Assembly (NCBI GenBank): GCA_964396095.1
Contig: CAYNCK010000075.1
Coordinates: 8,626-72,625, forward strand
Direction of reading: 5' to 3'
Length of the DNA: 64,000 nt
Origin: an uncultured Methanosarcinales archaeon
GTDB lineage: Archaea; Nanobdellota; Nanobdellia; Woesearchaeales; GW2011-AR4
A program made the position numbers and the translations under genes. The notes under the pieces were generated by a model. The model did not search any database. It was given only the letters and a program-made list of their open reading frames with translations, and was not told where the DNA came from. This document shows, piece by piece, positions 1 through 64,000 of the stretch. Within the stretch, counting starts at the first letter, position 1. Each line of letters starts with the position of its first letter.

Positions 1-225
1 GTAAGCTGCTCAAACTGCACAGCTTACCAGGCAACAAGGCTCAATATTAAATACAAAAAAGGAGAGGAAAAAGAATTTGTCCACACATTAAACAGCACTG
101 CGGTTGCAACAGGAAGGGCATTGAGGGCAATTGTTGAAAACTACCAGCAGAAAGATGGAACAATAAAAATCCCAACAGTTTTGCAGAAATATATTGGGAA
201 GAAGGTAATAGGGAAAAGAGAATAA
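1..225 (+). CDS. serS: Seryl-tRNA synthetase, C-terminal fragment. The gene starts upstream of the window.
   Basis: Frame 1 reads ...[72 protein letters not shown]. This is the typical class II SerRS C-terminus (sCSNCtdfQarRl, AvgRtlvAilENyQ). Stop codon at 223-225. Confidence 0.75.
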
Positions 226-349
226 ATTTTATTGATTATACGTAGTGTTATCATTATAATTAATTATTGTTTAATTTTTATTGAATAAACTGTTATGGGA
301 TTGAGCCCATTATCCAGCGCAACTGAAACTAAAATTCATTTAGAATAAA

Positions 350-637
350 ATGCCAAAAATACACTGGATTGCCTATGTTTTAATCGGATTATTTATCTCC
401 ATATCATCGTATGTGATTAACTTTGATTATTTGGTTTTTTTCTTTTATATTGGCTGGATTTTTGTCATTGTAGGAATTTTCAGGATGGCAATCGGGTTTG
501 GAAAAAATAAAAGTCAGGAGAAGCTTCAGCACGCAAAGCCGCAGGCAAGAAACCCACAATACAAATACTGCCAAAGATGCAGAAACATTCTGAGGATTCA
601 GGACAAATTTTGTCCAAGATGCGGCTCAAAAGTTTAA
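350..637 (+). CDS. Small membrane protein with a C-terminal zinc ribbon (CQRC...CPRC).
   Basis: 95-aa ORF. Two hydrophobic helices are followed by YKYCQRCRNILRIQDKFCPRCGSKV, a CxxC-N11-CxxC motif. A copy of the conserved upstream element lies at ~309-334. Confidence 0.4.
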   Translation: MPKIHWIAYVLIGLFISISSYVINFDYLVFFFYIGWIFVIVGIFRMAIGFGKNKSQEKLQHAKPQARNPQYKYCQRCRNILRIQDKFCPRCGSKV

Positions 638-1384
638 TCATGCTTCTGCAGTAGAAAACATATAGCTCCCTGCAGCAATAAAAACAGCAGCACATATAAC
701 AACAACAGAGAAATCCACAAAAATTCCAAAATATGTTTGACCTGTCAAAGCATACCTTAACCCGTCAACTCCGTAAGACAGAGGATCAAACCTTGCAATC
801 AGTTCTATTGTTTTTTGCGAGCTGTCAAGAGGAAATATAGCACCTGAAAGAAAAAACATGGGCATCATAATAAAGTTCATTATCAATGGGAATGCCTGCA
901 TGTCCTCCATCCTTGATGCAATTGCAGTCCCAAGGGATGTGAATAGCAAAGCAATTAGAAACATGAACAACAATGCCAATGGCAGGTTGCTCCAGCTTCC
1001 TATCTTGAATCCTGCGGCATAAGCAATAATAAAAACTATAATTCCCTGTAATATTGACACTGTTGCTCCCCCAAGCGTTCTTCCGATCATGATGACAAAT
1101 CTTGATACAGGTGCAACAAGAGTTTCCTTCAAAAATCCAAACTGCCTGTCCCAGATTATTTCTATGCCAGTAAACATTGCAGTGAAAATAATTGCCATTG
1201 CAATCACCCCGGGCCCAATAAATTCTATGTAGCTTCCATGAGCGGCTTTTTCGTAAATTGGCCCGAATCCAAACCCAAGCGCTAGCAAAAAAAGCAGCGG
1301 CTGCCCAAGCGAGCCTATAATTCTAGCCTTTGACCTTATGTATCTCTTTATCTGCCTCAGCCACAAGATGTATATCACTCCCAT
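638..1384 (-). CDS. ABC-2 type transporter permease.
   Basis: 248-aa polytopic membrane protein. It sits immediately downstream of, and abuts, an ABC ATPase gene (1384/1385), giving typical ABC-2 exporter organisation. Confidence 0.75.
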   Translation of the reverse strand: MGVIYILWLRQIKRYIRSKARIIGSLGQPLLFLLALGFGFGPIYEKAAHGSYIEFIGPGVIAMAIIFTAMFTGIEIIWDRQFGFLKETLVAPVSRFVIMIGRTLGGATVSILQGIIVFIIAYAAGFKIGSWSNLPLALLFMFLIALLFTSLGTAIASRMEDMQAFPLIMNFIMMPMFFLSGAIFPLDSSQKTIELIARFDPLSYGVDGLRYALTGQTYFGIFVDFSVVVICAAVFIAAGSYMFSTAEA

Positions 1385-2218
1385 TTATCTTCCCCACATC
1401 TTTCCCTGTTCTCTTAGATTATCAATGCCTTTTGCATCATCTGTCCGTATGGTATGCCCTGTAAGCGAAAGAAAAGCCTCTTCAAGTGATTTTGATTTGG
1501 TTTTTTTCTTAAGAATATTCGGAGAGCCCTGCATTATGATTTTTCCATGGTCTATTATTGCAACTTCATCTGCAACTTTTTCAGCCTCTTCCATGTAATG
1601 TGTTGTCAAAAACACGGTTATTCCTTCATTTTTATTTAATTCTTTTATGTAGCTCCAGATGTGGTTTCTAGTCTGAGGATCAAGCCCTGAAGTTGGCTCG
1701 TCAAGATATAATATTTTAGGGTGATGCATCAAGCCTCTTGCTATTTCCAGCCTTCTTTTCATGCCTCCTGAAAAATGCTTTACAAAATCATCCTTTCTGT
1801 CCCAAAGCTCGACAAACTTCATAAGCTCTTCTATTCTTGAATTTCGCAGATTTTTCGGCATTCCATAAAGAACCCCGTGAAGCTCAAGGTTTTCCAAAGC
1901 CGTTAATTCATTATCAAGGCTCGGGTCCTGGAAGATAATTCCAAATGATTTCCTGACTTCCAAATGGTCTTTTATAGGCTTGTCGTTAATGACAATCATG
2001 CCGCTTGTCGGCTTTATCAGAGTTGTCAGCATCTTAATTGTTGTTGTCTTTCCGGCGCCGTTAGGGCCAAGGAACGCGAAAATAGAGCCTTTCTGCACAG
2101 AAAAAGAGATATTGTCAACTGCAGTAAAACCATTGAATTTTCTCACTAGGCTTTTAACAGATATTATGTCCGGCATTATTTCACTAATTTTTGTGTTATT
2201 TATAAAATTTGCTGACAA
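1385..2218 (-). CDS. ABC transporter ATP-binding protein.
   Basis: Walker A GPNGAGKTT, ABC signature SGGMKRRLEIA, Walker B LYLDEPTSGLD, H-loop TTHYMEE. Confidence 0.9.
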   Translation of the reverse strand: MSANFINNTKISEIMPDIISVKSLVRKFNGFTAVDNISFSVQKGSIFAFLGPNGAGKTTTIKMLTTLIKPTSGMIVINDKPIKDHLEVRKSFGIIFQDPSLDNELTALENLELHGVLYGMPKNLRNSRIEELMKFVELWDRKDDFVKHFSGGMKRRLEIARGLMHHPKILYLDEPTSGLDPQTRNHIWSYIKELNKNEGITVFLTTHYMEEAEKVADEVAIIDHGKIIMQGSPNILKKKTKSKSLEEAFLSLTGHTIRTDDAKGIDNLREQGKMWGR

Positions 2219-2254
2219 AAATTATTTAAACTATCTGAAATTCATGACAGTAAT

Positions 2255-3328
2255 ATGGGTGGCTTGTTCAAGGACATTCTGGGAAGCAGCGAATCTCTTT
2301 TTAAGAACGATGTTGCATTAGATTATTCTTTTGTGCCGAAAATCGTGCCTTACAGGGAAAAGGAGCAGAGGATAATTGCGTCCTGCATCAAGCCCCTGTT
2401 CCAGGAAAAAACCGGCAAGCATGTCTTTATTTACGGCCAGCCGGGGGTTGGAAAGACAGTTGCATTGAGAAAAGTATTGGATGAGCTTGAAGAGGAGACG
2501 GAGGAAATTATCCCAATCTACATAAACTGCTGGCAGCGCAATACAACTTATAAGATAATCCTTGAAATCTGCGACTTGATGGACTTCAAGTTCGTGCAGA
2601 ACAAGAAGACAGAAGAATTATTCAGGTGGATTAAGCAAAATTTAAACAAGAAATCTGTTGTTTTTGTCTTTGATGAAGCGGATAAGCTGGAAGACCTGGA
2701 TTTTCTTTACATGATTCTTGAGGAAATCTACAGAAAAACAATTATTCTTATCACAAACTACAAGGAATGGGTCATTGATTTGGAAGACAGGATAAAATCA
2801 AGGCTAATGCCTGAGCTTATTGAATTCAGGCCTTACAATTTTGCAGAAACAAAAGGGATTCTGAAGCAGAGAGCTGAATTTGCATTTCATCCGAATGTCT
2901 GGAATGATGATGCCTTTGAATTGATTGTAAGAAAAACAGCGGAGCTGCAGGATATAAGGACAGGACTGCACTTGATGAAAGAGTCTGCAAATATTGCGGA
3001 AAGCAAGTCATCCAGAAAAATCCTTATTGAGCATGCACAGCCGGCACTAAACAAGATTGATGAATTCACTATAAAAAACCCCGGCGAGCTTGAGTCGGAT
3101 GAGCAATTAATTCTGAATTTAGTAAAAAATAATTCCGGAAAAAGAATCGGGGATTTTTTCAAATTGTACCAGGATAATGGAGGAAAGCTGGTTTACAAAT
3201 CGTTCCAGAGGAAAGTAGACAAGCTGCAAAAAAATAATTTCATATCAGTTGAGAAGACTGCAGGCGGGGATGACGGCAATACAACAATTATAAAAAGCAA
3301 TTCTGAAAAGAAATTGACGGAGTTTTAA
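2255..3328 (+). CDS. cdc6: Orc1/Cdc6 replication initiator, an AAA+ ATPase.
   Basis: N-terminal LPHRE-like motif (VPYREKEQR), Walker A GQPGVGKT, Walker B VFVFDEAD, and a C-terminal winged-helix region. Length 357 aa. Confidence 0.9.
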   Translation: MGGLFKDILGSSESLFKNDVALDYSFVPKIVPYREKEQRIIASCIKPLFQEKTGKHVFIYGQPGVGKTVALRKVLDELEEETEEIIPIYINCWQRNTTYKIILEICDLMDFKFVQNKKTEELFRWIKQNLNKKSVVFVFDEADKLEDLDFLYMILEEIYRKTIILITNYKEWVIDLEDRIKSRLMPELIEFRPYNFAETKGILKQRAEFAFHPNVWNDDAFELIVRKTAELQDIRTGLHLMKESANIAESKSSRKILIEHAQPALNKIDEFTIKNPGELESDEQLILNLVKNNSGKRIGDFFKLYQDNGGKLVYKSFQRKVDKLQKNNFISVEKTAGGDDGNTTIIKSNSEKKLTEF

Positions 3329-3389
3329 TTATGTTGATTTTAAACATTGGCTGTTAAACCACTCCCTAAAATCATGTACAAATGCGATT

Positions 3390-3420
3390 ATTGCCGCTTC
3401 TGAAGGCAATCCTTTTTTCC
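3390..3420. terminator. Hairpin plus T-tract between the convergent cdc6 and acyP genes. Candidate bidirectional terminator.
   Basis: Stem ATTGCC / GGCAAT, loop gcttctgaa, followed by CCTTTTTTCC. Archaeal termination commonly uses oligo-T tracts. Confidence 0.3.
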
Positions 3421-3465
3421 TGTTTCCCTTTGCATTCTCCTGCCTTAATGATAAAATAAAATATT

Positions 3466-3735
3466 TTAATACTTGATCTCAAACCCACTGAAATTTTCCA
3501 ATTCTTTGTGATTAATTTTTATGTCAACAACTTTAGAAATGCCTGGCCCTTTTTTTATAAAATCAATCAGCTCATTTATTTTATTTTCATCGCCTTGCGC
3601 GACAACTTCAACAGTTCCATCTTCAAGATTCTTTGCATAGCCATGCAAGTCTAATTCAACAGCTTTTTTTCTAGTATTGTCCCTGAAGAAAACACCCTGC
3701 ACTTTGCCTGAAACAATAAGATGGACGCATTTCAT
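3466..3735 (-). CDS. acyP: Acylphosphatase.
   Basis: VHLIVSGKVQGVFFR and GYAKNLEDGTVEVVAQGDE match the acylphosphatase signatures. The likely start is the internal Met MKCVHL at 3735, since the longer ORF to 3813 adds a non-conserved extension. Confidence 0.8.
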   Translation of the reverse strand: MKCVHLIVSGKVQGVFFRDNTRKKAVELDLHGYAKNLEDGTVEVVAQGDENKINELIDFIKKGPGISKVVDIKINHKELENFSGFEIKY

Positions 3736-4254
3736 AAAATAAGAATGTTTTTTGGTTTTATATATCTTATCATTTCTTTTCCATACTGCAAACAACCACT
3801 GGACACTGGACATGCCGCTGTGAAATATTTAAAGGCATTCTTCTCAATAATGTCTAGCAGGAAAAAGAAAAATGACGAAAGTCAGCTTTTCACCCCCAAA
3901 ATTTCCTGCTAAAAATTTCAAGAAAAAAGGTGAACAAAAATGGAATTAAGCAATGAGTTTATTGAAGATTTGTTTTTGAAGCAAATCAAGGAGCTTACAA
4001 TAAGGACAAACAAGCAGCTGAAGAGCTTTGATGTGCAGTTCAGCAGCTAATTCGAAGGTGATTAAAATGAAAGGATTATTTGATGATGAATTGGAAGATA
4101 ATGTATCAGAAGATTTTTACAGCGGCAAATATCTGGAAGAATACGTTGAAAATGATGAAATAAACGCTGAGGAAGAAGGATTCATGATGGGCTATTTGGG
4201 ATAATATTTTTATTATCACAAACTATTTATACCATCTTTTTTTCCAAGCGTCTC

Positions 4255-4824
4255 ATGCGCATACTAAACTTCGATGAATTAAAGCTTGAAAAACAAGCAA
4301 TCATTGATGAAATCATAAACGGCGCTGTTTTCATCTATCCAACAGATACAATCTACGGGCTTGGCTGCAACGCCCAGGATTCAGATGCAGTCAAAAAAAT
4401 AAGGCGGTTGAAATGGAGAGTTAAAAATCCTTTTTCCGTCATCGCGCCGTCGTTGGAATGGGTTAAGGAAAATTGTGTTGTAGAAAAACATGCAGAAGAA
4501 TGGCTTGACAAGCTTCCGGGCCCTTTCACTTTCATTCTAAAGCTAAAAAATCCAAATTGCGTTGCAAAAGAAGTAAATCCTGGATTAAAAACTTTGGGAA
4601 TAAGAATTCCAAGCCACTGGTTCAGCAAAATAGTCCAGGAAGCAAAAGTTCCTGTTGTCACAACGTCAGTGAACAGGAGCAGCGAAGATTACATGATATC
4701 GCTTGACAATCTAGACTCTTCGATAAAAAGCAGCCTTGACTTTGCGGTTTATGAAGGCGAAAAGAAAGGCAATCCAAGCAAGATAATTGACCTTACAGAA
4801 AAGGCAAAGATAATTAAGAGATAA
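4255..4824 (+). CDS. tsaC: Threonylcarbamoyl-AMP synthase (YrdC/Sua5 family).
   Basis: YrdC signature VFIYPTDTIYGLGCNAQDSDAVKKI. Single-domain protein of 189 aa. Confidence 0.85.
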   Translation: MRILNFDELKLEKQAIIDEIINGAVFIYPTDTIYGLGCNAQDSDAVKKIRRLKWRVKNPFSVIAPSLEWVKENCVVEKHAEEWLDKLPGPFTFILKLKNPNCVAKEVNPGLKTLGIRIPSHWFSKIVQEAKVPVVTTSVNRSSEDYMISLDNLDSSIKSSLDFAVYEGEKKGNPSKIIDLTEKAKIIKR

Positions 4825-4830
4825 GTTTTC

Positions 4831-5085
4831 TTATTTGTAAATTAATTTCATCACAAAAAGTAATAATGTCATTAAAAATTCTATTGATGCAAATAAGAGT
4901 AATGGTAAAATTTTGTTTGATTCAGCATAAATTACCCAAAGGATCAGCCCCAACATCAGCATTAATGTCCATGATGTTGAAATATCTTTTGTCGATTTTG
5001 TTCTCCATGTTTTTATTAGCTGAGGGGATAACGAGATTGCAATCAAAAATCCTGCAAGGTAACCAATAATTTCTAGATTAGCCAT
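4831..5085 (-). CDS. SemiSWEET / PQ-loop family transporter with 3 TM helices.
   Basis: 84 aa with three hydrophobic helices and a PQ motif followed by a basic stretch (SPQLIKTWRTKSTKDIS). This is characteristic of MtN3/SemiSWEET half-transporters. Confidence 0.6.
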   Translation of the reverse strand: MANLEIIGYLAGFLIAISLSPQLIKTWRTKSTKDISTSWTLMLMLGLILWVIYAESNKILPLLLFASIEFLMTLLLFVMKLIYK

Positions 5086-5130
5086 TTATATAGATAATTT
5101 TTTAAACAATATAAACTTTTGCGGTAAATA

Positions 5131-5756
5131 ATGGAAATTAGAGATAAATCCAAATTAAGAATCCTGGCAGCAGGCGACATTCATGGGGATACAAATCAGG
5201 CTAAAAGATTGGCAGAGCAGGCGGAAAGAGAGAATATAGATCTGGTAGTTTTAAGCGGTGATTTGACGTATGCAGAAACATCAACAGAAGGAATTATCGG
5301 CCCATTTGTAAAAAAAGGAAAAAAAGTAATACTTATACCAGGCAACCATGAAACCGTTGCAACTGCTGAATTTCTCGCTGAACTGTATGGCGTTACCAAC
5401 CTCCATGGATACTCGATAAAATACAAGGACGTTGGCTTGTTTGGATGCGGCGGCGCAAACATTGGATTGTTCCAGCTCGGCGAAGACGAGATTTTTGAGC
5501 TGATAAAAAAGGCTATGAGAGGATTAAGGACGCAAAGAAAAAAATACTCGTTACCCATGTGCACCCATCCGGCTCCCTTATGGAAAAATTCTCAAGCATA
5601 TTCCCGGGAAGCGAAGGCGTCAGGAAGGCAATTGACACTTTCAAGCCGGACATTCTGATCTGCAGCCACGTGCACGAAGCTGAAGGGATTGAAGAGATGA
5701 TAGGCAAGACAAAAGTGATGAATGTCGGAAAGAAAGGAAAGATAATTGAGGTTTAA
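5131..5756 (+). pseudogene. Calcineurin-like metallophosphoesterase interrupted by a -1 frameshift in an A-run (5505-5510).
   Basis: Frame 1 (5131-5658) carries GDIHGD...GDLTY...GNHE. Frame 0 (5499-5756) carries KKILVTHVHP...ICSHVHEAEG, the GHxH motif. The two halves join if the A6 run at 5505-5510 is read as A7. This is either a true pseudogene or a homopolymer error. Confidence 0.7.
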
Positions 5757-6006
5757 AGAATTAGTTTATTATTAATTTCTAATGAATGATGAATTTTTAA
5801 TACTTTATTGGATTTTGACTATTTAATTTCAATTAGTCAGCATAAATAAATTTATTTTAATGTAATCTACCATTTGGTATTTTTATTTATGTTCTTCTTT
5901 AGTTAAAGTCATTTAGCTCTTCTTGCCGTTGACAGTAGGGCATGTCCAATAAAAATAATTTAAAATAACAATAAATAATTTAAAAATAAATAACCATCAA
6001 GAACGA

Positions 6007-6399
6007 TCAATAAAACTCAATCCCGTATTTTTTATCCTTTGATTTAGGCTTAACTTCTTCTTCTGTCTCTTCCTCTTCTTCGGATTCTTTTGCAACATCC
6101 ATTTTTTTTAATTCTTCTTCGCTGAATAATTCTGCAAAGAGGTCATCTGTTGATTGAGATGGTTCTTCCGCATCTGTTTGCTGAGTTTCCTCTGTTGTTT
6201 CCTGTGTCGGCTCTGATGAAGCTGAAGGAGTTGAAAAAATATCGCCGAAAATATTTGCAATAGGGCTTGCCTGGGAGGATGAATCTGCAGGCACGTTCGT
6301 AAATATCTCCTGAGATTCGCCAACAATGTTCTGCAGCATACTGATTACTTTTCTCAAATCTTCATGGGAATCCTCTTTCGTATCTATGCTTATTTTCAT
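6007..6399 (-). CDS. Acidic, low-complexity hypothetical protein.
   Basis: 130 aa, very acidic with Ser/Thr/Glu-rich runs and a C-terminal EEEEETEEE stretch. It is co-directional with, and immediately downstream of, the surface glycoprotein gene. Confidence 0.4.
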   Translation of the reverse strand: MKISIDTKEDSHEDLRKVISMLQNIVGESQEIFTNVPADSSSQASPIANIFGDIFSTPSASSEPTQETTEETQQTDAEEPSQSTDDLFAELFSEEELKKMDVAKESEEEEETEEEVKPKSKDKKYGIEFY

Positions 6400-6437
6400 T
6401 GCATTTAATTAGGGTGTTTGGCTTAAAAAGTTTTTGG

Positions 6438-8021
6438 TTATTCTGGTTGATTGCCTTTGCTTCTGTTTCTTATCTTTGATATAATAAAAGTTATCGCTAG
6501 GAATATGGCAAAAATCGACGAGCCGATTATCAGGTTTTCCCTTGTAAAAATGATGGATTTTTTCCCGACAGGGGGAATTGTCTGGGCTGGGGGCTTGCTC
6601 GAATCTGATGGCTTTGACTCATTTGTTGTATTTAATTTTTGTTGCGGCTTTGCTTCAATCTTGGTTGCATTTGATGTTGTATTTATATTATTTTTTATGA
6701 TGATGCTTATTGACCTGTTTATATAACTGTAATAATCACTAAACTTATAAGACAATGTCAGCTTAAGCTGAATAGTTTCATTTTGCAATTCGGTTCTTGG
6801 CGCAATTAATTCTTTGTTCATTATTAAGTAATTGTCTTTTGGCGTCAGGCTGTCAAGGCTTTGCACAATCACTTCGTCAGGTGTTGTTAAAGTTGCTTTT
6901 ATGTCAGTAAGCGCAGTAAAAAAGCTCGGATTGGTGATTCTTGCAAACACCAGGAACTCTTGCCCGGGCACCACATCAAAATGCTCTGAGCTGAAATTCA
7001 CAACAGGATTTGGCACAAGCGCGTTAAGGTAAGTTTCGTTTGATAGTGCATTCTTGATTTCTTTAATCTTGTAATCAAAAGTTTGAGTAAATGGAGTGCT
7101 GCTTTCAAACCTAGGAACAAGATAAAATGAATAATTTAGGCCAGCCCCGGGATCAAGTGTCATGCTTCTTGTGAGCAGGTTAATCTCCCTCATAAATCCC
7201 CTGTCAAACTTAAGAATGTCAATGTTGCCTGGAATTTGGATTTTTATCGACACTTCCATCTTTTCATCAGGGTTTATATTGCTTATTGAAGAATTGAAAA
7301 AAAATGGCCTGTTCGCTTCCGTATTGTTGTCTAGCGAGCGGGAAAAGACAAGCTGCATCGGGAGAACAGTAATTGACACAGAATCTGTGTTCTTCTTTTC
7401 GGTATCGTAAGGGTTAAGATAGCTTAAGTTGCCTGTTAAGCTATAGCTTCCCGATTTCTCAGAAGTAAGCGTACCTGTGCATGTTTTGTCAAATTTGCTT
7501 TTGAGAATGCCATGCCAAGATAATGTGCTTCCATCAAGATTGCACCCCTTAATATCAGTCAAAGCAAAAGGGCTGAAGTCCTCGGCATAAGATATGTCCT
7601 TAATGTCAAGTTCGCTCGGGTTCAAGAGTGTGATTGTAAAAGCTGCTGATTCTTTTGGCATCAATGAGATGCTGCTTATCTTGCTTGTCGCAGTAAGGCT
7701 GCCGGTTAGCTTGTAAATTGTAGTCTGCACAGCATAATAAGTCACATAAGTTGTGATATTCCTGTCGGAATAATTTGCGCTTTGAATGCACACCTTGAAT
7801 TCCGTGTTTGAGTTGCATTTTCCATTCTCTATAATCAGGCTTGTGGAGGGATTTTGCACGAAAACCTTGTTGCTTGATTCATCATATGTAAAAGCAAATA
7901 TGCTGCCCTGAATATCATATTGCCTGTCAGTTATCACGGTTCCTGTGAAAATCTGCGTTTCAGCATTTACCATCGGTAATACTACAATAAAAGCAAAGAG
8001 AAACATCAGCAATTTAAGCAT
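6438..8021 (-). CDS. Secreted surface glycoprotein with an N-terminal signal peptide and a C-terminal TM anchor. S-layer-like.
   Basis: Signal MLKLLMFLFAFIVVLPMVNA. At least 15 N-x-S/T sequons. A Ser/Pro/Thr-rich stalk (KPSDSSKPPAQTIPPVGKK) precedes a C-terminal hydrophobic helix and a basic tail (KIRNRSKGNQPE). Confidence 0.6.
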   Translation of the reverse strand: MLKLLMFLFAFIVVLPMVNAETQIFTGTVITDRQYDIQGSIFAFTYDESSNKVFVQNPSTSLIIENGKCNSNTEFKVCIQSANYSDRNITTYVTYYAVQTTIYKLTGSLTATSKISSISLMPKESAAFTITLLNPSELDIKDISYAEDFSPFALTDIKGCNLDGSTLSWHGILKSKFDKTCTGTLTSEKSGSYSLTGNLSYLNPYDTEKKNTDSVSITVLPMQLVFSRSLDNNTEANRPFFFNSSISNINPDEKMEVSIKIQIPGNIDILKFDRGFMREINLLTRSMTLDPGAGLNYSFYLVPRFESSTPFTQTFDYKIKEIKNALSNETYLNALVPNPVVNFSSEHFDVVPGQEFLVFARITNPSFFTALTDIKATLTTPDEVIVQSLDSLTPKDNYLIMNKELIAPRTELQNETIQLKLTLSYKFSDYYSYINRSISIIIKNNINTTSNATKIEAKPQQKLNTTNESKPSDSSKPPAQTIPPVGKKSIIFTRENLIIGSSIFAIFLAITFIISKIRNRSKGNQPE

Positions 8022-8066
8022 AAAAGGGCAATTTTGTTTAAAATATTTAAATTTAATTGTTTAAAA

Positions 8067-8858
8067 TCATTCAAAAACTGCCTGCCAGTTCATGTAGATG
8101 TTATTTGCAACTTCGGTTATATCCATCTTCTTGATTTCTGCAATTTTTTTATAGCTTTCAGCAACAAAGGCAGGCTCATTTGTTTGCTCTTTATAGGGGC
8201 TAAGGTAGGGGCTGTCTGTCTCGGAGAATAATTGGGTTATTGGAACCATGCCTGCCATTTCCTGGAACTGCTGGCTTCTTACAACTAATGTAGGAATTGT
8301 TAAATACCATCCGTTGTCTGAAATTCTTTTCACAAGATGCTTTCTTCCAGAGAAGCAGTGCATAACAACTTTTTTAATGCTAAAAGACTCAATAATTTCT
8401 ATGCATTTTAACTCGGCCTTTCTTGAATGAACAACAATTGGCTTTTTCAATTCCTCAGCAAGCTTAATCATCTTTTCAAAATCCTCAATTTGCCCCTTGC
8501 TTTCGCCGTTAACAAAATCAAGTCCAATCTCGCTGATAGCTGCAATATTGTTTTTATTTTTTCTTATAAAATCAATTTCCTCATCAATGTCAAAATCTTT
8601 TATTTTTATATCAGCCTCTCCTGTTTCAGCTTCCTTCTGCAAAGCATCTCTCGGATAAATACCCATTCCGCATTTTAAAATATCATATTTTTTTGACAAT
8701 TCAAGGCATTTCCTGTTAGTTTCCGGATCAATGCCGTTTGTAATTATGTGCTTTAACCCCGCATCTTTTGCCCTTTTTACCAGCTCATCTATTTTATTGG
8801 CTAGCAAAGGATGGTCCAGATGCGAGTGCGCGTCAATTAAGAGGTTCATTTTATACAT
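8067..8858 (-). CDS. tatD: TatD-family metal-dependent deoxyribonuclease/hydrolase.
   Basis: N-terminal LIDAHSHLD and HCFSG motifs. The 263-aa length suits a TIM-barrel fold. Confidence 0.85.
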   Translation of the reverse strand: MYKMNLLIDAHSHLDHPLLANKIDELVKRAKDAGLKHIITNGIDPETNRKCLELSKKYDILKCGMGIYPRDALQKEAETGEADIKIKDFDIDEEIDFIRKNKNNIAAISEIGLDFVNGESKGQIEDFEKMIKLAEELKKPIVVHSRKAELKCIEIIESFSIKKVVMHCFSGRKHLVKRISDNGWYLTIPTLVVRSQQFQEMAGMVPITQLFSETDSPYLSPYKEQTNEPAFVAESYKKIAEIKKMDITEVANNIYMNWQAVFE

Positions 8859-9080
8859 AATTTTAACAACATTTAAATAATTATTGTGATTACTTCTATG
8901 AATGGATACAGTAAGGAGGCATGGAGTGTAAAGTTGTATAATTCTATTATTTTTAATTTTATATTATTGATTTTTATGTATATTGTTTATACAAGTTTAA
9001 TGAATTTGCGCTTATTGTCCAGCGAAAGAAGAGCTAAAATATTTATAAAGAAAACATTAACTTAAAGAATCAATAATAAA

Positions 9081-9998
9081 ATGAAGCCAGTAAGCCACAT
9101 AAAAATAACAAAAGGAATGAGTGTCAATGAGTTAGTTAAACAGATGGATTCTGCAGGAGTTCTTGGAGCTGGAAGGCTTGGAAAAGCAGTTAATATCTGC
9201 GAAGCAATGATAAAAGACAAAGAATGTAAGGTATTTCTCGGGCTTGCAGGCCCTCTTGTGCCGGGAGGCATGAGAGAAATAATAATTGAATTAATAGAAA
9301 ACAAATGGGTTGATGTCGTAGTCGCAACAGGCGCAACTTTGACGCATGATCTTGGAGAAGCGCTTGGCTACAGGCATTACCAGGGAAGTGCGAATGCTGA
9401 TGATGCAGAATTGCACAAAAAAGGCTTTGACAGGGTTTACGAATCGCTGATGCCAAACAAGATTTACGAGGGCATGGAAGATTTTATTTCAGAAAATTTT
9501 GAAAGCCTTAAAACAAAAATTTCAATCAAAGAATTTTTGTGGGAAATAGGAAGATTAACTCCAAAAAAATCAATATGCAAGGCTTGCTTTGAAAACAAAA
9601 TACCTATTTTTTGCCCTGCAATATCCGATTCAGGGATTGGATTGATGATTTGGGGACAATTAGCAAAAGGCAAGACATCAGAAACAAGGGCATTTGAAGA
9701 TTTGAAGGAGATAATTGACATTGCATGGACTTCAAAAAAAGCAGGAGTCATTTACTTTGGAGGCGGAGTCCCAAAAAATTACATACAGCAGGCAATGCAG
9801 CTAGCACCAAAATCAGCGGAATTCGGAGTTCAGATTACAATGGACAGGCCGGAGCCGGGCGGAAGCTCAGGCGCTGAATTAAAGGAGGGCATTTCATGGG
9901 GCAAGATGAACCCAAAGGCAAAGTTTGTTGATTTGATTTGCGATGCAACGATTGCGATGCCCATTATTGTGGCTGCACTGAAGGAAAGAATAAAATAA
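9081..9998 (+). CDS. dys: Deoxyhypusine synthase.
   Basis: FLGLAGPLVPGGMREIIIELIENKWVDVVVATGATLTHDL and GGGVPKNY match DHS. 305 aa. The conserved upstream element lies at 9008-9039. Confidence 0.85.
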   Translation: MKPVSHIKITKGMSVNELVKQMDSAGVLGAGRLGKAVNICEAMIKDKECKVFLGLAGPLVPGGMREIIIELIENKWVDVVVATGATLTHDLGEALGYRHYQGSANADDAELHKKGFDRVYESLMPNKIYEGMEDFISENFESLKTKISIKEFLWEIGRLTPKKSICKACFENKIPIFCPAISDSGIGLMIWGQLAKGKTSETRAFEDLKEIIDIAWTSKKAGVIYFGGGVPKNYIQQAMQLAPKSAEFGVQITMDRPEPGGSSGAELKEGISWGKMNPKAKFVDLICDATIAMPIIVAALKERIK

Positions 9999-10163
9999 GA
10001 TTGATTAAATTATTTTTTTAATATTTTTAAATTAATGGCAAAGAATATTATTGCGGTAAGAAATCATCTAAAACATAAAAAATTAAATAAATTTCACATT
10101 CATTAAAACATTACAAAAACTAATATTGAAAAAATAATCAAAATAAAACTTTCAAAAATAAAA

Positions 10164-10928
10164 ATGCTGACAATCCGACAAATTAAATCCATGAAAGCCA
10201 AGGAAAAAATAGCAATGCTGACTGCTTACGATTTCCCTACTGCAAAATTGATGGACGGGATTGTTGATATAATTCTGGTTGGAGATTCATTGGGAATGGT
10301 TGTTTTGGGCTATGAGAACACAACAAAAGTTACAATGGACGACATGCTAAGGGCAACAGGCGCTGTGGCAAGAGGGGCAAAAAATACGTTAATTATAGGC
10401 GATATGCCAATCGGAACTTACGACAATAAAGAAAATGCATTAAAAAATGCAAGATTATTCTTAAATGCTGGTGCGCATGCAGTCAAGATGGAAAAAAAGC
10501 CTGAGATTGCAGAATACTTAGTTAAAAACAAGATTGAAGTTATGGGGCACATAGGATTAACCCCACAGACAATAACAAACTTCAAAGTCCAGGGAAAAAA
10601 TGATGAAGATTCCAAAAGATTGATTGAAGAGGCTCTTCAGCTTGAAAAAGCAGGATGCTTTTCTTTGGTTTTGGAGTGCATACCATTGCATTTAGCCAAA
10701 ACAATTACAGAAAAAATAAAAATTCCCACAATAGGCATAGGGGCTGGAATTCATTGCGACGGGCAGGTTTTGGTCACAAATGACATTCTTGGATTGTATG
10801 GGGATTTCAAGCCGAAATTTTTGAAAAGGTACGCTGAAATTGGAAATGAAATGAAAAAAGCTTTTGAAGAGTATGCTAAAGAAGTTAGGGAAAAGAAGTT
10901 TCCGGATGACGGGCATAGCTTTCATTGA
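10164..10928 (+). CDS. panB: 3-methyl-2-oxobutanoate hydroxymethyltransferase (ketopantoate hydroxymethyltransferase).
   Basis: MLTAYDFPTAKLMDGIVDIILVGDSLGMVVLGYENT is a near-consensus PanB N-terminus. Confidence 0.9.
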   Translation: MLTIRQIKSMKAKEKIAMLTAYDFPTAKLMDGIVDIILVGDSLGMVVLGYENTTKVTMDDMLRATGAVARGAKNTLIIGDMPIGTYDNKENALKNARLFLNAGAHAVKMEKKPEIAEYLVKNKIEVMGHIGLTPQTITNFKVQGKNDEDSKRLIEEALQLEKAGCFSLVLECIPLHLAKTITEKIKIPTIGIGAGIHCDGQVLVTNDILGLYGDFKPKFLKRYAEIGNEMKKAFEEYAKEVREKKFPDDGHSFH

Positions 10929-10938
10929 TAAGTTTGTT

Positions 10939-11313
10939 TTAAGGTTTACGCCACCCGTAATTTTTTGGCTTATAGACTTTAATTCCTTTAGAGCTTCCGA
11001 GTTTTTCTAATTGTTCAGCAATCATTTTCTGATACGGAGAAATAGCAAATAGATTCATATCCCAAAAGCTATCATTTAATCTATCTGGAAATGATGAAGG
11101 CTTGCCACCTATTCTAAAAATCTCTTCAATGTAAATAGTTTGAGTTGATCCATCAACACTATTCCATGGGTTATTAGTTATATTAACCCTTATATGAGTA
11201 ACTCCACGCTGTGAATAGAATTCAATAATATTTTCTATTCCTTCAAGGTAACCACCTTTACTTATGGCATCCACATCTGTGTGGAGCCCAAATAGATATC
11301 CTGTTAGTGTCAT
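10939..11313 (-). CDS. Hypothetical protein, possibly a remnant of a larger enzyme.
   Basis: 124-aa ORF with no recognised motif. It lies between panB and trmB with a 190-nt downstream gap. Confidence 0.35.
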   Translation of the reverse strand: MTLTGYLFGLHTDVDAISKGGYLEGIENIIEFYSQRGVTHIRVNITNNPWNSVDGSTQTIYIEEIFRIGGKPSSFPDRLNDSFWDMNLFAISPYQKMIAEQLEKLGSSKGIKVYKPKNYGWRKP

Positions 11314-11503
11314 TTTACCCTAAAATAATGCGCCTCAATTTTGTAAGGAAAGTCTTCTCTTAAATTTTCTAATAAAGTTTTATTTTTTAGTTTTTTATCT
11401 CCTTGTCAGGCTTTTTGTTTACTATTGCCTTTTCTTCTATTATTAATCGTTCACAAATTTCAATATTTTAACTTCTAATTTGGATATTTTTAAATATAAA
11501 ACT

Positions 11504-12055
11504 TCAATCTTTAATTAGCCTAGGCAAGCCAACTTCATATCCATTTTCAACAAGCCAATGGACGAATTTAATTCCCCTGTAACTCATAAAAGGTTTACCT
11601 CTTAATATTGCCTGTTTCAATTGACTGAAGTATTCCGGCAATATTCCTAACTCTTCAGCTATTTCCATATAAAACCCTCTGGTTGAAATTACGCGCATTA
11701 CTTCCTCCCTATAAGGCTCTAAACATATTTTTAGTATTTTTTCCTTTGTAGTTTCATCTAAATTATTTTTACTAAAATATCCTGAGCTGTTTATTAATTT
11801 AGAAACCTTAAATTGTCTGATATGTTGATGATAACTAGTTACATCTATGAAACGCTTGTCAATTTCATTACTAGCTTTATCAATATAGGCAATTAAATTA
11901 ATTTTAGAATAACTGTTCAAATTTGAAAATTTGTCATTCAAAGCAGCTAGTATATCTATTAATTTATCTACACTCAGATTGTACTTTTCTGTCAATAATT
12001 TATTTTGCGATTCTTGAAATTCGCCGATTGTTTTAATTTTATCATCAATTGCCAT
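11504..12055 (-). CDS. Hypothetical protein.
   Basis: 183-aa ORF with a coiled-coil-like N-terminal half and no recognisable motif. Confidence 0.4.
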   Translation of the reverse strand: MAIDDKIKTIGEFQESQNKLLTEKYNLSVDKLIDILAALNDKFSNLNSYSKINLIAYIDKASNEIDKRFIDVTSYHQHIRQFKVSKLINSSGYFSKNNLDETTKEKILKICLEPYREEVMRVISTRGFYMEIAEELGILPEYFSQLKQAILRGKPFMSYRGIKFVHWLVENGYEVGLPRLIKD

Positions 12056-12119
12056 TTCCGCTCCAATTAAAATTTATTACTAATAAATAGTAAGAATTAT
12101 CAATATTTAAACTTTAGGT

Positions 12120-12134
12120 GTCCAATAATTGGAC
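12120..12134. promoter_or_regulatory. Perfect 15-bp palindrome GTCCAATAATTGGAC about 45 nt upstream of the trmB start. Candidate autoregulatory operator.
   Basis: Seen directly in the sequence. TrmB-family regulators bind palindromes in their own promoters. Confidence 0.35.
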
Positions 12135-12178
12135 TACTAACAGATAAATTATTAAAGAAGAGCAAACTAATTGAATAG

Positions 12179-12934
12179 ATGGAAACAAAAATACTAGAAA
12201 AAATTGGGTTAAGCAAGGCAGAAATAAAAGTTTATCTTGCCCTGTTAGAATTAGGTTCCGTGCCTTCCGGAAAAATAGTAAAGGAAACAGAATTCAGGAA
12301 ATCGACGGTCTATGAAAGCATAAGGAGATTGCAGGAAAAAGGGCTTGCTTCTTATGTAATAAAAGGAGGCATGAAATATTTTGAGGCGGCAGAGCCAAGC
12401 AGGATTATTGAGTTTATACATGAGCAAAAAAGAAAACTTAATGAAACTGAATTAGAAGCAAAAAAATTAATTGTTGATTTAAAAAAGGGGTTTGATATTT
12501 TAAAGCCAAGTGCAGAGGCGCATGTCTTAATTGGAATTGAAGGATTCAAAACAATGAGAAGGGATGTCTTAAGAAATGCAAAGAAAGAATTGCTTCTTAT
12601 CGGCGCAATATCAGGGGAAGACGAAGTGATGAAGGGATTTTTTGAGGAATGGAACAAGTTAAGGCAAAAAAAGAAAATTTACCTGAGAATCCTGCATAAG
12701 GCGAGTGCCAGAGAGAAGGCGATGTCTAAAAAAGAATTTATGGGTAAATATTTTGAAACAAAATTTCTGCCAGAGGAACTGGAAAGCCCTGCAGTCATAA
12801 ACATTTACGGAGACAGAGTTGTAAATCTTGTATGGAAAAAAAACTACCCAATTTGTTTCATGCTGATAAACAAGGAAATCGCCGATGCACACAGAAAGTA
12901 TTTTGAATATTTGTGGAGATTAGCCAGGCCATAA
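12179..12934 (+). CDS. trmB: TrmB-family transcriptional regulator.
   Basis: N-terminal TrmB HTH (LSKAEIKVYLALLELGSVPSGKIVKETEFRKSTVYESIRRLQEKGLASY) plus a C-terminal sensing domain. 251 aa. Confidence 0.75.
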   Translation: METKILEKIGLSKAEIKVYLALLELGSVPSGKIVKETEFRKSTVYESIRRLQEKGLASYVIKGGMKYFEAAEPSRIIEFIHEQKRKLNETELEAKKLIVDLKKGFDILKPSAEAHVLIGIEGFKTMRRDVLRNAKKELLLIGAISGEDEVMKGFFEEWNKLRQKKKIYLRILHKASAREKAMSKKEFMGKYFETKFLPEELESPAVINIYGDRVVNLVWKKNYPICFMLINKEIADAHRKYFEYLWRLARP

Positions 12935-12969
12935 ACATTTATAAACCAATATTCTATATTTATTTGTAT

Positions 12970-14208
12970 ATGGAAAAGTTAATGTTCAAAGGTAAGGTTA
13001 TAGTCATAGGAATAACAGGAGGAATTGCATGCTACAAAGTTCTTGATTTGATAAAAGAACTCAAAAAGCTTGGCTCCAACACCCATGTAATTATGACTGA
13101 GCATGCCACGCATTTTGTTGACATCCAAGAATTTCAAAAGGCAAGTGGAAATGAAGTCCATACAGAATTGTTTCATCCAAAAGTGAACTATAAGGACTAC
13201 TTAAAGAAAAACAAGCCCATAAAGCACATTTCTTTAGCTGACATAACTGATTTATTCTTAATATGCCCTGCGACTGCAAATGTAATTGGTAAAATTGCAA
13301 ACGGGATTGCAGATGACCTGCTGACAACATCCATAACAGCAACAATTGCCCCAGTTTTGATATGCCCTGCAATGAATGTAAAAATGTGGAAAAACCCGAT
13401 TGTGCAGGAGAATGTGAAAAAACTAAGAAGGGCAAATTATCATTTTGTCGAGCCTGAATACGGGGAATTGGCCTGCGGCTACAAAGGTGTCGGAAGGCTT
13501 GCAAACTTAAAAAAAATTACAGATAGAATAATGCTGTTATTAAAGCAAAGAAATGACCTGAAAAATAAAAAAATCCTTGTAACTGCTGGAGCCACATTTG
13601 AGGAGATTGATCCTGTAAGAATCATAACAAACAAAAGCTCTGGAAAGATGGGCACTGCAATTGCAGAGCAAGCTTTTCTAAGGGGTGGTGATGTTTTTTT
13701 ACTGAATGGAAATAATTCAGTGGAGCCTAGTTACAACATCAGCCATGAAAAATTCACAAACGTAAAAGATTTATTCAGTAAAATTAAAAAAATTATAAAA
13801 AAATATGATATAATTATCCATTCTGCTGCGGTTTCTGATTTTGAAATTAATGATAAAATGAATGATAAAATTAAAAGCACCGGGCAGCTTCGCTTGGAAT
13901 TTTCACCTACAGCAAAAATATTTGAAAAATTGAAAAAATTAAACAGCAGGATATTTCTGGTCGGGTTTAAAGCCGAATACAATCTGCCAAAAAATAAGCT
14001 CATAGAAAGTGCATACTGGCTCCTAAAATCCGCAAACGCCGATTTGGTCATTGCAAATGACGTCGGGAAAAAAAATGCCGGGTTTGATGTTGACACAAAT
14101 GAGGTTTTTATTGTAGATAAGGACAAAAATGTTTATAATGTATTTTTATCTGATAAAAAAATTGTTGCAGATAAAATATTGGATGCTATAATAGCAAAAC
14201 TCAAGTAA
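12970..14208 (+). CDS. coaBC: Bifunctional phosphopantothenoylcysteine decarboxylase / phosphopantothenate-cysteine ligase.
   Basis: Flavoprotein domain KGKVIVIGITGGIACYKVLDLIKEL and CoaB domain KKILVTAGATFEEIDPVRIITNKSSGKMG. The start is placed at the internal Met (MEKLMFKGK) to avoid overlapping trmB. Confidence 0.85.
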   Translation: MEKLMFKGKVIVIGITGGIACYKVLDLIKELKKLGSNTHVIMTEHATHFVDIQEFQKASGNEVHTELFHPKVNYKDYLKKNKPIKHISLADITDLFLICPATANVIGKIANGIADDLLTTSITATIAPVLICPAMNVKMWKNPIVQENVKKLRRANYHFVEPEYGELACGYKGVGRLANLKKITDRIMLLLKQRNDLKNKKILVTAGATFEEIDPVRIITNKSSGKMGTAIAEQAFLRGGDVFLLNGNNSVEPSYNISHEKFTNVKDLFSKIKKIIKKYDIIIHSAAVSDFEINDKMNDKIKSTGQLRLEFSPTAKIFEKLKKLNSRIFLVGFKAEYNLPKNKLIESAYWLLKSANADLVIANDVGKKNAGFDVDTNEVFIVDKDKNVYNVFLSDKKIVADKILDAIIAKLK

Positions 14209-14209
14209 A

Positions 14210-15046
14210 ATGAATTCTGCAAAAGCATTTGCACCTGCAAATATAAGCTGCATTTTCGGCATTTACAGCCACAAAAATCCAAGATGGATGGGCTCTTACG
14301 GATTGGGGTTTACTATAAATAAAGGCGTTGTTGCAGAAACATCAAAATCAAAAAAAACAGAGATTTTTTTCAATAATGCCCATATAAATTTCCCGACAGT
14401 TAAAAGCGTAATTAAAAGATTAAACGTTAAAACCATAACCATCAGTATAAAAACTAAACTTCCGCTTGGCTGCGGCTTTGGGCTAAGCGGAGCAAGCGCA
14501 TTGGCAACCGCTTACGCATTGAACAAATTATTAAAACTGAAAAAATCAAATAAGGAATTAGCTATCATAGCCCATACCGCAGAAGTGGAAAACAAAACAG
14601 GATTGGGTGATGTGGTGAATCAATTTTACGGGGGCTGCTGCCTAAAGCTAAGGCCAAGCTCTCATTTTATTGTCAAAAAGCTCCCATTAAATAATGCTGA
14701 TGTTTACTGCAGGCACTTCAGCAAAATATCCACTAAATCAGTAATTACCAATCCTAAGTTAAAAAATAACATCAACAAATCTGCATCAAAATGGCTAAAT
14801 AAAATCGAGATAATGGTAAAATCCCATAAAAATATAAAATTTAAGGAATTAATAGAAATTTCAGGAGGATTTGCAGTTGAAAGCAGACTAATGAAAAATA
14901 AAAGAGTAATAAAAATTATTAAAAGTATCAAAAAAAATAATGGAAATGCCTCAATGATAATGCTCGGCAATGCAGTTTTCAGCGACATGCCATTCAAAGG
15001 CGCAGGTAAATTCAAAATATCAGAAACAGGAGCGCATTTGATATGA
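14210..15046 (+). CDS. GHMP-family kinase, probably archaeal pantoate kinase (PoK).
   Basis: GHMP motif LPLGCGFGLSGASALATAYA. It sits between coaBC and a putative PPS gene in a CoA cluster. Archaea phosphorylate pantoate (COG1829) instead of using PanK. Confidence 0.6.
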   Translation: MNSAKAFAPANISCIFGIYSHKNPRWMGSYGLGFTINKGVVAETSKSKKTEIFFNNAHINFPTVKSVIKRLNVKTITISIKTKLPLGCGFGLSGASALATAYALNKLLKLKKSNKELAIIAHTAEVENKTGLGDVVNQFYGGCCLKLRPSSHFIVKKLPLNNADVYCRHFSKISTKSVITNPKLKNNINKSASKWLNKIEIMVKSHKNIKFKELIEISGGFAVESRLMKNKRVIKIIKSIKKNNGNASMIMLGNAVFSDMPFKGAGKFKISETGAHLI

Positions 15047-15780
15047 ATATTCCTAAATCACATCCAAGGTATGCTTCATTAAAAACAAGGGAATTGGTAG
15101 TTGTTGGAATAAAAGAGGGTGTAACATCAATTGACGGGCTTATTTCGCAGGGAAGGGGCGAAGCATTTGATTATCTTCTCGGGGAAAAAACCAATGATTT
15201 TGCTAAAAAATCAGTTGATAGTTCTGCTGCCCTCTTGCTGTTGGCAAAGCATCCGGTTATTTCAGTAAACGGAAATGCAGCTGCACTGGTCCCAAAAGAG
15301 CTGGCAGAATTGTCAAATATTCTTGATGCGCCTCTGGAAGTTAATATTTTCCATCCATCCTCCCAAAGGGAAATAAAAATAAAAAAATATTTGTTAAAGC
15401 ATGGTGCAAAAAAAATTTTGCTGCAGGACAAAAGATATAAAATAAAACATCTTGAATCAAACAGAAAATACGCCAATCCTGATGGGATTTTAAAGGCTGA
15501 CGTTGTTTTTGTTCCTCTTGAGGACGGTGACCGGGCAGAGGCCCTAATCAAAAATGGAAAAAAAGTCATAACAATAGACTTAAACCCATTGTCAAGGACA
15601 GCGCAAAAATCTACTATAGCAATTGTTGACAATATTATAAGAGCAATGCCGCTGCTGCTAAATCAAATTAAAAAATTCAGGAAATTAAAATTGACGGAAA
15701 AACATCTTGAAGCCATATATAAACATCACAATAACAAAAAAAGGCTTGCATTGGCAGTTAAAGCTATTAAAAAATTATAG
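15043..15780 (+). CDS. Putative 4-phosphopantoate--beta-alanine ligase (archaeal phosphopantothenate synthetase).
   Basis: 245 aa, translationally coupled to the GHMP kinase through a 4-nt overlap. Its size and position fit COG1701 PPS. This call rests on context, not a motif. Confidence 0.5.
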   Translation: MNIPKSHPRYASLKTRELVVVGIKEGVTSIDGLISQGRGEAFDYLLGEKTNDFAKKSVDSSAALLLLAKHPVISVNGNAAALVPKELAELSNILDAPLEVNIFHPSSQREIKIKKYLLKHGAKKILLQDKRYKIKHLESNRKYANPDGILKADVVFVPLEDGDRAEALIKNGKKVITIDLNPLSRTAQKSTIAIVDNIIRAMPLLLNQIKKFRKLKLTEKHLEAIYKHHNNKKRLALAVKAIKKL

Positions 15781-16431
15781 AATATGCCTCAAAATTTCCC
15801 TCAAATCCTTCTTGTCAACTACAACATCGGCAATTTCCTTTAATTCATCGCACCTGCAGTTGAATGCAATCCCCATTCCTGATTCTTCCATAATTTTCAT
15901 GTCGTTAAGGTAATCGCCTATAAAAACACATTCCTTAAGGCTTATTTTTTCCCTTTCAGCAATTTTTCTCAAAGCCAAAGCCTTGCCTTCCATGTCATAC
16001 TCAGTAGCATCAACGCCACTTATTCTTCCATTATTGTCAAAATGAATTCTGCTCAAGAAAACATCGTCAAAATATTCTTCGTAATTTGGGATAAATCTTT
16101 CAAGAACCACGTTTAACGAGCCGGATATGACAGCTAGCTTCAGATTATTTTTTTTTAGCTCATTTAATGTTTCAATAGCACCCTCCATTAATTTCAATTT
16201 GGATAAAGCCTTGAAAAAATCCCCTTTATTAGCGTTGACTTCTTTCCAGAGGTTTATATCATGCTCGGCCCACTGCTTGTAGGTTATTTGCCCGTCAAAA
16301 AACTTTTTTCTGGCATCCTCTCGTTTGTGCACATCAGTCTGGAAATAATCATGAAATACCTGCCAAGAGAACGTGACATTGTCAATCAAGGTACCGTCAA
16401 CATCAAAGCACACAAGCTTGTATTTTCCCAT
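15775..16431 (-). CDS. HAD-superfamily hydrolase, subfamily IB (phosphoserine phosphatase-like).
   Basis: Motif I CFDVDGTLID, motif III K...GD..ND (FIGDYLNDMKIMEESGMGIAFN). Confidence 0.7.
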   Translation of the reverse strand: MGKYKLVCFDVDGTLIDNVTFSWQVFHDYFQTDVHKREDARKKFFDGQITYKQWAEHDINLWKEVNANKGDFFKALSKLKLMEGAIETLNELKKNNLKLAVISGSLNVVLERFIPNYEEYFDDVFLSRIHFDNNGRISGVDATEYDMEGKALALRKIAEREKISLKECVFIGDYLNDMKIMEESGMGIAFNCRCDELKEIADVVVDKKDLREILRHIL

Positions 16432-16474
16432 AAATACAAGAAATTTATTTTATTTTTAAATATATTGAATAAAT

Positions 16475-16834
16475 TCACTTGCAGCACTTATGAAACTCAT
16501 CCTTCATTTCGTAAAATAGAACGCAGAATTTCTTGGTTTCAATCTTTACCTCTTTTTGCCCTTTTTTAGTGAGCCTGTATTTTTTCGTCTTGCTGCTGCT
16601 TTTTATTTCCTCTATAAAACCGTTCTCGCTCAGCATCTTAAGCACAGGGTATATTGTTCCAGGGCTTGGCTTTGTTCCCCTTCTTAACTCTATAACTTTC
16701 CTTATTTCATCCCCGGACATGCTCCTTTTGCTTATGAGCTTCAGCACTATAAAGCTCAGAAAACCCTTCATGTCACAGCACTTCTTCATATATGGAATTA
16801 AAAAATGCAGGTTTATATACTTTTCCTGGCGCAT
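16475..16834 (-). CDS. PadR-family transcriptional regulator.
   Basis: Winged HTH region MKGFLSFIVLKLISKRSMSGDEIRKVIELRRGTKPSPGTIYPVLKMLSENGFIEE. The true start is probably the internal Met MKKCC or MKGFL. Confidence 0.75.
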   Translation of the reverse strand: MRQEKYINLHFLIPYMKKCCDMKGFLSFIVLKLISKRSMSGDEIRKVIELRRGTKPSPGTIYPVLKMLSENGFIEEIKSSSKTKKYRLTKKGQKEVKIETKKFCVLFYEMKDEFHKCCK

Positions 16835-16903
16835 ATATCGTAAAACCGATATATTTAAATATTAGCATAATATATCAAATGCCTGAATATCGTAAATCCG
16901 ATA
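16835..16903. promoter_or_regulatory. Two copies of the palindrome ATATCG-taaa(a/t)c-CGATA(T), ~51 bp apart, in the divergent PadR / Cys-rich gene promoter.
   Basis: 16835-16852 reads ATATCGTAAAACCGATAT. 16887-16903 reads ATATCGTAAATCCGATA. Both are dyad-symmetric. Confidence 0.4.
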
Positions 16904-17016
16904 AAGAAATTGGAGGCTAAAACAATGGGAAAAGGAAAAGGCTGCTGTTAACTGGCTTGATTTTTTATTTTTTTATCATAATATATAATTTAAAAACTAA
17001 TGGAGGCTGATTAAGA

Positions 17017-17316
17017 ATGGGAGAAGAATGTAGTGAAGGAAGTTGCTGTGAATCCGAAAAGGAATGCTGCGGCAGCAAAGGCTGCTGCGAAGAAGAAAAA
17101 AGCATGGGCGCAATGATAATGAAGCTGGCGAATGAGGCATGGGACGATTTAATGAAAGAAAAGATGAAATCTTCATATGAAAAAGCAATGGGCTCCAAAA
17201 TGGACAAAGCTGCCCAAATTGGAGTAGAGGCTTGCATTATGTACTGGGGCAATAAGATGAAGGGAAAGGTTGCCTGGGCAGAATTCGAGGAAAAGCTAAG
17301 TAAAGCAATGATGTAG
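17017..17316 (+). CDS. Cys- and Met-rich small protein, a putative metal-binding or sequestering protein (metallothionein-like N-terminus).
   Basis: The N-terminus MGEECSEGSCCESEKECCGSKGCCEEE has 9 Cys in 24 aa. The rest is unusually Met-rich (MGAMIM, LMKEKMK, AMGSKMDK, IMYWGNKMKGK). An 8-codon mini-ORF MGKGKGCC lies upstream at 16925-16951 with a near-identical RBS and start context. Confidence 0.5.
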   Translation: MGEECSEGSCCESEKECCGSKGCCEEEKSMGAMIMKLANEAWDDLMKEKMKSSYEKAMGSKMDKAAQIGVEACIMYWGNKMKGKVAWAEFEEKLSKAMM

Positions 17317-17392
17317 ATAATCTTCAGGTTAGTTTGTCCGGACCGGATTATCCTCTTTATCCGGCCTGCTTGACTTTTAATATTGATGATTT

Positions 17393-17890
17393 ATGGAATA
17401 TGAAACAAGGCTGGAGCGCGCAAAAGCAATTTCTGACATATTCACAATAGTGCAGGACATGGTATCGGAATTTCTTGGAACTGACCAGGCAGGATTGCTT
17501 CTTGGAATGACCGATCTTGGAGAATTCGGAAGCGGATTTTTGGGAGCATTCTATTCCCTTGATGCAAATATGATTATAATAAACAAAAGACCGCTGGGAA
17601 GAATTCTGCAGACAAACCCGAAATTATACAATTATTACCTGTTTCATGTTATTTTGCACGAGTACATTCATTCCATAGGCTCTTTTGATGAGGCACAGGC
17701 AAGGCAGATTGTTTTTGAATTAAGCAATCATTATTTCAGCAAGGGGCATTTAGTTACTCAGCTTGCATCGAACATAGAAAAATTCCTGCCTAACCTCGCA
17801 TATCCTGCTCAGGGATTTCAGCCACCGCAAGATATAAATATAGAGTTCGTGAAGGGAATTGACAGGAAGAATACAAATTATATAGGGTGA
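17393..17890 (+). CDS. Hypothetical protein with an HExxH motif, a putative zinc metallopeptidase-like protein.
   Basis: HVILHEYIHSIG contains H-E-x-x-H. 165 aa, with no other recognisable family features. Confidence 0.45.
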   Translation: MEYETRLERAKAISDIFTIVQDMVSEFLGTDQAGLLLGMTDLGEFGSGFLGAFYSLDANMIIINKRPLGRILQTNPKLYNYYLFHVILHEYIHSIGSFDEAQARQIVFELSNHYFSKGHLVTQLASNIEKFLPNLAYPAQGFQPPQDINIEFVKGIDRKNTNYIG

Positions 17891-17894
17891 TACA

Positions 17895-18464
17895 ATGGAT
17901 TTGCCATGGGGAGATGAAAAAACAGTTCAGTTTATTACAAGCGTTGGCCTTGTGACAAGCAACGGCACTTTTGGCAACAATATAATGGCAGCTGAATGGA
18001 CGCATCATGTTTCTTATAGCCCTGGATTGGTTGCCGTCTGCATTGGGAAAAACAAGGCAACACTTGAAAACATAAGAAATTCAAAGGAGTTTGGAATCGG
18101 CATCTGCGCAACTGACCAGAATGCTCTTTCAAGCATAGCAGGGGGAAGCTCAGGCAAGGATACTGACAAGATAGCTGCACTTAAAGAGCTCGGATTTAAA
18201 TTCTACAAGGCAAATAAAATAAATGTTTTGATGGTTGAGGGTTCTGTTTTAAACATTGAATGCCGGCTTTACAGGGATATTGAACTTGGCGACCATGTGA
18301 TGCTTGTAGGCGAAGTCGTTGATTCAAGATTAAGCAAAAATAAAGAGCCCCTTGCATATCATAAATTAAAATACTGGAAGCTTGGAGAAAATATTCCAAA
18401 GCCGCAGGCGCAGGAGCTTGAAAAAATAAAAAAAATAGTTGAAAAGCACAGAAAGGTTAAATAA
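17895..18464 (+). CDS. Flavin reductase-like (FMN-binding split-barrel) domain protein.
   Basis: VGLVTSNGTFGNNIMAAEWTHHVSYSPGLVAVCIGKNKATLENIRNSKEFGI matches the flavin_reduct domain. Confidence 0.75.
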   Translation: MDLPWGDEKTVQFITSVGLVTSNGTFGNNIMAAEWTHHVSYSPGLVAVCIGKNKATLENIRNSKEFGIGICATDQNALSSIAGGSSGKDTDKIAALKELGFKFYKANKINVLMVEGSVLNIECRLYRDIELGDHVMLVGEVVDSRLSKNKEPLAYHKLKYWKLGENIPKPQAQELEKIKKIVEKHRKVK

Positions 18465-18570
18465 AACAAAATAATGGTTGACGCCGGACTTGACTTGGAA
18501 ATTTGAATATTTTAGTTATTTATAATTTGGGATTAATTTAAATAAAGATGTAGTTTTCTTATGTTTTATC

Positions 18571-19275
18571 ATGACACATCAAACGCCCACTATTTTAAAA
18601 TTCAAGCCCCTAAATAGATTTGAAAATCTTTCTGGAATCGATATTTTGGGAGTGGATATAAGTGAATTAATAAATTACAGGCATTATCTGCGCAGGAAGG
18701 GTTTGATTGGAACACTTACTGAAGGCGCATTCAGCGGCTATGATTACGGCAATTTAAGCATAAGAGTTGCTGATGCCGAAAAAAAATTTAATATGCTGAT
18801 TAGCGGTTCACAGACAAGCGGAAAAGAATTTGTTACATTGGACGATTTCACCTTGGTTAAAAATTATGTGGCTTCGGAATTCTCTGTTTATTCGGTAGGT
18901 ATGGTAGTGCCATCTTCAGAAACGCCAATGCATTGGGCAGCATATGAAGCAAACCGCAGCATCGAAGCAATAATTCATGCGCATATTTGCGAATATAATC
19001 CCGCTTATGGCCGTACCTGGGAATTTTTTGAAGATAATAGGCTGCCTATGACGACATCTCCAAGCAAAACAAAAGAAATTGGTTTGGAAATAGAAAAATT
19101 AATCAAGGAAGTCGGATTTGACAATGTTGTTGGAATGCTTAATCATGATGGGGGTTTCGGACTTCTTTCTATGGGAACAAATGTAGAAGATTCTTATAAC
19201 AGGCTTGTCGGATTTTATGAAAGGCTTCTTGAATTAGACACTGCGAAAATTCAAGCTCAATCCTTCCATCCATAA
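18571..19275 (+). CDS. Class II aldolase/adducin-family protein.
   Basis: GNLSIRVADAEKKFNMLISGSQTSGKEFVTLDDFTLV matches the GNiSvR...ItpSG...l.edlv core. AIIHAHICEY resembles the metal-binding HtH region. Confidence 0.6.
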   Translation: MTHQTPTILKFKPLNRFENLSGIDILGVDISELINYRHYLRRKGLIGTLTEGAFSGYDYGNLSIRVADAEKKFNMLISGSQTSGKEFVTLDDFTLVKNYVASEFSVYSVGMVVPSSETPMHWAAYEANRSIEAIIHAHICEYNPAYGRTWEFFEDNRLPMTTSPSKTKEIGLEIEKLIKEVGFDNVVGMLNHDGGFGLLSMGTNVEDSYNRLVGFYERLLELDTAKIQAQSFHP

Positions 19276-20801
19276 GCCATGATATAATTTTGCAGCTGTG
19301 GATTATCTCTCGACAAAGGAGGAAGCCATTCTCCAATGTAAATTCTATTCCAAACAGCCATGCTAGGATTATTTAATGTAGCAAACTCATATTTATAAAA
19401 TTCAATTCTAATATAAGTTGGAGGATTATCGGGAAAAGGATTGTTGGATATCAAACTGAGCGCAGCCTTATCATTATTTAAAAATTTTGATACCATATGT
19501 ATAAGCCATGGGTTTTGCTCGGGCCTTTCCATTGCAGCAAACCAAATCTGCCAGTCAACTCTTGGCTGGTATGGCGTAATTATCGGCAAGCTTCTGTAGA
19601 CATTGCCCGGCTTTGTCTTGAATTCATATTCTTTCCAAGTTGTTTTTTCATTTATGATTATATCTTGAGTTCCTTCAAGAATTAATTCATGCCTTTCCTT
19701 TCCAACGTAGCCAAAAGCCCCATAACTGTTTACAAAATCCCAGTTGTTGAACGACGTGTTCATGTATTGGCTTGATGAAAAAAGGTTTTGTACAACAGGA
19801 ATGCTCAACCATGCGACAAATACAAACAAAGCCCATGAAGCATAAGGCTGCCATCTGTATGTTTTTTGGTTTTCAACAGCAAAATCAGATTTTTTTATAA
19901 TCCATTTTGGCATTATTTTCCTGAGAAATCTGTCATCGAAGCAAGCAATAACAGGCACGATTGTCAGCCAGTTCAAAAATGAAAGGTTGCCGCTTAAAAT
20001 TAAGATAAACTGGAGTGAAATCATAAAAATTCCTGCAATATTTCTCAATATTCCTGGCAAAAATGCAAAAAAAGGCAAAATCAACTCGACAAAATGGTTG
20101 AACAAAACTCCAATTTTGTGAAAAAATTTTGGCATGAAATGAAAATAAGGGCTTAATGGATTCGGAATTGGCTGCGTTTCATAATGATAATAAAGGCAGG
20201 TTAAATCACGCCAGCAGGAATCCCCCCTTATTTTTATAAGTCCTGCACCAAGGTAAATCCTAAACGCAAGCCACCTGAAAAGCCAAATGACCTGCTTAGG
20301 GGGAGATGATTTTGAGAAAGGCTTCATGTCCAGCAGCGGGCACAGGAATATTGCAAGAAAGCCTGTTTCTATAAGCTGGATTTCCCATCCATAACTGTAA
20401 AAAATCTGCCCGACATGTACAAACGACATGTAGATTATCCAAAGGAATCCCATGATTGGTGCATTTGCAAATCCGATTAAAACAATAAATGACAAAATAA
20501 CGCCAAGCCATGCCAATATTAACATGAGATTATCTGAAATATAAAGCCAAAATACCGTCGGCATATGAATGAAAGCGCTGATTTTATTATCAAAGTGAAA
20601 TGAATTAAGAAAATTTGCTGCCGGGTACAGGCCATGCCGGCCTATAAGCGGTATGACTTGGAATGCAAGCGATAAAAATGCAAAGAAATAAACAAATCCA
20701 AGCACCCTCAAAAGAACAAACCTTGTAATGAAATAAGTCGGCTTTTCATTTGGCTTTTTATTTATATGAAACATATTTTTTATCCTGGAGAATCGTGCCA
20801 T
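19257..20801 (-). CDS. Polytopic membrane protein of the HTTM / lipase-maturation-factor-like family.
   Basis: Many TM helices. The segment IQLIETGFLAIFLCPLLD ... WLAFRIYLGAGLIKIRGDSCWRDLTCLYYHYETQPIPNPLSPYF resembles the LMF/HTTM conserved core. The start is placed at the internal Met (MARFSR) to avoid an 88-nt overlap with the MFS gene. Confidence 0.45.
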   Translation of the reverse strand: MARFSRIKNMFHINKKPNEKPTYFITRFVLLRVLGFVYFFAFLSLAFQVIPLIGRHGLYPAANFLNSFHFDNKISAFIHMPTVFWLYISDNLMLILAWLGVILSFIVLIGFANAPIMGFLWIIYMSFVHVGQIFYSYGWEIQLIETGFLAIFLCPLLDMKPFSKSSPPKQVIWLFRWLAFRIYLGAGLIKIRGDSCWRDLTCLYYHYETQPIPNPLSPYFHFMPKFFHKIGVLFNHFVELILPFFAFLPGILRNIAGIFMISLQFILILSGNLSFLNWLTIVPVIACFDDRFLRKIMPKWIIKKSDFAVENQKTYRWQPYASWALFVFVAWLSIPVVQNLFSSSQYMNTSFNNWDFVNSYGAFGYVGKERHELILEGTQDIIINEKTTWKEYEFKTKPGNVYRSLPIITPYQPRVDWQIWFAAMERPEQNPWLIHMVSKFLNNDKAALSLISNNPFPDNPPTYIRIEFYKYEFATLNNPSMAVWNRIYIGEWLPPLSRDNPQLQNYIMAYGWKD

Positions 20802-20827
20802 TAATGTATTAATTATTTTTATAATTT

Positions 20828-21988
20828 TTAAGGTTTTTGATTGAGAAAAAATAAAAGTGCCAAAATTGAAATTATTGCCGCAAAAATGAAAGTATAGCTG
20901 TCGTTTATTGTCCAAAGATAGCCTGCTATGATTGAAGCAGGTAAATACACAGCGCCTGTTGAAAAATTGTACAGGCCTATTGCCGTTCCCCTTCTGTATT
21001 TTTCAAGGTCGGATATGTATGCCTTGCCCTGGCTTTCGTCTATTGCATAAAATACTCCAAAAAGAATAAACAAAACTATAACATCCGATTTCTTTGAAGC
21101 AAAAATGAATCCAATGCTCATGATAAAATACAAGATATATTCTAAAGCAATTATTTTTTTCCTTCCGACATAATCCCCAAGAATCCCTATAGGTGCGGCA
21201 AAGATTACAAAAGAAATGTTAAATAATGCATAAAGAAGCACAATATCCTTTATCTGAAACCCTGTATTGTATGCTTTCAAGAGCAAAAATCCGAAACTGA
21301 AATAAGCAATTGAAAATATAATTGAGGATTTAAGGTAATGTCTGTATCTTTTTCCTAATTTGTGATATGTCTTAAAGATGTTCTCCTTTTTCTGCGGTTC
21401 TACATGGGGCTCTTTAATAAAAATAAGCAATAACACAGCGATAAAAGCAGGTATAATGGCTATCTTGAATAGCAATGAAAATGAAAAGATATTTTGCCCG
21501 TAATGCGCAAGAAGAAAGTAAGCAATTATCGGTCCCAATACTGCCCCAGATTTGTCCAGTGCCTTATGAAGTCCAAAAGAATAGCCTCTTCTTGACTTTG
21601 CTGCAAGAGAGGATATCCATGCGTCCCTCGGCGGGCCTCTAAAAGATTTTCCAAATCTCTCCACAACTCTGAATGAAGAAGCAAGAAATACAGAATTTGG
21701 TATTACCAGCAAAAATTTTGAAATTGTGGAAAATCCGTAGCCAAATACAGCAAAAGCTTTTCTTTTGCCGGTTTTATCCGACAGGTATCCGGAGATATAA
21801 TCCAATGATGATGATGCAAAATCCGAAAATCCTTCCACAATTCCAAGAAGCGAAGCTGCAGCCCCTAAAATCACTGTAAAGAATATTGAGAACACAGAAA
21901 ATATCATTTCTGAGCTTATGTCTGTAAGCAGGCTTACAATTCCCAGCAAGAATATATTCTTATTTACTCCGAATATTTTTTTGGCCAT
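20828..21988 (-). CDS. MFS transporter.
   Basis: 12 predicted TM helices, with an MFS-like motif GYLSDKTGKRKAFAVFGYG between TM2 and TM3. Confidence 0.8.
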   Translation of the reverse strand: MAKKIFGVNKNIFLLGIVSLLTDISSEMIFSVFSIFFTVILGAAASLLGIVEGFSDFASSSLDYISGYLSDKTGKRKAFAVFGYGFSTISKFLLVIPNSVFLASSFRVVERFGKSFRGPPRDAWISSLAAKSRRGYSFGLHKALDKSGAVLGPIIAYFLLAHYGQNIFSFSLLFKIAIIPAFIAVLLLIFIKEPHVEPQKKENIFKTYHKLGKRYRHYLKSSIIFSIAYFSFGFLLLKAYNTGFQIKDIVLLYALFNISFVIFAAPIGILGDYVGRKKIIALEYILYFIMSIGFIFASKKSDVIVLFILFGVFYAIDESQGKAYISDLEKYRRGTAIGLYNFSTGAVYLPASIIAGYLWTINDSYTFIFAAIISILALLFFLNQKP

Positions 21989-22059
21989 GGCTTCTTAAAA
22001 TAATTTTTATGAATGAGTCTTTAGATAGGACAAAATTAGTTAGTACTTCATGAAAATAA

Positions 22060-22181
22060 TGCCCCTGCGGGGAATTGAACCCCGACCTCAAGCTCCGCAA
22101 GCTTATGTTCTGTTTCGGCTGGGCTGAAATGCCACCGAATTCAATTGGAATTTCAGCGCGTGTCCGTTATACTACAGGGGC
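22060..22181 (-). tRNA. Intron-containing tRNA gene, tentatively tRNA-Arg(GCG). The exon structure is not fully resolved.
   Basis: On the minus strand: acceptor GCCCCUG / CAGGGGC + A, T-arm CGGGG-UUCAAUU-CCCCG, and a candidate anticodon arm UAAGC-UUGCGGA-GCUUG. The gene is 122 nt, about 48 nt too many between the acceptor stem and the anticodon arm. This implies an intron in the D-arm region, where an internal helix CUGAAAU...AUUUCAG is present. Confidence 0.5.
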
Positions 22182-22228
22182 GCTAATATAAGCTATAAAA
22201 TTCTTTTTATAAAACTTCTGAATAAAAT

Positions 22229-23788
22229 TTACTCTTCCCAATCCCTCAAGCTAATCTGCCCTTTTCTTTTATTTTCAGAAACTTCATTAAGTTCCTGGCC
22301 AAGCTGTTTCTTTATGCTCAATGCAGTCTTTTCCCCCAAAATCTGGGTAAGAGTTGCAAGATCTGTATTCTTTATATCCTTCAAGTCCCTGAACCTGTTC
22401 CTGAATAGAATTCTTGCCCTTACTCTTCCGATGTTTTCAAGCCTTACAAGAGTAAGCAGCTCTTCTTTTACCCCATATTTCATCCTCAGCCTTAATTTTA
22501 CAATTTCTTTTATGAGAGACTGGTAATGCAGAATCCTGCACAATTCTTCTCCTGCATAAAGAAGCCAGTCTGCAACATCAAGCTTTGCCCTTAATTCCCC
22601 TGGCCTTACATTATACTGCTCAAGCATAAACTCCTCATCCTGCTCGTTAATCCAGTTGTTAAACATCAATGCTGTTTTTACAGAATTCAAAAAATCCTCA
22701 TATTCAGGCTCGTACATTGAAGGCTCGCTCTCAAGAATAAAATTGCTGAATTCAAGCATTGATTCCTGCACCTTGTCATATTCCTTGATTCCGACTTTCA
22801 GCAGGGGCCTCAGTTCAAGCGTGTGCGAAGCCATCTGAAGGAAAGAAAATGCATCTATCTTTTTGTCTGATGCATTTCTCAGGCAGCTTATCATAAAATA
22901 AGCGGTGTACGGGTCAATGTAAAGCTCTGCAACCCTTTTCCCAAGCAAAGTTGCCTTTAATTTTTCGTCTTCAATTTCATTGGCGCTTAAAAAATCATCC
23001 CCAGATCTCATTATAAATTCCCATTCCTCAAGCAGCTCAATGACCTTGGATATTGTTGAATGCAGCCTTCTCAGGTCCTTGAACTGGTGCGCGTAAAAAG
23101 TTTTGTCAAAGAATTCAAAAAGCTGTTTTGTTGTTGTTATAAAATCCGCTGCAATAAGCGAAAGAACATATGTCCTAAGCACAGGCTCCACTGCAAGCTT
23201 TGAATAAATTTCTTCAGGCTGCCCGTTTATATATTTTTCCTCTATTTTTTCCTTTTCAGATTTTGTAATAGCGACTGCAATTGACTGGCCTTCGCTGTCA
23301 TAATTAGGCCTTCCTGCCCTTCCTGACATCTGCATATAGTCAAGCACAGGAATCCATGACAACCCATTCGCAGTATATCTTCTTAAGTCCTTTATGATTG
23401 CCCTGAAAGCAGGCAGGTCAACACCGTAAGAAAGAGTCGGGGTGCAGCATATTATTTTTATTGTGCCGTTTCTGAAATTATCCTCTATTATATTTTTTTG
23501 TTCGTGAGTTAATCCTGCATGATGAAACGCAATCCCTTTTTTCATGCAGAAAGAAAGCCTTTCGCACTGTTTTGTCGGCCTTGAAAGTGAGTTTAGGGCT
23601 TTCTCAGCCACGTCACATAAGATTTCATTGCTTTCTTTTATTTTCTTGGAAATATCTTCTGCAGTCTTTTCAGCTGATTTTTTTGTGTTGACAAAAACAA
23701 GAGCCTGCTTGCCTATTTTTATAGTGTCAAGTGCTATGTTCAGTGCAGCGCTGTCAAATTCCCCGTCAAGCTTCACAGATTTTGCCAT
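22229..23788 (-). CDS. Hel308/Ski2-like helicase, C-terminal portion only (RecA2 + WH + ratchet + HhH). The N-terminal ATPase domain is absent.
   Basis: The ORF begins at the RecA2 domain (ALVFVNTKKSAEKTAEDI...GIAFHHAGL...IICCTPTLSYGVDLPA...QMSGRAGRP, motifs IV-VI) and ends with an HhH domain. An in-frame stop lies 3 codons upstream of the Met. The next gene begins 58 nt away, and no motif I/II sequence is nearby. Confidence 0.8.
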   Translation of the reverse strand: MAKSVKLDGEFDSAALNIALDTIKIGKQALVFVNTKKSAEKTAEDISKKIKESNEILCDVAEKALNSLSRPTKQCERLSFCMKKGIAFHHAGLTHEQKNIIEDNFRNGTIKIICCTPTLSYGVDLPAFRAIIKDLRRYTANGLSWIPVLDYMQMSGRAGRPNYDSEGQSIAVAITKSEKEKIEEKYINGQPEEIYSKLAVEPVLRTYVLSLIAADFITTTKQLFEFFDKTFYAHQFKDLRRLHSTISKVIELLEEWEFIMRSGDDFLSANEIEDEKLKATLLGKRVAELYIDPYTAYFMISCLRNASDKKIDAFSFLQMASHTLELRPLLKVGIKEYDKVQESMLEFSNFILESEPSMYEPEYEDFLNSVKTALMFNNWINEQDEEFMLEQYNVRPGELRAKLDVADWLLYAGEELCRILHYQSLIKEIVKLRLRMKYGVKEELLTLVRLENIGRVRARILFRNRFRDLKDIKNTDLATLTQILGEKTALSIKKQLGQELNEVSENKRKGQISLRDWEE

Positions 23789-23846
23789 GCAATAAAACTA
23801 AGAAATGGTTATTTATAAAGATTGTTGAAAAAAATATTAAATATTT

Positions 23847-25736
23847 TCAAATCACATTCACATTTAAAGTTTCGATTGTTTCATCTGTCCCGTCGCTTAC
23901 ATGAACCTTTACTTCCTTGGTTCCTTTTGTCGTGAAAACCCTCTGGAGGTATTGCGAAGCTTTGTATTTCTCGAAAATGCCGAAGTCCCATGTGTAAGTT
24001 AAACTATCGCCATCATCATCAATTGCCTTCACATACATAAGAACGGGCTTGTTGGCATTTGCAACCACGCTTTTAGTTGAATTTGTTATCCGCGGGGGGT
24101 TGTTTTTATATGACAATTCTATTTTTGCAATTTGCTTTGCCTCTAATTTTCCGTCGCTGGCTGCAAAAACAAGCTCATATTTTTTAGTCTCGCCCTTTTT
24201 AGTTGTGTTAAAAGGTGTCCAGAAAAAAGAATTCCCCTTCAAAGAAGAGCCTTTAGGCGGGTTTTCAATTGAATAATTTATGCTGTCACCGTCAGGATCG
24301 TGCGCATCAAGCAATATAACAATTTCATCATTGTCCTTGGATTTTATATCTTTTATTTTTTCAAGTACAGGTGCCCTGTTTATGTGATTGATTGTCACTT
24401 TTGTTGCTTTTGAGGTTTCCAAAATACCATCGCTTGCAGTAACTTTAATTTCATATATCCCAGCATCGCCGAATTTGGACTTGTAATTGTCTGAGTTTAA
24501 AAATCCCGAATAGGCTATTTTAACTTTATCGCCATCCAAGTCATAAGCATTTGGAATTATTTTAAGTGTATCGCCTTCATTTATGGCTATTGGCTGTATG
24601 TCATCTATAAAAGGGGCCCTGTTTAGGTCTTCAACTGTTATAACCACATTCTGCACAATCTTTTTGTCTTTAGACATTGCTGCAAACTGGATGTAAAAGC
24701 TCTTGCTTAAAGTGTTAAATTTGGATATAAGCCTGTCGACAAATCCCTTTTTCCTGACTGCGTCATAGCTGGGCTTCCATGTGAAAATATTTCCTTCCAA
24801 GCTTGCCCCTTCAGGAAGATTGTCTGCTGAATAAGTTATTTCATCGCCGTCAGGGTCATTTGCCTCAAGAGCAATTTTCAGCTCTTCATTTTCCTTGATA
24901 ACTTTATTGGACAGCTTTTCGAAAACCAGCGGCCTGTCAATATTATTAACAGTTACCTTTACAATTTCGTCCTTGGCGAAGCCTTTGCCTTCTGCATGAA
25001 TCCGGATATCGTAAATGCCCGAATCATCAAAAGTTGTTTTCCACTCATTTTTCGTTCCTAGCGGCTCTGCGATTGAATAAGTTAATCCATATTTTACAAA
25101 ATCAGGAAGTTCCAGCTTTGCAATCTCGTTCTCGTTTACTGCAACATCCTTAATGCCATCAAGCATGGCTTCAACATCAACGTTTTCAACATTGATTGAC
25201 CATTCTTTTTTTGTTTCTTTTTTACCGTCAGAAGCTATAAAAATTATTTTATGGTCTCCTGAATCCTTGTAGCCTGTGATGTATGTGAATGTGCTTTCTT
25301 CCCCCAATTTCCTGCCGTCAACAAGCCATTCATAAGATATTTCATCATTATTCACATCACTTGCATTCACTTCAAAATCAATTGACCCTGTTTCCTTTAT
25401 TGTGATTTTATCTTCTTGCGGGGCATAGGAATCTATCTTCGGGCTTTCCTCCTTCTTTTTTACCACAATCAAAATATCTTTTGATACGCTTGTAGTGCCG
25501 TCAGAAACAGTGATTGTTGTCTTGTATTCCCCTGAATCGCCGTAATTTGTCTGCCACTCGCCGTTCTCGTTTAAAGGAAATCCGTATGTGGTAACGAGCT
25601 TGTCTGCGTCGGGATCTGTAACTTTTGGCTGGAGGCTTACTTTTTCAGTTTCATTTACAGCAAAGGTTGAAATAGAATTTGCAAAATAGGGCAAGATCAA
25701 AAATATAATTAAAAATAATAAAATCTTTTTATTCAT
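23847..25736 (-). CDS. Large secreted protein with tandem Ig-like (PKD/cadherin-like) repeats.
   Basis: Signal peptide MNKKILLFLIIFLILPYFANS. Repeat units of ~95 aa contain EWQTNYGDSG.Y...V.ASDG and DPDGD.I.YS. It is paralogous to the adjacent 25776-27509 gene. Confidence 0.6.
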   Translation of the reverse strand: MNKKILLFLIIFLILPYFANSISTFAVNETEKVSLQPKVTDPDADKLVTTYGFPLNENGEWQTNYGDSGEYKTTITVSDGTTSVSKDILIVVKKKEESPKIDSYAPQEDKITIKETGSIDFEVNASDVNNDEISYEWLVDGRKLGEESTFTYITGYKDSGDHKIIFIASDGKKETKKEWSINVENVDVEAMLDGIKDVAVNENEIAKLELPDFVKYGLTYSIAEPLGTKNEWKTTFDDSGIYDIRIHAEGKGFAKDEIVKVTVNNIDRPLVFEKLSNKVIKENEELKIALEANDPDGDEITYSADNLPEGASLEGNIFTWKPSYDAVRKKGFVDRLISKFNTLSKSFYIQFAAMSKDKKIVQNVVITVEDLNRAPFIDDIQPIAINEGDTLKIIPNAYDLDGDKVKIAYSGFLNSDNYKSKFGDAGIYEIKVTASDGILETSKATKVTINHINRAPVLEKIKDIKSKDNDEIVILLDAHDPDGDSINYSIENPPKGSSLKGNSFFWTPFNTTKKGETKKYELVFAASDGKLEAKQIAKIELSYKNNPPRITNSTKSVVANANKPVLMYVKAIDDDGDSLTYTWDFGIFEKYKASQYLQRVFTTKGTKEVKVHVSDGTDETIETLNVNVI

Positions 25737-25775
25737 GTACTGCCCCCATTAAAAAAAGAAAATATAAATATAAAA

Positions 25776-27509
25776 TCAGCTTTTCTGCACAATGTCAGTT
25801 ATCACAGGAGGCCTGTTTACATTCTCAACACTGACGCTGAATGTTTGCTCTGACTTGTCCTTCCAGTCAGCTGCAGTGGCAGTAACCTGGTATGTGCCCG
25901 CGCTGTCATAGTCCGTCTGCCATGTGAAAACATTGCCTTCCTGCTTGAACCTGCTGTCGCTGATTGAATAGTTGATTGGGTCTTGGTCATCGTCAGTTGC
26001 AAGAGCCGTTATAACAATCTTATCAGTTTCTTTTGCTTTTATGTCTGAGATTTTTTGCAGAACAGGCTTCCTGTTGACATTCTTAACATCAACGGACCAA
26101 ATCTTGCTCACGCTTGACAACCCGTCTGATACATCAGCCTTTACTGTGTGAGTGCCTGCATTATCGTAAGTTGTCTGGTAAGTGTATTTGCTTTCAGTTC
26201 CGGTCTCCTTGCCGTCGAGCTTCCAGTTATAAGTTAATGGGTCCTTGTTAAGGTCGCTTGCGTCAACGTTGAAATCTATTGATTGCATTTCATCTATTGC
26301 CAATCCGCTTTCAATCGGCTTTGCTGCATCAATTTTTGGAGGCTCTTCCTTCTTGTTGACAATTATCAAGACTTCCCTCGAGGTTGTTGATTCGCTGTCA
26401 GATGCTGTTACTGTAACAGTGTACTGGCCGGAATCGCCGTAATTTGTCTGCCATTCCCCCTTCTCGCTGAGTGGGGACGTAAATGTAAAAGCAAGATTTG
26501 TGTTTTTGTCAGGGTCCTCTGCCTTTGGAACTAGGCTGACAAGGTCTGTTTCCTGCACAACAACTACAATGGGCTTTTCCTTTGCCTTTTCTCCAGTCTG
26601 TTCTTCTGAAGAATGGGTAATCACTTTAGGCTTTATGCCGTTATCATTTTCAGCAGATTGTTCTGTATGTGTTTTTTCAGTATCGCTGCTTTTGTTTTCC
26701 ATCACTACTTCACCTGTAGTTTTAGTTTCATTCATTGCCTGAACAGGCTCTTCATATTCAATAAAAACATCCTGTTCCGGGAATCCAGCATTAATATGGT
26801 TTGTAAATTTGATTGGAGCTTCAAGGACTGTTTTGTTTTCCGTCATAAGTGGCACAAGGAAAAATAATTGAACATGGCTGTTGGCTCCAAAATCTCCAGG
26901 AGAAGCCCCGTAAGTTTTTCCGTCACTGTGGTATGCAAGCGCGATTAGTGCTGCATTTTCCTTTGTGCTTGCCTCCAAAGGCTTCAATCCCACGCTAAAA
27001 TATCCGTTTCCCTTGTCATCTGCATTGAAAATATTGTCAGAACCATCCTCTTTTCCGCAAGGAATATCAACCATTTTTGGCTCAGGAGGGAATGTAACCC
27101 TTGAGCACCACAATGTATAAACTCCGTTGGGGATAAGCTTTTTGAATGATAAGTCAAGCATAGCATTTTCTGCATCTTTTACGCTATAAATTCCTATTCC
27201 TGACGCATCAAGCCATTGTCCTAATGCGAATCCAAGAGATTTTCCCTTGTCAAATGGCCCAAGTGGATTTTGCCCGGCCTTAAAAGGGTCGTGCTGGACT
27301 GCGACTGCACTGGAATAAACAGTCTTGCCAAGTGTTTCAGGGCTTTTTGCTGTCTCGCCCTCAACCCTTATGACTTTTGTGTATTCATTTTCCTTTTTCA
27401 TCTCTTTCTGAGGCCCTGTGCCGTAAAGAGTCTGATAAACCTCGCAGCTGCTTAGCAAGAAAACTGAAATTATCAATAAAACGATAAAAGATTTTGTTTT
27501 AAAATTCAT
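25776..27509 (-). CDS. Secreted lipoprotein-like surface protein with an N-terminal globular domain, a Thr/Glu-rich linker and C-terminal Ig-like (PKD/cadherin-like) repeats.
   Basis: Signal with lipobox-like LLSSC. A ~230-aa N-terminal domain of unknown function. The C-terminal repeats share EWQTNYGDSGQY / DDDQDPINYS motifs with the neighbouring gene. Confidence 0.6.
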   Translation of the reverse strand: MNFKTKSFIVLLIISVFLLSSCEVYQTLYGTGPQKEMKKENEYTKVIRVEGETAKSPETLGKTVYSSAVAVQHDPFKAGQNPLGPFDKGKSLGFALGQWLDASGIGIYSVKDAENAMLDLSFKKLIPNGVYTLWCSRVTFPPEPKMVDIPCGKEDGSDNIFNADDKGNGYFSVGLKPLEASTKENAALIALAYHSDGKTYGASPGDFGANSHVQLFFLVPLMTENKTVLEAPIKFTNHINAGFPEQDVFIEYEEPVQAMNETKTTGEVVMENKSSDTEKTHTEQSAENDNGIKPKVITHSSEEQTGEKAKEKPIVVVVQETDLVSLVPKAEDPDKNTNLAFTFTSPLSEKGEWQTNYGDSGQYTVTVTASDSESTTSREVLIIVNKKEEPPKIDAAKPIESGLAIDEMQSIDFNVDASDLNKDPLTYNWKLDGKETGTESKYTYQTTYDNAGTHTVKADVSDGLSSVSKIWSVDVKNVNRKPVLQKISDIKAKETDKIVITALATDDDQDPINYSISDSRFKQEGNVFTWQTDYDSAGTYQVTATAADWKDKSEQTFSVSVENVNRPPVITDIVQKS

Positions 27510-27740
27510 TATGTACCCCTCCTTTATTGGACATTTTAAATATAAATAAAAGTGTTGTTATTCTAAAATAACATACTTATATTTAAACTTTGCGGTAGTA
27601 ATTAATTTTTTTGAAGTTTTAATTTTTGGCATTGTAACAATATATAGTAATTAAAGAGGTATTGAAAAGAAGTATTATGTTATCTGCTGACCACTGGACA
27701 TGCTCACGCCATATTTATAAAGGACTAATTCTATCAAATT

Positions 27741-28541
27741 ATGGAAAAGAGAAAACTCAAAATGAAAGCATTAAGCAAGGAAGAGATAAATCATATTTGT
27801 AGTTTATATGAGACTTATGGAAACGTCAGAAAAGTTTCTTATGCAAGTTCAAAATCAATAGGTGTGGTTCATAAATATCTTTCTAAGCATGAACTGATAA
27901 AAAAGCAGAATACTGTAAATAGAATCTCCAATGATGATGAACGATTGGTAGGCACTTATGTTGGCCTTTGGCTTGGCGACGGGACGCAGTACATAGATAG
28001 ACATAGATTTACTATCAAGATATGTTCAAACAAAAGAGATGTTCTGTTAAACAAGTTTATTCAGGAGCTCATTTTTCGGATATTCGGAAAGAAGACAAGC
28101 CTTATTAAAGAGAAAAATAGTAACAGGGCATATATAAAATTCCATTCAAAATTTATTTTTAATTTCATAAAAAGTTATGCAAGACATTCTGGCATTAAAA
28201 CTTATTCTGTAAGTCTTAGGAAGGATGTTGATGACTACCGGACAAAATTTCTTGAAGGATGCTTACTTGGATTGACGTTAAGCGATGGGTATCTTAAAAA
28301 GAATTTTGCATTTTCTACAGCATCACAAGACTTAGGATTTAATGTCTTTCAAATATTGAAGATATTTGGGTATAATCCTTATTTAAATACGCAAAAAAGA
28401 ATCAATAAAGCTGATTCCTTTAAAGTATCTTTGAGTTCATCTCAAAGCTTAAGATTAAGCAAATTCCTGGACAATATTATTATCTCTCTTGGTTTTAATT
28501 ACTCATTTCAAGAATTAAAGTATGGGCCCGGTGTGATTTGA
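27741..28541 (+). mobile_element. Free-standing double-motif LAGLIDADG homing endonuclease gene.
   Basis: Two LAGLIDADG motifs (LVGTYVGLWLGDGTQ and FLEGCLLGLTLSDGYL) and an N-terminal HTH-like segment. The 3' end of the ORF overlaps the 3' end of tRNA-Ile by 19 nt on the opposite strand. Confidence 0.75.
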
Positions 28542-28626
28542 ACGCACGACCTTCGCCTCTAGGAAAGCAAAAGCATTCTTTTGCTCATATCAGAGCGACG
28601 CTCTAACCAGGCTGAGCTACGGGCCC
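28523..28626 (-). tRNA. tRNA-Ile(GAU) with a canonical ~29-nt intron after position 37.
   Basis: Acceptor GGGCCCG/CGGGCCC + A. D-arm GCUC-AGCCUGGUUA-GAGC. Anticodon stem UCGCU/GGCGA with loop CU-GAU-A, then intron UGAGCAAAAGAAUGCUUUUGCUUUCCUAG. T-arm GUGCG-UUCAAAU-CACAC with one mismatch. Confidence 0.75.
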
Positions 28627-28666
28627 GAATAGAGCAATGAAAATTTGTTTGATTTATAAAGTTTTA

Positions 28667-28984
28667 TTATTTAATTGTATCAAGAATAAAATCCTTTATC
28701 TTTTGCAACTCCTCTTTCTTCACTTCCTTAAACCACAACTGGTCAGGGTAAATTACTATTGTTGCCCCAACATTGTTGCAGAATCCCAAGCATCCTGTCC
28801 TTGTAACCCAGACTTTTGAAGCCAAGCCATTTAATTTTGTCCAGTCTTTTAATTCCCGGAAAATCTCGTAACCTTTTACGCCTGAACAGCATTCTCTGCC
28901 GTCAGTCCTTTCATTAGTGCAGACGAGAATGTGTTTCAATGGCTTGTAAGGGATTTGTTGCATGATATAAAAGATTTCATACAC
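28667..28984 (-). CDS. Thioredoxin-like [2Fe-2S] ferredoxin.
   Basis: Cys pattern ILVCTNERTDGRECCSGVKG ... TRTGCLGFCNNVGATIVIYP is typical of the thioredoxin-like [2Fe-2S] ferredoxin family. Confidence 0.65.
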   Translation of the reverse strand: MYEIFYIMQQIPYKPLKHILVCTNERTDGRECCSGVKGYEIFRELKDWTKLNGLASKVWVTRTGCLGFCNNVGATIVIYPDQLWFKEVKKEELQKIKDFILDTIK

Positions 28985-29033
28985 TATATATAATAGTTAT
29001 GCAAGAATAAAACAATTGAAATAAAATAAAAAA

Positions 29034-29137
29034 CGCCCTCGACCAGACTCGAACTGGTGATCTTGTGATTAACAGTCACACGCTTTAAACAGTCTTTGAA
29101 CTTTGCTTTTCAAAAAAACCTGCTAAGCTACGAGGGC
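29034..29137 (-). tRNA. tRNA-Asn(GUU) with a ~30-nt intron inside the D-loop (non-canonical position).
   Basis: Acceptor GCCCUCG/CGAGGGC + G. D-stem GCUU...AAGC with a 39-nt D-loop (AGCAGG-UUUUUUUGAAAAGCAAAGUUCAAAGACUGUU-UA). Anticodon arm UGUGA-CUGUUAA-UCACA. T-arm ACCAG-UUCGAGU-CUGGU. Confidence 0.75.
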
Positions 29138-29191
29138 TTAAGAATAAAGTATAAAAGTTTCGTTTAAATAGGTTTCGTTGAGAAAATTTAA

Positions 29192-30304
29192 TTAATGCCT
29201 GACAAAATTGCAGGCTCTCCTTACCAGTTCATCAAGATTCATTTCATTATACTTGGGATTTCTTATATTTTCCAATGCTGCAGATTTCATCACGTCTGCG
29301 GCGCTTTTTTCTCCTGTTTGTTCAAGCATCATTGCATAGGACAAGAAAGCCGCTTCCGGTTTTATTTGCTGCACTAAAGAAGGATCATGTTTTCCGTCTG
29401 GACCATACCATTTGTCAGGAGCAGTCCCGTGAATTGGCTCAAACATCGACGGAAATTTCCCGGTAGGATTTATGTTTCCTGATACAGCAGTTCCAATACC
29501 ACCCTGAAGAATTGCGCCAATGTCGGTCATTATATCACCAAACATATTTTCAGTTATAACCACGTTAAATTGCTTGGGATTAACAAGCATCTGCATTCCA
29601 AAATTATCAACGTGCATATATTTTACATCAATATCATTTCTTTTAGAGTATTCCTCAAAAACCCTTTGCCATGTCGATGCGGCATAAGCCAAAACATTTG
29701 TTTTGAAAACTATATGCACAGTCGGTTTATCTCCGTGCTGTCTTGCTAATGCCCTCTCAACTGCATACTCCATCAGTCTTTTGACACCCCTGTAAGAACA
29801 TTTCATAACCTGATATGCAATTTCATCATCTGTTCCTTTGTTTTCAACACTTCCGATGTTGGCGTACAATCCTTCAGAGTTCTCCCTTAATATTTCAAAA
29901 TTTATATCTTTGGAAGTTTTTCCGACCAGAACAGAAGGTACACCTTCTGGCAAAACAACAGGCCTTAGATTAACATACTGGTCAAATTCCTGCCTGATAT
30001 TTAATAAAATTCCAATTTCAAGAACTCCTGGTTTTATTTTGCTTGGATCACCGACTGCCCCTAAAAAAATCTGGTCATATCCTCTTAACCCATCTAGATC
30101 GTCTGTGTCTAGCGCCTTGATCCCTCTTTGAAGAAAATAATCAGCATTGAAAGGAAATCTTGTATGAACTATTCGTTTTGTTAATCTACCGCTTACTGCC
30201 TCGCTTAATTCAAGCACAGCATTTGTGACTGTTATCCCATTTAAGTCGCCCGGTATGACTGCAATGTTATGATAATCTTTTGTCATTTTGTTAAATCCCA
30301 GCAA
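29192..30304 (-). CDS. leuB: Isopropylmalate / homoisocitrate / isocitrate dehydrogenase family enzyme (LeuB-like).
   Basis: NMFGDIMTDIGAILQGGIGTAVSGNI matches the beta-decarboxylating dehydrogenase signature. It is adjacent to the leuC and leuD homologues. Confidence 0.8.
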   Translation of the reverse strand: MLGFNKMTKDYHNIAVIPGDLNGITVTNAVLELSEAVSGRLTKRIVHTRFPFNADYFLQRGIKALDTDDLDGLRGYDQIFLGAVGDPSKIKPGVLEIGILLNIRQEFDQYVNLRPVVLPEGVPSVLVGKTSKDINFEILRENSEGLYANIGSVENKGTDDEIAYQVMKCSYRGVKRLMEYAVERALARQHGDKPTVHIVFKTNVLAYAASTWQRVFEEYSKRNDIDVKYMHVDNFGMQMLVNPKQFNVVITENMFGDIMTDIGAILQGGIGTAVSGNINPTGKFPSMFEPIHGTAPDKWYGPDGKHDPSLVQQIKPEAAFLSYAMMLEQTGEKSAADVMKSAALENIRNPKYNEMNLDELVRRACNFVRH

Positions 30305-30307
30305 AAA

Positions 30308-30916
30308 TCAGTTATTGGCAAAGCCATTCATGTAAGGCAGTCCAATGGCTACCCTTTTTGTCTTATCGGAATTTGCCTTCAGCATGCTTAAGGCATCCCA
30401 TTTTCCCTCAAGCAGTGCAAGCCTCGATGATTCCGGAATATTTATAGGAACAGCTACTTGTCCAAAAGCAAGAGTTTTTGTTCCAAGATCAATAGTATAC
30501 TCTGTACCAGGATTATTTTTTGTATATTCCATCAATTCAGAAATCACAGACGAAGTTGCAGTCACTGCCGGAATTCCCAAAGACCTGCAGTTTCCTTCAA
30601 ATATTGCAGCGTAAGATTCGCCGACAATTGCCCGGATTCCATAATGCATAATTGCTTGTGGAGCGGTTTCTCTTGAAGAGCCAGAGCCGAAATTCTTTTC
30701 AACAATCATAATTGATGACCCCTTATACCTCGAATCATTAAGCGGATGATTTGCATCAGCTTTTCTTGCATCACGAAAAAGGTAATTAACTGCATTGGCA
30801 AATGTTGTTTCTGTCATTGCATCTGCCGGAGTAATCTGGTCTGTATCAATATTATCCCCTTTTATTGGAATTGCTGTTCCTGACACTCTTAAAATTTTTA
30901 AATCATCAATTGACAT
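30308..30916 (-). CDS. leuD: 3-isopropylmalate/(homo)aconitate dehydratase small subunit.
   Basis: Aconitase swivel domain of 202 aa with GDNIDTDQITPA. Confidence 0.8.
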   Translation of the reverse strand: MSIDDLKILRVSGTAIPIKGDNIDTDQITPADAMTETTFANAVNYLFRDARKADANHPLNDSRYKGSSIMIVEKNFGSGSSRETAPQAIMHYGIRAIVGESYAAIFEGNCRSLGIPAVTATSSVISELMEYTKNNPGTEYTIDLGTKTLAFGQVAVPINIPESSRLALLEGKWDALSMLKANSDKTKRVAIGLPYMNGFANN

Positions 30917-30922
30917 TTTGCC

Positions 30923-32350
30923 TCATAGTAATTCTCTTACATCATTAACATAACCTTTTACGGCTGCAGCTGCAACCATTGCAGGGCTCATCAAAAGAGT
31001 TCTTCCCTGCGGGCTTCCCTGCCTGCCAACGAAGTTCCTGTTTGAAGACGATGCACTTATTTGGTCACCGATAAGCTTGTCAGGGTTCATTGCAAGGCAC
31101 ATTGAGCAGCCAGCCTCGCGCCACTCTGCTCCTGCTCCCTTGAAAATCCTGTCAAGGCCTTCCTTCTCTGCCTGAATTTTTACAGAATTTGAGCCTGGTA
31201 CAACTAATGCTGTTACTCCATCTGCAACTCCATATATCTCAAAAATTTTTGCCGCTTCTCTCAAATCCGAAATCCTGCTGTTTGTGCATGAGCCTATGAA
31301 TGCAACACTTATTGGAGTTCCATAAATTGGATCTCCAGGTGTGAATCTCATATGGTCATAAGCTTTCTTTGCTGAGCCTCTTTCGCTTTCGGCAAGTTCC
31401 TCAAGCTGCGGCATTCTTTGGCTAATAGCGATCGATTGCCCAGGATTAGTGCCCCAAGTGACCATAGGTTCCAAAGTTATTGCGTTAAATTTAACGTGAT
31501 CATCATATTGTGCATTGCTATCTGAAGCAATAGATTTCCAATATCTTATTGCTCTTTCAAAATTATTTCCCTTTGGAGAAAATTTTCTCCCATCAAGATA
31601 ATCAAAAGTATTTTCGTCGGGATTTACATATCCAACCAAGGCACCTCCCTCAATGCTCATGTTGCATAAAGTCATCCTTTGCTCCATGCTCATGTTTTTA
31701 ATTGTACTTCCATTAAATTCGTAAGCAAATCCTTTGCCGCCCGATACACCAAGTCCGTTTATTATTGCAAGAACTACATCTTTTGCATAAACTCCCTTAG
31801 ATAATGCTCCATCAAAATCTATCCTCCTTACATTAAGCTTGCTGACAGGGAGTGTTTGTGTTTCAAGAATATAAGCAATTTCAGTAGAACCAATCCCAAA
31901 AGCCAATGAGCCAAATGCGCCATGCGTGCTTGTGTGACTATCTCCGCATGCAATTGTCATTCCGGGTTGAGTTAATCCTAACTCAGGTCCAATTACATGC
32001 ACAATTCCGTTTAATCCAGATTCTGGACCAAAAAAAGTTATTCCGTATTTATCAGCATTTTTTTCCAAAGCCCTCATCAGGCTCTCTGCCTTAAAATCTG
32101 CAAATGGCCTCTGAAGGCTTTTGGTTGGAATCATATGATCTGCTGTTGCGTAAGTTCTGTCAGGAAACAAAACTTTTCCATTCCTTCCTCTTAACATTTC
32201 AAATGCCGGAGAACTCGTAACATCATGCACTAGATGCAATCCTATAATGAGCTGATATTGTCCAGTCGGTAATTTATCAACAACATGAGAATCAAATACT
32301 TTATCGTACAAAGTGCCTTGCGACATATTTACTCGGTAGTGGCAATTCAT
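30923..32350 (-). CDS. leuC: 3-isopropylmalate/(homo)aconitate dehydratase large subunit.
   Basis: Aconitase catalytic motifs GDSHTSTHGAFGSLAFGIGSTE and the Cys ligands (GSCTNSR, CSMC). Confidence 0.85.
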   Translation of the reverse strand: MNCHYRVNMSQGTLYDKVFDSHVVDKLPTGQYQLIIGLHLVHDVTSSPAFEMLRGRNGKVLFPDRTYATADHMIPTKSLQRPFADFKAESLMRALEKNADKYGITFFGPESGLNGIVHVIGPELGLTQPGMTIACGDSHTSTHGAFGSLAFGIGSTEIAYILETQTLPVSKLNVRRIDFDGALSKGVYAKDVVLAIINGLGVSGGKGFAYEFNGSTIKNMSMEQRMTLCNMSIEGGALVGYVNPDENTFDYLDGRKFSPKGNNFERAIRYWKSIASDSNAQYDDHVKFNAITLEPMVTWGTNPGQSIAISQRMPQLEELAESERGSAKKAYDHMRFTPGDPIYGTPISVAFIGSCTNSRISDLREAAKIFEIYGVADGVTALVVPGSNSVKIQAEKEGLDRIFKGAGAEWREAGCSMCLAMNPDKLIGDQISASSSNRNFVGRQGSPQGRTLLMSPAMVAAAAVKGYVNDVRELL

Positions 32351-32452
32351 TTATAAATCTTTCAGGATTAAAAATCAAATTAACTTTTCAATCAATCAAT
32401 TTTTATAACAAACTACCTTCCCGTAGCTTTTTCAGAAGGGGGTTTAATAAAA

Positions 32453-32860
32453 ATGAAAGAATCGTCAGGTGAAAGTCTTGAGGAAAGAGCTGTTCCAGTG
32501 CCTTTTGCTTTGGAACAGCAAGTCAGGAGGGAAATTCTTGATAGAAGATTACAATGGGATTATTATGCAAAGGTTTTCACGATTGCAAGATTAAGCAAAT
32601 TAAGCAGGGAACAAGTACAGGATTTAATTAAGAAGAGCAAATCACCTTCTGTAACATCAGACGGGGAAACAGCTATAAATCTAAAAACATTAATTCCCTA
32701 CATGAGGGACAAGACTATTTATCAAGCCCAGGCACTGGTACTTTTCAGGCATTACATGAGCATAGGAAGAAATAACAATGGTGGATCGTCAAGAGACTTC
32801 TTTGATCAAAGATATTTACCTACAGGTTACCTGACTTCAGGTTATGCATGGAGAAAATAA
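32453..32860 (+). CDS. Hypothetical protein.
   Basis: 135-aa ORF with no recognisable motif. Confidence 0.3.
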   Translation: MKESSGESLEERAVPVPFALEQQVRREILDRRLQWDYYAKVFTIARLSKLSREQVQDLIKKSKSPSVTSDGETAINLKTLIPYMRDKTIYQAQALVLFRHYMSIGRNNNGGSSRDFFDQRYLPTGYLTSGYAWRK

Positions 32861-32882
32861 ACTATTTTAAATCAGTTCAGAA

Positions 32883-33296
32883 TTAATTTACTTCAACAAT
32901 CTTTACCTTGAAAGTCAATTCTTTTCCGGCCAAAGGATGGTTTAAGTCAATCACAACAGAATCTTTGTTTACTTCCTTTACAAATGCAGGAATGCTCTGC
33001 CCATCAGGCGATTTAATGACTAATTTTCCGTTGACTTCAACATTTTCAGGAAACTTTTCCCTTGGAATGCTCATGACAAGCTGCTCCTGCGATTCTCCGT
33101 AGGCATCTTCTGGCTTGATATTGATAGTTCTTTCCTCGTTTAATTTCATTTCCTTTATACCGTCCTCAAATCCCTTTATAACCTGGCTTTCACCTATTGT
33201 AAATTCTAAAGGTTCTTTTCCTTCGCTTGAATCAAATACTGTTCCGTCATTTAAAGTTCCTGTGTAATGGACTTTGACTTTTGTTCCTTGGTTCAA
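32883..33296 (-). CDS. FKBP-type peptidyl-prolyl cis-trans isomerase (short archaeal SlyD-like form).
   Basis: VKVHYTGTLNDGTVFDSS...LEFTIGESQVIKGFEDGIKEMKLNEERTINIKPEDAYGE. Confidence 0.85.
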   Translation of the reverse strand: MNQGTKVKVHYTGTLNDGTVFDSSEGKEPLEFTIGESQVIKGFEDGIKEMKLNEERTINIKPEDAYGESQEQLVMSIPREKFPENVEVNGKLVIKSPDGQSIPAFVKEVNKDSVVIDLNHPLAGKELTFKVKIVEVN

Positions 33297-33464
33297 TTGA
33301 AATCACCTATTGTTATAGAATTAAGAAATAATATTTAAGGGTTTTGGGGAGAGTCTTAGCTTCTTTATCTTCATCTTGGCAATGTTTTTCTCGCTTTCCA
33401 AAATCTGATTCATTATATCAGAATTTTGAAGTATTTCTATTGTTTCTTTCATGCTTTCACTGCG

Positions 33465-33626
33465 TTAGTTAAAGTTTAATTGATTCTTGTCCGTTATTTT
33501 ATAAACTTCAAAACTAATAGTGTCGCCTACTTTAATGTTCTTCTCTTTCATGTATTCCGGCGGAATAATAACAGCCATTCCGTTTTTTCCAAATTTTATT
33601 ATTTTTGAGGTTAGGATTTCAATCAC
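33465..33626 (-). CDS. Small AbrB/SpoVT-like (swapped-hairpin) protein, a putative second antitoxin.
   Basis: GTG-initiated 53-aa ORF reading VIEILTSKIIKFGKNGMAVIIPPEYMKEKNIKVGDTISFEVYKITDKNQLNFN. The G..avIP.e....i..GD.v pattern fits AbrB/MazE. It overlaps the 3' end of the RelE gene by 4 nt. Confidence 0.4.
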   Translation of the reverse strand: MIEILTSKIIKFGKNGMAVIIPPEYMKEKNIKVGDTISFEVYKITDKNQLNFN

Positions 33627-33871
33627 TGCTCGTCTTTATGGTATAAGTCAAGAAGAATTATTTTATCTTCTTCTTTCAGATATTCATATGCAAGCCTATA
33701 AGGAGCAATGTACAACTCTCTTGTGCCTTTTCTTGAGTACATCATCGGCTTTCCGATTTCAGGATTATCCCTAATCTTTCCTATTTGCTTAAGTATTTTT
33801 TCCTTTGTGGATTTGTCCTTTATTTTTGAAAATAATTTTTGGAAAGAATCATTAAACCTAACCTTTACCAT
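33623..33871 (-). CDS. RelE/ParE-family type II toxin.
   Basis: 82 aa. The C-terminal YRLAYEYLKEEDKIILLDLYHKDEQ is typical of RelE/ParE. It overlaps the upstream antitoxin gene by 7 nt. Confidence 0.7.
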   Translation of the reverse strand: MVKVRFNDSFQKLFSKIKDKSTKEKILKQIGKIRDNPEIGKPMMYSRKGTRELYIAPYRLAYEYLKEEDKIILLDLYHKDEQ

Positions 33872-34143
33872 TTTTTAGCTTCTTTCATGAAATCATCAAA
33901 ATCCATTTCTATAAATTCCCCTTTCTCGTACCTCTTGTATGCCTCTTCAGTCCTTCTTGCAAACTCCAAGTCTTCAGCAAGAGACTTACTCATCTCTGAA
34001 GCTTTTTTTAGTATAATCTGCTTCCCGTTTTTAATTAATACAAGTTTTTCTCCTTCTTTGATATCTTCCCTCATCTCCAAGGGTATTACAATCTGGCCTT
34101 TTGAGCTCATCTTGGTTATGCTTATATCCATTTCAATCACCAA
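33865..34143 (-). CDS. AbrB/MazE/SpoVT-type antitoxin.
   Basis: MSSKGQIVIPLEMREDIKEGEKLVLIKNGKQIILKK is a swapped-hairpin beta-barrel motif. It lies immediately upstream of, and overlaps, the RelE gene. Confidence 0.65.
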   Translation of the reverse strand: MVIEMDISITKMSSKGQIVIPLEMREDIKEGEKLVLIKNGKQIILKKASEMSKSLAEDLEFARRTEEAYKRYEKGEFIEMDFDDFMKEAKKW

Positions 34144-34235
34144 GTAAGATTAGTCTTACTTGTATATAAATGTTTTTATTTGGAAAAGCTTTGAGATAGA
34201 AAGATTTATTAAATAGATAATCAATTTATTTATTA

Positions 34236-34367
34236 TGGCAGAGACAGTTACAATAACAAAGAGAGAGTATCAAAAGCTTAAAAAAAAGGAAGAAATAGAC
34301 ACGGAGCTCCTCAAGGACATAGCTTCAGGAATGAAAGATATACTAAGAGGAAAAATAAATGAAGTTT
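34236..34367 (+). CDS. Small 43-aa ORF, possibly an orphan antitoxin-like protein.
   Basis: MAETVTITKREYQKLKKKEEIDTELLKDIASGMKDILRGKINEV. It is convergent with, and overlaps by 2 nt, a RelE-like gene. Confidence 0.25.
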
Positions 34368-34680
34368 AAAGATTTTTCAGAATTTTATCAAGCTCTTCTT
34401 TATAGACATCAAGATTTGATTTTATAATGTCAATAACCTGCTGCTGTGTTTTCTTGCCGCTGATTGTTATTAAGAATACAACCTGATGTGAATCATACAC
34501 CAAGAAATACATCCTATTGCCGTTAAATTTCTTTTCTCTGAAGAAATCATAGCCAAGCGGCCTTCCCTGATATGGGTTTTGCTTTAGCGACTGCTCAAAA
34601 TTACTTACTCTTTTTTGCTCCTGGCTGCTTAACTTATCCAGCTTCTTGCCATACCAGTCTGAGCGGAATACACGGAACAT
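34366..34680 (-). CDS. RelE/ParE-like toxin (second copy).
   Basis: 104 aa. ...NPYQGRPLGYDFFREKKFNGNRMYFLVYDSHQVVFLITISGKK fits the RelE/ParE core fold pattern. No cognate antitoxin lies directly upstream on the same strand. Confidence 0.55.
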   Translation of the reverse strand: MFRVFRSDWYGKKLDKLSSQEQKRVSNFEQSLKQNPYQGRPLGYDFFREKKFNGNRMYFLVYDSHQVVFLITISGKKTQQQVIDIIKSNLDVYKEELDKILKNL

Positions 34681-34852
34681 AAACAGGATAAGGTATTTGA
34701 TTGTATTTAAGGATTGTGGGAAAATATTTTAAAAATTATTATATGCATTCCTTTTCCAGAAATTTTTCATTTTGAGGTTTGGGATTTTGTATCTTTGATT
34801 ATTTATGGAAGATTTAAAGGTTTTGTATATGATTTTAGTAAAAAATAGAATT

Positions 34853-35692
34853 CTAAGATTTCATCTTCTTCCATTTCTTTAAGGTTTTTATAAATTTACT
34901 TTTTAAAATGAAATAATATTTAGATAACTTCTCAAATGTACCTATGATTGTCAATAAAAATAATGATGATGAGATTACCCAGTTATTTTTTATAAAATCT
35001 ATAATTACATAATGAATGGGTTTATAATATTTTAAATTAATATAAAAATCTTTATTGGACTTGAAGTTCCAACTTAAAATACTTTGCTTATCTTCGAAAA
35101 ATAAAGTTGCATTATTTGGAAAGATTTGGGTGGGGTAATAATTAGTTGGTAAGTGAATTATAATTTTATTATAAGTTTCATCACCACCCAATTTTTGGGG
35201 AAATATATTTAAATTTCTTACGTTGTTAATAATACCTAATTTTTTATAATTGTCTTTAGATATATCGTTATAATCTTGTCTTGATATTGTTTCAATCTTA
35301 TTATTGCCTTTATTTTTATAAAAAATCCAATAAGAGAATGTTTTATTCTCTTCTATGAAACCATACCCTTCTACAAATTCTTTACACTGAATTCCAAAGC
35401 AATCTAAATTTTTTTTAACTAATTCTTCTGTCAATGGATTTAATTCTTCATTATTTGCATAAATCTTAACTATTTTTTTAAGGAAATTTTCTTTTGAAGA
35501 ATAAAGATAGAATATTCCAAAAGGATCTCCGATTGGGGAATCTGTTTCAATATAATCAATTTTTTTTACCAGTATATAATCATCAAATAAAGTAATATCC
35601 AAATGAGAAAATTTAGTTTGCTGAGCATATGAATTAATAAGTTGGGAATTATAAATAAAAATGATAATTATTAAAAATATTAATTTTTTCAT
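34853..35692 (-). CDS. Very AT-rich secreted protein with a signal peptide and a C-terminal TM anchor. Unknown function.
   Basis: Signal MKKLIFLIIIIFIYNSQLINSYAQQ. C-terminal hydrophobic helix plus KKWKKMKS tail. The composition is dominated by K/N/I/Y/F. Its start abuts the stop of the radical SAM gene (35692/35693). Confidence 0.45.
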   Translation of the reverse strand: MKKLIFLIIIIFIYNSQLINSYAQQTKFSHLDITLFDDYILVKKIDYIETDSPIGDPFGIFYLYSSKENFLKKIVKIYANNEELNPLTEELVKKNLDCFGIQCKEFVEGYGFIEENKTFSYWIFYKNKGNNKIETISRQDYNDISKDNYKKLGIINNVRNLNIFPQKLGGDETYNKIIIHLPTNYYPTQIFPNNATLFFEDKQSILSWNFKSNKDFYINLKYYKPIHYVIIDFIKNNWVISSSLFLLTIIGTFEKLSKYYFILKSKFIKTLKKWKKMKS

Positions 35693-37180
35693 TTAAACCT
35701 CCACTTCCCTCTTAACCGAAACCTTCCCAATAATTGACCTTAACATATGACCTGTGATTTCTAAATCGTAGAATTTCTTTAATTCAAGTCTTCCATTCAC
35801 GCCGACAATTATCGGATATGTTCCAAACTGCCTGCAGAATGTTGTGTTCCCGTCATAAATCTCTGCATAGCAGTTTGTCAGGATTGTTCCTGATGGAATC
35901 ACTCTCTGCAGCATTGGCCAGTCTATCTTTTGCCTTATTTCATTTCTCCATTTCCAGTACATTTTTTTATTTTTCCTCAAAAACTTATCTTTGCCTTCGT
36001 TAAAAAGCGAAGTTCCTTCAAATATTGCAACCTGGCGGATATTAATCCTCCTAAGCATAAGCCCTTCATCATAAATTCTAGTCAGCCATTTCATGTTCTC
36101 TTCATGTGTTTTCTTTGTTTCATTCCTTAAACCAAATATTATGTTGATGCCGGGCAAAAATCTTGGCATTCCATCCTCTCCCCTCTCGCTTCCGTATTCA
36201 TTCAGTATTTTAACAGCTTCATAAGCGATTGAAGGAGGAGTATTCAGTGTATTCGCTTTCACAACTTCCAAATCAAAGCTTTCAACACCAAAAGCAGCAA
36301 TATTTCCTGAAGTGCAGTATTTCACAATTGCTTTTGTTATGGAAAAATTATTTTTCTTGTCCAAAACAACTTTTACCGGATTTACATTATCAATATGAAT
36401 AACTTTAATGTCAGGACATTCTTTCCTTATGTCTTTCAGCAATTCAGCAGCATAAGGCAAAGTGTAAAAGCAAGTCTGCTTTCCCAATCTAAAATACCTA
36501 GCGCCCAATTTATAGAATTCAATGACTTCATTCAAAACATCTTCTCTCTCACGAAACTCAACTTTATTCTTGATAGGCTCTGTGCAAAACGAGCATTTTC
36601 CAATATCGCATCCGTGCCCTGTCTCAATCTCAATCATCCTGTAATCAGGAATCTGTTTTATTATAGAAGCGCCTTTCAAGGAATATTCCTTGACATCTTT
36701 ATACAAAAAGTTAAACATTGAATAATCAACTTTGTCAAAAACAGATAAATCAGCTTTCTCGTAAAATTTTCCGCCAAACAGCTGCGTTCCAAAAACAGCA
36801 GGGCCTGTCAAAATCTTCTCGCAATTCAAATCCTTAATCATGGGAATAATTTCATGCAAAGTCCCGGGCACAGCTGATAAATACTTACCAGGCACATGGA
36901 CTCCAAGAACAACAATCAAAGTTTCAGTTTCTTCAAGAATTTTCGGGATATTTTTGTGATTTAAAGTAATATTGTAAGTCATAATATCTGTCTTCTGGGA
37001 TTTTTTAATAACTTTAATTTGCCCATTGTGTTTTTTCCATGACCTTAAATCATCTATACTAATATAGTACACTTCTTCATTCAGGTAGCCTGCAATATAC
37101 CTCGGATACGTTCCAAGATACGGAGGAACTCCAAGTCCTGCAGGTTCGTCTGTGTAGCAGTCTAAAATTGTATATTTCAT
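35693..37180 (-). CDS. Radical SAM domain protein with an N-terminal Rossmann/B12-binding-like domain. The cluster motif spacing is Cx4Cx2C.
   Basis: The N-terminal ~190 aa is a flavodoxin-like alpha/beta region. The Cys triad GHGCDIGKCSFCTEP sits at the start of a TIM-barrel-like region, with a glycine-rich SAM-binding segment downstream. 495 aa. Confidence 0.65.
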   Translation of the reverse strand: MKYTILDCYTDEPAGLGVPPYLGTYPRYIAGYLNEEVYYISIDDLRSWKKHNGQIKVIKKSQKTDIMTYNITLNHKNIPKILEETETLIVVLGVHVPGKYLSAVPGTLHEIIPMIKDLNCEKILTGPAVFGTQLFGGKFYEKADLSVFDKVDYSMFNFLYKDVKEYSLKGASIIKQIPDYRMIEIETGHGCDIGKCSFCTEPIKNKVEFREREDVLNEVIEFYKLGARYFRLGKQTCFYTLPYAAELLKDIRKECPDIKVIHIDNVNPVKVVLDKKNNFSITKAIVKYCTSGNIAAFGVESFDLEVVKANTLNTPPSIAYEAVKILNEYGSERGEDGMPRFLPGINIIFGLRNETKKTHEENMKWLTRIYDEGLMLRRINIRQVAIFEGTSLFNEGKDKFLRKNKKMYWKWRNEIRQKIDWPMLQRVIPSGTILTNCYAEIYDGNTTFCRQFGTYPIIVGVNGRLELKKFYDLEITGHMLRSIIGKVSVKREVEV

Positions 37181-37312
37181 ATTGAATAAGTAAGCTCATT
37201 CAATTAAAAATCTTTCCAATATAAATTATAAAATATCTATTCCAACATATATAATTAATTGAAAAATCCGCGAAAAGCTTAAATACCCGTATCTAAAAGA
37301 ATACTATAAACC

Positions 37313-37678
37313 ATGGAGGTGGTCTTTATCGCAGATGTACAAAAGACATACGCAATGATTATTGGAGTTGTGCTGGTTCTTTTAGGACTGGTGGGATTTG
37401 TTAACCATCCAATACTCGGAATATTTGGTGTTAATGTTGCTCAGGATGTATTGCATCTTGTTGGTGGAGGCTTGATACTTTGGCTATCCATGAAGAGCGC
37501 AAAAGCAACCAACATGTGGGTTGGAATTATAGCTCTTGTTGTTGGTCTATTATGGTATGCAGAAGGCCTGGACGGAGGATTACTGGCGAGCATCTTCGGC
37601 ATAAATGCAGCAATCAGCTATCTGCATCTTGCAGTTGGCGTTGTGTCGCTTGGAGTTGCTTACGGAGTCAAGGAGTAA
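37313..37678 (+). CDS. Small membrane protein with 4 TM helices, DUF4383-like.
   Basis: GFVNHPILGIFGVNVAQDVLHLVGGGLILW pattern in a 121-aa hydrophobic protein. Confidence 0.5.
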   Translation: MEVVFIADVQKTYAMIIGVVLVLLGLVGFVNHPILGIFGVNVAQDVLHLVGGGLILWLSMKSAKATNMWVGIIALVVGLLWYAEGLDGGLLASIFGINAAISYLHLAVGVVSLGVAYGVKE

Positions 37679-37704
37679 AAGCTCCTTTTTTTCTTTTTTA
37701 TTTT

Positions 37705-37914
37705 ATGAAACAAAATAAACCTCTAGATATTATAGGAACAATTATTCTTGGAGCAGGAATGCTGATAGCTTTCTCATCCCATGCATTTCATTCAAAGATT
37801 GGATTGGGAGAAGAAACATCGCATATAACCCACATAATTTACGGAATAGTTCTTGTTCTTCTAGGACTGGGAATTCTTATTTGGAACAACAAGGCTTTGA
37901 AGAGCTGGAAATGA
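37705..37914 (+). CDS. Small 2-TM membrane protein.
   Basis: MKQNKPLDIIGTIILGAGMLIAFSSHAF...IIYGIVLVLLGLGILIW. This is the internal-Met version of the 37480-37914 ORF, which otherwise overlaps the preceding gene. Confidence 0.35.
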   Translation: MKQNKPLDIIGTIILGAGMLIAFSSHAFHSKIGLGEETSHITHIIYGIVLVLLGLGILIWNNKALKSWK

Positions 37915-37931
37915 AGATTTTCAGAATTAAT

Positions 37932-38264
37932 TCACCTATTTTTGTAATTTGAGTAAGCCTGACGTACTCTTTTGGAAGTGTATTCAACTACCCTATTAAA
38001 ATATTCTACTGCTAAAGAAACCCCCATTCCAACAGGTATTACAAATGCTGACAATTCTAATTTTAATGCTTCCGGGTGTGGATTGTGGCTTAGATACTCC
38101 CTGTATTGAGGATTAAGCGACATAATGGTGTACACTAGGGCTGCACCACCAACCCCACCTGTTGTAGCTCTTCTTAATGGAGTTTTAGTTATTGCTTTTG
38201 CAAAGGAATTATTAACTATCTTTTCCAGTACTTTTCGTGTAGAACTTCTTGACTCTCGAATCAT
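37932..38264 (-). CDS. Hypothetical protein.
   Basis: 110-aa ORF with a Gly-rich hydrophobic segment TTGGVGGAALVYTIMSL. Confidence 0.3.
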   Translation of the reverse strand: MIRESRSSTRKVLEKIVNNSFAKAITKTPLRRATTGGVGGAALVYTIMSLNPQYREYLSHNPHPEALKLELSAFVIPVGMGVSLAVEYFNRVVEYTSKRVRQAYSNYKNR

Positions 38265-38371
38265 AATCTGAAAAAAATGAACGCTTTTATTTAAAACTTT
38301 TCTTACTTAAGACAATACAACCGATTTTTATTATTTATCTTTAAGAAACATTTAAATTAACCCAAAAAATC

Positions 38372-38983
38372 ATGATTCATATGCTTTGGCTCATATTTGG
38401 AATAATAATTGCACTGCTTGTTTTGTTTCTAATTAATTTCTACAGGGACCCGAATAGAATCATCCCAAAAGGAAATAATATTTTATCACCTGCAGACGGA
38501 AAAGTAATAAGCATAATAGATACGTCCAAAGATATAATCAAAATTAAAAAAGGAATTTTTGGAAAAATAAAAACAATGACAAAAGATGTTGCAAAAGAAT
38601 GCATTGTCATCTCAATTTTCATGTCGCCATTGGATGCGCACATTAACAGGGCACCGATTGAAGGCACGATAAAATCAATAAGGCACACCAAAGGAACATT
38701 TTTCAAGGCTTATGACCTGGAAAAGAGCCTGCAGAATGAGAAAAACGAAATAATAATCCAAAACAAAAAGCTAAAAATCAAGGTTATTCAGATTGCAGGC
38801 TTTCTTGCAAGAAGGATAATCTGCAGGGTAAAAGTTAATCAAAAAGTTAATAAAGGATCCAAAATAGGCATGATAGCCCTGGGAAGCCAGACAACATTGG
38901 TTATTCCGAAAGGGGTGAATTTAAGGATTAAGCTGGGCCAAAAAGTAAAGGCAGGCTCAACCATAATAGCTGAACTAAAATGA
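38372..38983 (+). CDS. psd: Phosphatidylserine (archaetidylserine) decarboxylase proenzyme.
   Basis: FMSPLDAHINRAPIEG, plus the autocatalytic LGS/T cleavage motif near the C-terminus (MIALGSQTTL). Confidence 0.8.
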   Translation: MIHMLWLIFGIIIALLVLFLINFYRDPNRIIPKGNNILSPADGKVISIIDTSKDIIKIKKGIFGKIKTMTKDVAKECIVISIFMSPLDAHINRAPIEGTIKSIRHTKGTFFKAYDLEKSLQNEKNEIIIQNKKLKIKVIQIAGFLARRIICRVKVNQKVNKGSKIGMIALGSQTTLVIPKGVNLRIKLGQKVKAGSTIIAELK

Positions 38984-39537
38984 ACGACTTTTTTTTGATG
39001 CTTTCACATTTCCTGAAAAATCCTAAAGAGGTAGGAGCAATTGCACCAAGCTCAAGTTTTCTTGCACAGGAGATAGTTTCAAGCATTGACTTCAGCGGCT
39101 CAAAAAACATTGTCGAGCTAGGGTCTGGCACAGGAAAATTCACAAGGCTTATTCTTAAAAATGCCGGGCTAAGCACAAAGCTTATCTGTTTTGAGGTAAA
39201 CAATAAATTCTGCAGCATTCTGTCAAAAAGCATTGATGATGCCAGGATGATTTTAATTAATTCAGGAGCAACCACCATCAAGTCCAATCTAAAAAAGATG
39301 AACTTAAAAGAGGCTGACTGCATCGTGTCAGGGCTTCCTTTCAAGAACTTTCCGGAATCTAAGCAAGTTGAAATAATAACTGAAGTCAAAAATTCATTAA
39401 GCAAAAATGGAAAATTCATTCTTTTCCAATACACAAAAAGCTTGGGCAAAATGCTTGAGTCAAACTTCAAAAGCGTGAAAAGAAGCTTTGTCCCGTTAAA
39501 CCTGCCCCCTGCGTTTGTTTATGTCTGCGAGAAGTAA
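38980..39537 (+). CDS. Class I SAM-dependent methyltransferase, phospholipid N-methyltransferase (PmtA/COG3963)-like.
   Basis: N-terminus FLKNPKEVGAIAPSSSFLAQEIV, then SAM motif I VELGSGTGKFT. It is coupled to psd by a 4-nt overlap. Confidence 0.6.
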   Translation: MNDFFLMLSHFLKNPKEVGAIAPSSSFLAQEIVSSIDFSGSKNIVELGSGTGKFTRLILKNAGLSTKLICFEVNNKFCSILSKSIDDARMILINSGATTIKSNLKKMNLKEADCIVSGLPFKNFPESKQVEIITEVKNSLSKNGKFILFQYTKSLGKMLESNFKSVKRSFVPLNLPPAFVYVCEK

Positions 39538-40597
39538 AATGAGAATAAGGATAAAAAGGGAGAGGATATTCCTTGCCCTTACATTGCTGAGGATAGTCCT
39601 TGCTTTTGTCGTCGGCATCCTTGTCCTTAATGAAAAAAACAACATCGCAAGGATTTTCTTCATTGTAACTGCGCTAATCTCATTTTTTGAGGGCTTCATC
39701 AGCAAGAAGCTGATTGAAAAGTCCCTGCTCAAGTCAATTCTTGATTTTTTTGCTGACAAGCTCCTTGTCAACATTGTTGCGCTAGTTCTTGCTGTAAAAG
39801 GAATTCTTCCTCTTTGGGTCATGCTGGTTTTCCTGGCAAGGGACATTATAACCTTAGTCATAGGGTTTATTTTATTTTATAGGGATTTCAGGAGGGAATT
39901 CAAGGCTACAGTCCTTGGAAAGATAAGCCTGTTTTTCCAGATAATTGCCCTCATTCCTGCACTGATGGGCAATCTAGACTGGATATTGATATGGATTGCT
40001 ATAGTTATGACAGCGACTGCAGGCATAGAGGCTTTATTTAAGTCAGAATTCAGATTGATAAAGAAAAAAACAGCCATGGACGATTTCAAGATGATGAGGC
40101 TGATAAAGTTTGCTGACGTTTTCACACTGACAAATGTCATTTTTGGAATCATAAGCATACTTTTTTCTGTCAAAGGATGGTACGCAAGCGCAAGCGCAAT
40201 GCTCATTCTGGCTGTTGCATCTGATTATCTTGACGGAAAGATTGCAAAGGAAATGGGGCAGCAGAACGAGTTTGGAAAGGAGCTTGATTCTCTGGCTGAC
40301 ACCGTATCATTTGGAGTTGCTCCTGCAATATTCGGGTTTACATTGATACAGACGCCGTTGGCAGTAATCTCCTTTACAATATTCCTCTTTTGCGGAATTT
40401 TAAGGCTTGCAAGGTACAACATAATGGACTTCAAAGGTGGATATCAGGGATTGCCGATAACTTTGAACGGATTAATAATCCCGCTAATTTATTTTTCGCG
40501 CAATCTGCTCCACATAGAAATAAAGTTCTTCCCTTACATATATCTTGTTCTCGGAATATTGATGGTTTCTTCGATAAAAATTAAAAAGGTGTTCTAA
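39515..40597 (+). CDS. CDP-alcohol phosphatidyltransferase with a duplicated membrane domain (archaetidylserine synthase-like).
   Basis: The C-terminal half has the canonical D-x2-D-G-x2-A-K-x8-G-x3-D-x3-D motif (DYLDGKIAKEMGQQNEFGKELDSLAD). The N-terminal half keeps only a degenerate motif (LDFFADKLL). It sits directly after psd and the methyltransferase. Confidence 0.7.
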   Translation: MFMSARSKMRIRIKRERIFLALTLLRIVLAFVVGILVLNEKNNIARIFFIVTALISFFEGFISKKLIEKSLLKSILDFFADKLLVNIVALVLAVKGILPLWVMLVFLARDIITLVIGFILFYRDFRREFKATVLGKISLFFQIIALIPALMGNLDWILIWIAIVMTATAGIEALFKSEFRLIKKKTAMDDFKMMRLIKFADVFTLTNVIFGIISILFSVKGWYASASAMLILAVASDYLDGKIAKEMGQQNEFGKELDSLADTVSFGVAPAIFGFTLIQTPLAVISFTIFLFCGILRLARYNIMDFKGGYQGLPITLNGLIIPLIYFSRNLLHIEIKFFPYIYLVLGILMVSSIKIKKVF

Positions 40598-41645
40598 TTC
40601 CTGAATTTTTCTTTTTTGAAATCTTAATAAGCTTATATAAATAAACAATCATTGCCAAATAAACTGCCGCAACAGTAATCGTCAGCAAATAGCCATAATA
40701 ATCGAACTCTATCAGTATGGCAATTAAGGAAGTATACATCAGCCCTACACTCAGCCTTGCCACGAATGTAACTGGAACTACTTTAAGCTTTTTGGCATAA
40801 ATCATTTTTGCAGCTCCGCTCATTATAGAAGGTATGATTAGCAATAAAAACCAGAATAATTCCAGCTTATTTTTTGCAACCAGAATAATAAGCGTAACCA
40901 GTATCAAAGTCCAGTCGGTAAATGCGTCCAGCCCGTTCCCAAGTTCCGTTTTCTGGTTCATCAGCCTGGCAGAAATTCCGTCAATCTTGTCGCTCAGTGT
41001 TATGATTGCAAAAATAATCAATGCAAAGCGGGTGATTGAATTCAAAAGATAGTAAACAAACGGTATAATGAGCAAAAACCTCGATAAGGTTATCATATTC
41101 GGCAGGTTGACTATTTTATTTCCAGTCATACTCCTTATTCTGACAAGATATTCAATTCCTGAAACAATTGTAAGAACTACAGCAGCAATCATCAAGTAGT
41201 GGCTGTAGGGGAGCTGGAGAAGCACAAAAACAATTGCAATGCTCTGGACAACAGTTTTTGCCTTTCCAAAAATGCTTGCAGCAATGACAAGCTTCATAGG
41301 AATCATGTAAATCCTGACTGCCGTCAAAATAGTCTCTCTTGCAATTATTGATGCAGCCATCCAAAGCTCAATGCCCTTGTATCCCTGGACAACAAGGAAT
41401 ATCATTGCAGTTGATATGAGCAGCTTGTCTGCAATCGGGTCTATGAGCTTCCCGAGCTCAGTAACCTGCCTTTTCTTTCTTGCAATATACCCGTCAAGAA
41501 AATCTGAAATCGAAAGCATTGCAAAAATAAAGGCAGCCAGCTCGTCCTTATAAGGCATTCTTACAATCAAAATAAGTGCAAAAAGCGGGATAAGAAGAAC
41601 CCTTATTATCGTGATTTTATTGGGAATGTTAAATGTGAATTTCAT
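40581..41645 (-). CDS. Tandem-domain CDP-alcohol phosphatidyltransferase with two complete catalytic motifs.
   Basis: Motif 1 DFLDGYIARKKRQVTELGKLIDPIAD. Motif 2 DKIDGISARLMNQKTELGNGLDAFTD. Each half has ~6 TM helices. Confidence 0.75.
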   Translation of the reverse strand: MKFTFNIPNKITIIRVLLIPLFALILIVRMPYKDELAAFIFAMLSISDFLDGYIARKKRQVTELGKLIDPIADKLLISTAMIFLVVQGYKGIELWMAASIIARETILTAVRIYMIPMKLVIAASIFGKAKTVVQSIAIVFVLLQLPYSHYLMIAAVVLTIVSGIEYLVRIRSMTGNKIVNLPNMITLSRFLLIIPFVYYLLNSITRFALIIFAIITLSDKIDGISARLMNQKTELGNGLDAFTDWTLILVTLIILVAKNKLELFWFLLLIIPSIMSGAAKMIYAKKLKVVPVTFVARLSVGLMYTSLIAILIEFDYYGYLLTITVAAVYLAMIVYLYKLIKISKKKNSGIRTPF

Positions 41646-41735
41646 ATTTTTTATAGTTTTAACAACCGCTTAAATATTTTTCTGAATTCTCCAATTCATG
41701 GAAAGATATTTAAATTTAAATCCAAAAGCAAGTTC

Positions 41736-42284
41736 ATGGCAGTATCTCTTGCAATATTCTTGCTTCAATGCTTCTACTTCATGCTTCCTGGGTATTTTGC
41801 AAACATGGCCCCAGTTATGATAAAAAAAATCAATTTGCTTGTTTTCCCCATTGATTTCAACGCAAAAATAAATAACAAGCCCGTACTTGGAAAAAACAAA
41901 ACTTTCAGGGGATTGATTTTTGGCATAATTTTTTCAATTATTATTGCATATTTCCAATATTTCCTGTACAGTATTGAATTTTTCAAAAACGTGTCATTTT
42001 TCAATTATAATAATTGGCTTGCATTCGGGATTTTGATGGGTCTTGGGGCGTTGTCCGGGGATATGATTAAAAGCTTTTTCAAAAGAAGAGTCAATATTAA
42101 ACCTGGCAACAAATTTATACCATTTGACCAGATGGATTTTGTAATCGGCTCGTTCATATTTATTATTCCTTTATTAGGCTTCAATTTAAGAATATTCATT
42201 GCATCATTGCTGTTAAGCTTTGTCCTTGACATTATGGTGAATCATCTCGCATTTTATCTCGGAATAAGGAATGAGAAATGGTGA
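41736..42284 (+). CDS. carS: CDP-archaeol synthase.
   Basis: 182-aa membrane protein. LGKNKTFRG and SGDMIKSFFKRRVNIKPGNKFIPFDQMDFVIGS correspond to the CTP-transferase motifs shared with CdsA. It lies in a lipid head-group gene cluster. Confidence 0.7.
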   Translation: MAVSLAIFLLQCFYFMLPGYFANMAPVMIKKINLLVFPIDFNAKINNKPVLGKNKTFRGLIFGIIFSIIIAYFQYFLYSIEFFKNVSFFNYNNWLAFGILMGLGALSGDMIKSFFKRRVNIKPGNKFIPFDQMDFVIGSFIFIIPLLGFNLRIFIASLLLSFVLDIMVNHLAFYLGIRNEKW

Positions 42285-42752
42285 TTAAACAAAAAATAAA
42301 ATGCTTGCAATTATTATAAATCCAATATTATAAAAAACCATCCTGTAATGGTTTTTTTCTTTTCTATTGTAAATGAGCGATGCCGTAGGAAGCCAGTACA
42401 TCATGATAAGCGCAGACTCGATTGCAAATAAATTTGGGTTATTGGAGCTTAGAAAAAACATCACCCCCAATGCGCTTGAATGCACTATAGATTTTTTCAG
42501 CATGTCGTTGGCTTTGTATTCTGTAATAATCATGAATATAAAATACAAAACCAGCACCACTAGGTAGAATATCTTGCTGAAATAATAAAAAATCAGGAAT
42601 GGAAAAATAATAAACAGGATTATTCTTCTTGCAAAAATAAGATAATTTTGCATGGGCTTCTGCTCTTCAGGCGCGATTATTACAAGAAGAATGCCAACTA
42701 TCAAACCGCAAAATGTAATTACAGAGGCAAAAAAGTAATTTATGAATTGCAT
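42285..42752 (-). CDS. Hypothetical polytopic membrane protein.
   Basis: 155 aa with 4-5 hydrophobic helices. No recognisable motif. Confidence 0.4.
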   Translation of the reverse strand: MQFINYFFASVITFCGLIVGILLVIIAPEEQKPMQNYLIFARRIILFIIFPFLIFYYFSKIFYLVVLVLYFIFMIITEYKANDMLKKSIVHSSALGVMFFLSSNNPNLFAIESALIMMYWLPTASLIYNRKEKNHYRMVFYNIGFIIIASILFFV

Positions 42753-42756
42753 TTAA

Positions 42757-43212
42757 TCATCTTATTTTGTTTATCTTGATTAATCTTCGGGCATGCCTTT
42801 TATCATTGCTGAAATCTGTCTTAAGCCATGAATTTACGGCATCAATCGCTTCTTTTTTTGAAAGAAACCTTGCGCCAAGCGACAGGATGTTTGAATCATT
42901 GTGTGTTCTGGATAATTTTACTATCTCGGGTTTGCTGCCGTAGTAAACCGCAGCTCTTGCTCCTTTTATTTTGTTGGCTGCGATTGCCTCGCCTTGCCCT
43001 GAGCCCCCAAGAATTATTCCAATGTTGTTTTCCGACTCTGCAACTTTTTTTGCGACCGGAATTATGAAATCAGGATAATCATCGTCAGCGTCAAAAGAAT
43101 GCGCTCCAAAATCATGCACTTCGTAGCCCTGCAATCCAAGATATTTTTTTATTTCTTCCTTAAGCTCAAATCCGGCATGGTCGGTTCCCAAAAAGATTTT
43201 ATGTTTTTTCAT
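42757..43212 (-). CDS. rpiB: Ribose-5-phosphate isomerase B (RpiB/LacAB family).
   Basis: KIFLGTDHAGFELKEEIKKYL...IGIILGGSGQGEAIAANKIKGARAA. Confidence 0.85.
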   Translation of the reverse strand: MKKHKIFLGTDHAGFELKEEIKKYLGLQGYEVHDFGAHSFDADDDYPDFIIPVAKKVAESENNIGIILGGSGQGEAIAANKIKGARAAVYYGSKPEIVKLSRTHNDSNILSLGARFLSKKEAIDAVNSWLKTDFSNDKRHARRLIKINKIR

Positions 43213-43242
43213 TTGTGTTAGGCCAATTTTGCGATATGGTTT

Positions 43243-43641
43243 CTACGTTAATCCCAATACTTTTAAATCTTTCTGCAATCCCGGAACGCAGGGGTAATTT
43301 TTTACTTCATTTATGCTTATCCATCTAAAATCTACATTCTCATGATCAAGCTTTATGCTTCTTGACTTAACCTCGCAAAGAAAAGGCATCACAATCCAGG
43401 TTTTCCCTTTATTTTTATCAACAGCAGGAAATATTTTTCCAATATTTTTTATTTTTGCGCTTAACCCGGTTTCTTCTTTTATTTCTCTTAATACAGTATC
43501 TTCGGCGGATTCAAACTCCTTAACATAGCCCGAGCAGAAGCTCCATTTGTTAGGGTAATTGTAGTCATCAAAGGATTTTTTCAGGATAAGAATTTTACCT
43601 TTGTTTCTGACAACTCCAGTGACTGCAAAATATGTCTTCAT
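43243..43641 (-). CDS. NUDIX hydrolase.
   Basis: Nudix box GYVKEFESAEDTVLREIKEETGL. Confidence 0.8.
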   Translation of the reverse strand: MKTYFAVTGVVRNKGKILILKKSFDDYNYPNKWSFCSGYVKEFESAEDTVLREIKEETGLSAKIKNIGKIFPAVDKNKGKTWIVMPFLCEVKSRSIKLDHENVDFRWISINEVKNYPCVPGLQKDLKVLGLT

Positions 43642-43673
43642 TATAGTTTAGAATAAGAAGTGATATTTAAGCT

Positions 43674-43940
43674 TTAATACCAGGTGCCCCTCCATGTAGA
43701 ATGTCCCCACTGTACCAGTAAATCAACACCAATCCTTTCAACCTGCAAAGGAACATCACATGCACCGAAGCATGATCCCATCCAGATTATTGCATTTGCA
43801 TTGGTGTTTTTTTCTATAGCCTGCTGTATCTCTTTTGCCCTTGGCTTTAACCCGTCCGGCAGTTGAACGCACACCATTTTTGTGTTATCCTTATTGATTC
43901 TTTCAATTACTTTGTTTAGTTCAAGGTCGTAGTTGTCCAT
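43674..43940 (-). pseudogene. Diphthamide synthesis Dph2-like N-terminal fragment (88 aa). The remaining ~250 aa are missing.
   Basis: MVCVQLPDGLKPRAKEIQQAIE...IIWMGSCFGACDVPLQ...VDLLVQWGHS matches the Dph2 N-terminal domain (LQfPdGL...GaC...dlivHyGHS). The ORF stops after 88 aa, and the NUDIX gene starts 33 nt downstream. Confidence 0.55.
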
Positions 43941-43983
43941 AGATAATAGAAATATTTGTTCGTTTAAAAAGCTATTTGATTGT

Positions 43984-44736
43984 TTACAAAAGTTTTCTAA
44001 CTAGACTATCATATTGTGTATTTAATTTTTTTTGGGTCATGTCCAGAAAATCTGCAACACCATTATATGGGGAGAAATTAATTTGTAAACCTTTTGGAGA
44101 TTTATCGCTTATTCTTTGCCTCAAGGCTTCAACAGTACTATCTATCCTCTTTTTCAGCACATATGCTTCAATAACATCACCATATCTTCCCAGCTTTCCT
44201 TCGCCGACAAAAGATGGAATTTTTATATTCTTACTTTTTGCTTCTTCAAATATATCAAGAATTCTTTCATAATCTGAAAGTGCTTTTAGTAAATTATACT
44301 GCTTAACATATTCCCCAATATCAGCGTGAGATACAACAGGACTTTTTATTCCAGTTAGATTCATAGGCTCATTCTTTCCTATAATGTTATATGTTGCCAA
44401 ACTAGTTAATATTTGAGCCTGCCTGGCCAATGCAACTATTTCTGTCCCCCTAAAATAACCTGAGTTTAAATCCCTAGAATTAAGCCCTAGATAAGATCTT
44501 TTTGATTTATTTACAGCTTCATCAAGGCACTCGTATGCTTCCCGGTATATTTCATTTGTTTTTCCTTTATTCAGTTTTTCTATTGATTCGCGAATTACCT
44601 CAATTATTCCATCATCAGAATTATGCTTTGAAGCTGCAATGGTTTCCAAAGGCCTTAATGTTTTAGATGCTGCTAAACCAAGGATTCCTTTTCCGCTAAA
44701 TTCTAAAAATCCCCTTCGTGATAATTTTTCATCCAT
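43984..44736 (-). CDS. Hypothetical secreted protein with a twin-arginine (Tat) signal peptide.
   Basis: N-terminus MDEKLSRRGFLEFSGKGILGLAASKTL fits the S/T-R-R-x-F-L-K Tat consensus followed by a hydrophobic region and AxA-like site. Confidence 0.5.
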   Translation of the reverse strand: MDEKLSRRGFLEFSGKGILGLAASKTLRPLETIAASKHNSDDGIIEVIRESIEKLNKGKTNEIYREAYECLDEAVNKSKRSYLGLNSRDLNSGYFRGTEIVALARQAQILTSLATYNIIGKNEPMNLTGIKSPVVSHADIGEYVKQYNLLKALSDYERILDIFEEAKSKNIKIPSFVGEGKLGRYGDVIEAYVLKKRIDSTVEALRQRISDKSPKGLQINFSPYNGVADFLDMTQKKLNTQYDSLVRKLL

Positions 44737-44742
44737 TTTCTT

Positions 44743-44934
44743 TTACATAAACATTTCATCCATTTCAAACTCAGAAAGCTCTTTTTTGTTAATGAGCTTT
44801 GCAAAATCCTTCTCCTTCATCTTCTTCCTGGATTCTCTCATTGTCTCAATATGTTCCATATTTTCGTCCAAGAATAATTCTTCTGATTCCATTGTATTAA
44901 TAATTTGCGCTCGACTGGCTGTTATAGCTGGCAT
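44743..44934 (-). CDS. Small acidic hypothetical protein.
   Basis: 63-aa ORF immediately upstream of the Tat-signal protein gene. Confidence 0.25.
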   Translation of the reverse strand: MPAITASRAQIINTMESEELFLDENMEHIETMRESRKKMKEKDFAKLINKKELSEFEMDEMFM

Positions 44935-45035
44935 TAGGCTGGTATTTTTCAGCCCTTTCCTCGATTATTTTTACGCCATTTTCCGCTACTTCGCACGCCA
45001 AACACATAATTAAAACCCCCAACTTTATATATTGT

Positions 45036-45053
45036 TATCACTTGGTAGTGATA
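45036..45053. promoter_or_regulatory. TGM-like palindrome TATCAC-N6-GTGATA.
   Basis: tTATCACttggtaGTGATAc, seen directly in the sequence. It resembles the Thermococcales glycolytic motif bound by TrmB-family regulators. It lies ~100 nt upstream of the 44934 start. Confidence 0.35.
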
Positions 45054-45156
45054 CAACTTATATATAAAGCTTTCGCTTGATAATATGAAAACATATTACT
45101 TACAATATAGAAAATAAATATCCGCCTATTATATTATATAAGAAGTTAGACAGAGC

Positions 45157-45522
45157 TTACTTTACGGGATGCCTCATAAAATGCCTACAATTCATGCAGT
45201 AATATATTACTCTGTGCTTGTGAATTCTTACCCTGCAGTTAACCCCGGGCACCAGGTATTTGAGGCAATTCTTGCAGAATTTTTTCTTTAATTGTGGAGG
45301 AAGTCTTATCTTGTATTTCATTGCTATTTTTCTTGCAATCTTTATGTATTTGTCAGATAGCTTGCTTTCTTGTTTGAAAGATTCTTTTGCTTCCTGAAAA
45401 AGAAAATTAATCCTTGCTTTTGCAATCTTAATGACTTTATTGGGCTTGCTGGTGTATTTTCTGAGCATTTTAGTTGATGTAATATGAATTTTTATTAATC
45501 TTTTTATTTGTATATTATACAA
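45157..45522 (-). CDS. rnp4: Ribonuclease P protein component 4 (Rpp21/Rpr2 family).
   Basis: Basic N-terminal helices plus the C-terminal zinc ribbon KFCKNCLKYLVPGVNCRVRIHKHRVIYYCMNCRHF. Confidence 0.7.
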   Translation of the reverse strand: MYNIQIKRLIKIHITSTKMLRKYTSKPNKVIKIAKARINFLFQEAKESFKQESKLSDKYIKIARKIAMKYKIRLPPQLKKKFCKNCLKYLVPGVNCRVRIHKHRVIYYCMNCRHFMRHPVK

Positions 45523-45586
45523 TTATTAATATTTTATAGTAGTAACATTAAAAACCTTTATAAGCATTAAACCATAAGTTTACCTG

Positions 45587-46660
45587 ATGTCAAGAATAAA
45601 TAATCAAGTAACTAGGATTGATAATTTTTATCCTAATATGTCAACAAGGGAGATTGCCAGAAGTTTAGGTATTGCTGATTGTACTGCACATGCTATTAAA
45701 CATTATGGTTCCACTAGGCAATATAAGGATTATCTGGCTCAGCAAAAGGGATTTGATTCACATTTAGATTATAGGAATTCTCAGCGGAAACTAAAATGGG
45801 AAGAAATTCAGAAACTGGCAACAGAATATTATGAAGTTAAGGAAAGTAGTGGCTTAGGATCTCTATGCTCAAACCGGAGCGATAGGCAAAATGAAATTAT
45901 AGAAAAAATCCTGCATTTGGCAAAACCAATTTTTTATAAAATAGGGCATAGGTTACAAGGCTTTGGCCAGCCGGTAAGCATACAGGGGCGTGAAGTTTCT
46001 CTTAGGGGATTTGGAGGTTCCTATTCGGTAGACGACCTTGCCCAAGAGGCTGGCTTATATGTTTTTAGAAAATTCCATTTGTACGACCCCCATAACAGAA
46101 GCATTAGTACCTGGCTTTATGCTTCTATAATTGGAAGCATGTTAAATAGAGGGGGAAATTTTGGTTCTGTTCTTACAATTACTGAACATGCTGTTAGAAA
46201 AGGAAAAAAAATATTACGAACAAAAATGACTTTGGAAGATTTTATAGAACCAGCAAGCAAAATAAATACCACAGGAAGAGATGCAAAAAAAATAACCTCA
46301 GCAGCTCTGCTTTATATGTCATTAACCAGCCAATATTCGGAGATTTCTGGGATAGATGAATCTCAAATTGATTATACTGCGCTTGAAACAATCACTGAAA
46401 ATACACCAAAATCACCGTTAGATGAATTACAAATGTTAGAAAAAATTGGATTAGTCTCTGTAGTCCTAAAAAGTTTGCCAAAAAAAGAACAGCAAGTAAT
46501 TAAGATGATATTTGGATTTGAAGGTGACAAAGAAATGACAATGGAAGAAATTGGTGATAGCCTTAATATTAGTAGAACCAATTTATTTAGAATTAAAAAT
46601 AGGGCACTTGAAAAGTTAAGAAATTTTTTAATGAGCAAATTGGGAACAGAATTTCTCTAA
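45587..46660 (+). CDS. Sigma-70/ECF-family sigma factor homologue with an N-terminal extension carrying an extra HTH.
   Basis: Region 2 is VDDLAQEAGLYVFRKFHLYDPHNRSISTWLYASIIGSML (consensus eDl.QetFl.vwr....yd.....f.tWLy.Iarn). Region 4 is LPKKEQQVIKMIFGFEGDKEMTMEEIGDSLNISRTNLFRIKNRALEKLRNFL (consensus Lp.reR.V..l.y..g.s..EIa..lgis.gtVksrl.RA...Lr). The first ~150 aa contain an additional HTH-like stretch (MSTREIARSLGIADCTAHAIKHYG). Confidence 0.7.
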   Translation: MSRINNQVTRIDNFYPNMSTREIARSLGIADCTAHAIKHYGSTRQYKDYLAQQKGFDSHLDYRNSQRKLKWEEIQKLATEYYEVKESSGLGSLCSNRSDRQNEIIEKILHLAKPIFYKIGHRLQGFGQPVSIQGREVSLRGFGGSYSVDDLAQEAGLYVFRKFHLYDPHNRSISTWLYASIIGSMLNRGGNFGSVLTITEHAVRKGKKILRTKMTLEDFIEPASKINTTGRDAKKITSAALLYMSLTSQYSEISGIDESQIDYTALETITENTPKSPLDELQMLEKIGLVSVVLKSLPKKEQQVIKMIFGFEGDKEMTMEEIGDSLNISRTNLFRIKNRALEKLRNFLMSKLGTEFL

Positions 46661-48780
46661 ATAAACAACGGCACAAGCACAAGTGTTATTGTCGACAATA
46701 GCTTAATCAAGACGTGCAATGAAGGTCCTGCGCAATCTTTAAATGGATCTCCAACAGTATCTCCTGTTACAGCTGCCTTATGAGCTTCAGATCCTTTTCC
46801 TCCGTAATTACCATCTTCAATGAACTTCTTTGCATTATCCCAAGCTCCTCCGCTTGTGTTCATCAGCAAAGCCATCAAAATACCAGTCATTGTCCCTACC
46901 ATCAAAAATGCGCCGGCAGCTTCATATTTTAAAGTCATTCCAACAATAATTGTTGTAACAACAACAAGCAATCCCGGCAAAACCATTTTTTTCAATGAAG
47001 CTTTTACGCAAATGTCAACAACTTTTGCATAATCAGGCTTTGATTTTCCGGTCATGATTCCTTTATTTGTTTTCCATTGCCGCCTTACTTCATTTACAAT
47101 TGAATAAGCAGCATCTCCGACAGCCTTTATTGCTAATGAACTGAAAAGAAAGATAAGCATTGCTCCTAAAAATCCTCCAACAAAAACGTGAATCTTTGAA
47201 AGGTCAATTCCAACTGATTGTATAGGGACTCCGCCTTTTGCATTTATGTATTTTACAACATCATCAAGATAAGCGCTGAATAATAAAAATGCAGCAAGCG
47301 CAGCACTTCCAACAGCATAACCTTTTGTCAAAGCTTTTGTTGTGTTTCCGACAGCATCCAATCTGTCTGTCCTTTTTCTTACGGCTTCTGGAGCTTTTGA
47401 CATCTCTGCAATTCCGCCTGCATTGTCCGTTATAGGTCCAAAATTGTCCATAGCAAGAATAAAAGCAGCTGTTCCAAGCATGCCCATTGTTGCCATTGCC
47501 GTTCCATATAATCCGCCATGATCAAACCCGCTTGATTTGCCTAACCAAAATGAAATTAGAAGAGCGAGCGACAAAACAATTACAGGAGCAGCTGTTGCTT
47601 TCATTCCGACAGCAAAGCCCGTAATAATATTAGTTCCATGCCCTGTTTGTGATGCCTTTGCAATATCCTTAACAGGCTTGTATTTGTGGTCAGTGTAATA
47701 AACTGTTATTAAAACAATCAAGATACTGGTAATTATTCCGACAACTCCCGCAAAAAAGAACCACATGTTATCTTTCAGCAGCCATTTTACTGCAAAATAA
47801 AATCCAGCTGCAGCTAATACACTAGTAATTAAATAACCCCTGTTTAATGCATTCATTGGATCCTGATTTTCATTTTTAAGTTTTGTAAACATTACTCCGA
47901 TTATGCTTGCAATTAATCCAAATGCCCTTGCAACAAGAGGAAACAAAATTCCATTCAATCCAAACTCCTTATACAAAGCTACTCCCAAAATCATAGCTCC
48001 GATATTTTCGGCTGCAGTGCTTTCAAACAAATCAGCGCCTCTGCCTGCACAGTCTCCGACATTATCTCCAACCAAGTCAGCAATAACAGCAGGATTTCTT
48101 GGATCATCTTCCGGAATTCCCTTTTCAACTTTTCCAACCAAGTCTGAACCCACATCAGCAGCTTTTGTATAAATTCCCCCCCCTAATTGAGCAAACAAAG
48201 CAACAAATGATGCTCCAAAACCGTATCCTACAATTAAAAAGGGAATTTCTTTTGCAGGAGCCCCGAGACTTGAGTTAAATAAGTATATTAAAGAAACTCC
48301 AAGCAAAGACATTGAAACAATCACAATTCCGGTTACTGCGCCTCCCCTTAATGCAGTTACAAATGCTTCGCTTATGCTTCTTCTTGCAGCACTAGATGTT
48401 CTTATATTAGTCCTTATAGAAACCCACATTCCGACAATCCCTGCCAATGCAGAGCTGAACGCACCAAACAAAAATGCAACTGAAGTTTTCCATCCAAGCG
48501 ATTGCTGGTTTAAGAATGCATAAACGCCATAAATAATAACTGCAAGTGCAATTGTAAGAATTCCGATTGTCGTGTACTGCCTCTTGACAAAAGCCTCTGC
48601 GCCAATCTTTATTGCATTTGAAACATCAAGCATTGCAGGTGTCCCTGTGTCTTTCTTTAGAATTTGTCTTGTTAAATAGGCTGCAAACAGCAATGCCAGA
48701 ATGCTTATTGAAATCACTAAAGTCAATAAATCCATTTTATTTGGGAAAATAAAGGGGTTTATAAAGGTTTTGAGAAACAA
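46657..48780 (-). CDS. hppA: Membrane-bound H+/Na+-translocating pyrophosphatase.
   Basis: GGGIYTKAADVGSDLVGKVE, DNVGDCAGRGADLFES, and 707 aa with ~16 TM helices. Confidence 0.9.
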   Translation of the reverse strand: MFLKTFINPFIFPNKMDLLTLVISISILALLFAAYLTRQILKKDTGTPAMLDVSNAIKIGAEAFVKRQYTTIGILTIALAVIIYGVYAFLNQQSLGWKTSVAFLFGAFSSALAGIVGMWVSIRTNIRTSSAARRSISEAFVTALRGGAVTGIVIVSMSLLGVSLIYLFNSSLGAPAKEIPFLIVGYGFGASFVALFAQLGGGIYTKAADVGSDLVGKVEKGIPEDDPRNPAVIADLVGDNVGDCAGRGADLFESTAAENIGAMILGVALYKEFGLNGILFPLVARAFGLIASIIGVMFTKLKNENQDPMNALNRGYLITSVLAAAGFYFAVKWLLKDNMWFFFAGVVGIITSILIVLITVYYTDHKYKPVKDIAKASQTGHGTNIITGFAVGMKATAAPVIVLSLALLISFWLGKSSGFDHGGLYGTAMATMGMLGTAAFILAMDNFGPITDNAGGIAEMSKAPEAVRKRTDRLDAVGNTTKALTKGYAVGSAALAAFLLFSAYLDDVVKYINAKGGVPIQSVGIDLSKIHVFVGGFLGAMLIFLFSSLAIKAVGDAAYSIVNEVRRQWKTNKGIMTGKSKPDYAKVVDICVKASLKKMVLPGLLVVVTTIIVGMTLKYEAAGAFLMVGTMTGILMALLMNTSGGAWDNAKKFIEDGNYGGKGSEAHKAAVTGDTVGDPFKDCAGPSLHVLIKLLSTITLVLVPLFI

Positions 48781-48929
48781 GAAATAAAATGTGCAGTTTA
48801 AGTTAATTTATAGAATTGCATGATAAGGTTAAAAATTATAATTGAAGCTATTAATATTCTTTTTAGTAATTTTGCTTGTTAACTTTGCCATCCTGAGAAA
48901 CGCAGGAAAAAGAATAATATCTCGGATAA

Positions 48930-49136
48930 CTTGGAGTTAGGCATTCTTCAATATCTGCAATTCTTCCTAATCTTCTGTCGGGCATTGGGCCCGGTGGAAG
49001 TGTAAGGACAGTCATTCCAATCAGCCTCTTGATAGAGGCATTGATCATCTCTGTAAGCATAGGCATGGTCGCAGGTGCTATTCCTGCTTATAGAGCTTCG
49101 AAGCTGAAGCCGGTTGATGCTCTTAGATATGAATAA
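48930..49136 (+). pseudogene. Remnant C-terminus (68 codons, no start codon) of an FtsX/MacB-family ABC permease.
   Basis: A stop-bounded frame reads ...SGIGPGGSVRTVIPISLLIEALIISVSIGMVAGAIPAYRASKLKPVDALRYE*. This is the hallmark FtsX C-terminal TM4 and tail (GaiPAyrAarl.PveALR.E). A TAA lies immediately upstream and there is no Met-initiated ORF of 60 aa or more. Confidence 0.6.
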
Positions 49137-49217
49137 ATTCTGAAATAATTGTTTTTTAAATGACATCCACTTTAAAATAGTAAAAATTATATGTAGATAA
49201 TGATTTAAGACTGTAAA

Positions 49218-50489
49218 ATGCTGAATTTCCTTAAAAAAATACTTCAAAATGAAAAGCAGTATACAAAAAGGGAATATGATATACCTCTGCAGAATCTTGA
49301 AGAGTGGCTTAATGAAAAATCAAAGCCGCTGCTGGAGGATGTAAAAATAAGGATTGAAGGAAATTTAATGCAAGTTAATGAAGAGCTGCAAAGGGCAAGG
49401 ATTAATGTTGAGGTTCTTGAGAACGCAAAATTGCAAAATCCAAACATCCCTTTCAAGGCAAAGCAATACATGGAAGGAAACAGGAAAGCCTACATAAGGT
49501 CGGTAAATTCTTTCCTGGGGCATCTTGAAATTAACAATAAGGATTACTTCTATCTGGTTGAATTCTGCAAGTTATTTGATGAATTAATTGATGAATTAAA
49601 CAAGGGAACATTAAGAAGTTATACTATACTCCAGGAATTTTTTTCAAATGAAACTGAAAAGATAGCTGGCAACCTGAGGAATTTTGACAATCTGTTCAGG
49701 GATTTAAAATCTATACTTAATGATAAAAAGATGGTCGCTGTCAACAGCGCAGTTGAAAAAGCCCAAAATCTAAAGTCCAGGATAAGGCAGAAAATAAGCC
49801 TCGATATTGACTTAAAAGGAATGGAAGCAGAATTAAAGCTTGTAAGCGCCGAAAAGGAAACTACTTTGGCAAGTATTGAAAATTTCGATAAAAGCGATGA
49901 GCACAATAACTTCCTGAAGCTTAATGAAGAAAAAAAATCAAAGATAGTTGCATTTTATAATGACCAAAATATTATATTGCAGTCATTTTCTGTTTTGGAA
50001 AGGCCATTGCGTAAATACAGCCACGTCGCATTCGAGCATGAGGAATTTGTTTTGGACTATCTGAAAAACCCCATTGAAGCAATAATTAGCGACAAAAATC
50101 TTGTTATTTTGGAAATCCTAGGGAAGCTTGCTGAATTACTGAACGAAGGCAAAATTCAGGTTGACGACAGGAAAAAAGAAAAAGCAGTGGAGGAAATCAG
50201 GAGGTTAAGCAAGGAATTTATCGGGCAATTCATAAAAAAGTATTTTTCATTTAAATCTGAAGTGGAGGAAATTGACCATAAAATGAAACTGTCCGGTGTT
50301 ACTGAAAAATTCAGGAATTTCAACCGCAATTTGGAAAAAATAAATATTAGTATAGAAAAATTCAGCGAGGAATATGAGAAGCTAAAAAGTGATTCATTAA
50401 GCATGAACAGATTTATTGAAAATGTGAGAAGTGATATTGAAAATTCTATGAAAACAATATTTAATGAGGAAGTTAAGGTTTCCTGTTAA
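49218..50489 (+). CDS. Coiled-coil hypothetical protein.
   Basis: 423 aa, rich in E/K/L heptad-like segments. No enzymatic motif. Confidence 0.45.
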   Translation: MLNFLKKILQNEKQYTKREYDIPLQNLEEWLNEKSKPLLEDVKIRIEGNLMQVNEELQRARINVEVLENAKLQNPNIPFKAKQYMEGNRKAYIRSVNSFLGHLEINNKDYFYLVEFCKLFDELIDELNKGTLRSYTILQEFFSNETEKIAGNLRNFDNLFRDLKSILNDKKMVAVNSAVEKAQNLKSRIRQKISLDIDLKGMEAELKLVSAEKETTLASIENFDKSDEHNNFLKLNEEKKSKIVAFYNDQNIILQSFSVLERPLRKYSHVAFEHEEFVLDYLKNPIEAIISDKNLVILEILGKLAELLNEGKIQVDDRKKEKAVEEIRRLSKEFIGQFIKKYFSFKSEVEEIDHKMKLSGVTEKFRNFNRNLEKINISIEKFSEEYEKLKSDSLSMNRFIENVRSDIENSMKTIFNEEVKVSC

Positions 50490-50608
50490 TTGTTAGGAAT
50501 TCCCCATCGCTTGCGATGATTGGGTTTTGGAAAACCGATTATTTTATATTCATGGGAATTCATAACTTTAAAAATACCCAGCTACTTTGGGCTATTGGGA
50601 TTTTTATT

Positions 50609-51805
50609 TCAGGATTTTCGAAATTTCTTGTAGCTTTCTTCCAATGCATGAATTCCTGGCAGTTTCTTACCCTCAAAGAACTCAAGAGACGCACCTCCGC
50701 CGGTGCTTACATGCATCAATTTGTCTGCATATCCAAATTTCTCTACAGCCGCAGCAGAATCACCTCCGCCAACAATTGTGACTGCTTTTAGTGTTGATAA
50801 AAATCTTGCAATCTCCTTTGTACCATATGCAAATTTGTCAAACTCAAAAACACCAAGCGGCCCTGACCATAAGACAGTCTTCGCATTTTTCAAAATGTTT
50901 TTATAATTTTCTACTGCTTTTGGGCCTATGTCTAGTCCCATCCACCCCTCAGGGATATCATCAACGCCAACAACTTTGGAATTTGCATTTGGATCGAGCT
51001 TGTCAGCAACAACTAAATCGCTCGGCAGCTCAATCTTCGGGTTTTTCAGCAATTTTTTTGCCAATTCAATGGACTCATTTTCAACTTTAGATGACCCGAC
51101 ATTTTTCCCCTGCGCTTTCAGGAATGTCAAAGCCATTGCGCCTCCAATCAAGATATTGTCAACTTTGGAAAGTAGATTTTCAATAACTTTTATTTTGTCA
51201 GAGATTTTTGCCCCGCCTAATATTCCAATAAACGGCTTGTCAGGATTCTCCAATGCCTTGCCCATAATTTTTAATTCCTTCTCGACAAGAAATCCGGCAG
51301 CTGACTTAATGTATTTTGCAACCCCATAAGTGGATGCATGCGCCCTGTGGCATGTTCCGAATGCATCGTTAACGTACATGTCTGCAAGGGCAGCAAGCTG
51401 TTTTGAGAAATTCGCGTCATTTGCCTCTTCTTCAGGATAAAACCTCAGATTCTCAAGCAAAATTATTTCCCCATCCTTCATCTTATTCACTTCCCCCAGT
51501 ACATATTCTCCGATACATTTATACAATTTTTTTATTTTTATGTTTAACAGCTGCTGCAGCCTTAAAGCAATCTTGTCCATTTTCAAAGCTTCAACAATTT
51601 TTCCGTCAGGCCTTCCAAGATGGGAGCATAGTATGACCTTAGCATTTCTTTCAATTAGGAATTTTATTGTAGGGAGGCTTTCCCTTATTCTTTTGTCATC
51701 TGCAATCTCATTTGTCTTTTTGTCAAGAGGCACATTAAAGTCAAATCTTACAAGAACTCTTTTTCCCTTGACATCCAGGTCTTTAAGCGTGAAAAATTTC
51801 TGCAT
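50609..51805 (-). CDS. pgk: Phosphoglycerate kinase.
   Basis: RVLVRFDFNVPLD...ILCSHLGRPDG. 398 aa. Confidence 0.9.
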   Translation of the reverse strand: MQKFFTLKDLDVKGKRVLVRFDFNVPLDKKTNEIADDKRIRESLPTIKFLIERNAKVILCSHLGRPDGKIVEALKMDKIALRLQQLLNIKIKKLYKCIGEYVLGEVNKMKDGEIILLENLRFYPEEEANDANFSKQLAALADMYVNDAFGTCHRAHASTYGVAKYIKSAAGFLVEKELKIMGKALENPDKPFIGILGGAKISDKIKVIENLLSKVDNILIGGAMALTFLKAQGKNVGSSKVENESIELAKKLLKNPKIELPSDLVVADKLDPNANSKVVGVDDIPEGWMGLDIGPKAVENYKNILKNAKTVLWSGPLGVFEFDKFAYGTKEIARFLSTLKAVTIVGGGDSAAAVEKFGYADKLMHVSTGGGASLEFFEGKKLPGIHALEESYKKFRKS

Positions 51806-52006
51806 AATAGAAGCTCATTTGGATTAGTTTTAAAGTTTTTTGTTTTTAAATTCTCGCTTTAATCCAAAAATACAGGTAAATAAAAAAAATAAAAGCAATT
51901 GCAATATTTATGATTGCGAATGAAATGCTAGTCCAATAAAGTATTTTTTGTTTTTTGCTCTTTCCCATTATCAAGAAATTTTACCGATGAGTTAATTAAA
52001 AAACCC

Positions 52007-52624
52007 CTAAGCCTTTGCCTTTATCCTCTTCATCCTAAAGATGTTCTCGCGTTCCATTTCCTCAAGCCTGAGCTGGATGAATGATTTTACTTTCTCAAGA
52101 TTGGGTATTAATACAAACTCAAGGGCATTAACCCTTCTTTTTGTCCTTTCAATTTCGTTAAGAAGCTTTCTCATAGAGGTTTCTATTTCGGCTGCAAGAA
52201 TTATTTTCTCGACAACTTTTTCGTATGCTGCAGCCGCCTCATCAATTGCAGACGAATTGTAAATACCATATCCCCTTTCCATGAAAGCCTTCTGGATTTC
52301 AGAGCTCCCTATTTTCGGCACTTTTACTCCCATAATATTTTTTGTTGTTAACTTTACATCCGGAATGTCGTGAATTGCGAGCGCAATTGACTTTACTTTT
52401 AAATCACCTTCAAGCGCTCTTGCAATGTTCATTTTTTCAAGAGCGGATTTATACTCATTAACGAGCTCTTCCCTCAAGGTTCTTGTCTTTTTTAGAATTT
52501 CAAAAAACTCCAGAATTAATCCGTCTCTTTTCTTCTTAAGCAGGCTGTATCCTGATTTTGCCAGCTTAATCTGCTTCTTCAGCTTGAGAAGTTCGCTTCT
52601 TGTCGGCTTTATATCCTGTGCCAT
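52007..52624 (-). CDS. atpD: A-type ATP synthase subunit D.
   Basis: MAQDIKPTRSELLKLKKQIKLAKSGYSLLKKKRDGL. Coiled-coil central stalk subunit, last gene of the operon. Confidence 0.85.
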   Translation of the reverse strand: MAQDIKPTRSELLKLKKQIKLAKSGYSLLKKKRDGLILEFFEILKKTRTLREELVNEYKSALEKMNIARALEGDLKVKSIALAIHDIPDVKLTTKNIMGVKVPKIGSSEIQKAFMERGYGIYNSSAIDEAAAAYEKVVEKIILAAEIETSMRKLLNEIERTKRRVNALEFVLIPNLEKVKSFIQLRLEEMERENIFRMKRIKAKA

Positions 52625-52700
52625 TTTAATTGTTTATTTTAAATGTTAGGTTTTTATTAGATTATTTTATTTTAAATTTTTTATTTTTATAAATAGGAGA

Positions 52701-52731
52701 GGCAAAATCGATTGAAAGGAAAGATTTTGCC
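52701..52731. other. Perfect 9-bp stem hairpin GGCAAAATC-N13-GATTTTGCC inside the 278-nt atpB-atpD intergenic gap.
   Basis: Seen directly in the sequence. It is followed by a nested palindrome CAC-taACAATTGT-GTG (52733-52750). Confidence 0.3.
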
Positions 52732-52799
52732 GAGCACTAACAATTGTGAGCGAAGCGAACGGATTTAATTTATTTTTTATTATTCTATCGAATTTAATG

Positions 52800-52831
52800 T
52801 TTTAGCTATTCTCGCGCTGGACAATAGGCGC
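52800..52831 (-). promoter_or_regulatory. Copy 3 of the conserved element GCGCyTATTGTCCAGCG-N7-AGCTAAAA (minus-strand orientation), ~170 nt upstream of atpD.
   Basis: The reverse complement of 52800-52831 reads GCGCCTATTGTCCAGCG-cgagaat-AGCTAAAA. The copy at 9008-9039 reads GCGCTTATTGTCCAGCG-aaagaag-AGCTAAAA. The partial copy at 309-334 reads TTATCCAGCGC-aactgaa-ACTAAAA. Confidence 0.4.
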
Positions 52832-52902
52832 AATTCAATTAAACTTTTTCAAAAAATAAATCCTATAATATTTAAAAAAATAATAATTATAAAAAATTCT
52901 TT

Positions 52903-54285
52903 CTACTCTCCCTTGTAGTATTTCTTCTTAAGCTCGGGGCTTATTCTTGTCAGCTCATTTTCAGGCAGTATGCCCAGCAATTTCCATCCAAGGTCAAGTG
53001 TTTCTGCTATGCTCCTGTCCTCTTCCCTTTTCTGCCTTACAAACTTATCCTCGAATTCGGCGGCAAATTTGAGCAGTTTCTTGTCCCTGTCGCTCAATGC
53101 TTCCTCGCCGACAATTGCAACCAATCCTCTCATGTCCCTTCCTTCAGCGTAAGCAGCATACATCTGATCGCTTACTTGCTTATGATCTTCCCTTGTCTTT
53201 TCTTTTCCGATTCCAAGATTCATCAGCCTTGACAATGACGGCAAGACATCAATGCTCGGATAAATTCCTTTTCTGTGCAATTCCCTTGAAAGCACAATCT
53301 GCCCTTCTGTAATATATCCTGTCAAATCAGGAATGGGGTGTGTTATGTCGTCTCCAACCATCGTCAGAATCGGGATTTGTGTAACGCTCCCTTTCTTTCC
53401 TTTTATGACGCCGGCCCTTTCGTAAATCGTTGCAAGGTCTGTGTACATATAACCGGGATATCCTCTTCTTCCGGGAATTTCTTCCCTTGCAGCGCCAATC
53501 TCCCTCAATGATTCGCAATAATTTGTCATATCCGTTAAAATGACAAGTACATGTGCGTCATGCTCATACGCAAAATATTCGGCGGCAGTCAATGCCATTC
53601 TGGGTGTCACCAATCTTTCAACAGCAGGGTCATTTGCAAGGTTCAAAAAAACTACACTCCTTTCCAAAGCCCCTGTCTGCTCAAAATCGCTCATGAAGTA
53701 TTGTGCTTCCTCATTTGTGATGCCCATAGCTGCAAATATAACTACAAAATTTTCCTGCTTTCCAATGACTTTTGCCTGTCGCGCAATTTGAAGCGCAATC
53801 TCGCTGTGTGTGAGTCCAGAACCCGAAAATATAGGCAGCTTTTGCCCCCTGACTAGTGTGTTCATTGCATCAATTGTAGAAACTCCTGTCTGGATAAAAT
53901 CGTGCGGGGATGCCCTCGAAAAAGGATTGATTGCAGCTCCTATAATATCTAATCTTTTTTCAGGAATAATTTCTGAGCCGCCGTCAATCGGCTTGCCGCT
54001 TCCGTTTAAAACTCTCCCAAGCATGTCTTTTGAGACATTCAGCTTTAATGTATCGCCAAGAAATTTTACTCTGCTCTCGACATCAATTCCCGATGTTCCC
54101 TCAAATATCTGCACTACAACAATGTCATCGCTTGTGTCCAGTACCTGCCCGTTTTTTACATCGCCGTTTGACAATGCAATCTTAACTATGTCAGCATAGC
54201 CTACAGGCTCCGTCTTCTCGACAAAAATCAAAGGCCCCTTAATTTGTGTTATTGTCTTGTATTCCTTCATTGTAATCACTCTCAA
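52903..54285 (-). CDS. atpB: A-type ATP synthase subunit B (non-catalytic).
   Basis: 460 aa. Typical A/V-type B subunit sequence ([32 protein letters not shown]). Confidence 0.9.
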
Positions 54286-56006
54286 GCTTTTAGCTCTTTT
54301 TCCATCTGGATTTTCAGTTCATCAAGCAGTTTTTCATATTCCTTGACAAATTTAACTTCACCAAGCCTGTCTTTGGATTTTGCTGCCAATATTTGCTGCA
54401 ATCTCACGCCGCTGTCCAATGCAGAATTTGCCAGCCTTGAAAAAGTTATTATAAATTTCATGATGCTGTAAGTTTTCTTCAGCTCGCAGAACGTGTCAAT
54501 CTCATGGAATGCATTCTGCTGCAGCAAGACTTCCCTAATCAATCTTGAAACCTGCAAAGTCAGTTGCTGCCTTTCAGGCAATGCATCTGAACCAACAAGC
54601 TGGACAATCTCCAATAGTTTATCCTCTTCCTGCAAGATACTCATCATCTCTGCGACTAAAATGTGCCAGTCAGAAGCAACATTTTTTGAATACCATGATT
54701 CCAGCGTGCTTAAGTACAGCGAATAAGATGTGAGCCAGTTTATTGACGGGAAATGCCTTCTCTGCGCAAGCTTTGCATCAAGCGCCCAGAAAACTTTTGT
54801 GACTCTCAAAGTGCTTTGTGTAACAGGCTCTGAAAAATCTCCCCCAGGAGGTGATACTGCCCCTATGACGCTGACGCTTCCTTCCTTTTTTGTGCCAAGC
54901 GGAATGACTCTTCCGGCCCTTTCATAAAATTGCGCCAATCTTGTTGACAAGTAAGCAGGATATCCCTCTTCTCCCGGCATTTCTTCCAGCCTTGATGAAA
55001 TCTCCCTCATTGCTTCCGCCCATCTTGAAGTCGAGTCTGCCATCAATGCAACAGAATATCCCATGTCCCGATAGTATTCTGCAATTGTAATGCCTGTGTA
55101 AATGCTCGCCTCCCTTGCTGCAACCGGCATGTTGCTGGTGTTTGCAATCAAGACAGTCCTGTTCATCAAAGGCTTGCCACTTCTTGGATCAGTAAGCTGC
55201 GGGAATTCAGTCAAAACTTCGGTCATTTCATTTCCCCGTTCCCCGCATCCGACATAAACAATAATATCAGCATCACTCCACTTTGCAAGCTGCTGCTGCG
55301 AAACGGTTTTTCCTGCACCAAAAGGGCCAGGAATAGCAGCAACTCCTCCTTTTGCCAATGGAAACAATGCATCAAAAACTCGCTGACCGGTGATTAATGG
55401 GGCATCGGGCTTTAACTTTGATGCAACAGGCCGCGGAATTCTTACAGGCCAATTATGCTTTAACCTTAATTCAAAGCCATTGTCAAGCTTTCCTATAATA
55501 TCATTAACCGTAAATTTTCCTGATTTTATTTCAACAATCTTTCCTTTTTGATTTGGTGGAACCATAATTTTATGCATTATTCCTGGATTCTCTTCAACTT
55601 CCCCTATTGTTTGTCCTGGTGCAACAACATCACCATTTTTTGCAGCAGCCTTGAAATCCCATTTTTTTTCCTGATCAAGACCCGGTGCATCCACTCCCCT
55701 TTTAATGAAGTCACCCATCTGCTTGATAAGGACAGGCAGCGGCCTTTGTATGCCGTCATAAATACTGCCAAGCATTCCAGGCCCAAGCTCAACTCTCAAC
55801 GGCTCTCCTGTATTTACAACCGGCTCTCCGGGCTTTATTCCAGACGTGTCTTCGTAAACCTGTATGATTACTTTATCACCATCAATCTGAATAACTTCTC
55901 CCATCAATTTTTCATTTCCAATCCTGCAAACATCATACATTCTAGGCTTGATGCCCTTTGCCACTACAACAGGGCCTGCAATCCTGTACAAAACGCCTTT
56001 TTCCAT
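54282..56006 (-). CDS. atpA: A-type ATP synthase catalytic subunit A.
   Basis: Walker A GPFGAGKT, the non-homologous insert region, and 574 aa. Confidence 0.9.
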
Positions 56007-56033
56007 TTTACCACCTGTAAAAAATTAAAGTTT

Positions 56034-56351
56034 TCATTTCCACAAATCAACTCCAACTGATTTCTTGATCAGTTTTTTCAGGCTGTCCTGCTCGACCTTC
56101 GTTGATACAGGAATAAAGACCGGGTCAACAGATGCCTCTATCTCTGTTCTTTCATGAGGCTCAAGCCCTTCCATTATTTTCTCGTCTACAATAACAATCC
56201 CGATTTCCTTTCTGCTTTTTAGCGCCTTAAGCTCATTGAAAGGCTTTTGGCTTAGCTCAACTGAGTCCCTTATTCCTGCGAGCTGAAAGCCAACGACAAA
56301 TTCGCTTTGCCCGGCAACTGCAATTTTTACCATTTTTGTTTTTATTCTCAC
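56034..56351 (-). CDS. atpF: A-type ATP synthase subunit F.
   Basis: MVKIAVAGQSEFVVGFQLAGI... is typical of subunit F. The start is probably the Met at 56333. Confidence 0.75.
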   Translation of the reverse strand: MRIKTKMVKIAVAGQSEFVVGFQLAGIRDSVELSQKPFNELKALKSRKEIGIVIVDEKIMEGLEPHERTEIEASVDPVFIPVSTKVEQDSLKKLIKKSVGVDLWK

Positions 56352-56363
56352 TCATCGTTCGAA

Positions 56364-56380
56364 TCTCACTTGGAGTGATA
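56364..56380. promoter_or_regulatory. TGM-like palindrome TcTCAC-N5-GTGATA immediately upstream of atpF, inside the 237-nt atpC-atpF gap.
   Basis: aTCTCACttggaGTGATAtt, seen directly. Same half-sites as the element at 45036-45053. Confidence 0.35.
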
Positions 56381-56588
56381 TTAAATTTTTTAATCTTATT
56401 AATTGGATTTTTGTTTTAATGTTGTTCGTTAATGGATTTTATTGAATATTTTTGTTGAAGTTCACCTTTAGTTTATTCTTCTAGTGCTTATTGCGCTGAA
56501 CAGTTGACGCATTCCATAAATTTATTGTGCAATAAAATTTTTAAAAAAATATCTGAAATTCATTTTGATTTGACTTTTTATTTGTATC

Positions 56589-57683
56589 TTAATCATCATA
56601 GACCATCTGGCTTTCTATGAACTCTTCGCTCAGGCCAAGCTGTTTTCCCTTGATGATAATTTTCAGATTCCTGACTTCAATTTCCTTGGCAAACATGTAG
56701 CCAAGTATCGTGTCAATTGACAGAGGGTGCTGATGAAGCGATAAAATTGACTGCCTAAGGAGATGCTTGTAAAGATCAATTTCAAGCTTTATTAATGAGC
56801 CTGTTTTTTTGTACGCCTCAATTCCGTTTGCAATTATATTCTTGTAATATGCCTTTGCAAGCGCATTTGAAAGCTCGTCAATGCCTTCTAAATTTGCCAA
56901 TCCGAGTATTTTTGCATCCTTCGCCTTGTCCCCTGTAAGGATAAGAAATCCCTTTATTGATTCCATGCTGGATTTTGCCTTCTTTAGCCTAAGCAGTGTG
57001 AGCAGGTTCAGCATTTCGACTTCTTTCAGCAGAAAATTTTTGAAAAGGTTTCCCTGCTTCGGAAGCATTCCTGAAAATTTTATGACATGCGAATAATAAT
57101 GCCGGTCGAGCGTATTTTCTATTGCAGCCAGATTTTTCTTTTCGCTGAAATCCTTCAATGCGTCCTTGAAAAAAACAAAGTTTACAAGCTGGTTGTTTCT
57201 CAGGATATCCTCAACAGATTCCTTTTTAATTAGTGAAATCAAAAAATCATAATTCAAAGTGCCTGCCCCTGTAATTGAATTCTGTATTATTTTTTCATCT
57301 GCATTTGTGAATTTTCCCCTTATTATTGTCTTCAAATCCTCAATGTCCTTTCTTTTTGCGTACTCTTTTATCAGCAAGCCAAGCTCATAAGATGAAATTC
57401 TTATCAGCTTCTTGAAGGATTCTGCGAGATTCCTATTCAGGGCCAGTTCAATCAGGTCAGCTCCTAAATGTTCTGCTGCCAATGAGCTGATTTCTTTCTT
57501 GTAGCTTGATTCCTGCAGAATCTTTGCAATCTCGCTGAATGACATCTTCAGCATCTTTTGGTAGCTTTCCTTTTTAAAAAGAAGCGCCCGCATCACAACA
57601 GTCCTTACATAGGTATAAGGATAATAGCCTAGCTTCACTTTTTCAATTTCCTCTGCATGCTTTAGTTTCAGCATTTTACCCAA
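56589..57683 (-). CDS. atpC: A-type ATP synthase subunit C (d-subunit homologue).
   Basis: 364-aa all-alpha protein at the conserved position between E and F in the ahaHIKECFABD gene order. Confidence 0.7.
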   Translation of the reverse strand: MGKMLKLKHAEEIEKVKLGYYPYTYVRTVVMRALLFKKESYQKMLKMSFSEIAKILQESSYKKEISSLAAEHLGADLIELALNRNLAESFKKLIRISSYELGLLIKEYAKRKDIEDLKTIIRGKFTNADEKIIQNSITGAGTLNYDFLISLIKKESVEDILRNNQLVNFVFFKDALKDFSEKKNLAAIENTLDRHYYSHVIKFSGMLPKQGNLFKNFLLKEVEMLNLLTLLRLKKAKSSMESIKGFLILTGDKAKDAKILGLANLEGIDELSNALAKAYYKNIIANGIEAYKKTGSLIKLEIDLYKHLLRQSILSLHQHPLSIDTILGYMFAKEIEVRNLKIIIKGKQLGLSEEFIESQMVYDD

Positions 57684-58221
57684 ATAATATCTTGCTAATA
57701 TTCTGCAATTCCGTTTCTTTTACGCTTTGCAGGATTGTATCGAAGCTGTAATTTACTCTTATTGTTTTTTCCTTGTTCTCTGCAATTATTCCGCCGGCAA
57801 TATTTGCCGGTTCAACATTCACTCCCTTCAGGAATTTTGCGTCATTCTTGCTGCAGTAAACAAAAGCCACATCAAGGTCTTTTTTTGCTTTTTCAAAAAG
57901 CTTTTTGATAAATCCTTCTCTTTTTCTGTCGTCAAGGCCTTGAAGGCTTCTGGCAGCTTCTTCAAAGACAGAATCTATGATTTGCTTTTTTGTGTCAAGA
58001 AGCATTTTCTTGGCTTCAAGCTCTGCAGATGCAATTTCTTTCCGCTTTATTGCATCGCAGCTTTTTTTCAGTTCTGCCTCGCTTTTGCTTTTCAGCTCCT
58101 CTATTTTTTTCTCAGCATCCTTCATCAGCCTGCTGGCTTCCTTTCTGCCGTCTGCAATAATGGAGTTAGACTGCTCCTTTGCACTATTCAATACCTCTTC
58201 CTTTACAGCTTCAAGTCCCAT
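57676..58221 (-). CDS. atpE: A-type ATP synthase subunit E.
   Basis: MGLEAVKEEVLNSAKEQSNSIIADGRKEASRLMKDAEKKIEELKSK... matches the peripheral stalk E subunit pattern. Confidence 0.75.
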   Translation of the reverse strand: MGLEAVKEEVLNSAKEQSNSIIADGRKEASRLMKDAEKKIEELKSKSEAELKKSCDAIKRKEIASAELEAKKMLLDTKKQIIDSVFEEAARSLQGLDDRKREGFIKKLFEKAKKDLDVAFVYCSKNDAKFLKGVNVEPANIAGGIIAENKEKTIRVNYSFDTILQSVKETELQNISKILFG

Positions 58222-58233
58222 TTTTGATTGATG

Positions 58234-58464
58234 TTACTTTGCAAGGTTCAAAATCAGTATGGCTACAACCAGCCCAAAGATGACTATGGTTTCCGGAATA
58301 ACTGTAAGGATTAATCCCTTGCCGAACAACTCTTCCTTCTCAGCCATCGCCCCTACCGCAGCAACCCCGATTTCCTTTTCGGCCAATGCTGCTGCTATTG
58401 CGCTCAATCCTATTGCAATGCCTGACGCCAATGCAACCAATCCCGTTGAAATGTCTACTGCCAT
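58234..58464 (-). CDS. atpK: A-type ATP synthase subunit K (c/proteolipid, single hairpin).
   Basis: 76 aa, two TM helices, with the ion-binding Glu in helix 2 (ILTVIPETIVIFGLVVAIL). Confidence 0.8.
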   Translation of the reverse strand: MAVDISTGLVALASGIAIGLSAIAAALAEKEIGVAAVGAMAEKEELFGKGLILTVIPETIVIFGLVVAILILNLAK

Positions 58465-58640
58465 TTTTTACCTCCGAATATTTTTAACATGAGGGGGTCT
58501 GACATGTTTAATGTCAATTCCCCCGAATGTTTTAATTCAATTTTTATTTTTTATTATTGACTTAATTATTATGATTTTTATTTTAGCTATTTTATTTGTT
58601 TTTTGTTTTAGTTTTTTAATGATTGCCTTGTATTGAAATT

Positions 58641-60497
58641 TTACCCCCCCATTCCAAAGGGATTGTACTTTTCAGCGCCTCCATGGAAAAATTTTGAAAA
58701 AAACTCAACATAATGCAGCCTTAATGAATGCAAAAAGCTTCCAAGAAGGCCGAGCATTAAATTTATTGCATGCCCTACGACCAAAACCAAGACTCCTGCA
58801 AAAATAAATAAGCCGCCTTTATGGAAAAATTGTCCTGATTCATCGTTGATTATTGCAGCCAAAATGACTGAAGACAATCCTATTGCCATAAGCCTTGCGT
58901 ATGAAAGGGCATTTGTTATTATGCTAAGGGACTCTATCGGGCCTTTAACTCCTTCACCTATAAATAACATGATAAGCGAAAGGAAGATTATTGCGGCTCC
59001 AACCACCCAGGATATGATTATTTTCTTAAAAATTGACAAGGCAATAAAAACAATGCCAGTCTCCAATACAAACCAGCTGACTTTACCGAAAAATGCATGC
59101 CTGAATCCATGCGCTCTCAATTCGTTAATAAAACCTATTATTAATCCCCCATTCAGATGAACAACCCCTATTCCAATTGCTAGGTACATCAATGTGAACA
59201 TTTCCTTTTCTCTGCTTATCAGGTGCCACAATTCTATATTACCTATTTTCTCTAAGCCGAAAAATTCTCCAAACAAAATCCCAAACAAGACTGAAACAAG
59301 GGAAGCCAGAATTAATATATTCATAAGGTTTCTTGCTTTAGGCATTTTCATTTTCAAAATCCAGAAAATCAGAAAGCTCACCAGCCCGTAGCCAATGTCC
59401 CCTAACATCATTCCAAACAAAATCGGGAAAGTCAAAAATATGAAAAAAGTAGGATCAATCTCCTTGTAAGTAGGCATACTGTATAAGTCCAGAAAAAATT
59501 CAAATGGCTTCGAATACCTGTTATTTTTGAGCTTGACAGGAACCTTGTCGCTTTTCTTGGCAGGCTCGAACTGCACGAATATCCTGTTTTTTGAAACCTT
59601 GTTCAGCCTGTCAATAGATTTATTTAATCCGTCGCTCGGCACCCATCCTTTGACAAGAAAGCTTGATTTTGTTGATGCAAACTTCAATGGCGCCTCTGCC
59701 TTTTCGAGCTGATCCTTAAGGAAATCTTCAGATGCAAGAAGGAAAGAGCTGTAATTATTTCTTAGGTTTCCAAGTTTTATTCCTATTTCATCTTTTTTCA
59801 TGATGAATCTTACTGTATCTTCATCAAGCTTTCTGATATTGTTAGAAGCAAGTCCTTTCAAGCCGCTTAAGTTTAGGAAATTCACAGGATTGAATCCTAT
59901 TTTCTGCATGATAGAAATTGCGCTGTCTTTGTTTTTTGTGTCAATGAATAAAATTATTAAATTTCCCTTGCTTGTCGGGTTTTGCAGGAGCATGAACTTT
60001 GCAGTTGTTTCCTCAAGCTCCCCCTTCAGCAATTCATGGCCATTTTTTCCCTTGAGGTAGCCTGCAAAATATGCAAGCGATTTATATGAGGAAAGCGCCT
60101 CAAGCGCAATGTTGATGCCTTTCAATATATCAAGTTCCTGCCTTATCAATTCATTTCTTGAAAGCGTTTCGTCAATTTTTTTGATTTCATCAAGATTTAC
60201 ATTCAGCTCGTCGCTCAGTTTTTTTGCAGTTGACTGTATCTCGAGCATTCCTTTTTTCAGCTCAAAATCATAATCTTCTTTTTTAACTCCAAGCAAAGAA
60301 ATCAGTGAACGGACTTTTACAAGTATTTCTGATAGCTTGGCAGCGCTTTCCAAGGGGTTTCCTATGTCGGCAAGCTCACTTTTTGTATGATCCACAATGT
60401 GAAGAATTTTCAGGCTGTGCAATTCCTTGATTATGTCTTCTTGGATGCTTTTGGGGCCGGTTATCACAACTCTGCTCATGCTGGAAGGGGTAAGCAT
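58641..60497 (-). CDS. atpI: A-type ATP synthase subunit I (a-subunit homologue).
   Basis: 618 aa: a hydrophilic coiled N-terminal half plus a C-terminal membrane domain with ~7-8 helices containing the conserved Arg (LSYARLMAIGLSS). Confidence 0.85.
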   Translation of the reverse strand: MLTPSSMSRVVITGPKSIQEDIIKELHSLKILHIVDHTKSELADIGNPLESAAKLSEILVKVRSLISLLGVKKEDYDFELKKGMLEIQSTAKKLSDELNVNLDEIKKIDETLSRNELIRQELDILKGINIALEALSSYKSLAYFAGYLKGKNGHELLKGELEETTAKFMLLQNPTSKGNLIILFIDTKNKDSAISIMQKIGFNPVNFLNLSGLKGLASNNIRKLDEDTVRFIMKKDEIGIKLGNLRNNYSSFLLASEDFLKDQLEKAEAPLKFASTKSSFLVKGWVPSDGLNKSIDRLNKVSKNRIFVQFEPAKKSDKVPVKLKNNRYSKPFEFFLDLYSMPTYKEIDPTFFIFLTFPILFGMMLGDIGYGLVSFLIFWILKMKMPKARNLMNILILASLVSVLFGILFGEFFGLEKIGNIELWHLISREKEMFTLMYLAIGIGVVHLNGGLIIGFINELRAHGFRHAFFGKVSWFVLETGIVFIALSIFKKIIISWVVGAAIIFLSLIMLFIGEGVKGPIESLSIITNALSYARLMAIGLSSVILAAIINDESGQFFHKGGLFIFAGVLVLVVGHAINLMLGLLGSFLHSLRLHYVEFFSKFFHGGAEKYNPFGMGG

Positions 60498-60836
60498 CTA
60501 AACCATCTCCTCAAATTTTTTCATGGCAAAATCAACAGCCTTTGCAGCATTTTTGTCTGCATTTGACTTCAGCTGTTTTATTGTATTCCTTGACTCAGAT
60601 ATTTTTTCCTCTTTTATCAGCTTTGACTTGTCCCTGAATTCCGACAGTTTTTTTTCCTGCTGCTTTATTATTTCATCTTCCTTTGATTCAAGCAGTTTTG
60701 AGGAATTAAGCGATGCTTCTTGGATTATTGAGTCCTTTTCTCCCTTAGCTCTTTCTATTATATCATCTGCCTTTTTCTCAGCATCCCTGATTTCCATAAG
60801 AACTTCCGTATCCATATGACTTTCCTCTTCTTTCAT
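60498..60836 (-). CDS. atpH: A-type ATP synthase subunit H.
   Basis: 112-aa highly charged coiled-coil protein. It is the first gene of the operon and abuts atpI. Confidence 0.6.
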   Translation of the reverse strand: MKEEESHMDTEVLMEIRDAEKKADDIIERAKGEKDSIIQEASLNSSKLLESKEDEIIKQQEKKLSEFRDKSKLIKEEKISESRNTIKQLKSNADKNAAKAVDFAMKKFEEMV

Positions 60837-61113
60837 TTCACCATTTCCCCCATAAACAGGCAGGGCATTTCCTTAATAATATATGCCTATTTATTATATG
60901 GAAAACATTTGTATGTACTTTATTGGATATATTTATAATATTTGTTATATGGTATTTCCATGGGTTTAGTTTATCACCAAGACACTGGCAATTAACTTGA
61001 TGTCCGAGCATTTTATTGTTTATGCTAAATTTTTTATTGTGTTTGTTATCGGTCTTATAGTCGGCAGGGTTACAATGGCGGTGCAATATGAGCTTATGAA
61101 GCCAAAATAATAA

Positions 61114-61986
61114 TTATTTTTCTATTTCCCGTGTTATTGCCCAATCCGTTATAACTTCTGCAATAGTTGTCAGGGAAAGCCTTATCCTTTCCTTGTCATA
61201 GCTCTTTATGTCCTTGACTTCAAGGCTTTTTATTTTTGCAGTTTTTTTTATGAACTGAAGCGCTGTCTTGTGGTTCAATGAGATTGTGTTTTCTATAATA
61301 TTCTGGAGCTGTTCTATAACATCATAAACCAGGCTCAAAAAATCTGATTCCCTGCTGCTCACGCAGATGAGATGGTCAACCATTCTTTCAAGATCCTTGG
61401 ATATTAATGAGATATAGTAAAGGTCGATAGTTTTCAGCCTTGTGTTTCTCTCAAAAGCGAGTGAGCTTATAACTGACTTGTCAATAAGCATCTTGCTCCT
61501 GTCTATCTCATCCTCGTACCTTTCAATCAGCTCCTTGTCGTAATTATTCTGCATTACAGTTATCATGTTCTTGATCTTTTTTGTCATTGTCTTAAGCAAA
61601 GATTCAGGGTCGCTCACAGAAATTGTGCCGTTGCAGGTTATTTGCTTCTTGTCAATCTCAACAGACTCAAGGCTGATGAGCCTTTTCTGGTTTAGGAGCT
61701 TCGTATAGTCCATCTCCTTCTCAAAGTTTATTTCAAATGAGTTTACCGGGTTTATGTAGCACGCAACAACCAGCTTGTGAATTATTTCCTGATCGTCTTC
61801 AGAAATATTGAACTTCAGGTTTTTCAGCTTCTTTTCAGCCAGTTGCGGGGAGATTATTAATGTCCCGTCGCTGCTCTGCTCTATGCTGACTTTTGCCTTG
61901 GAGCCTATCTTGTGCTCCCTGCACCATGAAGTTGGCAGGTAAAGATAGTGCATGTCGCCTGTTTTTTGGATGTTTCTTATTTCCAT
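61114..61986 (-). CDS. Putative regulator with an N-terminal AbrB/SpoVT-like DNA-binding domain fused to a PhoU-like domain.
   Basis: The N-terminus MEIRNIQKTGDMHYLYLPTSWCREHKIGSKAKVSIE is swapped-hairpin-like. The C-terminal helical region with ISLISKDLERMVDHLICVS resembles PhoU repeats. Confidence 0.45.
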   Translation of the reverse strand: MEIRNIQKTGDMHYLYLPTSWCREHKIGSKAKVSIEQSSDGTLIISPQLAEKKLKNLKFNISEDDQEIIHKLVVACYINPVNSFEINFEKEMDYTKLLNQKRLISLESVEIDKKQITCNGTISVSDPESLLKTMTKKIKNMITVMQNNYDKELIERYEDEIDRSKMLIDKSVISSLAFERNTRLKTIDLYYISLISKDLERMVDHLICVSSRESDFLSLVYDVIEQLQNIIENTISLNHKTALQFIKKTAKIKSLEVKDIKSYDKERIRLSLTTIAEVITDWAITREIEK

Positions 61987-62058
61987 AAGTTAAAAGATAA
62001 AGCAATAATAAATAGTAAGTATTTAGTAGGTATATATAAAGATTGCCATATGAGAAAA

Positions 62059-62154
62059 CGCGCCGGGGAGGATTCGAACCCCCGGCCTAAAGGTTAGGAA
62101 CCTTTCGCTCTATTTGCTCGAAAATAATCTTCCTCCAAGCTGAGCTACCGGCGC
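62059..62154 (-). tRNA. tRNA-Arg(CCU) with a ~22-nt intron in the D-loop (non-canonical position).
   Basis: Acceptor GCGCCGG/CCGGCGC + G. D-stem GCUC...GAGC enclosing a 31-nt loop (AGCUUGG-AGGAAGAUUAUUUUCGAGCAAA-UA). Anticodon arm AAAGG-UUCCUAA-CCUUU. T-arm GGGGG-UUCGAAU-CCUCC. Confidence 0.75.
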
Positions 62155-62229
62155 ATAAACTTATCAGAAATCAATTGCTTTTAAAAATGTTTATTTTTTA
62201 TGTTACACATGTTTTTATCCACTTATTTT

Positions 62230-63087
62230 TTAAGATTTTATTACATCAGAAGTTTTTGTATTTTTCCAAACTAAAACTCTTTCTTGTGAATTCTTTCCAA
62301 ACTCCACCCTTAGTATAACACTGGAATCAGGGCATCCCTTATATCTTAATTCATATCCCAGTATCTTAATTTTTTCCTTTTTTGCCACTTCTGCTAAATC
62401 AGGAGCTAAAACTTCAGCTGCTTCAACCCAGCTTAAAAATTTCTTATCTAAAGAAACTAAATGCCCTAAATCTACATCTGGTGGAAGATTAGCTTCTTCA
62501 ATTGTACCATAATTTGTTATTATCTCCATAGCAGCATTAAGAAGCTCAGATTGTAGAAAGCCATAAATTGACATATTAAATTCTCTTGTGATATACTTGT
62601 TTTGTAGAGATCGCATTCCCATGTGTAAATCCTTTGGAGGTACAGATTCCATGTAAAGATGTTCGTTTCTCATTTTTTCAACTTGATATTGAAATTGCAA
62701 GCATTCAACCACATTGTCCAATGTTGCTGTTACTATCAATGGCACCTGTATTGACAACCCATAAGGTATGCTTCCGGCATGGCTCATCGGAAGAGAAAGT
62801 GTACCACTTCGCATCCCAGCTAAACTTCTGACAACATCAAGTGATAAATTTATTGTTCCAAAATCGGCAGTAGAATCTTGAATGCTTAACCCCCACAAAT
62901 TTTCCTCTTTATTGTTTCCGTGCCATTCTTCATAGTGAGACATAAAAAGAGGCATTGAAAAATCTTTATACTTTGCTATAGGATAATCTTTTATTAATCT
63001 TTTTAATACATCTCCTGCACGCTCTATACAATATCCAAATTCTTGCTCTTTATAGCTTCTATCAACTATAGTAATTTTTGTTGCCAT
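62230..63087 (-). CDS. Hypothetical protein.
   Basis: 285-aa soluble ORF with no recognisable motif. It is separated by 1 nt from the upstream membrane-protein gene, so the two are probably co-transcribed. Confidence 0.35.
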   Translation of the reverse strand: MATKITIVDRSYKEQEFGYCIERAGDVLKRLIKDYPIAKYKDFSMPLFMSHYEEWHGNNKEENLWGLSIQDSTADFGTINLSLDVVRSLAGMRSGTLSLPMSHAGSIPYGLSIQVPLIVTATLDNVVECLQFQYQVEKMRNEHLYMESVPPKDLHMGMRSLQNKYITREFNMSIYGFLQSELLNAAMEIITNYGTIEEANLPPDVDLGHLVSLDKKFLSWVEAAEVLAPDLAEVAKKEKIKILGYELRYKGCPDSSVILRVEFGKNSQERVLVWKNTKTSDVIKS

Positions 63088-63088
63088 T

Positions 63089-63475
63089 TTATGTTTTTAA
63101 TAACCTATATTTTTCCTTAATTTCATTCTTGATATTATTAATATTGTACGACATATCCAAAAAGTCTTTTTTAACTTTAGGAAGTTCAAAAAACATGTCA
63201 AGGTATTGAAAACCCATCCACATTCCAGTTGGTATTGTAACAATAAGACCAATATTATGAGCTATTTCTTTATCGTTAAAAATGTAATAACTTAAACCAA
63301 CAGCACCGGCAATTACCGCTGTACATGCGAGAAATGGTTTTACTAGTTCAGTTGCCACACTTAAGCGTTCATATCTCCTTTCCTTTTTAGCTTTCCTTAA
63401 TTGAATCAACAAATTGTTAAGTCCAACTTCACTCTGGCCATCAGTTAACTTTAATTTGTTTTCTAAGTCTGACAT
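63089..63475 (-). CDS. Hypothetical small membrane protein with 2 TM helices.
   Basis: 128 aa: an N-terminal charged/coiled segment, then two hydrophobic helices (FLACTAVIAGAVGLSYYIF and IGLIVTIPTGMWMGFQYL). Confidence 0.35.
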   Translation of the reverse strand: MSDLENKLKLTDGQSEVGLNNLLIQLRKAKKERRYERLSVATELVKPFLACTAVIAGAVGLSYYIFNDKEIAHNIGLIVTIPTGMWMGFQYLDMFFELPKVKKDFLDMSYNINNIKNEIKEKYRLLKT

Positions 63476-63603
63476 ATTTCCCCCAAAATAATAAAAATTT
63501 ATTATTTAGCAGTAACAAATAATATCAGATATTTTAATATTTCTATCTAATATCTATAATAAATAACAAAATTTATATATAAAATGTAATTAATTATAAA
63601 AAT

Positions 63604-64000
63604 ATGAAAGAAAATCCACTAAAGCTAAGCATGATAGACAAAAAACTTCTCTGCGAACTTGACATAAATGCCAGACAGCCCTTAACGCAATTAGCCAAGA
63701 AAGTAAGGGCAAGCCCTGCAGTTATAGAATACAGGCTGAAAAGGATGGAAAAATCCGGCTTAATCAAAAATTACCTTACATTTCTTGATGCAGGCAAATT
63801 AGGATTAATGATCTGGAATGTCTATGTCGAACTGCAAAATACGACAGATAAAGAAGAAAATGAAATTGTAAATTATTTATGTGGTATCGAGAAAACTTGG
63901 TGGGTTGCCAAATGCTCAGGGAAATGGAATCTAATCTACAGCTTATGCGTTAAAAATGTCAAGGAATTTTATTCAATAGTAAACGATGTCCGCATTAAAT
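63604..64000 (+). CDS. lrp: Lrp/AsnC-family transcriptional regulator, N-terminal part. The gene continues past the window end.
   Basis: HTH_AsnC pattern LSMIDKKLLCELDINARQPLTQLAKKVRASPAVIEYRLKRMEKSGLIKNY. Confidence 0.75.
   Translation, partial: MKENPLKLSMIDKKLLCELDINARQPLTQLAKKVRASPAVIEYRLKRMEKSGLIKNYLTFLDAGKLGLMIWNVYVELQNTTDKEENEIVNYLCGIEKTWWVAKCSGKWNLIYSLCVKNVKEFYSIVNDVRIK

Follow-up and report, generated by a model that had tools for sequence, protein, structure and literature searches.

A PadR-type regulator gene divergent from a cysteine-rich small-protein gene in DPANN archaea: a candidate thiol-stress operon

In the stretch of archaeal DNA analysed here (64 kb, called the window below), a gene for a PadR-family repressor diverges from a gene for a small cysteine-rich protein, and near-identical palindromes lie between them. 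What does such a repressor respond to, and what could the cysteine-rich protein do? A preliminary description of this DNA had proposed a metal-responsive module with a metallothionein-like protein. The elements on which that proposal was built, namely the PadR gene, a Cys/Met-rich open reading frame (ORF) of 99 aa, two dyads, a mini-ORF and a hairpin, are all present in the sequence. Locus scans took in at least 9 loci from genomes and at least 12 from metagenomes; the loci are of groundwater origin (Hainich and other aquifers). The Cys-rich gene divergent from PadR is real and conserved: the pair is kept in at least ten lineages, and the palindromes between both genes are co-conserved with it. 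The module, together with its architecture, is conserved across Woesearchaeota/Nanoarchaeota (DPANN). In the literature on PadR in combination with metallothionein, cysteine-rich or nitroreductase/rhodanese, we found no prior description.

The regulator gene, the dyads and the divergent promoter

The regulatory region contains the following features (positions are those of the window).

16475–16789, minus strand: gene of the PadR-family repressor, 104 aa, subfamily-2 size; its almost certain start is M16 of an ORF running to 16834
16812–16829, minus strand: putative promoter of the PadR gene itself, TATATAAA at 16812–16820 and a purine-rich BRE at 16821–16829
16835–16852, no strand: dyad A, putative operator, ATATCGTAAAACCGATAT, ATATCG-N6-CGATAT; its right half overlaps the BRE position of promoter P1
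16853–16865, plus strand: TATA box of P1, the promoter of the Cys-rich operon, ATTTAAATATTAG, nearly identical in all lineages
16865–16882, no strand: dyad B, a degenerate remnant 30 bp from dyad A, between the TATA box and the start site
16887–16904, no strand: dyad C, putative operator with one mismatch, ATATCGTAAATCCGATAA, 52 bp from dyad A, at about +2 to +19 of P1

The regulator matches Pfam PadR (PF03551) with 49.3 bits against a cut-off of 27 (E 4.8e-13), and its subfamily comprises over 1000 homologues. Among PDB entries, it matches best the PadR-s2 proteins 3hhh, 3l7w, 5dym and 4esb, with 3hhh and 4esb as the nearest solved structures. Members of subfamily 2 have a single C-terminal helix after the wHTH and a length of ~100–116 aa, and both were found here. 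The regulator thus resembles LmrR, B. cereus bcPadR1/2, 3HHH and 4ESB, which are winged-helix proteins of ~104–116 aa with a single C-terminal dimerisation helix. The operator bound by proteins of the PadR-s2 type is a palindrome of ~16–18 bp, located in the promoter of a neighbouring gene for stress response or detoxification (PMC3506622). The putative operator of the window differs from the ATGT-N8-ACAT of PadR-s2 in its sequence, and the promoter logic would be archaeal (BRE/TATA occlusion), unlike that of the known PadR-s2 systems. Among 120 PadR homologues and the reference, C4 is kept in 111, C5 in 114 (both counted in aligned homologues with the N-terminus) and C89 in 120, and a C-terminal Cys at position 102/103 is present in most. 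The three nearly invariant cysteines set the regulator apart from the known PadR-s2 systems; C89 adjoins the site at which LmrR has its conserved ligand-binding Trp.

The gene had initially been started at 16834, with the first dyad abutting the start codon. The true start is almost certainly 16789, because the orthologues are all of 103–104 aa (six of those aligned have 104 aa) with the N-terminus MK(E/K)CC, and a BRE/TATA element lies 27 nt upstream in six lineages. This distance, measured from the TATA centre to the ATG, and the element itself are the same in L001, L005, L010, L012 and L013, which implies a leaderless PadR mRNA. The promoter was assigned from the archaeal BRE/TATA consensus. 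With the start at 16789, dyad A lies ~46 bp upstream of the PadR ATG. The distance between dyad A and the promoter of PadR itself is variable (~46 bp here versus ~72 bp in L001), and PadR autoregulation is therefore uncertain.

The dyad matches in the window number only two, compared with 0.08 expected by chance, and none of 100 shuffles reached two. Dyad A is found in every PadR-linked locus, always immediately 5' of the TATA box. Most of these loci have a second dyad, separated from dyad A by 30, 43 or 52 bp; in L001 and L005 it is degenerate. The arrangement of dyads A and C, whose spacing had been put at ~51 bp and measures 52 bp, occurs also in L010 and L011. A full dyad occupies the dyad B position in L013, L023, L024 and L039, and a near-full one in L012, L021 and L010; on the sequences compared, the dyad B position is the ancestral operator. 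The start site of P1 is predicted near 16884. The dyads are co-conserved with PadR in all PadR-linked loci. We infer that PadR binds to them, and it very probably controls the divergent operon headed by the Cys-rich gene.

The cysteine-rich family and its operon partners

The operon begins with the following genes.

17002–17316, plus strand: Shine-Dalgarno sequence (SD, 17002–17006) and gene of the 99-aa Cys-rich protein (17017–17316), with predicted helices at residues 30–79 and 85–98
17393–17890, plus strand: gene of a 165-aa protein with a HEYIH (HExxH) motif, a recurrent second operon gene
17895–18464, plus strand: gene of a flavin reductase-like protein, third in the operon (Pfam Flavin_Reduct, 3.1e-30)

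The 99-aa protein has two parts, a disordered Cys/Glu/Gly/Ser tail and a helical domain of ~70 aa that is conserved and rich in Met and Lys. In the AF2 model, residues 1–25 are disordered and pLDDT is 75–94 over residues 30–98, where both helices lie. The N-terminal tail contains seven Cys (C5, C10, C11, C17, C18, C23 and C24) rather than the nine counted in the preliminary description; with C73 the total is eight. Nor did the metallothionein identity hold: only the tail of 24 aa is Cys-rich, the helical domain carries Trp, Tyr and Phe, and metallothionein families gave no match. W42 is invariant and W77 nearly invariant in the family. The 11 Met in residues 30–99 had been regarded as thioether ligands, but in relatives these positions are often Leu or Ile. 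Apparently, the Met are helix-core residues and look less like dedicated thioether ligands.

A lack of conservation of the Cys-rich ORF had been named beforehand as a refutation of the proposal. The ORF is conserved, with 7 close homologues and 255 clusters in a profile search. Searches of Pfam and NCBIfam gave no match for the protein or for 47 relatives, and a PDB sequence search and Foldseek against PDB gave no significant match to it; its named database homologues are all called 'hypothetical protein'. Judged by these searches, the protein founds an unannotated, previously undescribed family. The pooled tails of the family contain 19.8% Cys and 15% Glu, with 160 CC, 71 CxC, 76 CxxxC and 14 CxxC motifs. 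At least three His were found in the tails of 15 of 126 members, and in ~20 of the 126 the tail is absent or Cys-free. The family occurs also without PadR: beside HxlR, beside other neighbours, in Micrarchaeota and in a Desulfobulbus MAG. An in-frame TAG in L027/L028 was considered as a sign of recoding and rejected, since it is a single CAG-to-TAG change with no further support. The first gene of L038 (46 aa) was rejected as a family member on comparison; it has no Pfam match, DUF5320 included.

The gene order up to the flavin reductase is identical in L001, and flavin reductase is the operon partner in these two loci. The 165-aa protein has a homologue in L039 with a weak Zincin_1 match. Elsewhere the operon partners are nitroreductase (L005, L012, L013, L021, L023 and L038), rhodanese (L023, L038 and L039) and VKOR (L012). 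HxlR regulators stand beside distant members of the Cys-rich family, only in L025 and L034, which are unrelated lineages. They are divergently placed and have a CCP or CxCP motif at the N-terminus, and a glyoxalase-family enzyme is found in L034.

Leader and hairpin of the operon

Three elements on the plus strand may act at the RNA level.

16912–16951, plus strand: leader cassette, SD GGAGG at 16912–16916 and mini-ORF MGKGKGCC with its stop codon at 16925–16951
16961–16974, plus strand: oligo-T tracts (T6 A T7), a candidate archaeal termination/attenuation site
17334–17374, plus strand: conserved RNA hairpin, loop UAUCCUCUUU; core stem 17343–17348/17359–17364, CCGGAT-N10-ATCCGG

The SD-led mini-ORF is kept in five lineages, where it has 8–11 codons and ends with CC or CGC before the stop codon. 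Its counterparts are MGKNKGGCC (L010), MGKEKGCC (L023), MVSKGKEKGCC (L013) and MEQGKGNCGC (L024). The Cys codons differ synonymously among the five lineages, and the indels are in frame. At least two T-runs follow the stop codon in all five lineages that have the mini-ORF, and the tracts begin within 9–25 nt. Polycysteine leader sORFs of mycobacteria are cysteine-responsive attenuators with consecutive Cys codons (10.1101/834739). Like these, the mini-ORF is short, lies upstream of the regulated gene and has conserved consecutive Cys codons. Unlike these, it has only two Cys codons, is SD-led and not leaderless, and is archaeal. It is followed by oligo-U tracts, whereas in mycobacteria there is a conserved RBS-sequestering helix, and the gene downstream consumes cysteine instead of making it. 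Minimum free energy folds of the five leaders have no common helix, and a leader of the mycobacterial RBS-sequestering type is thus not supported. It seems rather unlikely that the mini-ORF and the U-tracts form a ribosome-mediated archaeal attenuator on top of both a new thiol-/Fe-S-sensing PadR class and an operon-partitioning hairpin with a CCCUCUU loop. With such an attenuator, scarce Cys-tRNA would stall the leading ribosome and uncouple it from RNA polymerase, which would then stop at the U-tracts. Synthesis of the Cys-costly protein would thereby be confined to times when the cell has cysteine.

The hairpin occurs once per locus in 12 of the loci searched and in the window, always just 3' of the first gene, and its loop is conserved as CCCUCUU. 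The stems covary fully: compensatory changes are found in 7 pairs, and 82.5% of cells are paired, compared with 36–47% in slid controls. The sense strand scores 32–53 bits, versus ~21 bits for the antisense strand. No match above noise was found in Rfam. The hairpin is not a repeat, as the covariance model detected no second copy in 200 kb and the sole similar site (53452–53475) is coding sequence of the V-ATPase B subunit. It was also rejected as an intrinsic terminator, because no T-run follows it. The hairpin probably determines how much of the small protein is made relative to the enzymes encoded downstream.

A thiol-stress mechanism and its alternatives

We consider it somewhat probable that the repressor here senses thiols and controls an operon against thiol stress, the first product of which is a thiol-rich sink protein. 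For the signal, its chemistry and what the leader and the hairpin do, we infer the following. The PadR-s2 protein, made from its own leaderless promoter, would bind the 18-bp dyads. These bracket the BRE/TATA and cover the start site, and bound PadR would block TFB/TBP or RNA polymerase. The cysteine cluster of PadR would be the sensor, with C4 and C5 just before helix α1, C89 on the dimerisation helix and usually a C-terminal fourth. In PadR-s2 structures, helix α4 contacts α4' and α1' of the dimer mate (PMC3506622), and the cysteine-bearing elements would thus meet at the subunit interface. The sensing role of C4/C5 is putative, and the conserved cysteines could form a structural Zn site instead. 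Oxidation, alkylation or persulfidation of the cysteines, or gain or loss of a thiophilic metal or Fe-S cluster, would release the DNA. The first gene product would be a soluble protein whose disordered tail, ~20–30% Cys, serves as a sacrificial or buffering thiol sink and captures electrophiles, oxidants or soft metals; its helical domain probably oligomerises. The downstream flavin reductase, or the nitroreductase, rhodanese or VKOR of relatives, would detoxify the stressor or re-reduce damaged thiols. In this lineage, the Cys-Cys leader ORF and the oligo-U tracts may tie read-through to the Cys-tRNA supply.

The regulons of YodB and QsrR contain nitroreductase, flavin-dependent reductases and glyoxalase/dioxygenase. 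Targets of these types were found here: flavin reductase in the window and L001, nitroreductase in six lineages and glyoxalase in L034. YodB, QsrR and HypR (HxlR/DUF24) and the archaeal OxsR are, like the present regulator, small winged-helix repressors with a conserved N-terminal Cys, and OxsR is a thiol-based regulator already known in archaea (PMC9426492). In contrast to the HxlR/DUF24 systems, the regulator of the window belongs to PadR and has about four Cys, not one or two. It is also a Cys-rich small protein that heads the regulon here, whereas the regulons of YodB, QsrR, HypR and OxsR are not known to include such a protein. To our knowledge, no thiol- or metal-sensing PadR has been established. 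Rv3488, which is reportedly linked to Cd, is a weak precedent for a metal-sensing PadR, with a weak NCBIfam match. Further observations count against the thiol-stress mechanism: no thioredoxin, peroxiredoxin or methionine sulfoxide reductase gene was found in the operon, and the surroundings outside the PadR clade are heterogeneous (SufS/SufU, a PALP enzyme, TrmB, or uninformative).

A possible but somewhat unlikely alternative is the metal-responsive module of the preliminary description. The PadR cysteines would sense Cu(I), Zn or Cd, and the 99-aa protein would be a metallothionein-like store or a metallochaperone acting through its Cys tail and Met. The divergent regulator/Cys-rich pair with palindromes stood. 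In ~15 loci, however, we found neither a gene for a metal transporter or efflux pump nor a CopZ-like gene or one for a known metal sensor. The tail motifs are metallothionein-like, CC and CxC being dominant, and the His-containing tails suggest that Cys and His are interchangeable. The four or so Cys per PadR subunit are a plausible metal site. The metallochaperone tails of HypB (CxxCGC) and CooJ resemble the acidic disordered tails seen here, and an archaeal ferric reductase belongs to the Flavin_Reduct family. The tails seldom contain CxxC, the motif usual for redox activity, and some of them are His-rich, which leans to metal binding; such binding by CC/CxC/His-containing tails is chemically plausible. 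Like the tails of HypB, CooJ and Hpn, and like metallothioneins, the tails are CC/CxC-rich and acidic with occasional His. The repressor gene is divergent from the Cys-rich gene as in SmtA/SmtB, NmtA/AzuR (PMC8790569) and MymT. However, the repressor here is a PadR and not ArsR/SmtB, and the protein has no homology to metallothioneins. It has 8 Cys per 99 aa overall, whereas metallothioneins are small proteins with ~15–30% Cys over their entire length, few aromatics and, unless metal is bound, no regular secondary structure. A conserved helical domain with aromatics makes up two thirds of the protein, the Met positions are freely Leu or Ile, and some members manage without a Cys-containing tail. 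Partner enzymes and HxlR regulators of this kind are what one typically finds in regulons for electrophiles and oxidants. With nitroreductase, flavin reductase, rhodanese, VKOR and HxlR/glyoxalase as neighbours, thiol, electrophile or redox stress fits at least as well as metal.

We regard as improbable a role in cysteine, sulfur or Fe-S homeostasis, in which the Cys-rich protein would store or pass on cysteine sulfur (for instance as a cysteine sink, Fe-S scaffold or persulfide carrier), PadR would sense sulfane sulfur or hold an Fe-S cluster, and the Cys-codon leader would couple expression to cysteine supply. Rhodanese is an operon member in three lineages, and L030 has a PALP (cysteine-synthase-like) enzyme upstream; CoaBC, a cysteine consumer, belongs to the conserved neighbourhood, and two Cys codons end the leader ORF in five lineages. 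SufU and SufS lie within 0.3–1.5 kb in three Micrarchaeota-type loci, but they are convergent with the family member, not co-oriented, and confined to one clade. Sulfur trafficking is not the function of nitroreductase, flavin reductase or VKOR, and the tails have no conserved CxxC or Fe-S-type Cys spacing and vary widely in length and Cys number. It is very improbable that the small protein is a partner of PadR (co-sensor or anti-repressor), its helical domain binding PadR and its Cys tail receiving the signal. The Cys-rich gene is always nearest to PadR, the first after the operators; in L038 this slot is filled by the unrelated 46-aa protein, which has an N-terminal CGC motif and a helix; and Lys-rich amphipathic helices suit the binding of protein or nucleic acid. 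However, the family is widespread without PadR, no evidence of co-variation links PadR and the small protein, and the high expression suggested by a strong SD and the first position followed by the hairpin fits better with an abundant effector.

In DPANN archaea, whose genomes are tiny, hardly any regulation has been characterised, and this locus is a compact, directly testable system. It offers a conserved repressor subfamily, a defined putative operator, an undescribed thiol-rich protein family and two elements that may exert control at the RNA level. Should the protein bind metal, its family would be a first well-defined archaeal one of metallothionein-like type. If the attenuator exists, the leader would be among the early archaeal cases of attenuation that senses an amino acid. 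If the sensor is the cysteine cluster, PadR would join the families that sense thiol chemistry.

The Cys-rich protein and its divergent PadR partner

All the elements reported in the preliminary description are present in the window:

16475-16834, minus strand: PadR gene (49.3 bits to Pfam PadR; cut-off 27)
16835-52: dyad A, ATATCGTAAAACCGATAT, putative operator
16887-904: dyad C, ATATCGTAAATCCGATAA, putative operator
16925-51: mini-ORF MGKGKGCC*, led by an SD
17017-17316, plus strand: Cys-rich protein, 99 aa, Cys/Met-rich, N-terminus MGEECSEGSCCESEKECCGSKGCC
17343-64: hairpin, 3' of the 99-aa gene

The pairing recurs in many of the homologous archaeal and metagenomic loci compared with the window (L-numbers). 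A divergent PadR gene adjoins the Cys-rich gene in L001, L005-8, L010, L012, L013, L021, L024 and L035-41, and in this PadR clade the small gene is first in the operon without exception. Close homologues of the protein (56-80% identity) were found in Woesearchaeota and Nanoarchaeota MAGs and metagenomes; in them C5, CC10-11, CC17-18, C24 and C73 never vary, and conservation of the C-terminal domain is strong. A family profile search of 1.84 billion cluster representatives returned 255 at E<=1e-3, of which 63 reached E<=1e-10. Together with the PadR pairing, this indicates that the Cys-rich ORF is conserved in related genomes.

The protein had been described as metallothionein-like. The tail, its N-terminal segment, holds seven Cys, not nine, and C73 brings the total to eight. 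Residues 30-99 contain 11 Met; in relatives, these positions are frequently Leu or Ile. The protein and 47 diverse relatives had no match in Pfam, NCBIfam or PDB, and database names for homologues are 'hypothetical' in all cases. AF2 with 47 sequences gave disordered residues 1-25 and confident helices at 30-79 and 85-98, and Foldseek against the PDB found no significant match to this model. The family-wide core is (L/M)A..AW..LMKEKMK...EK..G.KMDK.A...VEA...YW..KM, with A41, W42, K49 and G59 invariant; C73 is not conserved family-wide, though it is among close homologues. Tail length varies from 0 to 63 aa, and the pooled tails contain 19.8% Cys, 15% Glu, 12% Gly and 11.8% Ser, with 160 CC, 76 CxxxC, 71 CxC and 14 CxxC motifs. 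At least three tail His occur in 15 of 126 members, and about 20 of the 126 have no tail or one without Cys. Thus, the tail does resemble a metallothionein, but the whole protein is not one: the tail is joined to a helical domain of a novel kind.

Several family loci have peculiarities of their own. In the family members of L027 (2402-2749) and L028 (183-530), contigs from two samples, the CAG (Gln) codon of L025 is replaced by an in-frame TAG. The simplest explanation is a pseudogene or nonsense allele; beyond this single codon there is no sign of stop-codon recoding at these loci. The two ends of contig Ga0209542_10000107 (208,526 bp; L025/L026) are identical and inverted for 3.7 kb or more, which is either an assembly artefact or an inverted terminal repeat; an HxlR regulator divergent from a family member lies in the repeated end. 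In L038 (2735-2875, minus), from one Woesearchaeota genome, the place of the Cys-rich gene is occupied by one for a protein of 46 aa that begins METCGCYG and continues as a helical region, with dyads before its gene and a CCCUCUU hairpin and nitroreductase after it; hhalign showed no relation to the Cys-rich family.

The PadR protein and the putative control elements

Orthologous PadRs have 103-104 aa throughout and begin MK(E/K)CC(D/E)MKGF. The public record apparently gives the window protein as 119 aa (P0203), the extra part being 16790-16834, and these 15 codons have no counterpart among orthologues. Six lineages have a TATA element, preceded by a purine-rich BRE, at 27 nt upstream of the orthologue-type ATG; by archaeal promoter consensus, this implies a putative leaderless mRNA with its 5' end at 16789. 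Therefore the annotated start is probably wrong, and the product would be 104 aa, translated without a leader from M16.

The subfamily is large (1120 matches at E<=1e-5), the best 120 being 63-82% identical. In the alignment of these 120 with the reference, Cys occurs at C4 in 111 sequences, C5 in 114 and C89 in 120, and most have a C-terminal Cys at 102 or 103. The closest solved structures, PadR-s2 proteins, lack these cysteines. Since helix alpha4 contacts alpha4' and alpha1' of the partner subunit in PadR-s2 dimers (PMC3506622), the dimer interface could bring together the N-terminal CC, C89 and the C-terminal Cys. C89 aligns beside the conserved Trp with which LmrR binds its ligand. We infer that this cluster is a sensor site; the main caveat is a structural Zn site instead.

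The two dyads are the only matches to their pattern within 64 kb (0.08 expected by chance), and their spacing is 52 bp, not about 51. By comparison of the loci, the ancestral order is dyad A, the TATA box TTTAAATAT and dyad B, the dyads being 30 bp apart; this layout is seen in L012, L013, L021, L023, L024 and L039. Dyad B is decayed in the window, L010 and L011, which have a further dyad, C, at +52; L038 has its second dyad at +43. In all cases dyad A lies against the TATA box of the plus-strand promoter and overlaps the promoter's BRE position, and dyads B and C span the stretch between TATA and the start predicted near 16884. Such placements are classic for archaeal repressors. Between dyad A and PadR's own promoter the distance is not constant (about 46 bp in the window versus about 72 bp in L001), so the operators are assigned to the Cys-rich operon, leaving autoregulation of PadR uncertain. 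In L009 (1180-1300) dyad A is split mid-element, with unrelated sequence lacking PadR upstream and identity to L010 downstream: either a rearrangement breakpoint within the operator or a chimeric assembly.

An SD-led mini-ORF with two Cys codons at its end is kept in five lineages (MGKGKGCC*, MGKNKGGCC*, MGKEKGCC*, MVSKGKEKGCC*, MEQGKGNCGC*), and this retention suggests function. The Cys codons vary synonymously (TGC TGT vs TGT TGC), length differences are in frame, and at least two oligo-T runs and then the main-gene SD always follow. The cassette is absent from L001, L005, L012/L021 and L039. Its start is similar to the main gene's, so a partial duplication may be its origin. No shared RNA helix was found among the five leaders. 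Among known systems, the polycysteine sORF attenuators of mycobacteria (10.1101/834739) come closest. In the mechanism proposed here, a ribosome stalling at the Cys codons would uncouple from RNA polymerase, which would then terminate at the U-tracts behind the mini-ORF. L024 (1755-1810) alone has an additional strong hairpin, GGAGGCAGC...GCTGGCCTCC, between the T-tracts and the true main-gene SD, sequestering a duplicate SD-like GGAGG.

The hairpin after the first gene occurs once per locus, directly 3' of that gene regardless of the next one; it is missing from L005 and L023. Stem sequences are entirely different from lineage to lineage. The loop, (A)CCCUCUU(U), is kept and includes an anti-SD-like CCUC. 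In nine sequences the paired share of cells is 82.5% (slid controls: 36-47%), compensatory changes occur in seven pairs, and the covariation score is 0.41 versus 0.06-0.14, reached by 0/500 shuffles. A covariance model finds it at this position only within 200 kb, scoring 32-53 bits on the sense strand and about 21 antisense. Rfam gave no match, and no T-run trails the hairpin. Candidate roles are mRNA 3'-end stabiliser, partial terminator or protein-binding site.

Operon content and the role of the module

In the PadR clade one or more of the following partners lie downstream of the small gene: an HExxH protein of 165-188 aa (window, L001, L010, L024, L039), flavin reductase (window, L001), nitroreductase (L005, L012, L013, L021, L023, L038), rhodanese (L023, L038, L039), VKOR (L012) and a LUD-domain protein (L039). 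In the window the recurrent second gene is a 165-aa ORF with HEYIH (17393-17890), which belongs to no Pfam or NCBIfam family; its L039 homologue has only a weak Zincin_1 match (E 0.063). The gene may encode a minimal zincin of a kind not yet described.

The next gene on the PadR strand, 43 nt downstream of PadR, encodes a HAD/PSPase-like hydrolase (15775-16431); it is syntenic with the module in L001, L005, L012, L013, L021, L024 and L039, and may be co-transcribed with PadR. Just upstream in the window are CoaBC (12913-14208), which is cysteine-consuming, pantoate kinase (14210-15046) and phosphopantothenate synthetase (15043-15780); CoA genes are syntenic with the module in L001, L005 and L039. 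Outside the PadR clade, two lineages have a divergent HxlR regulator that carries an N-terminal CCP or CxCP motif, and one of the two, L034, has a glyoxalase as well. SufU and SufS are nearby in three Micrarchaeota-type loci, L030 has a PALP enzyme as neighbour, and the L032 and L033 neighbourhoods are uninformative.

The CC and CxC motifs, together with the His-rich tails, make the metal-specific module of the preliminary description plausible in chemical terms. It lacks contextual support: no examined locus contains a metal transporter or classical metal sensor. We consider it rather unlikely. A sulfur, cysteine or Fe-S role seems improbable, and a role of the small protein as a regulatory partner very improbable. 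The best-supported reading, to which we lean slightly, is that a thiol-sensing PadR represses a thiol-stress operon with a thiol-rich sink as its putative first product. Neither the repressor family nor the general logic is of a new kind; the new parts are the conserved-Cys PadR subfamily, the Cys-rich protein family, the Cys-terminated leader and the hairpin.

Follow-up and report, generated by a model that had tools for sequence, protein, structure and literature searches.

The window, by which we mean the whole 64-kb stretch of archaeal DNA that was analysed, carries a gene for a sigma-70-family homologue flanked by an Rpp21/Rpr2 gene and a H+-pyrophosphatase gene (hppA), which agrees with the placement between rnp4 and hppA given by an earlier reading of the sequence alone (hereafter the sequence-only reading). 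The sigma-like gene and hppA overlap at their stop codons, so that no terminator would fit between the two genes. No second sigma-like gene was found in the 64-kb window. The features of the locus are as follows, with residue numbers referring to the encoded protein (the query).

Rpp21/Rpr2 gene (domain match), opposite strand, 64 bp upstream of the sigma-like gene
45557..45564, + strand: TATA-like box TTTATAAG with an A-run upstream, centred about 27 nt before the ATG (read from the sequence)
45587..46660, + strand: sigma-70-family homologue, complete ATG-initiated open reading frame (ORF) of 357 aa (ORF listing, HMM, fold)
45587..45766, + strand: residues 1–60, lineage-specific N-terminal extension with HTH-like motif STREIARSLGIADCTAHAIKHY (model, Pfam)
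45770..45961, + strand: residues 62–125, family-specific N-module (W71, Y81, G89, R97, Q101; conserved alignment columns)
45798, + strand: G in the window (codon 71, TGG, Trp), A in the assembly ERR4904393 (position 205 of L127; TAG stop), 1 mismatch in 1,554 nt
45962..46021, + strand: residues 126–145, insertion between helices 2.1 and 2.2 with a beta-hairpin at 130–137 (DSSP on the model, family alignment)
46022..46183, + strand: residues 146–199, regions 2.2–2.4 (column-by-column comparison)
46184..46327, + strand: residues 200–247, three-helix sigma3-like domain (model; RpoS and SigA alignments pass through it)
46328..46414, + strand: residues about 248–276, acidic low-confidence linker at the position of region 3.2 (pLDDT 50–65)
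46415..46642, + strand: residues 277–352, sigma4 (regions 4.1/4.2, HTH), four helices (Pfam r4, model)
46657..46660: 4-nt overlap with hppA, which lies on the opposite strand and converges on the sigma-like 3′ end

Consistent with the sequence-only reading, which had recognized sigma-70 regions 2 and 4 in the ORF, we found that the protein scores above curated HMM thresholds for the NCBIfam superfamily model TIGR02937 (66.2 bits versus a cutoff of 42.9, residues 142–347), Pfam Sigma70_r4 (PF04545; 54.7 bits versus a gathering threshold of 24.1, residues 293–346) and Pfam Sigma70_r2 (PF04542; 24.4 bits versus 24.0, residues 143–188), the match to region 2 being marginal when taken alone. Pfam also returned weak matches to Sigma70_r4_2 and HTH_10, and no match to PF00140 (r1_2) or PF04539 (Sigma70_r3) at E<=10. 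Among PDB sequences, the best matches were RpoS (E 5e-9) and SigA, whose alignments run continuously from residue ~144 to ~349 and cover ~205 residues; the N-terminal 144 residues had no match in the same set.

An AlphaFold2 model of the query, built on a 57-sequence family alignment, had a mean pLDDT of 83.7, with 181 residues above 90 and the hydrophobic cores of three domains well preserved. The predicted structure agreed with the sigma2–sigma4 fold expected from the sequence and placed a sigma3-like domain between them. Foldseek against the PDB retrieved full-length SigA, RpoS and RpoH chains with a probability of 1.0 over 260–340 aligned columns; global TM-scores were low because the domains of a free model are arranged differently from those of holoenzyme-bound sigmas. 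The helix at residues 148–165 corresponds to region 2.2 and that at 173–192 to regions 2.3/2.4, followed by the helices of the sigma3-like domain (200–212, 216–223 and 232–247). The protein had been described as sigma-70/ECF-family, and of this the sigma-70 part stands. The ECF part does not, because ECF (group 4) sigmas lack sigma3 and measure ~170–200 aa, whereas the query has both a sigma3-like domain and a sigma2 region extended at its N terminus; its likeness to ECF sigmas consists of the matches to TIGR02937 and, weakly, to Sigma70_r4_2. In sequence, profile and structure comparisons it matched group 1/2 sigmas (RpoD/SigA, RpoS) best, and it shares with them the order sigma2–sigma3–linker–sigma4 and the helix 2.2 motif DLxQE. 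Unlike them, it has no Pfam r1_2 or r3 match, carries the beta-hairpin insertion before helix 2.2 and resides in a host whose RNA polymerase (RNAP) is archaeal.

The N-terminal extension of the protein proved to be shorter than the ~150-aa one with an additional HTH that had been proposed. Only ~60 residues are lineage-specific, with no homology between residues 1–60 and the N termini of other family members. In the model, residues 2–40 form three short helices at low confidence (pLDDT of the extension 43–68), and the HTH-like motif gave sub-threshold Pfam matches to HTH_24/HTH_23 (E 0.05–0.1). Residues 62–145, by contrast, are common to at least 56 protein clusters. The N-module helices (a long one at residues 43–88 and another at 99–123) were modelled at pLDDT 96–98, and their position in the fold suggests that the N-module is a diverged equivalent of region 1.2/2.1. 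HMMER aligned part of residues 126–145 to SigA region 2.1 with low confidence, and the homology of this insertion is ambiguous.

The sequence-only reading had described the surroundings as unambiguously archaeal, and the annotation bears this out, with archaeal markers spread across all 64 kb. The farther neighbours encode CDP-archaeol synthase, two CDP-alcohol phosphatidyltransferases, RpiB, a Nudix protein and PGK, and the window also carries A-type ATPase subunits A, B, I, C, D and E, Hel308, Orc1/Cdc6, deoxyhypusine synthase, an archaeal phosphopantothenate synthetase and a TrmB regulator. The window has an even GC content (34% in the genome), and the sigma-like gene has a native composition, falling within the spread of 45 window genes (z-scores of -0.75 for GC, -1.7 for GC3 and -0.33 for synonymous-codon likelihood). 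The absence of mobile-element signatures also held up: repeats around the gene were at chance level only, no integrase or phage genes were found near it, and its unannotated neighbours matched no phage family in PHROG. An independent Logan assembly of this organism (ERR4904393, L127) covers positions 45594–47147 (1,554 nt, 99.94% identical, one mismatch) and spans the junction between the sigma-like gene and hppA. In an exact-sequence look-up of ten window proteins, eight, including the sigma-like protein, were on a single NCBI contig, and ATPase subunit B and LeuC had no record. Seven of those eight are the sole members of their 90%-identity clusters; the cluster of the sigma-like protein is shared only with a Logan fragment (P0001). 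These results confirm that the ORF encodes a bacterial-type sigma-70 relative within a true archaeal chromosome.

Elsewhere in the window, a tRNA gene at 28523–28626 (− strand) contains a 30-nt intron-like insertion directly after the anticodon, and a tRNA-like gene at 62058–62155 (− strand), to which ARAGORN assigned a 4-base 'anticodon' and which scored 26.9 bits versus an Rfam threshold of 29, is probably a tRNA whose intron sits at an unusual position. Adjacent genes at 23847–25736 and 25776–27509 (− strand) encode proteins of 629 and 577 aa with weak matches to M36 metallopeptidase C-terminal regions and tandem-95/LapB repeats; the two are probably paralogues, either exposed at the surface or secreted. 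The gene at 43984–44736 (− strand) encodes a 250-aa protein that matches no family and whose twin-arginine-like N terminus, SRRGFLEFSGKGILGLAAS, suggests export via Tat. An archaeal coenzyme A synthesis cluster at 10164–15780 (ketopantoate hydroxymethyltransferase, TrmB-family regulator, Dfp flavoprotein, GHMP-type kinase and phosphopantothenate synthetase) and leuB/C/D at 29192–32350 make up a richer biosynthetic set than is typical for very reduced DPANN genomes. A local GC minimum at 34001–36000 (0.284 versus ~0.36 elsewhere) overlaps an ORF of 279 aa that matches no family and has a radical-SAM-like ORF of 495 aa beside it.

We defined the family of the query from an exhaustive HMMER search of 1.84 billion representatives, which returned 2,977 matches at E<=1e-3, of which 36 reached E<=1e-10; a word-indexed search recovered hardly any of the family (3 matches, then generic sigmas, then 4 matches). 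The best non-self relative was 33% identical (E 1.6e-33), and ~50 of the best matches were proteins of 280–320 aa whose alignment starts at query residue ~64–70 and ends at ~350. Conserved columns in alignments A1/A2/A3 define the N-module consensus GWxxLxxLGxEYxxxVxxGxGxxxxNRSxRQxxIxNEI..PY...IA, and the insertion before helix 2.2 is also common to the family. An N-module HMM matched 56 of the best 149 representative clusters but no canonical bacterial sigma among those collected; its score against the query (64.4 bits) is not an independent figure, as the query was part of the HMM. The family is diversified and counts at least 56 clusters at 50% identity. In a neighbour-joining tree of the 2.2–4.2 core, all 59 family sequences fell in one clade with two others, and the query branch was of typical length (0.438 versus a family mean of 0.419). 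The stem of this clade is short (0.017), so the monophyly of the family rests mainly on the common N-module.

Every named family member belongs to Woesearchaeota, Pacearchaeota or Nanoarchaeota. The N-module, the hairpin insertion and regions 2–4 of the query recur in MDP3734339.1 (Nanoarchaeota), MBS3070804.1 (Pacearchaeota) and MBI2666068.1 (Woesearchaeota); two Tara sequences from the 0.1–0.22 um fraction are also members, and further members lie on Woesearchaeota MAG contigs (L095 and L048). The family genes of L095 and L086 sit among archaeal housekeeping genes. Related loci included the following.

L095, Woesearchaeota MAG: sigma-like gene with ABCE1/RLI, NrdR and ribonucleotide reductase as neighbours
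L086, 1418–2359 and 2411–3295, − strand: tandem sigma-like paralogues adjoining ribosomal protein L24e, NDK and an M3 peptidase
L001, 8001–8888, Pacearchaeote: canonical-type sigma without the N-module, 295 aa (r1_2+r2+r4), near TFS and CDC48
L096, 3588–4382, Pacearchaeota/Woesearchaeota: sigma-like protein without the N-module, 264 aa
L008, 5742–6374, Pacearchaeota/Woesearchaeota: sigma-like protein without the N-module, 210 aa

The additional proteins without the N-module indicate that DPANN archaea hold several sigma lineages. The contig with the tandem paralogues is binned as 'uncultured Methanosarcinales archaeon', so either the family extends beyond DPANN or this contig was mis-binned. 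Among the related loci fetched, none of the ten window neighbours had a homologue adjoining a sigma-like gene, and these loci revealed no conserved gene neighbour or target motif for the family. Searching genome, viral and metagenome contigs with the query alone gave no confirmed relative. A degenerate DNA pattern for DDLVQEG...Y[DN]P, searched against named genomes, found mostly bacterial loci and a handful of archaeal ones (tblastn, blastp). One candidate member (P0206) was rejected; it lies in a bacterial context (bL27, DnaX) and has no N-module.

Similar proteins have been reported before. Castelle et al. (2021, Front Microbiol, PMC8204110) described sigma-70 genes (fam00359) in DPANN genomes as 'particularly prevalent in Woesearchaeota', excluded mis-binning, found no anti-sigma factors and called the mechanism unclear, TBP, TFB and TFE being present in the same genomes. 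In NCBI, the DPANN relatives from Woesearchaeota, Pacearchaeota and Nanoarchaeota MAGs are annotated as 'sigma-70 family RNA polymerase sigma factor', and our literature search found no functional study of DPANN sigma-70 homologues. The query is a protein of this kind, and its host is probably of the same kind too, although fam00359 may not equal the N-module family exactly. It differs from its DPANN relatives in being at most 33% identical to any of them, in its extra ~60-aa N-terminal HTH-like extension, and in the loss of R-x-P in region 2.4, of the R-E-R-I-R-Q helix and of the KLRHPSRS tail. The uniqueness implied by the sequence-only reading therefore falls away: the phenomenon is already published, and the locus is an unusually diverged new member of a family that comprises at least 56 clusters and has named members only from DPANN, and no discovery in itself.

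A bacterial-type sigma-70 protein in an archaeal chromosomal context implies an ultimately horizontal origin, in agreement with the sequence-only reading. With all named members in Woesearchaeota, Pacearchaeota or Nanoarchaeota, the transfer was not a recent one, nor one borne by a mobile element. The possibility that a virus, plasmid or defence island brought in the gene, for example as an integrated element or an MzaA-like system, is highly improbable and effectively excluded. It could draw on the matches of the query to PHROG sigma-factor families (phrog_351, E 6.5e-19) and to NCBIfam MzaA (47.6 bits), but these reflect generic sigma homology, the MzaA cutoff being 800 bits. Against it stand the native composition and clean neighbourhood described above, the lack of any relative in 2.9 million viral contigs and the viral structure matches (BFVD), which were to generic phage sigmas only; the 'virus/plasmid-derived' option of the sequence-only reading is thus not supported. 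We give even less credence to a chimeric or mis-binned contig carrying a gene that is really bacterial, which is likewise effectively excluded: both flanks are archaeal, with Rpp21 next to the gene, archaeal markers and uniform composition run through the window, the independent assembly crosses the junction, and relatives adjoin L24e, ABCE1 and TFS on other archaeal contigs. Mis-binning was also excluded in the published survey (PMC8204110). Nothing spoke for a chimera beyond the oddity of finding a sigma factor in an archaeon.

The position of TTTATAAG suggests an archaeal TATA promoter and a leaderless or near-leaderless mRNA. TATA-like boxes lie 23–34 nt before the ATG in seven of eight sigma-like genes of related loci, the exception being the second of the tandem paralogues (L086), which has no clear box. 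A scan for sigma-70-type promoters found 56 sites versus 42.4 +/- 5.9 expected, mostly inside genes, and is uninformative in such AT-rich DNA. The single G>A difference in the independent assembly turns the codon for W71, the nearly invariant Trp of the family, into TAG. This may be a real population null allele or an assembly error, and one such assembly could mean that the gene is dispensable.

To compare residues, we aligned 55 family members column by column with one canonical sigma (P0003), using E. coli sigma-70 numbering transferred from the conserved FSTYATWWIRQAITR motif. In bacterial sigmas, the helix 2.2 motif contacts the beta-prime clamp helices, and the W433/W434 dyad, Q437 and T440 act on the -10 element, which they wedge open and read. 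The family keeps helix 2.2 (D/E at D403 in 54/55, L404 in 46/55, Q/N at Q406 in 40/55 and E/D at E407 in 40/55), an aromatic residue (F, W or Y) at Y430 in 54/55, R/K at R441 in 37/55 and P453 in 41/55. It also keeps the 4.2 recognition helix (R584 in 33/55, E585 in 35/55, R586 in 42/55, R588 in 40/55 and Q589 in 44/55) and often the tail KLRHPSRS, with H-P-S-R in 22–25 of the 55 members. The W433/W434 dyad, Q437 and T440 are not conserved, and the best PDB match of the family profile is the primary SigA. With its coiled-coil-binding face and -35-type reader kept and its melting apparatus not, the family looks like a descendant of a group 1/2 sigma.

The query retains the core-binding motif of helix 2.2 (D150, L151, Q153 and E154) and, among the -10 recognition and melting positions tested, only the aromatic residue at Y430 (W176). 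The group 1/2 residues W433/W434, Q437 and T440 are replaced by A179, S180, G183 and L186, and the equivalents of R441, R451 and P453 by N187, T197 and T199, so that T197 and T199 stand where the family has R-x-P in region 2.4. Its recognition helix reads R330 T331 N332 L333 F334 R335, versus R-E-R-I-R-Q in the family and in primary sigmas, and the protein ends in KLRNFLMS instead of KLRHPSRS. On these alignments, the query is a further-diverged family member in which the canonical 4.2 DNA contacts are gone as well. The loss of most canonical contacts in 4.2 (T331, N332, F334 and R335) and 2.4 (T197 and T199) makes DNA binding by sigma4 uncertain for the query.

How might such a protein act? 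Archaeal transcription regulators use sigma4/LuxR-type HTH domains (Pfam HTH_10; PDB 8hno_A); these proteins lack sigma2 and sigma3, unlike the query. A bacterial core RNAP is not to be expected from an archaeal genome, and all multisubunit RNAPs share a conserved clamp coiled-coil. The anti-sigma-like partner that the sequence-only reading had also suggested is neither favoured nor disfavoured by these data. We give about an even chance to a DNA-binding transcription regulator that works with the archaeal basal machinery and possibly touches the RNAP clamp. A bacterial group-1/2-type (RpoD/RpoS-like) sigma would have been acquired long ago and would then have diversified in Woesearchaeota, Pacearchaeota and Nanoarchaeota, the gene being expressed from a putative archaeal TATA-type promoter. 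The protein may bind DNA through the sigma4 HTH and/or, in the query, the extra N-terminal HTH, and the conserved helix 2.2 surface may dock on a coiled-coil partner, plausibly the RNAP clamp coiled-coil. It would thus regulate transcription beside TBP/TFB/TFE and would not be a canonical promoter-melting sigma.

A bolder explanation, which we consider unlikely, is that the family provides a true initiation factor for archaeal RNAP, with sigma2 on the Rpo1N (A′) clamp coiled-coil and sigma4 on the Rpo2 flap/wall, directing RNAP to a subset of promoters and replacing or supplementing TFB/TFE. The conserved clamp, the core-binding motif of helix 2.2 kept family-wide, the 4.2 residues (each in 33–44 of 55 members) and the full sigma2–sigma3–linker–sigma4 architecture would all fit such a role, as would the finding that DPANN archaea are without TFE-beta (PMC7289017). 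However, the Trp dyad and the residues that read -12/-10 for promoter melting are not conserved, TBP, TFB and TFE are present in DPANN genomes (PMC8204110), the DNA-reading residues of the query itself are degenerate, and acceptance of sigma4 by the archaeal flap is an assumption. An alternative or auxiliary initiation factor working through helix 2.2 and the clamp, which would make a natural hybrid of sigma and TBP/TFB, is doubtful to the same degree. That the query is a leftover of a sigma gene gained by horizontal transfer, decaying or dispensable and without current function, strikes us as quite improbable. Its losses in 2.4 and 4.2 relative to the rest of the family, the near-identical variant with TAG at W71, and its isolation at 90% identity (save for the Logan fragment) and from a closest relative only 33% identical are what a remnant might show. 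Yet the ORF is intact over 357 codons at a genomic GC content of 34%, at which stop codons readily appear, each of the three domains keeps a well-preserved hydrophobic core, the TATA box is well placed and the branch length is typical.

Sigma factors count as the hallmark of bacterial transcription initiation, and TBP/TFB as its counterpart in archaea and eukaryotes. The locus alone makes the biological question no more testable than better-conserved family members would. The pattern of residues kept and lost by the family, together with the additional losses of the query, offers concrete hypotheses to test. A sigma-derived family has been retained and has diversified in ultra-small archaea, keeping the core-binding helix and the -35-reading helix, which raises the question of whether a sigma can serve an archaeal polymerase or is by now just an ordinary DNA-binding regulator. 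A sigma-like initiation role on archaeal RNAP, if true, would be remarkable.
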